From Pirellulales bacterium (lineage in GTDB: Bacteria; Planctomycetota; Planctomycetia; Pirellulales; Thermoguttaceae): a stretch of DNA of 19,159 bases. Where the stretch lies: positions 1-19,159 of the forward strand of contig JAFGPV010000015.1 of NCBI GenBank assembly GCA_016936015.1, in the 5' to 3' direction. The notes beneath the pieces were generated by a model. It did not search any database. It was not told the origin of the DNA and saw only the letters and a list, made by a program, of their open reading frames with translations. Both the position numbers and the translations under genes were made by a program. Positions 1 to 19,159 of the stretch are shown here, piece by piece (position 1 is the first letter of the stretch; every line of letters starts with the position of its first letter).

Positions 1-240
1 ACCGCGCCAAACCACCACCGGAAAACAACATGGATGTCATGTTAACTACCGAGAAAATAACAACTTAAAAACTGGACTGTCTCTGAAGCACGGGCCTATT
101 ACCACTAAAGCGGACAAGGATCGTAAACGATCCTGGAAACAGGGCCAAAGGACTTTTTTACACCCCAAACTGGCGAAACCTGGAGGGCTGTGATAGGTTA
201 AATAGGTTAGCAGCGGCTCGGATAACAATTGGCCAAATCG

Positions 241-305
241 TTTCAGGAGGACAGGCATTACTGCCTGTCGTTTTCAGACAGACAAGAATGTCTGTCCTCC
301 TGAAA
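241..305 (+). promoter_or_regulatory. Nested, mutually exclusive hairpin set upstream of the RidA-like gene (attenuator or riboswitch-like leader)
   Basis: Perfect 14-bp inverted repeat TTTCAGGAGGACAG (241-254) / CTGTCCTCCTGAAA (292-305) encloses two alternative hairpins, GACAGGC-ATTACT-GCCTGTC followed by GTTTTC, and GACAGAC-AAGAA-TGTCTGTC. The GACAG/CTGTC units occur four times, so pairings 1:2+3:4 and 1:4 compete. Lies 50 nt upstream of the ATG at 353. Confidence 0.3.
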
Positions 306-352
306 ATTGCGCAAGTTATCTTTAACAGTCCCTTCGTCACCCGGTATGTGAG

Positions 353-1687
353 ATGATCCGCAGGGAAACCAGGACCGGCATTGAGTATTCGGCCGTCGAA
401 TTGGGCGGAGCGCGGCACGTCTTTGCCGCCGCGGCTGCCCAACGGGACGGAACCTTCTACCAACAAGCCCGGGACGTCTTGGAGGGCGTGGAGAAGATGC
501 TCCGCGAGGAGGAGCTGCCCGGGTCGATCGTCATGCAGACGGTTTTCCTGGGCGATCCGGCCGATCGGGACGAGTGTCGGCGGATGATGGGCGATTTTCA
601 CGGCGCGGAACTGCCGGCGACGGCCTACGTTCTCCAGCCGCCCGGCGACGGAAAACGGCTGGCGCTGGAGGCTTGGAGCGTGGTACCCGGCCGGGGAAAG
701 GTCGAGATCGAGCGCGGCGGCGAGGAGTTGGCCGTCACCCGGCACGACGGGATCACCTGGATTCATCTGGCCCATCACCATCCCGGTTCTGCCGCGGAAC
801 CGCTCTACGATTCCGCGCTTTCCGCCTTTCAATCCGTCAGCGATCGGCTGACGGGGGCCGGTTTCGGCTTCGGTGACGTGGTTCGCACGTGGTGTTACCT
901 GGGCAATATCACAGCGGCGGAGGGCCCAACGCCGCGGTATCAACAGTTCAACCGGGCGCGGAGCGAGTATTATCAAGACGTACAGTTTGCCGCCGGCCTG
1001 CTTCCACAGGATTGCAAACAAGTCATGTATCCCGCCAGTTCGGGCGTTGGCGCCCGCGGCGGCGACCTGACCATCAGTTGCACTGCCCTGCGGACCGACC
1101 GCTCGGACGTGGCCCTCTTGCCACTGGAAAATCCCCGGCAGACCTCGGCCCATCAGTACGACTGCTCGTTCGGAGCGGAGAGTCCCAAGTTCGCCCGGGC
1201 CGTGGCAGTTACTCTCCCCTCTCCCATTGGGAGAGGGGCAAGGGGTGAGGGCGAAAAGGGGAATATGTCCAACTTTATAAACTCATTGGACTCCATCTCA
1301 ACAAGCATCCCTCACCCTAGCCCTCTCCCGGAGGGAGAGGGGAGTTACACGCTCATCTTCATCTCCGGCACCGCGAGCATCGTCACCTCGCAGTCACGGC
1401 ACCTCGACCAAGTGGAGCGGCAGACGCAGGAGACGTTCGACAATATCGAGGCGCTCATTTCGCCCGAGAACTTCTGCCGCAGCGGGTGTCCCGACCTTGG
1501 GGCGACCCTCGGCGACTTAGCCTTGGCCAGGGTATACCTCAAGCGTCCTGAAGATTACCCCAAAGTGCAAGCCCTCTGCCGGGAGCGGCTGGGCGCGTTG
1601 CCCGTGATCTACGCCATTTGCGACCTCTGCCGGCCGGAACTGCTGGTCGAGATCGAGGCGCTCGCCTTCGTGCGCCGGCGAGGTTAA
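353..1687 (+). CDS. Tandem RidA/YjgF (endoribonuclease L-PSP)-like domain protein, possibly a chorismatase FkbO/Hyg5/XanB2-like enzyme, carrying a 45-aa in-frame insertion
   Basis: 444-aa ORF. The C-terminal part (FARAVAV...[insert]...YTLIFISGTASI...RVYL...LCRPELLVEIEALAFV) follows the RidA pattern (PYSQAV..., SGQ, V..TVYL, PARS.VEV..LP.GA.VEIEAIA). The N-terminal half repeats the same pattern (MQTVFLGD...LPATAYVLQPP...LALEAW). The ISGTASI-type motif is reminiscent of the chorismatase subfamily. It is directly followed (8 nt) by the next gene. Confidence 0.65.
   Translation: MIRRETRTGIEYSAVELGGARHVFAAAAAQRDGTFYQQARDVLEGVEKMLREEELPGSIVMQTVFLGDPADRDECRRMMGDFHGAELPATAYVLQPPGDGKRLALEAWSVVPGRGKVEIERGGEELAVTRHDGITWIHLAHHHPGSAAEPLYDSALSAFQSVSDRLTGAGFGFGDVVRTWCYLGNITAAEGPTPRYQQFNRARSEYYQDVQFAAGLLPQDCKQVMYPASSGVGARGGDLTISCTALRTDRSDVALLPLENPRQTSAHQYDCSFGAESPKFARAVAVTLPSPIGRGARGEGEKGNMSNFINSLDSISTSIPHPSPLPEGEGSYTLIFISGTASIVTSQSRHLDQVERQTQETFDNIEALISPENFCRSGCPDLGATLGDLALARVYLKRPEDYPKVQALCRERLGALPVIYAICDLCRPELLVEIEALAFVRRRG
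1212..1344. repeat. MITE-like palindromic element with heptamer-periodic GC-rich inverted arms and an AT-rich core, inserted in-frame in the RidA-like CDS
   Basis: Left arm ctctcccctctccc att gggagagggg caa ggggtgaggg cgaaaagggg; AT-rich core aatatgtccaactttataaactcattggactccatctcaacaagc; right arm atccctcaccc tag ccctctcccggagggagaggg. Each arm is a small perfect hairpin, and there is inner complementarity ggggtgaggg/ccctcacccc. AGTTAC occurs on both flanks (1207-1212 and 1343-1348). Translated it gives TLPSPIGRGARGEGEKGNMSNFINSLDSISTSIPHPSPLPEGEGS, which sits where RidA proteins have only 4-6 loop residues. Confidence 0.5.
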
Positions 1688-1694
1688 TAGAACG

Positions 1695-3260
1695 ATGAAG
1701 ACCTCCTTGGTTTTAACGGCGATCTTGACGGTGCTCCCGGCCGGAGCCGGCTGGGCGAGGGAGCCGATTACGCCGTTTGAGAGCGCCGCCGATCTGACGC
1801 CCCGGACGGAAATCGACAAGTTGGTCTTCGCCCGGCTGAAGCGGCTCCAGATTCCGCCGGCCCCGCTCTGCTCCGACGCGGTCTTCGTCCGCCGCGTCTA
1901 TCTGGACGCGATCGGCACGCTGCCGACCGCCGAGGAAGCGCGGCAATTTCTGCGGGATGACGATCCCCGGAAACGTGGCAAGCTGATCGACCGGCTGTTG
2001 GAACGTGAGGAATTTGCCGACTACTGGGCGATGAAGTGGTGCGATCTCCTGCGGGTCAAGTCCGAATTCCCTATCAACTTATGGCCCAACGCGGTGCAGA
2101 CCTATCACCGTTGGATCCGGACGTGCCTCCAAGAGAATCTGCCCTACGACCAATTCGTCCGGCGGATGCTCACGGCCAGCGGCAGCAATTTCCGCGTGCC
2201 GGAAGTGAACTTCTATCGCGCCCTGCAAAGTCGCGAGCCGCCGGCCGTCGCCCAGGCCGCGGCGCTCAGTTTCATGGGCGTTCGGGCGGAAGGCTGGCCG
2301 AAGCAGCGCTGGTCGGAGATAGCGGTCTTTTTCTCGCGGATCGGATACAAGTCCACCCTCGAATGGAAGGAAGAGATCGTCTACTTCGATCCGGAAAAGA
2401 AGGTTGATGCATCGGGAAAGCTCGTTTTTCCTGACGGCACCCCGGCCCGGCTGCCGTCGGATCGGGATCCGAGAGAAGTCTTTGCGGACTGGCTGATTTC
2501 GTCCAAAAATCCCTGGTTCGCGCGGAACGCTGTCAACCGCGTCTGGTACTGGCTGCTCGGTCGGGGAATCATCCACGAGCCGGACGACGTCCGGCCTGAC
2601 AATCCGGCCGTCAATCCCGAGCTGCTGGCCTACCTGGAGCGGGAGCTGGTCGCCGCCCGTTACGACCTGAAGCGCGTGTATCGGTTGATCCTCAACTCGA
2701 AGACCTACCAGCTCTCCTCGATCCCCGAAAGCGACGATCCCCGCGCCGCCGCCAATTTTGCGCATTATCCGCTCCGCCGGCTCGAGGCGGAGGTGCTGAT
2801 CGACGCGCTGTGCCAGATCACCGGGACGACCGAGAAGTATTCCAGCGCCATTCCGGAGCCGTTTACCTACATTCCCGAGGACCAGCGTTCGATCGCCCTG
2901 GCGGACGGCAGCATTACCAGTTCGTTCCTGGAAATGTTCGGCCGGCCGGCTCGGGACACCGGTCTGCTGTCGGAGCGGAACGATCGCCCTTCGGCCGCCC
3001 AGCGGCTGCACCTACTGAATTCGAGCCACGTCCAACGCAAAATCGAATTCAGCCCCAAGCTCCAGGCATTACGACGATCCCGGCGCAGGCCGCGGGAGAT
3101 CATAGACGAGCTGTACCTGACGATCCTCTCCCGCTACCCGACGGACGAGGAGTTGAAGACCATCCGCGAATACGCCCAATCGGGTGATCGGAACCGCCGC
3201 GTCGGAGTGGACGTGGTTTGGGCCGTGATTAACAGCGCGGAGTTCCTGTATCGGCATTAG
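1695..3260 (+). CDS. DUF1549/DUF1553 (PSCyt2 + PSD1) domain secreted protein, planctomycete type
   Basis: 521-aa ORF with an N-terminal signal peptide (MKTSLVLTAILTVLPAGAGWA). DUF1549-type motifs FVRRVYLDAIGTLPTAEEARQFL and ADYWAMKWCDLLRV. DUF1553-type C-terminus ...RNRRVGVDVVWAVINSAEFLYRH. Confidence 0.8.
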   Translation: MKTSLVLTAILTVLPAGAGWAREPITPFESAADLTPRTEIDKLVFARLKRLQIPPAPLCSDAVFVRRVYLDAIGTLPTAEEARQFLRDDDPRKRGKLIDRLLEREEFADYWAMKWCDLLRVKSEFPINLWPNAVQTYHRWIRTCLQENLPYDQFVRRMLTASGSNFRVPEVNFYRALQSREPPAVAQAAALSFMGVRAEGWPKQRWSEIAVFFSRIGYKSTLEWKEEIVYFDPEKKVDASGKLVFPDGTPARLPSDRDPREVFADWLISSKNPWFARNAVNRVWYWLLGRGIIHEPDDVRPDNPAVNPELLAYLERELVAARYDLKRVYRLILNSKTYQLSSIPESDDPRAAANFAHYPLRRLEAEVLIDALCQITGTTEKYSSAIPEPFTYIPEDQRSIALADGSITSSFLEMFGRPARDTGLLSERNDRPSAAQRLHLLNSSHVQRKIEFSPKLQALRRSRRRPREIIDELYLTILSRYPTDEELKTIREYAQSGDRNRRVGVDVVWAVINSAEFLYRH

Positions 3261-4000
3261 GCCTCGTTGACATTCACATCTTGGACCATCCCTCCCCAGC
3301 CGCTCAAGATCGACGTGAAAAACCAACCCGGCTCAAAACTCCTCTTGCAAATGGGCCACTCCGCCTGTATAATGCACATTAGTTCACTCTCGCTCCTTGG
3401 CAATCCGATCCGAACACCCGGCCTTGGCGTGGAAAATAGGCGCCGACCCTCAACCACTCGGTTTGAAACTCCCGTTTCGGACCGATAAGAAACGATTCCC
3501 ATAAAAAACGTGGAAAAAACGAATTTTGTTGAGCAACACTTTACCCCGAAAGAACCAATTTCAATAAAAAACCACCCGACTGGGGACCCGACCGTGCATT
3601 TTTCGACTTTTGATGACCAACTGAGAAATCCCGGGTGCCCGCGATCGCTCCGCGATCGGGGCGGCCATGCCGCAAGAGATCATGGACCTGTTTTTTTGCA
3701 CCGTCCGAAACACCCCTTTCAGCACACCCCTGACGCACCTCAGGAATACTTGTGTTGAACAATTCGCTGAAGACACGGTAAAACACGGTTCACAAAACCC
3801 CACATTGTGCAAATAATCGAAAAAGAGGCGATTTATGGAAAATGCCATTCGCCGACTTTCAGAAACATCGTAAAAACACGGCTCTCTCGAACCACGGAGA
3901 AAAGTGAAATTATTCCCCGGAGGAAAATAATTTAGCGCGTCGTGCAGGTGGAATGTCAACACGTCCTTGTAGCAGGCACTCTCCCTGGAGGGAATGTTTC

Positions 4001-5347
4001 ATGCAATCCAACGACAAAACGGCGTCCTCGCGTTTGACGCGGCGGGAGGCCATCGGCCGCGGACTCTGCGGCGCGGCCGGATTGCTGCTGGCTGGCGGCT
4101 GGGAATCCCGCGCTTCGGCCGCCGCGCAACCGGTCAAGGCCAAGGCCCGGTCGGTCATCCAAATTTGGATGTGGGGCGGGCCGGCCCATCTGGATACCTT
4201 CGATCCCAAGCCCGCGGCGGGCTACGACTACTGCGGACCCTTCAGCAAGCCGATCCCCACCAACGTTCCCGGAATCACCATTGGCGAAATGCTCCCCCTG
4301 CTGGCCAAGCAGGCCGACAAGTATTCCATCATCCGCAGCATGACCCACGGCATCAACGCCCACGAAACGGCCGCCTACATCGTCCAGACCGGCCGGCCGC
4401 CGGGAGGCAGGCTGGTCTATCCGTCCGTCGGGGCCGTGGTTTCGCTGCTTAAGGGCTACGACGCCGGCTACCGCGGACTGATTCCCCCTTATATCGTCCT
4501 GACCGAACCTCAGGGCCGGTTCTCCGAGTCGGGATTCCTGGGCATCCGCTATAAACCCTTCGCCACGGGCGGCGATCCCGCCCAGGCCCGGTTCGTCGTC
4601 GAAGGCGTCGTCGCCCAGGGCGTCTCCGATGGGCAGCAGCGCAACCGCCGCGAACTGCTCCACAAGCTAAACACCCTCGGCAACGCCCTGAAGGACGATC
4701 CTGCCCTAAAGGCCCTGGACCAGGCCGAGCAGCAAGCCTACGACCTGATCCTCGGCGACGCGGGCAAGGTCTTCGACCTGGCCCGGGAGAAAGACGAGCT
4801 GCGAGAGCGCTACGGTCGGAACACCTTCGGGCAGTCCTGTCTCATGGCCCGCCGGCTGGTCGAACACGGCGTCCCGTTCGTGACGATCAATTACAAAGGT
4901 TGGGACACCCACAAGCAACATTTTCAGGCCATGCGCCGCAAGCTGCCCGAGATGGACAAGGGCCTGGCCGCCCTGCTGACGGACCTTGCGGACCGCGGAC
5001 TTTTAAGCGGCACCGTCGTCTGGTGGAGCGGCGAGTTCGGCCGCACGCCCCGGATCCAGTGGGAAGAGCCGTGGAACGGCGGCCGCGGCCACTACGGCCC
5101 GGTCTTCTCCGCGGTCGTCGCCGGCGGCGGATTCCAGGGCGGCCGCGTCGTCGGCGCCTCCGACGCCAAAGGCGAAACCGTCCAGGACCGGCCCGTCTAT
5201 CCCTGCGACCTGATCGCCGCCATCTACGAACTGCTCGGCATCGGCCCGGCCCATAAACTCCCCAATCCCGAAGGCCTCCCGCTGACGGCCGCTCCCGCCG
5301 CCGCCGAAGGCGTCCCCTCCGGCGGCCGCCTGAAAGAAATCTTGTAG
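4001..5347 (+). CDS. DUF1501 domain protein (sulfatase/alkaline-phosphatase-like fold) with a Tat signal
   Basis: ORF 3953-5347. The more likely start is the ATG at 4001, preceded by GGAGGG 8 nt upstream. It gives MQSNDKTASSRLTRREAIGRGLCGAAGLLLAGG, a twin-arginine signal. Body motifs typical of DUF1501 (IQIWMWGGPAHLDTFDPKP, GWDTH, WWSGEFGRTPR). Classic partner of DUF1549/DUF1553 proteins in Planctomycetes. Confidence 0.8.
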   Translation: MQSNDKTASSRLTRREAIGRGLCGAAGLLLAGGWESRASAAAQPVKAKARSVIQIWMWGGPAHLDTFDPKPAAGYDYCGPFSKPIPTNVPGITIGEMLPLLAKQADKYSIIRSMTHGINAHETAAYIVQTGRPPGGRLVYPSVGAVVSLLKGYDAGYRGLIPPYIVLTEPQGRFSESGFLGIRYKPFATGGDPAQARFVVEGVVAQGVSDGQQRNRRELLHKLNTLGNALKDDPALKALDQAEQQAYDLILGDAGKVFDLAREKDELRERYGRNTFGQSCLMARRLVEHGVPFVTINYKGWDTHKQHFQAMRRKLPEMDKGLAALLTDLADRGLLSGTVVWWSGEFGRTPRIQWEEPWNGGRGHYGPVFSAVVAGGGFQGGRVVGASDAKGETVQDRPVYPCDLIAAIYELLGIGPAHKLPNPEGLPLTAAPAAAEGVPSGGRLKEIL

Positions 5348-5610
5348 AAGTTGACGCTGTCAGCTCTTTCTCTCGTTTGCTTTTCTCCACACGGAGAGGA
5401 GAACTTTTCGCCGTGTGCGGCTGCGACAATTGATAGAGCCGATTTAATCGTTTTCCTTTAAAAAAACCGTCTCCGAGGCGGGAGGTGACATAAACTTAAA
5501 ATAGGATGATAGCATATAAAAACAGTCTCCGATTCCCACTCCGTGCCTGCACGAAAAGGCCAGTCTAAGAGGGAAGTATTTCCGTCAAGAAATCTTAGAA
5601 GAGGGTGCCC

Positions 5611-8600
5611 ATGTCTCGCAGCATTCTGAAAAAGTGGCGGCATTGTTCCTGCAAAACATCACATTCCAAGAAAAGGCCGCTTTGCGTGGAACTTCTCGAA
5701 CCAAGGATTGCGCTAAGCGGCGAGGGAGTAGTCGAATTGGCGGCGTCGCCCGGGGCGCCCGCCTGGGTTATCGAACCCTACGCCCTGAGCGACACGTCGA
5801 TCAGCATGACGGTTCAACAACAAAGCGGACTGGAATATTACTTCCACAATGTGACGGACACGAGTCACGACAGCGGATGGATTACCGGCGCCGCCGACCT
5901 GAACTACGTCACCTATGTGGACCAGAATCTGACGGCGGACGCGCCCTACAGATACGAGGTAAAGGCCCGCGACCCGAGCAGTCCTCTGTTGGAAAGCGCC
6001 TATTCGAGCGTAGGGCAGGTCAGCACAATGAACACGATGGCGGCGGCGGTCCAGCACCTGGCCAACCAGATCCGCGCCGTCGAGACGTTTTCAAATCCCG
6101 AAAATCCGGGTCAGATCACGGGCCAGCTTGTGAAGAACGGGTACCCGAATCCCCAAGCGATCAATAATAATACGACCTGCGAAAAATCGGGCACCAACGG
6201 CCTGAGCGCCTACCCGGGGGACGGCCGCAACACACCCGGCGCCTTCCAGGTCGATCTGGCCAACATGGGCCAGGTCGATCCGAACAACCCGGTGATCGAG
6301 TCGTTCGGCCAATGGAAGGGGACTGCCGCCTCCGCCAAGACCGCCAGCATGTATGACACACAGATTGCGCTGAGCAAGCAAACGCTCCATGATTATTTCC
6401 ACCTGGAGGTCGATGCCGCCGGGCTGATAACCCACATCGAGGCCCCGGCCGCCTCCGTCTTCCTGCACGACGACGCGTTGGCTACATCGACGACCTGGAA
6501 CCCGGACGGCAATCCGCTGGTCGGCCTCCACATCGACAACTTTCAGCCGGAGCAACTGTCGCTCTACCTGGCCGGCCGGGACCCTGACGACGGCATCACG
6601 GGCGTGACCGATACGCGGACCAGCCCGGCCGCGGTGATGCACGACGCGGAAGCGCTCCAGGATCAAGTCTCGAAAAGTTTCATGTGGGCGACCTATCAGA
6701 AGTACCTGACGCACGATTCCTACAAAGCCACGTTCGCCAAGGTTGTGAACCTCTACGGCGCCACGTTGGAGATCACCTCCTCGCAAAAGGCGAACATCTT
6801 CGGCATCAATCAGGGAGACATGTTCAAGTGCCGGCTCACGCCGGCCTTCGTCCTGGGCGGGGCCTACGTCTCGGGCGAGGGAAACATGTTCAACCTGCTC
6901 ACGGCGCTGGTGCAGGCGGATGACACGGGCGCCGGCACATGGTCGATCAACGGCGAGACGATCACTTTCCAGCGGAAAGGCACCGGCACTTCGGCCCAGG
7001 ATAAAGTCTTCACCGTCGACAAGACGCCGATGAACAACGCCGAAACCTATCCGTCGATCTTCCACTACGGGGCCGTCCTGTCGCCGTACGGCATGGTGGA
7101 TTATAAGGCCGATCCGACGCAGTTCAATCCCGCCGACTTGATCGAGATCAGCGAGAATAACAAAACGACGGCGTGGGGCGTCACGGGCAGGACTATCAAG
7201 AATGGACTGGGCTACGAGCGATTGACATACATCCAGACCGTCTCAGAAACGCAGGTATTAACCGAAGGCGGACGCTATAACTATTTGGATCTCGAACAGG
7301 GGAAGCTGACGCTGACGGGCAAGGGCGATTTCGTGATCATGCCGGCGGTGTTCCCCAAGCTCACGACGGCCGGATACATGAAACCGTCGAACAACAGCCA
7401 GACCATCGCCAAAGACCAGACCATCGACGTCTCGAATTTCTTCAATACGAAGCTTCTGAACAACAACGAAGAACTTTTAAACAGCTCGTTCTACGTGTGG
7501 TGGGACAAGGACCAGCAATCGCACGTTGTCCGGGTGAACGATCCCAGTTTCGATTTTTCCCAAGTTGACAACGGCCTTTTCCTCTATATCGCGCCGGCCG
7601 CGCAAACCCCGGAGGGCCTCGAAGGCATGAAAGCGGCCATCAAAGATTGGGCGTTCGGCGGCGGGGGCACGACGTTCGAAAAATCCGCCCGGGTGATGCT
7701 GGCCACAAAGGACGTCTTCGGAAAGCCCGGATCGGCCGATGCATGGGCGGCACACTTCACCACCCAGCGCGCCGACGTGGGGACCGGCGAGATCGACGCC
7801 TCGATGACGGAAGGAAAAGTGCTGATCGTGCTGGACGGCACGATCACCACCGTCAAGCTCGGCTCGGGCTGCAACATCGTGCTCACCTCGACGCAAAACA
7901 CCACCCAAAAGACCTTCGCGCTCAATCCCAATGCCAAGATCAGCCCTACGCTCGACATCCGGTCGGGGGATATCATCGACTGGAAACTGCTCCCCCAGGA
8001 CCTGACGTGGACGGCCGGCACGGCCCTAACGTACGACTGCCATACGGAAAGGCAGCCCAACCTCCGATACAGCTATTTTGCCGGATGGACCGGCACGGGA
8101 TCGGCAACCGCGACGTTCCAGGCCATCGTTCGCGCCAACGGGAACACGGGCACCAGCGATCCCGTGGAAATCGTCAACAACGCCCTGAAACCGTTGGGAG
8201 TAACCTTGAATCGGGCGTCGGCACAGGCGGAGCAAACCGGCGCCTCACTGCTCAACTACACGGTGGTGTTCAGCGAGGCAGTGTCCGATTTCACTGAGAA
8301 CGACGTGATTCTCAGCGGACCGCCGGAGACGATTGACGGGGCTCGCATCGTGGTCGCCAATCCCAGCGGAGACAAAATCACTTATTCCGTCGCCATCACG
8401 CTGAAGGACACCGCCGCCGCGGGAGTGATAATCGGCACGATCGGCGCCGGAGAGGTCCACGATCTCGAAGGATTCTCCAACCTTGCTTCAACCGGAACCT
8501 CGAATGTCAACTACATGCCCAACGCAATCACCGGTCAAGGCAACTCGAACGTCGGTCCGGCCTTGGCCGCTGCGACCCGGGGAGGCGAGCCCCTGCCGGG

Positions 8601-9531
8601 CGTGCGGATAACGCTCCAGAGATCGACGCCGGGATTCACTGAGAGGACGGCCACCACCGACGGCGACGGCTACTATCAGTTCGAGAACGTCCCGGACGGC
8701 GTGTATCAGGTTACGGTGACCCCTCCCAACGCGTGCATCAACTCGGGATCGGATACGACCGTCGTCAGCGCGGAAGGCAGCCAGACCTACCAAGCCGATT
8801 TCTCGACGGGCGCGCTGAAGCCCGGTTACATCCCCAACCGCATGATGGTCACCTCCAGCCTGCCGGTCGGTTCCACCCAATGGCGTCAGGTCGTGCGCGA
8901 GGCCCTCAACCTCGGGGAGCAAGCCGGCAGTCAAGGCACGCCATCGAACGTCGCCGCAACGAGTCAACCGGCAGTCACGCAATACCTAACTCTGACCCCG
9001 CAAACTGCGAGCCTTACACCAAATACCACAAATACCGAGGTAAGCACGACCGCCCCTGTAAATACCGCTCAAGTGCAAGCCGAGAGCAACTCGGTACAAA
9101 TCACACAAACGGCGGTCGCTCCCATCGTTCAAGAGGCCGTCACCCGTTGGGCGGAGGCGGGATTGGAACCGTCAGCACTGAACAAGATGCAAAACACCAG
9201 GTTCGTGCTGAGCGACCTGGCGGGGGCGTATCTGGGCATGACCCAAGGAAGCACGGTCTGGCTCGATGGAAACGCCGCCGGCCGGGGATGGTTCGTGGAC
9301 TCGACGCCCGATGACGACCAAGAGTTCGATTCTGCATTCCTCGGCGGCCCGTTGCGCGCCGTGGATTCGAATGCCTTGGATCAGGTCGACCTGCTCACCG
9401 TGATTTCACACGAGTTGGGACACGTCGCCGGCCTGAAACATTCGGACGTCAGCGACCTGATGGGAGAAACTTTAGCAACGGGATTGCGTCTTACCCCCAG
9501 CGCCCATGACGTCGCCCTGGCGAGCATCTAG
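5611..9531 (+). CDS. Giant secreted multidomain protein with a planctomycete N-terminal motif, a CarboxypepD_reg-like domain, a Thr/Ser-rich linker and a C-terminal minimal metzincin-like HExxHxxGxxH module
   Basis: About 1306 aa. The ATG at 5611 is preceded by AGAGGG (a GTG at 5605 is the alternative). N-terminus KKRPLCVELLEPRIALSGE. Around 8590-8730 the segment GVRITLQRSTPGFTERTATTDGDGYYQFENVPDGVYQVTVTPP reads as a prealbumin or CarboxypepD_reg-like domain. A T/S/Q/N-rich linker spans about 8930-9110. The last 140 aa contain SHELGHVAGLKHSD followed by SDLMGET, a possible Met-turn. Confidence 0.75.
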   Translation: MSRSILKKWRHCSCKTSHSKKRPLCVELLEPRIALSGEGVVELAASPGAPAWVIEPYALSDTSISMTVQQQSGLEYYFHNVTDTSHDSGWITGAADLNYVTYVDQNLTADAPYRYEVKARDPSSPLLESAYSSVGQVSTMNTMAAAVQHLANQIRAVETFSNPENPGQITGQLVKNGYPNPQAINNNTTCEKSGTNGLSAYPGDGRNTPGAFQVDLANMGQVDPNNPVIESFGQWKGTAASAKTASMYDTQIALSKQTLHDYFHLEVDAAGLITHIEAPAASVFLHDDALATSTTWNPDGNPLVGLHIDNFQPEQLSLYLAGRDPDDGITGVTDTRTSPAAVMHDAEALQDQVSKSFMWATYQKYLTHDSYKATFAKVVNLYGATLEITSSQKANIFGINQGDMFKCRLTPAFVLGGAYVSGEGNMFNLLTALVQADDTGAGTWSINGETITFQRKGTGTSAQDKVFTVDKTPMNNAETYPSIFHYGAVLSPYGMVDYKADPTQFNPADLIEISENNKTTAWGVTGRTIKNGLGYERLTYIQTVSETQVLTEGGRYNYLDLEQGKLTLTGKGDFVIMPAVFPKLTTAGYMKPSNNSQTIAKDQTIDVSNFFNTKLLNNNEELLNSSFYVWWDKDQQSHVVRVNDPSFDFSQVDNGLFLYIAPAAQTPEGLEGMKAAIKDWAFGGGGTTFEKSARVMLATKDVFGKPGSADAWAAHFTTQRADVGTGEIDASMTEGKVLIVLDGTITTVKLGSGCNIVLTSTQNTTQKTFALNPNAKISPTLDIRSGDIIDWKLLPQDLTWTAGTALTYDCHTERQPNLRYSYFAGWTGTGSATATFQAIVRANGNTGTSDPVEIVNNALKPLGVTLNRASAQAEQTGASLLNYTVVFSEAVSDFTENDVILSGPPETIDGARIVVANPSGDKITYSVAITLKDTAAAGVIIGTIGAGEVHDLEGFSNLASTGTSNVNYMPNAITGQGNSNVGPALAAATRGGEPLPGVRITLQRSTPGFTERTATTDGDGYYQFENVPDGVYQVTVTPPNACINSGSDTTVVSAEGSQTYQADFSTGALKPGYIPNRMMVTSSLPVGSTQWRQVVREALNLGEQAGSQGTPSNVAATSQPAVTQYLTLTPQTASLTPNTTNTEVSTTAPVNTAQVQAESNSVQITQTAVAPIVQEAVTRWAEAGLEPSALNKMQNTRFVLSDLAGAYLGMTQGSTVWLDGNAAGRGWFVDSTPDDDQEFDSAFLGGPLRAVDSNALDQVDLLTVISHELGHVAGLKHSDVSDLMGETLATGLRLTPSAHDVALASI
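9409..9441 (+). other. HELGHVAGLKH zinc-binding signature (HExxHxxGxxH) inside the C-terminal module of the giant protein
   Basis: Read directly from the translation. The codon for the first His is at 9409-9411, in frame with the 5605/5611 ORF. Confidence 0.6.
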
Positions 9532-11111
9532 AAGCGATACTCCAGCCCGAAGCTGACGCCCTGCGCCCAGTAATCGCTCATGGTGAAGGAAAACGCAGGT
9601 TGCAGGGAACCGGTGGGCGTTTCGGGAGGCAACTGCGAGGCGTTCGTGTCAAGCTGGTCGGCGGGCCGCGCGACGCGGCTCCAATAGAGAAAGGCATAGC
9701 CGATTCTCGCATGGAATCGTGGAGTCAACGCATAGCCAAGTGCAACTCCAATTTCCGGCAGCACGGCGAATTGGTTCTGGGTGTACTCCCCGATGTTGGT
9801 CTCTTGCGCCAGCAGGTCGCCGGTGAACGTCGCGGTTCCTCCGCCCGGCACCGTAGTCGTCGTCATGCCGTCAATCAGCACGCGCGAGCGGGTGCTGCCC
9901 AGTCCGAGTTTCAGCAGCGCCTCCCACGACCAACGGCCGACGTACTCTCGATACATGACGCCTAGCTCGACGCCGTTGAACTGATTCTGGGTATCGAACA
10001 GGTCATAGAGGCTCTTGGTGGTGCCGACGACAATCGGCCCCTGCGACCGGGTCCATTCCGAGAACTGGTCGATTCGCACGCTCTCGTCCAACTGGGCGAA
10101 ACGCCAGCCGAAAAGAAAATCCATTCGGTCGCATTCTCGCTGAAAGAGATTGCGCCGCAACAACACCTCCACGGCCTGAAGCTGGCTTGTCGCCTCGCAA
10201 TCGAGCGATCCTCCCAAGAAGTCCGGGTGCGCAGCCAACATGGCGCTTTGGACACTAAATTGGGCGTCGTAGAATGGACGAGCGAGGATGGGCCTCTCCT
10301 GGCTGGAGGCGGAAAACCGGGTCGTCTCCTTTCCGAGGCCCAAGTAACCCGCCTCCACCCCTACGCATTGACAGTCGTCGAACCAATAACCCATGGAACC
10401 ACGCCAGCCCGAGTTCGCTTCGGTGTTAACCATGCCGTTGCCAAAAAGGATGCTCGTGCCCGGTTGCCCCAACACGCCGGACACACTCGGATCCGTGCCC
10501 TCCGGACTGGTTGTCACCAGCGGCGGCAAGGCGCTTCCTTGCGTCCACCAGAGCAAATACTCTCCGCGAACCCACAGGCGATTGTGCCAGATGAAACAGC
10601 ATGGGCGGCAAGTTCCACAGGGATAGCACTCCGCAGGACAACACTCGGCGATACATCCGTCGCCGTCAGGCATGACGTCGGCCGTCTCCTCCGAGCAGCA
10701 CGGCTGCCTCGATAGCCGGACGGGCGACATCGTCTCGTCATCAATCGTGGTTTGAAATCCTGCTTTAACAACCCGGGACGTTCGATGGGCAGGCGATCGC
10801 CGATTGGCAGAATCTCGAGAGTTCGTCGCAGTCGATTTACTGTGTTCCTGTCTCGGGACTGCATTGCGCGAACCGCGATAGGGAGTGGGCGAGTGCCGTC
10901 GAACCACTTCGCGAGATTGCAGCGCCTGCCATAACGGAGTCAAGGGACCGCTATTGTCGGTCTGGGCGAGAACCGGCCATGCATGAAGCAAGATGCCGAT
11001 GAGACTTGTTGACACGATCGCCCTGCCAACAAAGGGAGTTCCAATCGGCCAAACACGCAACTGCGGACATGCCAACTTGACCTTGACCATAGAATAGATG
11101 TCCCTATTCAC
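9528..11111 (-). CDS. BBP7-family-like outer-membrane beta-barrel protein with a Cys-rich N-terminal segment
   Basis: 527-aa ORF with a signal-peptide-like N-terminus (...AIVSTSLIGILLHAWPVLAQ). Cys cluster CCSEETADVMPDGDGCIAECCPAECYPCGTCRPCCFIW followed by RLWVRGEYLLWW. The long C-terminal part has alternating hydrophobic residues and ends ...FGLEYRF, with a C-terminal aromatic typical of OM barrels. Its stop overlaps the stop of the convergent giant gene (CTAG at 9528-9531). Confidence 0.65.
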   Translation of the reverse strand: MNRDIYSMVKVKLACPQLRVWPIGTPFVGRAIVSTSLIGILLHAWPVLAQTDNSGPLTPLWQALQSREVVRRHSPTPYRGSRNAVPRQEHSKSTATNSRDSANRRSPAHRTSRVVKAGFQTTIDDETMSPVRLSRQPCCSEETADVMPDGDGCIAECCPAECYPCGTCRPCCFIWHNRLWVRGEYLLWWTQGSALPPLVTTSPEGTDPSVSGVLGQPGTSILFGNGMVNTEANSGWRGSMGYWFDDCQCVGVEAGYLGLGKETTRFSASSQERPILARPFYDAQFSVQSAMLAAHPDFLGGSLDCEATSQLQAVEVLLRRNLFQRECDRMDFLFGWRFAQLDESVRIDQFSEWTRSQGPIVVGTTKSLYDLFDTQNQFNGVELGVMYREYVGRWSWEALLKLGLGSTRSRVLIDGMTTTTVPGGGTATFTGDLLAQETNIGEYTQNQFAVLPEIGVALGYALTPRFHARIGYAFLYWSRVARPADQLDTNASQLPPETPTGSLQPAFSFTMSDYWAQGVSFGLEYRF

Positions 11112-11650
11112 AAGCTATGCCATATTCACCAGGCAGTTTTTCCAGGAAAACAGGGCCTTTACTTTTTAAAAATGACGTAGACCATGAAACACCCCCATTG
11201 ATTGGATCTCATTTCCTGCTGGATACCACGTCAATACAATGTAAATCCACAGAGTTTATGCCGCTTGCCATATCGGCATATTCAACACCAGTCTTTAGAT
11301 ATCTACTGACCGGCAAAGTATCTGTAAAGCATTCCTGCTCCCTATTCTTCCAGGTCCACGTCATCATCCTTTTTTATCATTCGAAAATGGATGGTATTCG
11401 GGCATTGCGAGGGTGTCTCCGACCATTCAGGACAGTTGCTCAACGAGACGTCCGTCAATTCAGCCACAATACCCTTGTGCATTGGGCACAGGGAGGGCTA
11501 TGCAACGCCTAAGAATCCCCTAAAATGAGAACGTTTCGTCCATTGAAGAAGTTGAGGCTGTGACAGAACACTCGCTGGTTGATGCCAAATGTTTCTGCCA
11601 GCAGTTTTCACTTATTTCTAAAACCTTACGAAGAAAGCAGTTGCAATCAA

Positions 11651-11724
11651 GTCCCCGTAGCTCAATTGGATAGAGCGTCGGCCTCCGGAGCCGAAGGTTA
11701 CAGGTTCGAATCCTGTCGGGGATA
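11651..11724 (+). tRNA. tRNA-Arg(CCG)
   Basis: GTCCCCG TA GCTC AATTGGATA GAGC G TCGGC CTCCGGA GCCGA AGGTT ACAGG TTCGAAT CCTGT CGGGGAT A. Canonical cloverleaf with U8, A14, GG and a GTTCGAATC T-loop. G1.U72 wobble at the top of the acceptor stem. CCA is not encoded. Sits in a low-GC intergenic island. Confidence 0.85.
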
Positions 11725-12182
11725 TTTCTCCTTATTATGCAACGACTTACAACAATTGGGCGGATGGCTTCTGTTTATGTAAGTCATTATTCTTCGATGA
11801 GAGCTTCGGCACAAGGAGTGCTTCATCACAAGAGGCGCTGAGTCTACAGTAGGTGGCGGTTTCCCCGTTTATCCGGCGCGGCAGGTCATCCGGTGAAAGA
11901 CGTGTTTCCCGCACCGTGCCCGGTGTGCAGTATAGGACATCCCAATCCCGCAGGATAATGAAAAACAAGAGAAACTTGCGAAACCGGCATTCACGCTAAA
12001 CTGCGAACTGAAGATCGAGTTGGCCGCCCAAGAGCGGGAATAGGCCAGGGCGGCTACCACAAACGATACCTGGAACTACGGTCACTTCTTGAAACCTGCC
12101 TTAACCGGACTTGTCTATCACGAGTTGCACGAAAACCGGGAAAATCCAAAAATCGGCGGACGAACTCATACAGCCGGTTTGC

Positions 12183-13853
12183 TCATTGTTTCTCTTGAAG
12201 CAGGATTTTCCGCGATTGTCCGGGCTTGATGGAAATTTTTCTGCCGTCGATCAAGTCGGCGCCGGAGACGACGGTCGGGGGTTCGTCGTCGAGTGTGAGT
12301 TGATATTCTTTCTCCTTCCGTACGACGTACCACTGGGGGATTTCATTAATCCGCGCCCAGTCGATCGTGGCCAGTGGATATTCGTTCCGCGGTCCGTCGA
12401 AACAAAGCCGGCCCGACCAGGCGTCTTTCGACTGCACCACGAGCCGCAAGACGCCGTCCGTCCGGACGGCGCCGCAGCCCAATCCTTCCTGGTAGGGCAC
12501 GGCCCGGACGCCTTGCGACTGGAGCATCATGTGGGCGCAGAGGTTCCGGCCGATGCAGCCGTCGGTATGGCCGCCGACGCCGGGACCAAAATGGGAACTC
12601 GCCTTGCGGCGGAAGCCTCCGACTTTTGTGGTCCAGTCGAGCCATGGGGCGACGTCCGGTACGTCGGGATAACGTTTCCAGAGAATGATCATGCTTTCGT
12701 ACGTGTCGCCGAAGCAACCCGGCGCGAAGTTCCAAGGCCACTCGACGTTCCTCAATTCATCGAATCGCGAACGGTTTTCCGTGAGATAGCGCATTGGCTT
12801 TTCCACGGCTTCGCGATAGCGGTTGCCGCCGGTGGCCCGATCGAAGTTCTCCAAGGCAAACAACACGTAGCCCCAGCAGTGCGGCACGTCAGGACTGAAT
12901 TTGGCCCCGAACCTGCCGGGGCGTTTGAGTTTTTGCGGCTTCCCCTGGTTCTTCGGCTGAGGGCCTTCCAGATTGGCATGGGTGTACCACAAGCCGGATT
13001 TCGGATGCCGGCCCACTTCGAGCAGGCGGTCCAGTAACCGTTGCAGATTCTTCCGGTAGGTGTTCACCTTGGGCCGTTTCAGTTTTGACTCCATCACAAA
13101 CAACTCCGACAGGCCGGGAACCAGTTCGCAGCCGTGATCCACGAAGTTGAACTTCTTGATCTTTTTCAGCGGGTCGTCCAGGAGATAGCAATCGGCCAGG
13201 ACCTCGGCGTCGTCGAGATACTCGGTCCGGCCCGACATGGCCGACAGGCGGACTAGGATCTGAATCAAATTGCCCTCGTCCTCGGTTCCATGCACGATTG
13301 TATGGATTCCGCCGCGGCGTCGGCCTTCGGCCAACACGGCGTCGGTCAATCGCACAAACTCGCGGAACCAATCGTTGTCCGTCCCGATGACCTCCGTGAT
13401 TCGCAGCAATCCGTCGCGGAGCCACTCGCACACTGCGCCCACATCCACCTTGCCGGGCGTCATCGTCCTCAAATCATAGGTGCAGGGAATTCCCGATTTG
13501 GTCGCACAGAGCCGGATCGAATCGAGCAGCGTCGCCCGCAGCTTTCCGTCGCCCTCGTTCAAGACCGGCTCCAAGTAATGGGCGATCAGCACCAAGGAGG
13601 AATAATGGTCGGCGGCCTCGTTTTGATAGTTCCAAACAGACCCGCGGCTGAAAAGATGCGTTTGAGGATCCTGTTTCCTCTCGATCCAACCGTGGAGCAG
13701 CCGGAACGCGCTGTTTCCGCAATCGGCATACGTCTCGCAACGCTCTTGGGCGGTTTGCCAAACCGACTCCCCGGAAGGAGCCGCCGGCGCGCTCCCGCCG
13801 AGCGCCGTCGCCAAGAGGAGAAAACCGGTTCTTGTTAGTGTGCGAGACTTCAT
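12183..13853 (-). CDS. Secreted hypothetical protein, possibly an (alpha/alpha)-toroid glycoside-hydrolase-like enzyme
   Basis: ORF 12183-13934. The probable start is M28 at 13853, giving MKSRTLTRTGFLLLATALGGSAPAAPS as a signal peptide. About 556 aa with W/Y/H/D-rich motifs (WYTHANLEG, HCWGYVLFALENFD) that fit a carbohydrate-active enzyme. The family could not be assigned by eye. Confidence 0.55.
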   Translation of the reverse strand: MKSRTLTRTGFLLLATALGGSAPAAPSGESVWQTAQERCETYADCGNSAFRLLHGWIERKQDPQTHLFSRGSVWNYQNEAADHYSSLVLIAHYLEPVLNEGDGKLRATLLDSIRLCATKSGIPCTYDLRTMTPGKVDVGAVCEWLRDGLLRITEVIGTDNDWFREFVRLTDAVLAEGRRRGGIHTIVHGTEDEGNLIQILVRLSAMSGRTEYLDDAEVLADCYLLDDPLKKIKKFNFVDHGCELVPGLSELFVMESKLKRPKVNTYRKNLQRLLDRLLEVGRHPKSGLWYTHANLEGPQPKNQGKPQKLKRPGRFGAKFSPDVPHCWGYVLFALENFDRATGGNRYREAVEKPMRYLTENRSRFDELRNVEWPWNFAPGCFGDTYESMIILWKRYPDVPDVAPWLDWTTKVGGFRRKASSHFGPGVGGHTDGCIGRNLCAHMMLQSQGVRAVPYQEGLGCGAVRTDGVLRLVVQSKDAWSGRLCFDGPRNEYPLATIDWARINEIPQWYVVRKEKEYQLTLDDEPPTVVSGADLIDGRKISIKPGQSRKILLQEKQ

Positions 13854-14052
13854 AGTTGATCCCATGATCCTGTACGAGGTAAGAATTCCTTCAACGCATG
13901 ATATTCTATTATACACGGAGATTGCCGCATGCAAACGCTGCTATAAAACCACGGTCTTGAGAAAGGCGTCCTCCTCACTTGCATGTTGAACAAATCAGAG
14001 CAACCCGGGAAGCACCGAAACTTGCGAGATTTTTTCATCGATTGATATGATG

Positions 14053-14098
14053 AGGAGAAAAAAATACCCGGAGGTCGGGATGGATCCCTTCCTCCGGG
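14053..14098 (-). terminator. Rho-independent terminator downstream of the SPFH gene
   Basis: On the minus strand: CCCGGAGG-(17 nt loop)-CCTCCGGG, then TATTTTTTTCTCC immediately after the SPFH stop (14117-14119). Confidence 0.55.
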
Positions 14099-14116
14099 TT
14101 TCGACTTTCTGGTTAA

Positions 14117-15229
14117 TCAGAGCAGGTTGACCACCCGCTCGGCCAAGCCCTTTTCGCCCAACACGACGTTGAGCTTGCCGCCGGCGGCGACCTTCTCCAG
14201 GACCTCCAACTCCCGGAGCCGCATCAGGGTCGGGTTGCCTTCCAACAGCTTGGCCGTGTTGGCCTGGCTGCGCATGGCGGCCGTCTCCTCGCGGCGGACG
14301 ATCAGGTTGGCCTCGGCAGCCTTCTTGGCCTCCGTGACCTTGTTCATCAGGTCCTTCATGTCGCCCGGCAGGATCACGTCGCGGATGCCGGCCGAGACGA
14401 TCTCCAGACCCAACGCGGCCACGCGCCGACGGACAGTCTCTTCCATTTCCCGGGCCACCGCGTCCTTGTCGGTGAGGAACTGGTCAAGTTCACGGGCCGT
14501 CAGGGCCGTGCGCAGGGCCAACTGGGCCTCACGGTAGAGGGCCTGACGGACGTCGTCGGCCACGCTGACCGCCTTCCGCGGATCAACCACACGGTAGGTG
14601 ACCACGGCGTTCATACGAAGCGTGACCTTGTCGGCCGTCATAATCTCCTGGCCGGCCATGTCGAGCATGGTCTCGCGGAGGTCAAGTTCAACCACCTTGG
14701 CGTCGGCCGTGTTACGCCAGAAGGCGTACAGGCCCGAGGCCAACGTCTCGACGTACCGACCGTCGTAGAACAGAACACCGGCCGTGTTCCGCTCGACCAG
14801 GCAGACGTCAAGCAACCGATCAGCATACGGCGAGCGGACGATGACCGGCAGCTCGTCGTGGGTGAACCGTACCGACCGGGCGTCGACCACCTCGACCTTG
14901 ACCTCGCGGTGGCCGGTCCAGTAGGCGTGCAGACCCGGCGGCAGGACGTGGCTGAACCGACCGTCGATCCAGACCAGAGCCCGTTGGTAATCCTTCAGGT
15001 CGAGGACCACGGCGCGGTCCTTCAGCGCACCCGACTTGACGATCACGTCGAGCTTATCGTGGGCCAGCCACGGGGCACGCTGTGAGACGACCTCGACGCG
15101 GACCTTGTCCAGCGGATCGAAGAACCAGTATCGGCCCTCGCCCAACAGGCTCTTGAACTCGCCGTCGCGGAAGTACAGGCCCATTTCGTAGCTGCGGATT
15201 TTAACAATCTTGAACATCTTGAGAGTCAT
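14117..15229 (-). CDS. SPFH/band-7 (stomatin/prohibitin/HflKC-like) protein without a TM segment and with a triplicated N-terminal SPFH strand segment
   Basis: 370 aa. Strong SD (AAGGAGG, 5 nt, ATG). Three about-50-aa repeats (YFRDGEFKSLLGEGRYWFFDPLDKVRVEVV / VWIDGRFSHVLPPGLHAYWTGHREVKVEVVD / LFYDGRYVETLASGLYAFWRNTADAKVVELD), each like the PGLHFxxP-VxxVDLR start of an SPFH domain. Then a canonical SPFH core (QEIMTADKVTLRMNAVVTYRVVDPRKAV...) and a C-terminal coiled region (AKKAAEANLIVRREETAAMR...). No hydrophobic anchor. Confidence 0.85.
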   Translation of the reverse strand: MTLKMFKIVKIRSYEMGLYFRDGEFKSLLGEGRYWFFDPLDKVRVEVVSQRAPWLAHDKLDVIVKSGALKDRAVVLDLKDYQRALVWIDGRFSHVLPPGLHAYWTGHREVKVEVVDARSVRFTHDELPVIVRSPYADRLLDVCLVERNTAGVLFYDGRYVETLASGLYAFWRNTADAKVVELDLRETMLDMAGQEIMTADKVTLRMNAVVTYRVVDPRKAVSVADDVRQALYREAQLALRTALTARELDQFLTDKDAVAREMEETVRRRVAALGLEIVSAGIRDVILPGDMKDLMNKVTEAKKAAEANLIVRREETAAMRSQANTAKLLEGNPTLMRLRELEVLEKVAAGGKLNVVLGEKGLAERVVNLL

Positions 15230-15633
15230 CCTCGACCTCCTTTCTTGTACAGTCGCCGGCCAATACGACCTTCAGGCGGCGGAACGCACGCTGGTCACAC
15301 GTCCGGTTGCGGAGTGCATTTGAGCATCCGCAGGCTTACCGGTTTGCGGCAACTCAGTTCTGATTGATTGGACCTGCTGCCCCCTCGCGCATGATCAAAA
15401 CCAATATTGCCGCAACGCCGGCAGCCGGCGGAAGCGGTATCCATACACTACAGGGCACCCGAAGGTGCTGCCGCGACATGGTGAAAAAACCTCGGCAGAT
15501 TCATTCCAGTTTCCAGCCCGAAGACTGGTTGCCGGAAATCCTCCGCTTCGATGTTCCCTGCCATGCCGGCAGCCGACCTGACGAACGTCCACCGCCCTCC
15601 GGCCTACCGTTGGGCACAGGTTGCTACCTGTTG

Positions 15634-15705
15634 GTGTTGGTACGGGAATCGAACCCGCGACAGCCAGATTCTTGTCTGGTGCTCTAACCTCTGAGCTAAC
15701 CTGGG
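15634..15705 (-). pseudogene. tRNA-like remnant (degenerate: 6-nt anticodon loop, unpaired acceptor stem)
   Basis: Reverse complement has a perfect D-arm TA GCTC AGAGGTTA GAGC A and a T-arm GCGGG TTCGATT CCCGT. The anticodon arm is CCAGA CAAGAA TCTGG, a 6-nt loop. The 5' CCCAGGT does not pair with the 3' ACCAACA. Confidence 0.3.
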
Positions 15706-15812
15706 GTGACGCCGTTGTCAGTCATAACCCATTACGGAACACACGCCGCCGACCGCCTCTTGCAAGGACGGGACGCCGTGCGCCATTGGGCGGCATTACC
15801 TTCCTTAATAAA

Positions 15813-15883
15813 AGACGCCGGTGGGAGTCGAACCCACTTCGATCGGGTTGCAGCCGATTGCCGCGCCGTCTGGCTCCAGCGTC
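15813..15883 (-). tRNA. tRNA-Cys(GCA), atypical D region
   Basis: GACGCTG GA GCC AGACGGCGC GGC A ATCGG CTGCAAC CCGAT CGAA GTGGG TTCGACT CCCAC CGGCGTC U. Anticodon GCA and discriminator U73 fit the Cys identity. G8 and a 3-bp D-stem are unusual. One U.G pair in the acceptor stem. Confidence 0.5.
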
Positions 15884-15931
15884 GTTCGCTTGTTACGGCC
15901 ACTATGTTTCATTGGCCGCACGCTATTAAAA

Positions 15932-16005
15932 TGTCCTCGCCAGGAGTCGAACCTGGTCTTCGACCTTCGCAGGGTCGCGTGCGTAGTCCGCCACACTCCG
16001 AGGAC
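15932..16005 (-). tRNA. tRNA-Arg(GCG), unusual anticodon
   Basis: GTCCTCG GA GTGT GGCGGACTAC GCAC G CGACC CTGCGAA GGTCG AAGA CCAGG TTCGACT CCTGG CGAGGAC A. G8 instead of U8. Same architecture as the neighbouring Arg(TCG) gene. Confidence 0.5.
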
Positions 16006-16047
16006 GGGTTTTCCTTTCTAGGGCCGGTTTGAAACCGGCCCCACGAG

Positions 16048-16119
16048 TACCCTGCCGAGGAATCGAACCTCGTCTGGCAGATTCGAAGTCTGCCGTGCGA
16101 TCCGGCACACTCGCAGGGC
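16048..16119 (-). tRNA. tRNA-Arg(TCG)
   Basis: GCCCTGC GA GTGT GCCGGATC GCAC G GCAGA CTTCGAA TCTGC CAGA CGAGG TTCGATT CCTCG GCAGGGT A. G1.U72 and G8. Confidence 0.55.
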
Positions 16120-16149
16120 GTGTTTTCATTGTCTTTTGCTGATTTCCTA

Positions 16150-16178
16150 TTGCTCTTCACAAGGGGATTGGTATAATG
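16150..16178 (+). promoter_or_regulatory. Sigma70-like promoter with an extended -10 (TTGCTC - 17 nt - TGgTATAAT)
   Basis: ttgctc at 16150-16155, a 17-nt spacer, tataat at 16173-16178 preceded by TGG. Points away from the tRNA array orientation, towards the Zn-ribbon mini-ORF. Confidence 0.4.
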
Positions 16179-16380
16179 GCTGAAAATTACATTCGGCAGG
16201 AGTCGGATCGCTTTATCCTTTCGGAACCGAGCACTCCGAAAGTTCGCTCTCTTGGCTCAACTGATGCGACAGTCATCGGCTTCTCCCAATCCTCAGGCGC
16301 GTCCCCCGCCGTTTGCATAACATCTTATTTGTGATTGGATTTGTGCGTCTTCGACCAAGGTTTTTAGCTGCGCTCATGTT

Positions 16381-16683
16381 GTGCCGCTCCCTTCAGACCT
16401 TTTGGGCATAAGCCACCCAAAAGTATTTCTCTCGGCTTACGTAATGTTCTATTGCCGTTTGTGCGGGCGTCTGGTCCCTCCGCGGACTCGTGCTGTTCGT
16501 AAGGTTCTTCAAACGCGATTAAAGCGGTATCCTTATCGCTCGAAAGCGAATCATGTCGTCCGGATCGAACCCAACGGAAAAAGGAAAAAGGTATACGTGG
16601 ATGACCCCGGCGGCGAAGGCCGGGAAATCGTCCACGAGGTACTGGTTTGTCCTCAATGTGCCAAATTCAATGATCCATCCTAA
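16381..16683 (+). CDS. Small, very basic Zn-ribbon protein (two CxxC pairs). The start is uncertain: GTG at 16381 or ATG at 16444.
   Basis: 80-100 aa: ...MFYCRLCGRLVPPRTRAVRKVLQTRLKRYPYRSKANHVVRIEPNGKRKKVYVDDPGGEGREIVHEVLVCPQCAKFNDPS. CRLC and CPQC at either end. A promoter lies upstream and a strong intrinsic terminator follows the TAA directly. The unit fills the gap between two minus-strand tRNA genes. No SD. Confidence 0.45.
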   Translation: MPLPSDLLGISHPKVFLSAYVMFYCRLCGRLVPPRTRAVRKVLQTRLKRYPYRSKANHVVRIEPNGKRKKVYVDDPGGEGREIVHEVLVCPQCAKFNDPS

Positions 16684-16696
16684 AAGTGTCGCTCTA

Positions 16697-16731
16697 CCTT
16701 GCCGCATAAAACGCGGCAAGGTTTTTTCTTT
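16697..16731 (+). terminator. Rho-independent terminator (CCTTGCCGC-ATAAAAC-GCGGCAAGG + TTTTTTCTTTT)
   Basis: 9-bp GC-rich stem, 7-nt loop, T-tract. It lies 14 nt after the stop of the Zn-ribbon ORF and 17 nt before the next minus-strand tRNA. Confidence 0.6.
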
Positions 16732-16747
16732 TCCTTACCGATTGGAA

Positions 16748-16819
16748 TATCCCGACCTGGAGTCGAACCAGGACATGGACCTTCGGAGGGTCCGATGCAC
16801 TCCACTACACTATCGGGAC
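16748..16819 (-). tRNA. tRNA-Arg(CCG), second copy in the window, array version
   Basis: GTCCCGA TA GTGT AGTGGAG TGCAT C GGACC CTCCGAA GGTCC ATGT CCTGG TTCGACT CCAGG TCGGGAT A. G1.U72. Weak D-stem with two G.U pairs. Confidence 0.5.
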
Positions 16820-16904
16820 TCCTCACCAGAGCCGACGACTGGATTTGCACCAGCATGATGCGGTTTACAAAACCGCTGCCTTGCTGTTCGGCCACGTCGG
16901 CAAG

Positions 16905-16974
16905 CAGGAGTGCAAGGATTCGAACCCTGTGGGACGGCTTTGGAGACCGTCGGCTCTCCCAGGAGCACACTCCT
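16905..16974 (-). tRNA. tRNA-Trp(CCA), compressed D-arm
   Basis: AGGAGTG TG CTC CTGGGA GAG CCG ACGGT CTCCAAA GCCGT CCCA CAGGG TTCGAAT CCTTG CACTCCT G. The anticodon arm is almost identical to bacterial tRNA-Trp. Discriminator G73. 70 nt, with a 3-bp D-stem, a 6-nt D-loop and 3 nt where position 26 should be. Confidence 0.5.
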
Positions 16975-17015
16975 GTAATGCCCCCGACCGTTTGGCCGGG
17001 GGCACGGCGTAACGA

Positions 17016-17612
17016 CTACTTCTGCAACTCAACGTTCCAGTACACTTCGCTAACGAACTTCGACCAGCTTGCGATCCGCAGGCTGTGGTCGGCGTACAAC
17101 GGTTTCCATACCGGTCGGACCGGCTTGCGGCGCAACCGCATTCGGGCCTGCTCCGGCGTGCGGTCGGCCTTACGCTTGTTGCAGGCCATGCAGGCCAGCA
17201 CGCAGTTCTCCCAACTCGACACGCCGCCCTGCGACCGCGGCAGGACGTGGTCGATGGTCAGCTCCTCGCTGCCCGGCTGGGCACCGCAGTACTGACAGGT
17301 GCTGTGATCCCGCTTGAACACGTTCCGGCGACTGAAGGTCACCGCGGCCCGCGGCAACCGGTCATAGCCGGTCAGCGTAACCACCTCCGGCACGCGGAGT
17401 CGAAAGCGGACCGCCTGGACGAACGGCTCGTCGGCGCGCGGCATGAGCCTCAACCAATCCTCCCAGGTGTAGAGTTGGAAGTCGTCGGGATCGACCACGC
17501 GGGCCGACTCGTTCCACAACAGGACCAAGGCCCGTGCCACCGTGGCGACGTGGACCGGCTGCCAGTTGCGGTTCAGGACCAGCGTGGGACGCCGAAGCAC
17601 ACTCCGTACCAT
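17016..17612 (-). CDS. HNH endonuclease
   Basis: The ORF extends to 17690, but the likely start is M27 at 17612 (GGGAG 8 nt upstream), giving MVRSVLRRPTLVLNRNWQP... HNH signature CQYCG...LTIDHVLPRSQGG...WENCVLACMACNKRK. About 198 aa. Embedded in the tRNA array in the same orientation. Confidence 0.8.
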   Translation of the reverse strand: MVRSVLRRPTLVLNRNWQPVHVATVARALVLLWNESARVVDPDDFQLYTWEDWLRLMPRADEPFVQAVRFRLRVPEVVTLTGYDRLPRAAVTFSRRNVFKRDHSTCQYCGAQPGSEELTIDHVLPRSQGGVSSWENCVLACMACNKRKADRTPEQARMRLRRKPVRPVWKPLYADHSLRIASWSKFVSEVYWNVELQK

Positions 17613-17700
17613 GATTATTCTCCCTACATATTGGTTCACTCTCATCAAGCGAATCCGGACTTTCGTCATTCGACATTTGAACTTCGTCATTTTCCTCCAG

Positions 17701-17775
17701 GGTGTCTGGCCGGAGTCGAACCGGCACCCTCTGGTTCACAGCCAGCCGTGCAGGAACCGCTACACCACAGACACC
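17701..17775 (-). tRNA. tRNA-His(GTG) with encoded G-1
   Basis: G GTGTCTG TG GTGT AGCGGTTCCT GCAC G GCTGG CTGTGAA CCAGA GGGT GCCGG TTCGACT CCGGC CAGACAC C. The extra 5' G opposite discriminator C73 is the His hallmark. Confidence 0.8.
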
Positions 17776-17781
17776 GTCAGT

Positions 17782-17864
17782 AGGGATTAGAGGCGAGGGA
17801 TTAGGGATTAGTAATGACACCACATCGGGTTTTGCTAATCCCTAATCCCCAATCCCTAAATCCC
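17782..17864. repeat. Hairpin element with heptamer-repeat arms, (A)GGGATT units, and a 23-nt loop
   Basis: agggattagaggcgagggattagggattag - taatgacaccacatcgggttttg - ctaatccctaatccccaatccctaaatccc. Imperfect inverted arms of about 30 nt built from tandem 7-mers. Sits between tRNA-His and tRNA-Arg(TCT). Confidence 0.6.
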
Positions 17865-17873
17865 TTTCACCAG

Positions 17874-17945
17874 CACCCCGACCAGGACTCGAACCCGGAA
17901 CTCCTCGTTAGAACCGAGGCATGATGTCCGTTTCACCATCGGGGC
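17874..17945 (-). tRNA. tRNA-Arg(TCT)
   Basis: GCCCCGA TG GTGA AACGGACA TCAT G CCTCG GTTCTAA CGAGG AGTT CCGGG TTCGAGT CCTGG TCGGGGT G. G1.U72 and G32. Confidence 0.55.
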
Positions 17946-17948
17946 AAG

Positions 17949-18038
17949 CGGAAGGCATGGGATTCGAACCCACATGGCCCCTTACGGGGCCGCACGGTTT
18001 AGCAAACCGGCCCGGCAAACCGTATCCGGCTACCTTCC
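17949..18038 (-). tRNA. tRNA-Ser(GCT), type II
   Basis: GGAAGGT AG CCGG ATACGGTTTG CCGG G CCGGT TTGCTAA ACCGT GCGGCCCCGTAAGGGGCCA GTGGG TTCGAAT CCCAT GCCTTCC G. Long variable-arm hairpin. Discriminator G. Only 3 nt separate it from the previous gene. Confidence 0.65.
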
Positions 18039-18050
18039 GAAGTTTCACAG

Positions 18051-18123
18051 TGATCCCGGACGGAATTGAACCGTCACTTTCCTGGTTGTCACCCAGGTGT
18101 CTTTACCGTTAGACCACGGGATC
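18051..18123 (-). tRNA. tRNA-Val(GAC)
   Basis: GATCCCG TG GTCT AACGGTAA AGAC A CCTGG GTGACAA CCAGG AAAGT GACGG TTCAATT CCGTC CGGGATC A. Fully canonical. Confidence 0.85.
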
Positions 18124-18133
18124 GTCATCGCAA

Positions 18134-18209
18134 TGACGAGAGCGGGAGTCGAACCCGCAAAATCACGAGGCTCTCGACCTCGCCGCTTTTCCAGTTTGCG
18201 TACCTCGTC
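18134..18209 (-). tRNA. Leu-like tRNA (anticodon GAG) with a type-II D-arm but a short variable region and C33
   Basis: GACGAGG TA CGC AAACTGGAAAA GCG G CGAGG TCGAGAG CCTCG TGATTTT GCGGG TTCGACT CCCGC TCTCGTC A. Discriminator A73 (Leu identity). 7-nt variable region instead of a long arm. Paralog of the gene at 18641-18716. Confidence 0.4.
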
Positions 18210-18216
18210 CTAAGTT

Positions 18217-18282
18217 GCGGGTCCGGGGGTTGCACCCGGTGAGCAGAGCTTATGAAGCTCCACTGGGCACTGGCCGACCCGC
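18217..18282 (-). pseudogene. tRNA-like element with CAT anticodon loop, no D-arm, non-standard T-loop
   Basis: Reverse complement GCGGGTC...GGAGC TTCATAA GCTCT...CCGGG TGCAACC CCCGG ACCCGC. Perfect 7-bp acceptor pairing GCGGGTC/GACCCGC. Anticodon loop TTCATAA. The D region CCAGTGCCCAGT cannot form a D-stem. 66 nt. Confidence 0.25.
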
Positions 18283-18293
18283 GGCGTATTCAG

Positions 18294-18363
18294 TTGCAGG
18301 CCCCGGTATCGAACCGGGCGCACCGGCCTTATGGGAGCCAGTTGGGCACCTGCCGCGCCTGCA
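18294..18363 (-). tRNA. tRNA-Met/Ile2-like (anticodon CAT) with a degenerate D-arm and C33
   Basis: TGCAGGC GC GGCAGGTGCCCAAC TGGCT CCCATAA GGCCG GTGCG CCCGG TTCGATA CCGGG GCCTGCA A. Perfect acceptor and T-arm. No pairable D-stem. 70 nt. Confidence 0.3.
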
Positions 18364-18370
18364 GCGACAG

Positions 18371-18454
18371 TGACCAAGGGGAGATTCGAACTCCCAAGCC
18401 CTTTAAGGCACGACGTTCTGAGCGTCGCGCGTCTTCCAGTTGCGCCACTTGGTC
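18371..18454 (-). tRNA. tRNA-Leu(CAG), type II
   Basis: GACCAAG TG GCG CAACTGGAAGA CGC G CGACG CTCAGAA CGTCG TGCCTTAAAGGGCTT GGGAG TTCGAAT CTCCC CTTGGTC A. Canonical. Confidence 0.8.
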
Positions 18455-18464
18455 ATTTCTTCAG

Positions 18465-18538
18465 TGGCCCGTGCGGGAATTGAACCCGCCTTTCCGGCTT
18501 GAGGGGCCAGCGTCCTAAGGCCGATAGACGAACGGGCC
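18465..18538 (-). tRNA. tRNA-Glu(CTC), C33
   Basis: GGCCCGT TC GTCT ATCGGCCTTA GGAC G CTGGC CCCTCAA GCCGG AAAG GCGGG TTCAATT CCCGC ACGGGCC A. The D-arm closely resembles E. coli tRNA-Glu. Confidence 0.6.
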
Positions 18539-18548
18539 GGTTTTTCAG

Positions 18549-18635
18549 TGGGTCGTGAAGGAATTGAACCTCTCGTCGTCCACCTCACTTCTTTTGCGAC
18601 AACGGCTTTACGGGCCGCCGTGAGGAACACAACCC
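18549..18635 (-). tRNA. tRNA-Tyr-like (anticodon GTA) with a truncated D region and an oversized variable arm
   Basis: GGGTTGT GT TCCTCACG GCGGC CCGTAAA GCCGT TGTCGCAAAAGAAGTGAGGTGGACGAC AGAGG TTCAATT CCTTC ACGACCC A. 87 nt. Only 8 nt where the D-arm should be. Weak T-stem. C33. Confidence 0.35.
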
Positions 18636-18640
18636 TCCAG

Positions 18641-18716
18641 TGGCACAGACGGGAGTCGAACCCGCAAAATCACGAAGGTTTGAGCTTGGCCGCTTTTCCG
18701 ATTTGCGTACCGTGCC
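18641..18716 (-). tRNA. Leu-like tRNA (anticodon CAA), type-II D-arm but short variable region
   Basis: GGCACGG TA CGC AAATCGGAAAA GCG G CCAAG CTCAAAC CTTCG TGATTTT GCGGG TTCGACT CCCGT CTGTGCC A. Near-identical backbone to the gene at 18134-18209. Discriminator A73. Confidence 0.4.
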
Positions 18717-18730
18717 TCACTTTTCCAAAG

Positions 18731-18805
18731 CGCCCTCGACGGGATTTGAACCCGCGATCTCCTGCGTGACAGGCAGGCGAGCACTCCAAGCTGCTCCACA
18801 AGGGC
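18731..18805 (-). tRNA. tRNA-Asp(GTC)
   Basis: GCCCTTG TG GAGC AGCTTGGAGT GCTC G CCTGC CTGTCAC GCAGG AGATC GCGGG TTCAAAT CCCGT CGAGGGC G. Canonical. Discriminator G73. Confidence 0.85.
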
Positions 18806-18810
18806 ATGAT

Positions 18811-18923
18811 CGGAGGGATGAAGGATGAAGGATGAGGGATGAGGAAACTCAACCATATCCAGATCAATCCTTCATTCATCCTTCATCCCTCATCCTTCAT
18901 CCCTCATCCTTCATCCCTCATCC
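18811..18923. repeat. Hairpin element made of tandem heptamers GGATGA(A/G) and their complement TCATCC(C/T), with a 24-nt loop
   Basis: Left arm ggagggatgaaggatgaaggatgagggatgagg. Loop aaactcaaccatatccagatcaat. Right arm ccttcattcatccttcatccctcatccttcatccctcatccttcatccctcatcc, about 7.5 heptamer units. Same architecture as the element at 17782-17864. Confidence 0.6.
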
Positions 18924-18925
18924 AG

Positions 18926-18998
18926 TGGTCCTGGGCGGACTCGAACCGCCGATCGTCACCTTGTAAGGGTGCTGCCGTCGCCGCTGGGCCACAGGACC
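18926..18998 (-). tRNA. tRNA-Val(TAC)
   Basis: GGTCCTG TG GCCC AGCGGCGA CGGC A GCACC CTTACAA GGTGA CGATC GGCGG TTCGAGT CCGCC CAGGACC A. Confidence 0.75.
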
Positions 18999-19009
18999 AT
19001 AATTCAAAG

Positions 19010-19095
19010 CGGAAGCCGTGGGACTCGAACCCATAAGCGGCTGCTCGCCGCCACCTGTTTTCAAGACAGGCTCCTCATCCGGCCGGATGACTTCC
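19010..19095 (-). tRNA. tRNA-Ser(TGA), type II
   Basis: GGAAGTC A TCC GGCCGGATGA GGA G CCTGT CTTGAAA ACAGG TGGCGGCGAGCAGCCGCT TGGG TTCGAGT CCCA C GGCTTCC G. The acceptor and anticodon arms are nearly identical to E. coli tRNA-Ser(UGA). Only one nucleotide lies between the acceptor and the D-stem. Confidence 0.65.
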
Positions 19096-19105
19096 GTCTG
19101 TGAAG

Positions 19106-19159
19106 CTGCGGGAGCTGGACTTGAACCAACATGACGACGTTCAGAGCGTCGCATCCTGC
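19106..19159 (-). tRNA. tRNA-Gln(CTG), 3' part only (5' end lies beyond the window edge)
   Basis: ...CGACG CTCTGAA CGTCG TCAT GTTGG TTCAAGT CCAGC TCCCGCA G. The window ends inside the D-arm. Confidence 0.5.

Follow-up and report, generated by a model that had tools for sequence, protein, structure and literature searches.

The chorismatase-like gene studied here contains a long palindrome that is read in frame as protein, which raises the question of what this palindromic DNA is and how it came to lie inside a coding sequence. The window, that is, the whole stretch of DNA analysed, is one complete contig, 19,159 bp long, from a Pirellulales MAG. Its open reading frame at positions 353–1687 (+) encodes a protein of 444 residues (P0001, JXB10_01495) that resembles chorismatases of the FkbO/Hyg5 type and carries a C-terminal RidA/YjgF domain, as assigned by Pfam matches to FkbO_Hyg5-like_N (PF21168) and Ribonuc_L-PSP (PF01042). 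More than 1300 homologues of this protein exist, with a typical length of about 403 residues, and the solved structures closest to its fold are the chorismatases 5AG3, 5A3K, and 4BPS. Around the palindrome the protein reads ...KFARAVAV-TLPSPIGRGARGEGEKGNMSNFINSLDSISTSIPHPSPLPEGEGS-YTLIFISGTASI..., with 45 residues separating the valine from the tyrosine.

A previous sequence-only reading had proposed that orthologues lack this segment, and comparison with them bears the proposal out. The segment is absent from all 19 protein orthologues that we aligned (49–62% identity, mostly about 403 residues long) and likewise from every one of 74 genome orthologues, in which the distance from the PKF anchor to the SGTAS anchor is an invariant 24 residues versus 65 in the window. 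The comparison covered 80 orthologous loci from named genomes of Planctomycetota and Verrucomicrobiota, and the 74 are those that the anchor pattern matched. The two distances differ by 41 codons, which is the net gain, the 43-codon element (1214–1342) having taken the place of two native codons. One of the replaced codons specified an invariant glycine, for which the GGG now comes from the element's terminal G-run. Outside the insert the host protein is intact, with every invariant column of the 19-orthologue alignment retained. By this comparison, the segment is an insertion in the host gene.

To view the insert in the context of the protein, we modeled the host protein with AlphaFold2 using the orthologue alignment (pTM 0.85). 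The strands at residues 283–288 and 332–337 are modeled confidently, and residues 292–328 have pLDDT values below 50. The model accordingly shows the insert as a disordered loop flanked by these two strands, with the fold predicted to be preserved, which agrees with the earlier suggestion of a loop-tolerated insertion.

Sequence, predicted folding, and the orthologue comparison together delimit a composite palindromic element of 129 nt on the plus strand (1214–1342), corresponding to 43 codons (LPSP...PEGEG), whose base pairing reaches beyond its ends to 1211–1345. Three parts can be distinguished. The left module (1216–1251, +) consists of CCCCTCTCCC (1216–1225), ATT, GGGAGAGGGG (1229–1238), CAA, and GGGGTGAGGG (1242–1251), and was recovered with a regular expression of the TM_ECO type in which the second loop was relaxed to 2–6 nt; this arm fits with 10-nt stems, and stems of 9 nt would need a 5-nt second loop. 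The AT-rich spacer (1252–1308), recognised by composition and folding, is 57 nt long, encodes EKGNMSNFINSLDSISTSI, and has a GC content of 38.6% compared with 64.5% for the remainder of the reading frame. It contains a small hairpin of its own, in which GTCCAA (1267–1272) pairs with TTGGAC (1286–1291). The right module (1309–1342) reads, on the minus strand, CCCCTCTCCC TCC GGGAGAGGG CTA GGGTGAGGG. The sequence-only reading had described an in-frame palindromic element of 45 residues with GC-rich heptamer arms and an AT-rich core, and every part of that description held, its position included. The heptamers themselves (GGGAGAG, GGGCAAG, and GGGTGAG at 1229–1249 in the left arm) simply reflect the G3-N3-4 spacing of the BoxC motif discussed below.

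By Watson–Crick pairing, the element region is predicted to fold, as RNA, into one long hairpin of −83 kcal/mol (z = −7.15), with none of 200 shuffled sequences folding as well. Folding as DNA gave z-scores of −5.45 for 1200–1355 and −6.49 for 1211–1345, again equalled by no shuffle. The window has two matches to the arm pattern GGAGAGGG-N2-6-GGGTGAGGG, one per strand, where shuffled sequences lead one to expect 0.00. Of the six reading frames through the element, five contain stop codons, and the open one is the frame actually used. On its minus strand the spacer carries one weak promoter-like site.

The arms correspond to a motif that has been described under several names: BoxC, PIT (potential intrastrand triplex), TM_ECO, and HPG1/HPG2 (PMC4666352; PMC5100583). 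The published TM_ECO pattern is 5'-CCCTCNCCC N3-6 GGGNGAGGG N3 GGGNGAGGG-3' (PMC4666352). Across 262 proteobacterial genomes the motif has been counted 3610 times, cyanobacteria are rich in related G/C-rich motifs, and the motif is described both singly and in palindromic arrangements (PMC4666352; PMC5100583). When we allowed at most one stem mismatch for membership, the right arm of the window element proved to be an exact TM_ECO match and the left arm a match with 10-nt stems, the two modules (1216–1251, + and 1309–1342, −) forming an inverted pair. The window and E. coli thus share the same module (CCCTCNCCC, loop, GGGNGAGGG, N3, GGGTGAGGG). As read from its sequence, the insert belongs to the BoxC/PIT/TM_ECO family as a composite, with inverted modules around an AT-rich spacer, an identity that the sequence-only reading had missed. 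The family itself is already known; new here are the coding location, the Planctomycetota host, and the recurrence.

Scans of other genomes place the element within a widespread family. The inner arm motif GGAGAGGG-N2-6-GGGTGAGGG was found on at least 120 IMG/VR contigs; among the matches listed, nearly all have CCCTC(T/G)CCC 3–10 nt upstream and form a hairpin with GGGAGAGGG, and about ten are inverted pairs around unrelated spacers, one contig with such a pair being enterobacterial. E. coli genomes carry the motif at a median of 7 places each. The E. coli hrpB-mrcB site has exactly the architecture seen in the window, and further inverted pairs lie at ygfF-gcvP and alx-sstT. In E. coli K-12 the spacers at the latter two sites are both 29 nt long and visibly similar by eye, so that the composite looks like a repeated unit in that species. 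A motif scan of the 19-kb window revealed no BoxC copy beyond the insert. The central 23 nt of the spacer have no exact copy in viral_contigs, and the arm-spacer-arm junctions have none in genome_contigs, a collection that does not include the source MAG.

The window copy departs from its E. coli counterparts in several respects. The left arm has 10-nt stems, and the spacer is 57 nt long and AT-rich, whereas those of the three E. coli pairs that we read measure 18–29 nt. The host is a planctomycete, while TM_ECO has been catalogued in Proteobacteria. The E. coli motif is reported to be always intergenic and to have neither promoter nor terminator activity (PMC4666352; PMC5100583). Intergenic location is a property reported in E. 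coli rather than part of the family's definition, and the window copy, in contrast, lies in frame within the reading frame at 353–1687.

That relatives of the element exist elsewhere had also been anticipated, and they occur in other genes and other genomes. In 1.12 Mb of orthologous loci from Planctomycetota and Verrucomicrobiota we found 15 complete BoxC modules, several of them inside long open frames. An exhaustive HMMER search with the 46-residue insert returned 19 matches, mostly spurious reading frames over arrays of BoxC pairs. One match, P0131, is a fragment of TreZ (maltooligosyltrehalose trehalohydrolase) bearing an in-frame insert of 43 residues, which is 59% identical to the insert of the host gene and has the same frame and the same length. 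P0131 comes from the same JGI sample (3300075153) as P0002, the nearest orthologue of the host protein. In an alignment of TreZ homologues, the full composite is present in P0131 and P0139, and the remaining sequences are empty except for P0140, which has LPEGEG alone, and P0141, which has LPKGEG adjoining an unrelated palindrome. The DNA encoding P0139 (locus L207, 3571–3699) contains a composite of 129 nt with a 57-nt spacer, and that encoding P0140 (L209) contains a solo hairpin, TCTCTCCC-GGA-GGGAGAGGGGAC, which specifies the LPEGEG.

Side-by-side reading of the window and L207 composites, ungapped and by eye, gives about 34/38 and 31/34 identical positions for the two arms, and the right arms share a TAG loop. 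The spacers have the same length of 57 nt and are identical, ungapped, at 20/57 positions. Homology between the two spacers was considered and set aside; once gaps are allowed, the similarity falls to chance level.

Among the modules in open frames, the clearest example comes from yet another gene. This multihaem cytochrome/TPR gene, which Pfam supports as genuine, lacks any insert in L125 and L128, has 12 additional residues in L126, and has 24 in L130, all in frame. The L126 insert is one 36-nt module, and that of L130 is a module plus a second hairpin. Sequence identity pairs L126 with L128 and L130 with L125, so that the distribution of inserts requires at least two events. The module shared by L126 and L130 is identical at 34/36 nt, and its third codon positions agree in 12/12 cases versus 73.7% in the remainder of the gene; this sign of conservation, seen in one pair of sequences, is weak (p about 0.03).

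The TreZ and host-gene families have the same two filled states, a full form with a net gain of 41 codons and a short form with a net gain of 4. In a multiple alignment, P0002 (62% identity) has SLPVGEGN where the window has TLPSP...PLPEGEGS. From the protein alone, we infer that the LPxGEG of P0002 is a hairpin scar, and its DNA is predicted to be a solo hairpin of the form CTCCCN-GTN-GGNGAGGG. A 111-nt deletion in the window, between the CTCCC at 1214–1218 and that at 1325–1329, would yield an in-frame T-LPEGEG-SY, precisely the LPxGEG short form of P0002 and the TreZ homologues. Hence, we propose a model in which composites would first enter coding loops and in-frame internal deletions would then shrink them to an 18-nt solo hairpin encoding LPxGEG. 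The order may have been this one, insertion followed by collapse, or a hairpin seed may have come first and later expanded. Palindromic TM pairs in E. coli are prone to small deletions that spare a hairpin (PMC4666352; PMC5100583), and the collapse proposed here fits this behavior, in which internal parts are lost and the hairpin is kept.

These observations lead us to the reading that we consider probable, namely that the insert is a BoxC-family composite carried as a tolerated passenger loop in the host gene. A composite would have landed in the DNA for a β-hairpin turn of the C-terminal RidA-like domain, and its Gly/Pro/Ser-rich product would be tolerated as a disordered surface loop. The insert would persist because its sole stop-free frame is the one in use, its 129 nt divide evenly into codons, and the protein accommodates the product as a loop. 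Most likely it is useless to the enzyme, a piece of selfish or structure-prone DNA, and the outcome at the level of the enzyme is most likely an ordinary one. The loop is not necessarily harmless, since an mRNA hairpin as stable as the one predicted might impair expression.

Few non-coding motifs are conserved across bacteria as strongly as the BoxC/PIT/TM_ECO repeats. The present results give the family a wider range and context than has been described, extending it to open reading frames and to another phylum, with nearby examples in relatives; repeats supposed to be intergenic can also colonise protein-coding DNA. Insertion and deletion junctions of BoxC are now available within conserved codons, which reveal the ancestral state exactly, and the coding-region polymorphisms offer a practical handle on BoxC biology. 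For annotation, LPSPxGRGxGGEG and PHPxPLPxGEG in planctomycete proteins become recognisable as repeat-derived sequences rather than functional motifs.

A further reading, which we regard as possible but doubtful, is that BoxC composites are actively and site-preferentially inserted into the coding loops of Planctomycetota and subsequently maintained at the DNA level. The arms are near-invariant and the dimensions fixed (57-nt spacer, 129 nt in total) while spacer sequence and host protein diverge, and full (+41), scar (+4), and empty states occur at the same sites in a pattern that departs from the gene tree; invariant arms, fixed length, and this distribution point toward active, maintained insertion. 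BoxC modules usually have the outer flank GGGGA(C/G)T, with GGGGAC or GGGGAG present in E. coli and planctomycete copies alike. In the window this flank, extended by the AGT at 1343, overlaps the native GGG-AGT, and it also resembles CGGGAC at the empty cytochrome site. Such overlap with native sequence hints at microhomology-guided or site-preferring insertion, although a hint of this kind is not evidence. If insertion is indeed active, a sequence- or structure-specific machinery would copy and trim BoxC modules, and the coding polymorphisms would represent the first clean filled and empty junctions for the spread of BoxC, a question dating from the 1990s.

We also considered that the host uses the insert as a nucleic-acid element, either in the mRNA, where a hairpin or G-quadruplex would curb translation or guide cleavage by RNase, or as a DNA triplex/G4 recombination switch. 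The extreme stability of the predicted hairpin and the four G-tracts on the sense strand of the left arm would suit such a role, as would the published triplex formation and G4/hairpin switching of the motif in vitro; no in-vivo triplex signal was found in the same body of work, however, nor any promoter or terminator function (PMC4666352; PMC5100583). Scans of the element detected no terminator and no terminator-like tail after the hairpin, and the only matches in an Rfam scan were microRNA-like hairpins below threshold, so that no known RNA family fits it. Conservation could be called upon in support, given the contrast between arms and spacer in the window and L207 composites and the third positions of the cytochrome module, but the arm-conservation statistics are weak. 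The host genes (chorismatase-like, TreZ, and cytochrome) and the sites within them are unrelated, which fits opportunistic insertion better than a function for the host, and we judge a host-used element to be unlikely.

Another explanation would make the insert a classical MITE that an IS transposase moved in trans, with AGTTAC as its target-site duplication. With arms of 36–38 nt acting as terminal inverted repeats, an AT-rich core, and a length below 300 bp, the element resembles a MITE in size and layout, and AGTTAC does stand on both sides of the palindrome, at 1207–1212 (+) and 1343–1348 (+), as the sole flanking direct repeat. The two copies are 136 nt apart. The left one lies within native codons GCA-GTT-ACT (A-V-T), where orthologues have V-T or V-A, and the right one forms the codons AGT-TAC (S-Y), where orthologues have G-S/D-Y/F. 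We rejected AGTTAC as a target-site duplication because each copy consists of native codons that orthologues conserve and because excising the element together with one copy (136 nt) would break the frame. The pair is probably a coincidental direct repeat, which matches the sequence-only reading insofar as it had noted AGTTAC at both flanks with a spacing unsuited to a clean duplication; by our own rough estimate, about 2% of cases would show a 6-mer match near each end. Pfam identified a transposase domain in 0/7 of the other reading frames scanned, and the literature reports no transposase link for the motif, a respect in which E. coli and the window are alike; it also associates the motif with local instability (PMC4666352; PMC5100583). 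Related Pirellulales MAGs do hold a MITE-like repeat of ~128 bp that carries one BoxC module, but that repeat has its own, different terminal inverted repeats, TAAGAGCTTATCCCAAAAG (two copies in L131, with the same terminal repeat in L165), and the BoxC module is a passenger inside it. With no credible target-site duplication and, in the frames scanned, no matching IS, a MITE origin appears very unlikely.

An assembly or binning artefact, in which a repeat was misspliced into the contig, deserves mention because this is a MAG contig and misassembly classically arises at dispersed repeats, but it is extremely improbable given that the frame of one and the same gene continues through both junctions, that no invariant residue is missing, and that comparable in-frame inserts occur in independent assemblies (L126, L130, L207, and P0131).

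The passenger reading has precedents in other families of repeats. Rickettsia palindromic elements (RPEs) and the intragenic REPs tagged with GTAG or CGTC are in-frame palindromic repeats within genes that stay open (PMC3733652). Like them, the window insert is an in-frame palindrome in an open reading frame, adds some tens of residues that are absent in orthologues, and is predicted to form a surface loop with the fold intact; dimers are common in these families too, and one gene may be hit at differing sites across lineages. The window element has no sequence relationship to them. RPE and REP families are each confined to particular lineages, while the BoxC module hardly differs between phyla. 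Membership of the GTAG and CGTC REP superfamilies was rejected, as neither tetranucleotide flanks the arms. The RAYT-mobilised REP doublets (REPINs/BIMEs) are similar in that two inverted palindromic units around a spacer form one long hairpin; the window element differs from them in lacking a GTAG-type guide tetranucleotide, in having no RAYT gene in view, and in the extra third G-stem that each unit has outside the hairpin. An intein or intron was also considered but found no support, with no Rfam match and no splicing motifs.

A metagenome scan with P0002 retrieved relatives at 47% and 28% identity. The two inter-tRNA hairpins of the window (17781–17865 and 18813–18923) had been proposed as possible members of the same family as the insert, a proposal that is not supported by analysis with TRF, which resolves them as inverted tandem-heptamer arrays (TAGGGAT/CTAATCC and GAGGGAT/TTCATCC); they have no BoxC arm match at up to 3 mismatches and no terminal CCCTCNCCC-loop-GGGNGAGGG hairpin module. 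What these hairpins and the insert share is a general style, with G-rich periodic arms enclosing a low-GC loop.

Palindromes other than BoxC also lie in frame within coding DNA. A second type, unrelated to BoxC, has the form GGGACAGTCCC-ATTTTCG-TTGRCA-CGAAAAT-CGGGACAGTCCC in L130, one of the Planctomycetota/Verrucomicrobiota loci, and encodes the peptide ...SPIFVxTKIGTVP.... Two in-frame copies are present in this locus (7630-7672 and 10656-10698, in proteins P0008 and P0012), one hosted by the multihaem cytochrome/TPR gene and the other by the orthologue of the window's own chorismatase/RidA-like gene, where the palindrome occupies a site different from that of the window's insert. A third type, TCCGGCACACTCCGTGTGCCG ... 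CGGCACACGGAGTGTGCCGGA, is found in frame in the TreZ-like gene of locus L208 (3001-3786, encoding P0141). It directly adjoins a solo BoxC hairpin within the same TreZ loop, and the side-by-side arrangement of the two indicates that this loop has been struck by more than one element family.

The TreZ-like ORF of locus L207 (P0139) loses similarity to its homologues downstream of the BoxC composite (3700-3807), and the conserved C-terminal ILPHELLVF motif is absent from it. In addition, its alpha-amylase domain has been split off into a different ORF (1918-2973). The composite in L207 may mark a point of rearrangement or pseudogenisation.

BoxC is contained in a larger repeat as well. Pirellulales MAGs carry a MITE-like repeat of ~128 bp, with terminal inverted repeats TAAGAGCTTATCCCAAAAG and an AT-rich core, which contains one BoxC module; two copies are present in a single 21-kb locus (L131, ~4110-4240 and ~13180-13310), and L165 shares the terminal repeat (~4500-4610). 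BoxC modules are also borne by at least 120 IMG/VR contigs classed as viral (L001-L120), which range in GC content from 36% to 74%. According to the literature on BoxC/TM_ECO, these repeats are not associated with phages. A subset of them may represent prophage flanks; rpoD, for example, is present on L005.

Within the window, an inverted repeat with 29-nt arms (86% complementary) and a 7-nt loop is located at 241-305, 48 nt upstream of the ATG of the chorismatase/RidA-like gene, and two small palindromes, GACAGGCA..TGCCTGTC and GACAGACA..TGTCTGTC, are nested inside it. At the other end of the window, 17 tRNA genes are densely packed on the minus strand (15813-19095), with an HNH-endonuclease ORF on the same strand inside the array (17019-17690; Pfam HNH, E = 1.9e-14); a further tRNA-Arg gene lies at 11651-11724. 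Two inter-tRNA hairpins (DNA fold z ~ -6.3 to -6.4) are found at 17781-17865, with arms of TAGGGAT x4.4 and CTAATCC x4.3, and at 18813-18923, with arms of GAGGGAT x4.6 and TTCATCC x7. The sequence-only reading had placed these hairpins in a possible single family with the insert in the chorismatase/RidA-like gene; we rejected a BoxC identity for both, their arms being inverted tandem heptamer arrays. They call to mind the STRR heptamer repeats of cyanobacteria.

At 5445-5534 of L169, a further Planctomycetota/Verrucomicrobiota locus, a BoxC module precedes a tandem array, (GGGAGAGGGGAGATT)n, which runs past the contig end. A long ORF carries them at its 5' end; the translation of this ORF, judged by eye, resembles a DNA methyltransferase.

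Follow-up and report, generated by a model that had tools for sequence, protein, structure and literature searches.

Positions 15627–19159 of the window (the whole 19,159-nt stretch of planctomycete DNA analysed here) hold, on the minus strand, the downstream (3′) section of a long, same-strand tRNA array unit (an L-array), which belongs to a ~9-kb cassette conserved in Pirellulales/Thermoguttaceae planctomycetes. Besides 22 tRNA or tRNA-like elements, this region contains a gene for an HNH nuclease, a foreign insertion and, in spacers, two long hairpins. The array comes on top of the housekeeping tRNA genes, and the explanation that we favour overall, with moderate confidence, is that of a conserved additional tRNA cassette acting as a second, stress-time tRNA pool.

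A dense tRNA array with an HNH nuclease gene inside it

The 22 elements lie within 3.5 kb on a single strand, the shortest spacers measuring 2–13 nt, and this density fits the published definition of a tRNA array. ARAGORN at default settings returned 17 minus-strand tRNA genes between 15813 and 19095 versus one plus-strand gene in the remaining 15.6 kb, and 13 of the 17 reached the gathering score of the Rfam tRNA model (best E value 4e-13), bearing out the dense minus-strand array of the original prediction. A further truncated Rfam tRNA match was returned at 15639–15701. ARAGORN at a 90 % threshold added two Met-CAT-like genes with tiny D-arms (18293–18363 and 18214–18283), while comparison with related arrays revealed a Tyr-GTA-like element and the 3′ portion of a Gln-CTG gene; the earlier count of about 19 members is hence corrected to 22. 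As predicted, the array runs past the window edge, where the Gln-CTG gene is cut at position 19159; the window holds about half to two-thirds of the array and the rest lies upstream. From the upstream end, the features are as follows.

19106–19159, minus strand: 3′ portion of tRNA-Gln(CTG), truncated at the window edge (Rfam tRNA positions 18–71, 24.9 bits, flagged 5′-cut)
19009–19095, minus strand: tRNA-Ser(TGA), long variable arm (ARAGORN; Rfam only sub-threshold tRNA-Sec, 43.4 bits)
18925–18998, minus strand: tRNA-Val(TAC), canonical-looking (ARAGORN; Rfam tRNA, 59.1 bits)
18806–18924, minus strand: long spacer hairpin, GGATGA(A/G) heptamers and their inverted complement (inverted arms and fold)
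18730–18805, minus strand: tRNA-Asp(GTC) (ARAGORN; Rfam, 57.9 bits)
18640–18716, minus strand: tRNA-Leu(CAA), short class-I-like variable region (ARAGORN; Rfam, 43.1 bits)
18539–18639, minus strand: divergent Tyr-GTA-like element, at the place of Tyr-GTA in the consensus order (weak Rfam tRNA-Sec match, 21.4 bits)
18464–18538, minus strand: tRNA-Glu(CTC), C33 (ARAGORN; Rfam, 49.6 bits)
18370–18454, minus strand: tRNA-Leu(CAG), long variable arm (ARAGORN; Rfam, 48.4 bits)
18293–18363, minus strand: Met-CAT-like tRNA A (ARAGORN, 90 % threshold)
18214–18283, minus strand: Met-CAT-like tRNA B (ARAGORN, 90 % threshold)
18134–18209, minus strand: tRNA-Leu(GAG), short variable region, C33 (ARAGORN; Rfam, 42.3 bits)
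18050–18123, minus strand: tRNA-Val(GAC), the most canonical member (Rfam, 67.6 bits)
17948–18038, minus strand: tRNA-Ser(GCT) (ARAGORN; sub-threshold tRNA-Sec, 42.7 bits)
17873–17945, minus strand: tRNA-Arg(TCT), G1·U72 (ARAGORN; Rfam, 51.1 bits)
17775–17872, minus strand: second spacer hairpin, GGGATTA repeats and complement (inverted repeat 17781–17804/17835–17858)
17700–17774, minus strand: tRNA-His(GTG), encoded G-1 (ARAGORN; Rfam, 54.7 bits)
17016–17612, minus strand: HNH endonuclease gene, 198 aa (Pfam HNH, HNH_5, HNH_4; NCBIfam IscB/Cas9 HNH region)
16904–16974, minus strand: tRNA-Trp(CCA), 6-nt D-loop, low score (ARAGORN; Rfam, 29.9 bits)
16829–16901, minus strand: tRNA-Thr(TGT) (ARAGORN; Rfam, 57.6 bits)
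16748–16819, minus strand: tRNA-Arg(CCG), array copy, G1·U72 (Rfam, 49.7 bits)
16120–16747, no strand assigned: copy-specific insertion of lower G+C (0.53), without match in related loci
16047–16119, minus strand: tRNA-Arg(TCG), G8 and G1·U72 (ARAGORN)
15932–16005, minus strand: tRNA-Arg(GCG), G8 (ARAGORN; Rfam, 25.9 bits)
15813–15883, minus strand: tRNA-Cys(GCA), G8, final true tRNA of the array (Rfam, 46 bits)
15627–15707, minus strand: tRNA-like RNA gene (Rfam tRNA positions 5–66 only, 39.4 bits)
14117–15229, minus strand: SPFH/Band-7 (slipin-like) gene, 370 aa, closing the conserved unit (Pfam Band_7)

The Gln-CTG fragment aligns with the Gln-CTG genes located ahead of Ser-TGA in related loci L010, L015 and L020, and tRNA-Ser(TGA) takes up this same place in related arrays. 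The upstream hairpin has 32-nt arms that are 94 % complementary (RNA fold −65.5 kcal/mol, z = −5.8), and the second folds at −42.4 kcal/mol (z = −4.6); miRNA-like Rfam matches at the former were rejected as spurious products of the hairpin itself. The Tyr-GTA-like element retains a 7-bp acceptor stem and an anticodon loop CCGUAAA, but it lacks a D-arm, has an unremarkable fold (z = −1.1) and aligns with Tyr-GTA only across the anticodon and T regions; it is possibly a decayed copy.

The HNH protein combines a Cas9/IscB-type HNH domain, for which IscB and Cas9 HNH domains were the PDB sequence and fold matches, with an uncharacterized N-terminal domain of 95 aa. An alignment of 17 orthologues and its consensus fold give the tRNA-like RNA an acceptor stem of only 3 bp, the D, anticodon and T arms being normal; the RNA's 'anticodon' differs between species and the gene always lies directly upstream of the SPFH gene. 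A covariance model of this RNA (R1) scored 78–104 bits in 18 sources, which are exactly those with an SPFH gene. The insertion carries a plus-strand, and thus antisense, ORF (16381–16683, 100 aa, two CxxC pairs) and a terminator-like hairpin (16696–16722, 10-bp stem and T-run); it returned no DNA or protein matches across 89 related loci and no match in family searches.

The G+C comparison proposed with the original prediction did not set the array apart, its G+C of 0.53–0.61 being unremarkable against the rest of the window. CCA is encoded neither in the array genes nor in the host's own tRNA-Arg. We found no promoter-like site in the part of the array inside the window and no RtcB, RtcR or ligase genes within the window.

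A conserved cassette of planctomycetes

At least 31 other Pirellulales/Thermoguttaceae loci carry a matching array in matching gene order, with up to 40 tRNAs and up to three copies per genome. Around the HNH gene, ten or more same-strand tRNAs are present in 31 of the 80 best genome loci and 4–9 in six others. Close HNH homologues lie in arrays of identical gene order in each of their four metagenomic/MAG contexts. The consensus runs from Phe-GAA to His-GTG (~32 tRNAs), then the 198-aa HNH gene, followed by Trp, Thr, three to five Arg and Cys genes; 6–7 tRNAs separate the HNH gene from the acceptor-truncated tRNA-like RNA, after which the SPFH/Band-7 gene ends the unit. tRNA-His(GTG) is the final gene ahead of HNH in nearly all arrays, and the SPFH protein, 71–80 % identical, keeps its place in at least 15 related loci. 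Paralogous copies within a genome are 94–95 % identical across ~9 kb, from ~1.2 kb upstream of Phe-GAA to shortly after the SPFH gene.

Complete homologous arrays contain 35–40 tRNAs for nearly all amino acids, with a near-full anticodon set that includes Leu-CAG, Arg-GCG, Arg-CCG, Pro-CGG, Gly-GCC and Ala-GGC. The earlier suggestion that the anticodons are enriched for rare codons therefore fails, since the window shows only the downstream part and complete arrays also decode GC-rich codons.

Mean HNH identity is similar for array-linked genes (78 %) and for the non-array, cinA-adjacent genes found in other planctomycete orders (80 %). This divergence fits long vertical residence better than frequent horizontal transfer, which is taken as the hallmark of L-arrays, and makes a selfish homing nuclease a poor fit.

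It is conceivable, though improbable, that the array belongs to a prophage or integrated mobile element whose tRNAs serve phage translation, through codon use or by replacing destroyed host tRNAs, rather than the host. A single IMG/VR contig, L089, combines this array and its SPFH gene with a terminase large-subunit gene at a distance of 7 kb, and a phage-like 370-kb contig (L002; with a tmRNA, Thg1 and numerous small ORFs) has a version of the array dispersed around an HNH gene of 79 % identity. Phage records with HNH homologues number 392, of which 237 belong to mycobacteriophages, and some copies are flanked by an integrase, transposases and defence islands (Wadjet, Bub). Against this, only one in 2.9 million viral contigs matched, phage structural, integrase and recombinase genes are absent from the window, and PHROGs matches were limited to the HNH gene and a weak SPFH match. 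Moreover, the flanking genes are ordinary planctomycete ones (PSD1/PSCyt2, DUF1501, BBP7), and the duplicated unit spans merely ~9 kb and stops at the SPFH gene.

Non-canonical members and redundancy with housekeeping tRNAs

Most of the departures from canonical tRNA structure listed in the original prediction were confirmed, and comparison with distinct orthologues indicates that they are shared across species. G8 occurs in Cys(GCA) (16/16 orthologues, with compensatory changes in 7 of 20 pairs), Arg(TCG) (17/17 true orthologues aligned) and Arg(GCG) (20/20). The four C33 genes are Glu(CTC), where C33 is found in most of 22 orthologues, Leu(GAG), where it accompanies the short variable region in 22 of 23 true orthologues, Met-CAT-like A and the Tyr-like element. 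Leu(CAA), the other Leu gene correctly described as lacking a long variable arm, lacks it in 20/20 orthologues; a non-array Leu-CAA in L024 (83 nt) has one. The claim of absent or truncated D-arms was likewise right and applies to the Tyr-like element and the two Met-like genes. Met-CAT-like A has a 7-bp acceptor stem, a 3-bp D-stem and a 4-nt D-loop, and B has a 1:72 mismatch, a 4-bp D-stem, a 4-nt D-loop and the T-loop UGCAACC; compensatory changes affect 6 of 22 predicted pairs in A (12 orthologues) and 6 of 21 in B (15 orthologues). The Trp(CCA) sequence type is kept in 23 other orthologues. The predicted G-1 of His and 6-nt anticodon loop, the latter in the tRNA-like element, are present. 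G1·U72, claimed for four Arg genes, holds for TCT, CCG and TCG but not for Arg-GCG (G1–C72), and neither Ser gene is plainly canonical, as Rfam assigns them sub-threshold tRNA-Sec matches (~43 bits) rather than the tRNA model.

Because these traits are shared across species and accompanied by compensatory pair changes, G8, C33, the mini D-arms and the short-arm Leu genes are family traits held by selection rather than random decay, and the array members form a separate tRNA lineage. For the same reason, the refutation test set out beforehand is inapplicable as worded.

A decaying relic of a single phage or plasmid acquisition, its drifting pseudogenes carrying odd positions as mere mutations, is accordingly doubtful. 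Relative to the consensus, the present copy does look eroded: it has no Leu-TAA, Leu-TAG, Thr-GGT, Ala or Arg-CCT gene, its Tyr slot has degenerated, its tRNA-like RNA has a 6-nt loop and the 630-bp insertion (antisense gene and terminator-like hairpin) divides the downstream block. Members score below neighbouring housekeeping tRNAs, the SPFH gene is frameshifted in L012, L023 and L065, and the Anabaena array includes 3 pseudogenes among its 26 genes (PMC8421152). Such decay would not, however, place identical 'defects' in 15–25 distinct orthologues of different species with stems varying by compensatory substitution, nor preserve gene order over at least 31 loci, nor keep the HNH protein (more than 7900 homologues) 77–88 % identical and ~198 aa throughout its best 120 clusters.

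A mainly non-decoding function strikes us as still less probable, whether the array RNAs were to serve tRNA-targeting nucleases as sponges or decoys or to provide SPFH/RNA-repair machinery with substrates or signals. The sponge idea was raised by the authors of the Anabaena study (PMC8421152), many members deviate at U33 and U8, which are important to the ribosome and modification enzymes, and the tRNA-like RNA next to the SPFH gene is unable to decode given its freely varying 'anticodon' and 3-bp acceptor stem. The true members, by contrast, have anticodons strictly conserved per slot that jointly form a near-complete decoding set, and they retain discriminator bases and identity-type features (His G-1), a pattern expected of charged, used tRNAs.

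The array is not a housekeeping operon: a canonical tRNA-Arg(CCG) lies in the window at 11651–11724, ~5 kb from the array copy (71.7 versus 49.7 bits, 54 % identical, same anticodon), and high-scoring non-array tRNAs beside other arrays (60–79 bits versus an array-member median of ~50) duplicate array anticodons, showing it to be supernumerary. An unusually large housekeeping operon unlinked to rRNA would fit the near-complete amino acid coverage of complete arrays, their apparent age and order-wide presence in Pirellulales and the CCA-less genes that are also the host norm, yet it is very unlikely given this redundancy, the 2–3 copies in differing contexts in some genomes and Met-CAT-type genes represented in arrays only by the two elements with reduced D-arms. 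The original assignment to the array type of bacteria and phages, rather than to a dispersed housekeeping set, thus stands on density, an HNH gene characteristic of this array type, the duplicate Arg(CCG) and dozens of planctomycete homologues.

Proposed role of the cassette

By analogy with the Anabaena L-array and from RNA-repair-type neighbouring genes, we infer that the cassette likely provides an alternative tRNA pool under translational stress or RNA damage. The Anabaena array is silent until translation is impaired, whereupon it helps the cells survive, supplying 23 tRNAs in aminoacylated form; its own HNH gene and rtcB are regulated together with it (PMC8421152). Ro60/TROVE, RlaP, Tpt1 and Thg1 genes adjoin related arrays, and the SPFH protein has a homologue in the slipin encoded at the rtcR–slipin–nucleotidyltransferase locus of Citrobacter and E. 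coli (35 % identity over 93 % of length to the enterobacterial 'slipin family protein' beside rtcR).

In such a role, the array would be transcribed as one or two polycistronic precursors, which RNase P and RNase Z would cut before post-transcriptional CCA addition. The resulting structurally distinct second tRNA pool could sustain translation when housekeeping tRNAs or the ribosome are impaired by stress, tRNA-cleaving toxins or phage, with the SPFH protein and its tRNA-like RNA as a putative accessory of the RNA-damage-response type. The HNH nuclease may cut DNA at or near tRNA genes, leading to recombinational copying by which the cassette would be kept or spread. The association of HNH genes with tRNA arrays has been published (PMC8421152, PMC5966550), and, in other phyla, HNH homologues with 35–43 % identity adjoin arrays of 24–31 tRNAs on Nostoc, Mycolicibacterium and Acidiphilium plasmids.

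tRNA genes of the array

The dense run of minus-strand tRNA genes described in the original prediction was recovered with both ARAGORN and Rfam. With default settings, ARAGORN called 17 minus-strand tRNA genes (15813-19095), and its sole call in the window outside the array was a tRNA-Arg(CCG). The curated threshold of the Rfam tRNA covariance model was passed by 13 minus-strand genes, with an additional truncated match at 15639-15701; weaker matches appeared in a permissive scan for the Trp, Arg-GCG, Arg-TCG and two Ser genes, as well as for a tRNA cut at its 5' end by the window edge. Lowering the ARAGORN threshold to 90% added two Met-CAT-like genes with very small D-arms; further calls obtained at 80%, located within the HNH gene or on the plus strand, were taken as false positives. 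Comparison with related arrays identified the edge fragment as Gln-CTG and revealed a divergent Tyr-GTA-like element that lacks a D-arm. In total, the part of the array within the window, which runs on past the window edge, comprises 22 tRNA or tRNA-like elements in 3.5 kb, all on the minus strand, at a density of ~6 per kb over 15627-19159 (~5 per kb on the default ARAGORN calls alone), with spacers mostly of 2-15 nt and an order without repeat or periodicity.

Features of the window referred to in the text (coordinates, strand, description)
11651-11724 (+): canonical tRNA-Arg(CCG), outside the array
12183-13934 (-): ORF of 583 aa
14117-15229 (-): SPFH/Band-7 gene, 370 aa
15627-15707 (-): tRNA-like RNA
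16120-16747: insertion of 630 bp with lower G+C
16381-16683 (+): ORF of 100 aa within the insertion
16696-16722 (+): strong terminator-like hairpin
16748-16819 (-): Arg-CCG of the array
17016-17612 (-): HNH gene, likely start at 17612, 198 aa
17775-17872: spacer hairpin
18214-18283 (-): Met-like B
18293-18363 (-): Met-like A
18539-18639 (-): divergent Tyr-GTA-like element
18806-18924: spacer hairpin

Many array members depart from canonical tRNA structure, largely in the way that had been read from the sequence. G8 is present in Cys, Arg-GCG and Arg-TCG (structures and alignments), and the four genes with C33 are Glu-CTC, Leu-GAG, Met-like A and the Tyr-like element. The 6-nt anticodon loop belongs to the tRNA-like RNA, D-arms are reduced or absent in places, two Leu genes lack a long variable arm and His carries G-1. 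Two details needed correction: G1.U72, predicted for four Arg genes, occurs in only three, and the two Ser genes counted as canonical are not clearly so, with weak Rfam matches confined to the permissive scan. CCA is not encoded by the array genes, most of which have C-U after the discriminator; the host's canonical tRNA-Arg likewise lacks an encoded CCA. Standard annotation would be expected to miss or mislabel around a quarter of the members, among them the tRNA-like RNA and the genes resembling Met and Tyr tRNAs. The G+C content of the array is not distinct from that of its flanks.

Departures of this kind might be expected of a decaying relic, a reading on which alignments of orthologues bear directly. 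G8 is invariant across the Cys, Arg-TCG and Arg-GCG orthologues; C33 is retained in most Glu-CTC orthologues and in all except one of the Leu-GAG orthologues; and a short variable region is universal among the Leu-GAG and Leu-CAA orthologues. Unlike these slot-fixed traits, the G1.U72 of the Arg genes differs among species. Compensatory substitutions were detected in seven of 20 pairs in the Cys stems, in 6/21 pairs in Met-like B and in 6/22 in Met-like A. Both Met-like genes, the only Met-type genes of the arrays, fold as cloverleaves with a D-stem of 3-4 bp and a 4-nt loop, and in Met-like B positions 1 and 72 are additionally mismatched and the T-loop lacks its usual U55. As judged from the orthologue alignments, the deviations are traits of each array slot, and this slot-wise conservation, together with the compensatory changes in the stems, argues for purifying selection on RNA structure and hence for function rather than decay, an argument that falls short of proof of aminoacylation or decoding.

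The array is also redundant with housekeeping tRNA genes. The canonical tRNA-Arg(CCG) of the window scores 71.7 bits against the Rfam model vs 49.7 bits for the array Arg-CCG, and the two are 54% identical. Scores of 60-79 bits were obtained for the non-array tRNA genes found beside other arrays (Lys-TTT, Arg-CCT, Val-GAC, Leu-TAG and a long-armed Leu-CAA), compared with values around 50 bits for array members, and the anticodons of all such non-array genes are duplicated within the arrays. From these duplicates in the window and beside other arrays, we infer that a complete housekeeping set exists alongside the array. The canonical Arg-CCG duplicate in the window, together with array members bearing G8, C33 or mini D-arms, speaks against an ordinary tRNA operon. 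The proposed enrichment of anticodons for rare codons fails because complete arrays also carry decoders for GC-rich codons. The canonical tRNA-Arg(CCG) itself lies in an AT-rich patch (G+C ~0.48), 4 kb off the cassette end.

Gene order, distribution and HNH gene of the cassette

The array is part of a conserved unit, here termed the cassette, in which the tRNA genes, with an HNH gene embedded among them, are joined by the tRNA-like RNA and the SPFH gene. When each species was represented by a single genome, a scan returned 478 HNH loci, and the contexts of the best 80 were examined. Of these 80, 31 had at least 10 same-strand tRNA genes around the HNH gene (up to 40) and a further six had 4-9; complete homologous arrays hold 35-40 tRNA genes. 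For close HNH homologues, every genomic context that was fetched placed the HNH gene within a same-strand tRNA array ordered as in the window.

Consensus gene order of the arrays
Phe, Glu, Pro, Pro, Ile, Lys, Ile, Lys, Thr, Gly, Pro, Asn, Ser, Gly, Gln, Gln
Ser-TGA, Val, Leu-TAA, Leu-TAG, Asp, Leu-CAA, Tyr, Glu-CTC, Leu-CAG, Met-like (1-2)
Leu-GAG, Val-GAC, Thr-GGT, Ala, Ala, Ser-GCT, Arg-TCT, His
HNH, Trp, Thr-TGT, Arg-CCT, Arg-CCG, Arg-TCG/ACG, Arg-GCG, Cys

In the window copy, which follows this order from Gln-CTG onward, six slots have been lost: Leu-TAA, Leu-TAG, Thr-GGT, both Ala and Arg-CCT. Two or three copies of the array are present in some genomes, and the 7.5-Mb Thermoguttaceae contig JAXGXG010000001.1 has two; paralogous copies within a genome are 94-95% identical across ~9 kb, with identity stopping just past the SPFH gene, and synteny of related loci with the window is likewise lost beyond this gene. 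The canonical tRNA-Arg(CCG) was considered as the border of a genomic island and rejected: neither an integrase nor a repeat of the tRNA 3' end was found in the window, and it is the SPFH gene that closes the conserved unit.

Several observations would fit transfer of the cassette, namely the presence of several copies per genome, differing flanks, nearby transposases or an integrase, and one occurrence on a viral contig (L089, from IMG/VR). Against transfer, the HNH genes linked to arrays group coherently, and their group matches that of the non-array genes in age. As regards prophage cargo, phage structural, packaging or integration genes are confined to L089 (a terminase) and perhaps the phage-like contig L002; family searches including PHROGs detected none in the window, where the flanking genes (PSD1/PSCyt2, DUF1501, BBP7) belong to typical planctomycete families, and prophage cargo is an improbable account of the array.

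Two atypical contexts were also observed. The 370-kb contig of GCA_043955465.1 (L002/L003) includes a phage-like region with many small ORFs and methyltransferases, in which a dispersed version of the array surrounds the HNH gene in the same relative order, with a tmRNA (tag AKPSFAMAA) and a Thg1-like gene near the array; a huge phage is one possible identity, and a large mobile element with a relationship to the cassette another. At two Pirellulales loci (L039, 10677; L040, 5947), the HNH gene is followed by one array-type tRNA-Cys(GCA) with G8 and nothing more, and these are either minimal arrays or remnants.

The HNH gene lies between His and Trp. More than 7900 homologues of its product were found; the best 120 clusters are 77-88% identical to it, ~198 aa in length and planctomycete where named, the closest relatives being 87-88% identical. 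The catalytic domain is of the Cas9/IscB type: the HNH region gives sub-threshold matches to the NCBIfam models 'guided_IscB' and Cas9d, the best PDB sequence match is an IscB, and the fold matches obtained with Foldseek are the HNH domains of Cas9 and IscB. This domain type and the length of 198 aa agree with IshB, a PLMP + HNH protein of the IscB/OMEGA lineage that measures ~180-200 aa. The 95-aa N-terminal domain had no match in Pfam (E up to 10) or in the PDB; in the AlphaFold model, the N-terminus has a pLDDT of 50-58, and Foldseek matched the HNH domain alone. At the motif level, the N-terminus resembles the PLMP domain of IscB/IshB (LVLNRNWQPV / VVVFSKNYLPL, then RA..LL). A PLMP/IshB identity was nevertheless rejected as a finding and is kept as a lead, since the sequence, profile, Pfam and structure tests were negative or inconclusive: the phmmer alignment with the IscB PLMP region was non-significant, and a profile of the N-terminus searched against the PDB returned chance CarD matches only and no IscB. 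Neither an IS200/605 context nor an adjacent omega-RNA was apparent, there being no TnpA and no IS end, and the flanks of the gene are tRNA genes.

Beyond the Pirellulales, homologues with 35-43% identity adjoin tRNA arrays on plasmids of Nostoc, Mycolicibacterium and Acidiphilium, and others occur in many phages. In Isosphaerales, Planctomycetales and related groups, the relative is a stand-alone gene adjoining, and divergent to, cinA (36 loci), with zero tRNA genes within 10 kb. These cinA-adjacent proteins show ~67% mean identity to the array-embedded proteins (69-75% to the window protein), while each group is ~78-80% identical internally, and the nearest neighbours of an HNH protein almost always come from its own group. 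Such conservation would be unusual for a selfish homing nuclease and, with the coherence of the groups, suggests from the protein comparisons that the array has long been resident in Pirellulales. The cinA-adjacent loci fall within L042-L088; in Tundrisphaera lichenicola (L075), for example, the HNH gene occupies 10001-10591 and cinA 8503-9759 on the opposite strand.

The tRNA-like RNA, the SPFH gene and relation to known systems

Directly downstream of the last tRNA gene is the tRNA-like RNA, followed by the SPFH/Band-7 gene. The D, anticodon and T arms of this RNA are normal and its acceptor stem is merely 3 bp. Its 'anticodon' changes by species, so ARAGORN calls it Leu, Asp, His, Phe or 'Stop' across loci. 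A covariance model built from 17 copies scored 78-104 bits in 18 sources and at most 66 bits for ordinary tRNAs; all 18 sources with the RNA are exactly those that also carry the SPFH gene, which is present at 71-80% identity in at least 15 related loci. An ARAGORN 'Thr-TGT(-)' call in two of the related loci (L012 and L015) was discarded as a false positive, as it falls within SPFH coding sequence and Rfam does not back it.

Across 93% of its length, the SPFH protein shares 35% identity with a 'slipin family protein' of Citrobacter and E. coli, the gene for which in Citrobacter freundii sits between rtcR, encoding an activator of RNA repair, and a nucleotidyltransferase gene. A comparative genomic study by Burroughs and Aravind from 2016 reportedly described RNA-repair systems in which SPFH modules are accompanied by a cognate tRNA-like RNA. 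The window contains no ligase, nucleotidyltransferase, RtcR or RtcB gene. Beside related arrays, Ro60/TROVE genes occur at ~8 loci and RlaP genes at four, and Tpt1 is also found. Examples of these RNA-related neighbours (Ro60/TROVE-vWA, RlaP nucleotidyltransferase and Tpt1 RNA 2'-phosphotransferase) are at L001 12042-13655, L034 2877-4727, L015 18217-19431 and L004 13501-14100; L001 and L004 also have defence genes in the vicinity, of the Wadjet (JetABCD) and Bub ubiquitin-like types.

We looked for an enterobacterial equivalent of the tRNA-like RNA, and it was not established. Rfam detected no tRNA-like RNA in rtcR-slipin loci at E up to 1, our own model found a T-arm-like hairpin alone in the Citrobacter rtcR-slipin spacer (10.3 bits), and this spacer folds no better than shuffles. 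Upstream of the slipin gene of C. freundii (L091, 5817-5831) is a perfect T-arm-like hairpin (UGGGUUCGAUUCCCA), to which Rfam is blind and which may be part of a small tRNA-like RNA of the RNA-repair locus.

tRNA arrays are a known class, in which an HNH gene is the commonest companion (PMC8421152, PMC5966550). Tran et al. (2016, PMC4758250) defined a tRNA array unit, a category that includes the Acidithiobacillus ICE arrays, as at least 20 tRNA genes at at least two per kb, values that the 22 elements of the window at ~6 per kb exceed. Planctomycetes are already among the phyla with a few array-bearing genomes in that survey, where the planctomycete cases are treated as rare independent insertions; here, by contrast, a conserved syntenic cassette is found in dozens of species-level genomes. 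The array is therefore of the kind described in some bacteria and phages, as had been proposed, and it corresponds to an L-array in the properties that could be tested, namely a single orientation, close spacing that would suit co-transcription, a non-periodic order and an associated HNH gene.

The closest parallel is the L-array (trn operon) with the HNH gene all8564 on plasmid delta of Anabaena/Nostoc sp. PCC 7120 (Santamaria-Gomez et al. 2021, PMC8421152). In the definition of that study, an L-array adds isodecoders to a complete housekeeping set, is sporadically distributed and spreads by horizontal transfer, and is silent during normal growth, translational stress inducing it and its tRNAs being aminoacylated. 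Both are long same-strand arrays, apparently supernumerary in the case of the window, with a near-complete anticodon set and no periodic pattern, and both have an HNH gene of the same family, the Nostoc plasmid homologue being ~37% identical and directly upstream of 24 tRNA genes. Both also have a tie to RNA repair, through co-regulation of rtcB there and SPFH, Ro60, RlaP and Tpt1 neighbours here. However, the HNH gene is upstream of the array in Anabaena and inside it (His/Trp) in the window, the gene orders are unrelated, and the cassette ends in a tRNA-like RNA and an SPFH gene. It is also chromosomal, is often present in several copies and seems to extend across the order Pirellulales instead of occurring sporadically, and several of its members have reduced D-arms, G8 or C33.

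In Mycobacterium chromosomes, plasmids (e.g. pCBMA213_1) and mycobacteriophages, tRNA array units (Morgado and Vicente 2018, PMC5966550) likewise combine a high tRNA density with HNH as the most widespread associated coding gene, and some are near translation-rescue genes (tmRNA, Pth, RF-1). The homologue on pCBMA213_1 lies among 29 tRNA genes and shares 35% identity. These arrays differ in phylum and gene order, are interrupted by several coding genes and are plasmid- and phage-borne. A nuclease gene embedded among tRNA genes is also reminiscent of SegB of phage T4, which cuts within tRNA genes and spreads itself and neighbouring tRNA genes (as cited in PMC8421152), and of the homing endonucleases of T5 and mycobacteriophages. 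SegB, however, is a GIY-YIG enzyme, whereas the cassette encodes a Cas9/IscB-type HNH protein with extreme sequence conservation and, unusually for a selfish homing gene, with a close (67%) cinA-adjacent, non-array paralogue or orthologue in other planctomycete orders. Finally, the cassette recalls the RtcR-linked SPFH loci and the Salmonella rsr-yrlBA-rtcBA locus with Ro60 and a tRNA-like Y-RNA, in that it pairs an SPFH protein homologous to the rtcR-adjacent slipin with a small tRNA-like RNA, and Ro60/TROVE and RlaP genes adjoin related arrays; unlike those loci, the window has no RtcR, RtcB or nucleotidyltransferase gene, and the module is fused to a 40-gene tRNA array. The literature that we searched contained no description of the conserved cassette, the embedded HNH gene, the tail of SPFH gene and tRNA-like RNA, or selected non-canonical tRNAs.

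In the mechanism that we favour, the array would be transcribed polycistronically and processed by RNase P and RNase Z, and the products would make up an alternative pool of tRNAs for use when translation is under stress or RNA is damaged, a role suggested by the analogous Anabaena array (PMC8421152) and by neighbouring genes of RNA-repair type. The HNH protein would maintain or copy the cassette. The rivals weighed against this mechanism are a decaying relic, prophage cargo, an ordinary operon and a decoy function, each of which we consider improbable.

A more ambitious form of the alternative-pool reading, which we consider rather unlikely, is that the cassette is a self-contained unit for emergency translation and RNA-damage response. 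The deviant tRNAs (reduced-D-arm Met tRNAs, class-I-like Leu tRNAs and those bearing G8 or C33) would be charged and used on ribosomes, their deviations allowing escape from tRNA-targeting nucleases or modification-dependent toxins; the SPFH protein and the tRNA-like RNA would act as a sensor or scaffold; and the role of the HNH protein would be tied to tRNA or the tRNA-like RNA (such as guidance or recognition) in place of plain homing. On this view, tRNA architectures regarded as exclusive to organelles would be tolerated in bacteria, and a concrete function could be assigned to L-arrays.

Among the long tRNA arrays described to date, that of Anabaena is the sole one studied functionally. 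New here is a deeply conserved, syntenic array of ~40 genes, whose dozens of natural replicates separate selected traits from decay. Also new are bacterial tRNAs that evolve under structural constraint in spite of departing from near-universal rules (U8, U33, a full D-arm, long-arm tRNA-Leu) and that, if functional, would challenge the assumptions of tRNA gene finders and the identity rules of aminoacyl-tRNA synthetases. The fusion of the array to an SPFH gene and a tRNA-like RNA of the RtcR-linked kind offers a testable link between spare tRNA sets and the RNA-damage response.

Spacer hairpins, the insertion and other minor elements

Two spacers of the window array fold into strong hairpins, at 18806-18924 (-65.5 kcal/mol, z = -5.8) and 17775-17872 (-42.4 kcal/mol, z = -4.6). 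Each consists of tandem heptamers (GGATGAA/G and GGGATTA, respectively) followed by their inverted complement, and these cause spurious Rfam miRNA matches. Low-complexity spacer palindromes with other sequences occur in three related arrays (L019, L023, L009) and are absent from four (L001, L004, L015, L020); this absence rules them out as a constant feature of the family, and because they are present in some arrays and missing in others, they look like sporadic insertions or expansions.

The insertion splits the downstream block of the array. Its ORF runs antisense to the array, encodes two CxxC pairs in a zinc-ribbon-like pattern and is followed by the terminator-like hairpin; neither the insertion nor the ORF has a family match or a counterpart in related loci. 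Apart from this hairpin, the numbers of predicted promoters and terminators in the window were not above those in shuffles. Between the cassette and the canonical tRNA-Arg, the 583-aa ORF encodes an N-terminal hydrophobic segment; searches of Pfam, NCBIfam, PADLOC and PHROGs returned no match to it, and related loci lack a counterpart.

Hairpins also occur within tRNA genes of related arrays. In some, a ~24-nt hairpin (GGGCACCGACCGAAGGTTGGTC) replaces the anticodon loop of a Met-like gene (L015, 9116-9282; also L017, L024 and L065, between Leu-CAG and Leu-GAG). The arrays of MAG MFD00082.bin.2.49 have extra hairpins in the variable regions of Arg-CCG, Arg-TCG and Glu-CTC (L017, 7207 and 7304; L065, 3865). 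These hairpins could be intron-like or mobile mini-elements.

Follow-up and report, generated by a model that had tools for sequence, protein, structure and literature searches.

We have found that a recurring class of palindromes built of 7-base repeats fills tRNA-gene gaps in the long tRNA arrays of Planctomycetota. The member described here lies between tRNA-Val(tac) and tRNA-Asp(gtc) in a 19,159-nt stretch of a Pirellulales genome (contig JAFGPV010000015.1; hereafter the window), and a sister hairpin with another repeat unit sits in a second spacer of the same array. We take the hairpin to be neither a canonical terminator nor a transposed element. In the account that we favor, to which we would give an even chance, slippage has enlarged the palindrome, which is transcribed as a spacer of the tRNA operon and may have a role in RNA processing or shielding.

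Results

The relevant features of the window are:

15639–19159, minus strand: L-type tRNA array containing both hairpins (ARAGORN and Rfam), continuing past the window end
17016–17612, minus strand: HNH endonuclease gene (Pfam HNH, 1.9e-14), between tRNA-His and tRNA-Trp
17781–17865, minus strand: sister hairpin between tRNA-Arg(tct) and tRNA-His(gtg), unit GGGATTA/TAGGGAT
18730–18805, minus strand: tRNA-Asp(gtc), downstream neighbor (ARAGORN; Rfam tRNA, 58 bits)
18813–18844, minus strand: short arm, 3' arm in the tRNA sense, 4.6 copies of YTCATCC (GGATGAR on the plus strand)
18845–18874, minus strand: loop region, 22 nt of unique, AT-richer sequence and one decayed unit
18875–18923, minus strand: long arm, 5' arm in the tRNA sense, seven GGATGAR units in which GGATGAG and GGATGAA alternate
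18925–18998, minus strand: tRNA-Val(tac), upstream neighbor in the operon (ARAGORN; Rfam tRNA, 59 bits)

ARAGORN called 17 minus-strand tRNAs in 15639–19159, out of 18 in the whole window, and Rfam added at least three more within these 3.5 kb up to the window end, at a density of about 5–6 tRNA genes per kb. tRNA arrays have been defined by the presence of at least 20 tRNA genes at no fewer than two per kb (Tran et al., 2016, PMC4758250), a definition that includes the array of the window; its relatives hold up to 40 tRNAs in the same order. This gene order is common to about 90 loci, in which the HNH gene also keeps its place. The HNH protein, which has 478 genomic and 517 metagenomic relatives, served as the marker for finding homologous arrays. 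With dozens of tightly packed tRNA genes and a linked HNH gene, these loci resemble the L-type arrays and tRNA array units described before (PMC8421152, PMC4758250). The papers on these arrays describe the linked gene as a homing-type HNH endonuclease and count Planctomycetes among the phyla with arrays (PMC8421152, PMC4758250); in the planctomycete arrays the HNH gene lies not upstream but inside the array, with tRNA-His on one side and tRNA-Trp on the other. The words 'hairpin', 'heptamer' and 'spacer' have zero occurrences in the main text of the 2021 paper on L-type arrays (PMC8421152), and our literature search returned no description of heptamer hairpins in Planctomycetes or in tRNA arrays, nor of the repeat strings themselves. 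In Anabaena, translational stress induces L-arrays.

The element (18806–18924) is non-coding, a spacer between two tRNA genes. An earlier note on this DNA had read it as a heptamer hairpin flanked by tRNA-Asp and tRNA-Val, with four units on one side and seven to eight on the other around a 24-nt loop of low GC. ARAGORN and Rfam agree on both flanking genes: the 5' end of tRNA-Asp lies 7 nt from the hairpin, and the 3' end of tRNA-Val 1–2 nt from it (measured as 1 nt). The repeats, too, are where they had been placed. Tandem Repeats Finder detects period 7 in the short arm (18813–18844, 4.6 copies, 92% matches) and in the long one (18875–18923, 7.0 copies), and our own scan follows the long array inward to 18867 (18867–18923, 8.1 units, the innermost degenerate). 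Read at period 14, the long array repeats without error (18876–18923, 3.4 copies, 100% matches in Tandem Repeats Finder), as a 14-nt super-repeat. As for the loop, its low GC stands (0.36–0.37 versus 0.51 in the arms), while the length between the arrays ranges from 22 to 30 nt depending on how degenerate units are counted.

The arms are 94% complementary over 32 nt, 18813–18844 pairing with 18888–18919, and several other registers of the same two arms are 91–96% complementary; shifted by 7 or 14 nt, they still pair at 89–94%. Complementarity comes out at 0.90 in register and 0.78 in shifted registers, an apparent mirror symmetry of the arms that is inflated, since our detector selects the register that scores highest. 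Those units on the inner side that stay unpaired have decayed. The sequence GGATGARGGATGAR, allowing up to one mismatch, occurs nine times, always inside the element, where shuffles lead to an expectation of 0.04. The RNA of the tRNA-sense strand folds at -65.5 kcal/mol (shuffle mean -41.4, z = -5.8, 0 of 200 shuffles folding as well), and the DNA at -31.9 kcal/mol (z = -6.4). The resulting stem of about 30 bp has a length compatible with an RNase III processing stem (about 20 bp or more), and its 5' arm is rich in G (0.53) and devoid of C (0). No Rfam family matched the element at gathering score (best 46 bits versus 91 needed), the sub-threshold matches being to generic microRNA-precursor models only, on both strands. 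Neither the metagenome nor the viral collections contain an exact match to the loop sequence, and the canonical quadruplex motif, G3-N(1-7) four times, is absent from both strands of 18806–18924.

The sister hairpin (RNA fold -42.4 kcal/mol, z -4.6) belongs to the same class, and a hairpin made of its unit lies in its slot in a related locus, L203. It had been credited with the same asymmetric design, but its arms are near-equal, with 4.4 versus 4.3 units (Tandem Repeats Finder). It does carry a canonical G3-N(1-7) four-tract motif.

We surveyed 160 related loci (1.9 Mb) for strong hairpins, and call those with 7-nt periodicity H7 hairpins. Of 45 strong hairpins in arrays or adjoining them, 34 have period 7, versus 9 of 148 in the remainder of these loci, and the earlier claim of a structured element class that is not due to chance is thereby borne out. 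Per kb of non-coding DNA, H7 hairpins reach 0.32 in arrays and 0.017 in flanks, an enrichment of about 19-fold (Fisher p = 3e-13, calculated on counts of hairpins) for which the underlying gene calls are crude. Tandem runs in array spacers have period 7 in seven cases and period 8 in one, with none at periods 4–6 or 9–12. The array hairpins have a median length of 77 nt and a stem median of 21.5 paired bases (versus about 30 in the 18813–18923 hairpin), and are flanked by ordinary spacers of 1–25 nt.

More than ten different heptamer units are used, many of them lacking GGA or G-tracts (CAGCTTT, TTAGCNG, TTTTGCR). Within an array, a core of 4–5 nt is fixed and two to three positions vary (GAAGGNN, TGAGCNN, TTAGCNG). 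One unit family can recur across the slots of a genome (four of four in L244, most in L132), and units can also differ within one genome (two in the window, at least four in L151). Copies that share a unit within L244 have unrelated loops.

Since a palindrome reads G-first on both strands, we scored each hairpin for whether its G-rich or its C-rich arm comes first, and used non-periodic hairpins for comparison. Of 110 periodic hairpins, 102 are G-first, with the G-rich arm on the 5' side, compared to 110 of 221 non-periodic ones. Unequal arms and a low-GC loop, taken in the earlier note as marks of the class, do not generalize: the arms of 16 of the 34 hairpins differ by 3 nt or less, and loops and arms are nearly equal in median GC (0.54 and 0.55). 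The longer arm has no polarity relative to tRNA direction (5' arm in 8, 3' arm in 10), and the stems show no excess of G-U over A-C mismatches (12 of the former type and 11 of the latter). G-quadruplex formation was considered as the unifying feature of the class and rejected, the canonical motif being present in none of the 34 array hairpins (0/34); the sister hairpin is the only one with it. Whole tRNA genes of L162 are enclosed by inverted heptamer arrays in the manner of processing stems, and in at least seven lineages a hairpin directly follows the HNH gene.

The slot between tRNA-Val and tRNA-Asp holds GGNNGAR-type hairpins of 64–119 nt in the window and in at least five further lineages, L216, L136, L141, L151 and L206 among them, with different copy numbers and with loops that are unrelated between lineages. 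Compared between lineages, the window has 8 + 4.6 units and L216 about 2.5 + 3.5, with flanking tRNAs that are 94% identical. Such hairpins were found only where tRNA-Leu(tag), the gene that related arrays carry in this very slot, is missing: a hairpin lies upstream of tRNA-Asp in 6 of 14 arrays without tRNA-Leu(tag) and in 0 of 27 with it. The slot hairpin is retained where HNH proteins are only 75–85% identical to that of the window, and is present in two separate clusters of flanking-tRNA similarity. Its distribution is nonetheless patchy, as the closest relatives by HNH identity (86–89%; L202, L122, L123 and L001) have intact arrays without such hairpins, and L132 lacks both tRNA-Leu(tag) and the hairpin, with a 12-nt spacer at the slot.

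An origin of the hairpin from the lost tRNA gene was tried and rejected. The units match neither the acceptor stem of tRNA-Leu(tag) (GGCTCGG/CTGAGCC) nor that of tRNA-Ser(gga), and the spacer, aligned locally to the Val-Leu-Asp region of four relatives, does no better than shuffled sequence (score 14, shuffle mean about 13–15). The sole word in common is the 7-mer AGGGATG, located in the variable arm.

The GGATGAR unit recurs across phyla. The GGATGAG/GGATGAA hairpin is found in at least 120 phage contigs and one Thiodictyon plasmid, so that the sequence is not unique any more than its repeat number is invariant among relatives. These copies lie between protein genes, with no HNH or tRNA genes nearby. 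In the phage contigs the median distance from the upstream stop codon to the start of the hairpin is 6 nt, and the Thiodictyon copy has the stop codon of secB 2 nt before it and TTTT behind it. Heptamer hairpins are not a universal feature of L-arrays, an idea rejected on the single Nostoc plasmid L-type array examined, which has no heptamers and spacers of 2–9 nt. HNH matches on Tsukamurella and Acaryochloris plasmids have no tRNA array within 8 kb on each side, and that of a 595-kb phage none within 10 kb on each side.

Discussion

In the account that we favor, replication slippage in steps of 7 and 14 nt would lengthen and shorten each arm. This step is shown in part, by the perfect 14-nt super-repeat, the unequal unit numbers, the pairing in shifted registers and the decayed inner units, together with the turnover of copy number and loops in the Val-to-Asp slot; the independence of the 7-nt periodicity from unit sequence also supports it. 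Of the two origins proposed in the earlier note, local generation by slippage agrees with the super-repeat, the multiple registers and the copy-number differences in the same slot, while mobilization does not fit the absence of a target-site duplication and the unrelated loops of same-unit copies in L244. The arms would be kept as inverted copies of one unit family, presumably via template switching or gene conversion within the quasi-palindrome, and the outcome would be a slippery stem with several pairing registers. The lack of any orientation-dependent signal, whether in G-U versus A-C mismatches (12 and 11) or in which arm is longer (8 and 10), is as expected for a palindrome at the DNA level.

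Transcribed inside the polycistronic tRNA precursor, the element would form a near-perfect hairpin of about 120 nt and 30 bp, and would be excised when the two tRNAs are freed, tRNA-Val at its 3' end by an RNase Z-type activity and tRNA-Asp at its 5' end by RNase P. CCA is not encoded after tRNA-Val(tac), and endonucleolytic 3' processing, well established for CCA-less tRNAs, is therefore expected there. No particular sequence would be required of the hairpin, which may be at most a filler of tRNA size whose structure holds an untranslated part of the operon in a folded state.

Several properties of the class run against neutral slippage and point to selection or to a dedicated process. These are the roughly 19-fold enrichment of H7 hairpins in arrays, the G-first order of the arms (102/110), the retention of a hairpin at its slot across lineages with 75–85% HNH identity, the single unit family across slots in L244 and L132, and the arrays that bracket whole tRNAs in L162. 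The period of 7 is, moreover, not explained by slippage alone.

A less likely possibility is that the hairpin is a functional RNA spacer, serving as an entry site of the RNase III type or as a shield that keeps the gap of a lost tRNA gene folded; the shield would block Rho loading or exonuclease entry and so protect the expression of about 20 downstream tRNAs, and the heptamer repeat would merely be a cheap mutational route to a long stem. RNase III processing stems are known from rRNA operons, where they bracket 16S and 23S, and from the intercistronic sites of phage T7. A function of this kind would be consistent with the strong enrichment inside arrays, with the occupation of slots of a missing tRNA (6/14 versus 0/27), with a tRNA-like size and stems long enough for RNase III, and with the cassette-like placement between normal spacers. 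The G-first order means that the C-rich arm is never exposed ahead of its partner, the arms in L162 bracket whole tRNAs as rRNA processing stems do, and the phage copies follow stop codons closely, like intercistronic hairpins. Yet G-U pairs are not in excess over A-C mismatches and there is no polarity relative to tRNA direction. The array also does without the hairpin in the closest HNH relatives, in L132, which lacks tRNA-Leu(tag) and simply has a short spacer, and in the cyanobacterial L-array that we checked.

We consider it rather unlikely, if worth stating, that these are sequence-independent, G-first, strictly 7-periodic hairpin cassettes that owe their origin or upkeep to a dedicated process, or are recognized by a factor in a 7-nt register, and that serve as tRNA-sized structured RNA modules -processing stems or Rho shields- that replace lost tRNA genes or bracket existing ones in planctomycete L-type arrays.

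An improbable alternative is that of a scar of double-strand-break repair, in which a break, made for instance by the resident HNH endonuclease, deletes a tRNA gene, and both 3' ends are then extended over and over by 7-nt templated synthesis before being joined, which leaves G-rich repeats that converge on a junk loop. Such a course would account for the G-first orientation on both strands, for unequal arms and unrelated loops, for the missing tRNA genes, and for the enrichment in HNH-linked arrays, including the hairpins directly after the HNH gene in at least seven lineages. But the two arms share one unit and yet units differ within a genome, so that a single template cannot explain the hairpins; copies on phages and on the Thiodictyon plasmid have neither HNH nor tRNA genes nearby, and no enzyme of such activity was identified.

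Slightly less probable still is an array of binding sites, with an RNA-binding protein reading GGAUGAR in a 7-nt register, or a G-quadruplex. The sponge RNA CsrB contains CAGGAUG repeats, the SELEX core of CsrA is ARGGAUG, and HutP reads UAG-N4 at period 7; the GGAUGAR units may resemble the CsrB repeats and the CsrA core, and in their period the HutP sites. The constant core with two to three free positions, the recurrence of GGATGAR across phyla, and the GGAU motifs in the extra unpaired units and the loop would suit a binding protein, as the four-tract motif of the sister hairpin would suit a quadruplex. Against them stand the great diversity of units, many without GGA or G-tracts, the sequestration of most units in the stem, and the absence of the quadruplex motif from the element itself and from all 34 array hairpins.

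We give very little credit to a mobile palindromic element of the MITE or REP kind inserting into tRNA spacers. It could explain the patchy presence among relatives, the use of one unit in several slots (L244, L132) and the occurrence of the same unit across phyla and in phages, but there is no target-site duplication (the flanks read T... and ...GATCAT), the flanks bear no relation to the empty site of L132, loops are wholly different between same-unit copies, the arms are not terminal repeats of fixed length, and no transposase gene was noted in the window. On reading the sequence of the arm ends, no GTAG or CGTC head is evident, because the arms start with GGAGG and GGATGAR units.

Equally remote is a terminator or attenuator that would split the array into sub-operons, in spite of the very stable stem, the TTTT after the Thiodictyon copy, and the phage copies lying just after stop codons: the stem is followed not by a T-run but by GAUCAU and then tRNA-Asp, and the terminator scan made no call; across the class the 10 nt downstream are no T-richer than beside non-periodic hairpins in the viral contigs (where short AAA or TTT flanks are only mildly commoner at periodic hairpins, 25/67 versus 14/83); a textbook stem with T-run at 16696–16722 of the same window looks quite different; and a stop here would silence some 20 downstream tRNA genes.

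Whichever process made them, these hairpins have known counterparts. REP elements, whose heads are fixed and which come with a transposase, and RNase III processing stems are, like the hairpins, intercistronic stem-loops of polycistronic transcripts, with stems long enough for a double-strand-specific nuclease; in contrast to these, no common sequence is present, and the likeness is functional only. The short tandemly repeated repetitive (STRR) heptamers of cyanobacteria, which come in several unit families per genome, CCCCAGT-type and others, are likewise tandem heptanucleotide repeats in non-coding DNA, but their units differ and the Nostoc L-type array examined has no such repeats. The TAACTGA heptamers of Beggiatoaceae, some Cyanobacteria and Bacteroidetes are direct repeats, with one indirect, just upstream of start codons; binding of S1, Csp and CsrA has been proposed for them, and they are shared across distant phyla without an evident transfer mechanism (MacGregor, 2015, PMC4679880). 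They have in common with our hairpins that they are intergenic and that one unit occurs in distant phyla, but they are not palindromes between genes.

The closest known elements, and of the same general kind, are the convergent heptameric repeat pairs of Xanthomonas and Nostoc (Rehm et al., 2015, PLoS One, PMC4692102). Xanthomonas genomes have 70–75 convergent GGGAATC pairs each, with the G-rich array first on both strands, capable of forming stem-loops, intergenic and near the end of the upstream gene, whose length varies between species while position is kept (PMC4692102). The Nostoc unit is GGGGA(C/T)T and inverted pairing is rare there; the repeats of both are transcribed, and heptamers of Calothrix PCC 7601 are cited in the same work, which offers slippage tied to the polymerase footprint for the bias toward seven and proposes a G-quadruplex for the Xanthomonas repeats, with a GGGNATC-type unit and at least four G3 tracts (PMC4692102). 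Like these, our hairpin consists of a tandem 7-nt unit (typically about four units) with a core and variable positions, at least two units per array, opposite-strand arrays that are G-first, a non-coding, intergenic site near the end of the upstream gene, and a slot kept with varying copy number. Unlike them, it has no GGGNATC-type unit with quadruplex-capable G3 tracts. Further differences are the phylum, Planctomycetota, the large number of units, most of them without G-tracts, and the concentration of the hairpins in tRNA-array spacers, where they occupy the slots of missing tRNAs, in place of a genome-wide spread.

Several bacterial groups have an excess of heptanucleotide repeats, for which no explanation has gained acceptance in decades. 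The arrays described here offer an unusually clean setting, an untranslated, tightly packed operon in which the neighbors are tRNAs with known processing sites, and dozens of homologous arrays with and without hairpins allow comparison. Our survey shows that the 7-nt period, the inverted arrangement and the G-first orientation are conserved, and that unit sequence and quadruplex potential are not, and the possible explanations are thereby narrowed. The system is directly testable for whether such repeats are a by-product, a processing signal, or a shield against premature termination. If they are only by-products, they still provide a useful annotation rule for the tRNA arrays of Planctomycetota. 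If instead the cassette reading were true, heptamer periodicity would mark a mechanism common to Xanthomonas, cyanobacteria, Chromatiaceae and their phages.

The hairpin and its tRNA array

The hairpin under study takes up the spacer that separates tRNA-Val(tac) from tRNA-Asp(gtc), in a dense minus-strand run of tRNA genes that reaches from roughly 15.6 kb to the end of the window (17 tRNA genes by ARAGORN, with extra Rfam tRNA matches at 15639-15701, 18549-18636 and 19106-19159).

18813-18844: short arm, GGATGAR repeated 4.6 times
18875-18923: long arm, complement of GGATGAR, 7 units
17781-17865: sister element, unit GGGATTA, between tRNA-Arg(tct) and tRNA-His(gtg)
17016-17612, minus strand: HNH endonuclease gene, between tRNA-His and tRNA-Trp

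The long arm is a perfect 14-nt super-repeat in which GGATGAG and GGATGAA alternate, continued inward by one or two decayed units, and the arms pair at 94% over 32 nt, other registers being nearly as good. The double unit occurs nine times in the element versus 0.04 expected by chance, and the 119-nt spacer folds strongly both as tRNA-sense RNA (-65.5 kcal/mol, z = -5.8) and as DNA (z = -6.4). The arrays, arm pairing and fold bear out the heptamer hairpin that the earlier note had described between tRNA-Asp and tRNA-Val: the element is real. Its abutment on tRNA genes at both sides holds in that the spacer is filled, with gaps of only 1 and 7 nt instead of the 3-6 nt claimed. A second heptamer-family hairpin, placed at 17782-17864, is equally real (fold z = -4.6), but with 4.4 and 4.3 units it is symmetric and does not share the asymmetric design attributed to it.

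The array itself is an already known kind of structure. Searching with the HNH protein yielded 478 stretches in species-representative genomes, whose records nearly all carry planctomycete MAG labels (Pirellulales, Thermoguttaceae, Isosphaeraceae or other Planctomycetota), 517 in metagenomes, and a match of 86% identity on one viral-collection contig. Above about 74% identity, the gene is embedded in arrays that hold as many as 40 tRNA genes in a single conserved order: Phe-Glu-Pro-Pro-Ile-Lys-Ile-Lys-Thr-Gly-Pro-Asn-Ser-Gly-Gln-Gln-Ser-Val-Leu-Leu-Asp-Leu-Tyr-Glu-Leu-Met-Met-Leu-Val-Thr-Ala-Ala-Ser-Arg-His-[HNH]-Trp-Thr-Arg-Arg-Arg-Cys. The window array has the structure of the long, HNH homing endonuclease-linked L-arrays reported by Santamaria-Gomez et al. 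2021 (PMC8421152), who list Planctomycetes among others, and its density fits the tRNA-array definition given by Tran et al. 2016. Some bins carry two or three whole HNH and tRNA arrays on different contigs or at different positions (related loci L122/L123, L125/L128, L130/L134/L178, L144/L145 and L129/L141), and the contig of the L001 array, 94 kb long, is classified as viral; because of these multiple copies per planctomycete bin and the one on a viral-classed contig, our data suggest that the array is duplicated or mobile.

ARAGORN missed tRNA-like sequences at 18210-18369, 18549-18636, 15639-15701 and 19106-19159, the last truncated at the window end. Two occupy the slot of the relatives' two tRNA-Met(cat) genes; one lies in the tRNA-Tyr slot, with only 21 bits in Rfam and an anticodon loop that seems non-standard by eye; another scores well as a tRNA in Rfam (39 bits). 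Related arrays contain many spacers, about 80-170 nt long, that resemble atypical tRNAs of this sort. A 628-nt array gap holds a 100-aa plus-strand ORF (region 16381-16732), antisense to the tRNA genes and zinc-ribbon-like, with two CxxC pairs, behind which the terminator scan calls a textbook intrinsic terminator (16696-16722, 10-bp stem, then TTTTTCTTTT). Some relatives (L124, L134, L122) have array gaps of about 550-630 nt close to this position. Proteins of the remaining window, whose GC is about 0.6, carry PSD1, PSCyt2, DUF1501 and BBP7 domains, which are typical of Planctomycetota. The stretch 11000-12200 is low in GC (0.475 versus about 0.6) and contains, on the plus strand, an isolated tRNA-Arg(ccg) gene (11651-11724), as well as a tandem duplication of 17 nt (11799-11832). 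Two further inverted repeats, at 241-305 and 1214-1344, are not 7-periodic. In one, a loop of 7 nt separates 29-nt arms of 86% complementarity; the other has 24-nt arms of the CTCCCCTCTCCC/GGGAGAGGGGAG type, 83 nt apart, in or beside ORFs.

A class of heptamer hairpins in array spacers

We searched for strong hairpins, defined by 16 or more paired bases, complementarity of 80% or higher and a span of at most 200 nt, in the genome loci together with the window and L001 (1.38 Mb) and in the metagenome loci (0.55 Mb), and scored periodicity per arm.

Table. Strong hairpins with period 7, by position
Position; genome set; metagenome set
Between array tRNAs; 12/15; 9/13
Adjoining a tRNA; 8/11; 5/6
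Elsewhere; 5/87; 4/61

Pooling both sets, period 7 was found in 34/45 hairpins in or beside arrays versus 9/148 elsewhere, which upholds the earlier argument for a structured element class over chance. The class is concentrated in tRNA-array spacers: strong hairpins with both arms 7-nt periodic reach 0.32 per kb of non-coding DNA in arrays versus 0.017 outside (crude gene calls), and tandem runs in array spacers have period 7 in seven cases, period 8 in one, and periods 4-6 or 9-12 in none. Units vary (GGATGAR, GGGATTA, TGAGCNN, GGGAGCN, TTAGCNG, CAGCTTT, GTCGAGR, GGGCAGT, GGAAAGC), usually combining a constant core with two or three variable positions. Some genomes use a single unit in all slots and others several: L132 has TGAGCNN in most slots, and L244 has GGAAAGC in four, with four unrelated loops. 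By the median, an array hairpin is 77 nt long, close to a tRNA gene in size, with 21.5 paired bases and a loop of 24.5 nt. On both strands, 102/110 periodic hairpins have the G-rich arm at the 5' side versus 110/221 non-periodic ones, an asymmetry that is strong yet two-fold symmetric. The element belongs to a class defined not by sequence but by period 7, inverted arrangement and G-first orientation. In L162, inverted TTTTGCR arrays enclose entire tRNA genes, one tRNA-Glu-like and the other tRNA-Asp (548-672 and 982-1151), and their arms form leader-trailer stems of 17-21 bp that resemble rRNA processing stems.

Several comparisons looked for direction-dependent function. Mismatches in the hairpins show no RNA-sense bias (12 of G-U type versus 11 of A-C type), the longer arm is 5' in eight hairpins and 3' in ten, and a T-run is absent 3' of the element's stem, with no flank enrichment across the class. 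The terminator scan, which called the stem and T-run at 16696-16722 in the same array, did not call the element. It is without orientation-specific feature, terminator tail, transposition signature or Rfam identity.

The same slot in relatives

Hairpins of GGNNGAR type lie directly upstream of tRNA-Asp(gtc), where related arrays carry tRNA-Leu(tag), in the window and in L216, L136, L141, L151 and L206. They measure 64 to 119 nt, with differing unit numbers and unrelated loops, and the arrays bearing them split into two separate clusters by flanking-tRNA similarity. Between relatives the element changes in unit-sized steps: L216, whose flanking tRNAs are 94% identical to the window's, has about 2.5 and 3.5 units versus 8 and 4.6. 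Repeat number, whose invariance the earlier note had named as telling against its reading, does vary in this lineage comparison. Hairpins at this slot occur only where tRNA-Leu(tag) is missing (6/14 arrays lacking that gene versus 0/27 having it, counts that are not phylogenetically independent). The sister element has a counterpart in L203, a GGGATTR hairpin after tRNA-Arg(tct), and the closest relatives by HNH identity (86-89%; L202, L122, L123, L001) have complete arrays with no heptamer hairpins. The 7-mer AGGGATG, identical to the element's repeat unit, is present in the variable arm of tRNA-Leu(tag), the gene missing at the hairpin slot, in L133, L145, L202 and L219; its presence there is statistically unremarkable, but the repeat could have been seeded by it.

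Heptamer repeats beyond tRNA arrays

The unit is not confined to the window genome, uniqueness being the other outcome that the earlier note had named as telling against its reading. Three tandem copies of GGATGAR occur in at least 120 viral-collection contigs (L002-L121, IMG/VR), none with a tRNA array; those sampled encode portal, terminase and capsid proteins of differing phage types. Of the 152 strong hairpins in these contigs, 68 have a 7-nt period, with units that are not limited to GGATGAR; they lie mostly between co-directional genes, starting at a median of 6 nt past the upstream stop codon. The identical GGATGAG/GGATGAA hairpin recurs in these phage contigs and also in a gammaproteobacterium, Thiodictyon syntrophicum, on its plasmid pTs485 (L286, 10011-10076), where it adjoins a DISARM defence gene and lies 2 nt past the stop codon of secB. 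The L-array of a Nostoc plasmid has spacers of 2-9 nt and no heptamers.

Comparable repeats are known. Xanthomonas carries GGGAATC repeats at about 185 sites, 70-75 of them convergent inverted pairs with stem-loop capacity; they are intergenic, on average 28 nt from the upstream gene, most commonly four units long, and differ in length among species (Rehm et al., 2015, PMC4692102). These and the GGGGA(C/T)T repeats of Nostoc are transcribed, form G-quadruplexes in vitro and are without known function, and slippage related to the polymerase footprint has been cited to account for the heptamer bias (Rehm et al., 2015, PMC4692102). TAACTGA heptamers are common to several phyla (MacGregor, 2015). 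Our element shares with the Xanthomonas pairs the architecture that defines them but differs in context and in quadruplex potential, the canonical motif being absent from it and from 34/34 array hairpins. Our literature search found no description of heptamer hairpins in tRNA arrays or in Planctomycetota.

Discussion

We give an even chance to the element being a slippage-born spacer without sequence-specific function. It would grow by slippage, its arms would be kept alike through intrapalindrome template switching, and it would be transcribed and then cut out incidentally when tRNA ends are processed. A structural RNA role of the hairpin is unlikely, though it comes next. The probability that remains is spread over a break-repair scar, a protein or quadruplex register, a mobile element and a terminator. 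The question is whether array enrichment, the G-first rule and persistence in one slot stem from selection for a folded spacer or from a process dedicated to generating such hairpins. One possible role of a folded spacer is that of a processing stem, for which L162, with heptamer arms around whole tRNAs, offers a hint; another is to shield the transcript from Rho.

The element is a real variant of a known but unexplained sort of bacterial repeat. It is of moderate interest, mainly because its setting in a tRNA array makes the old question of heptamer repeats testable.
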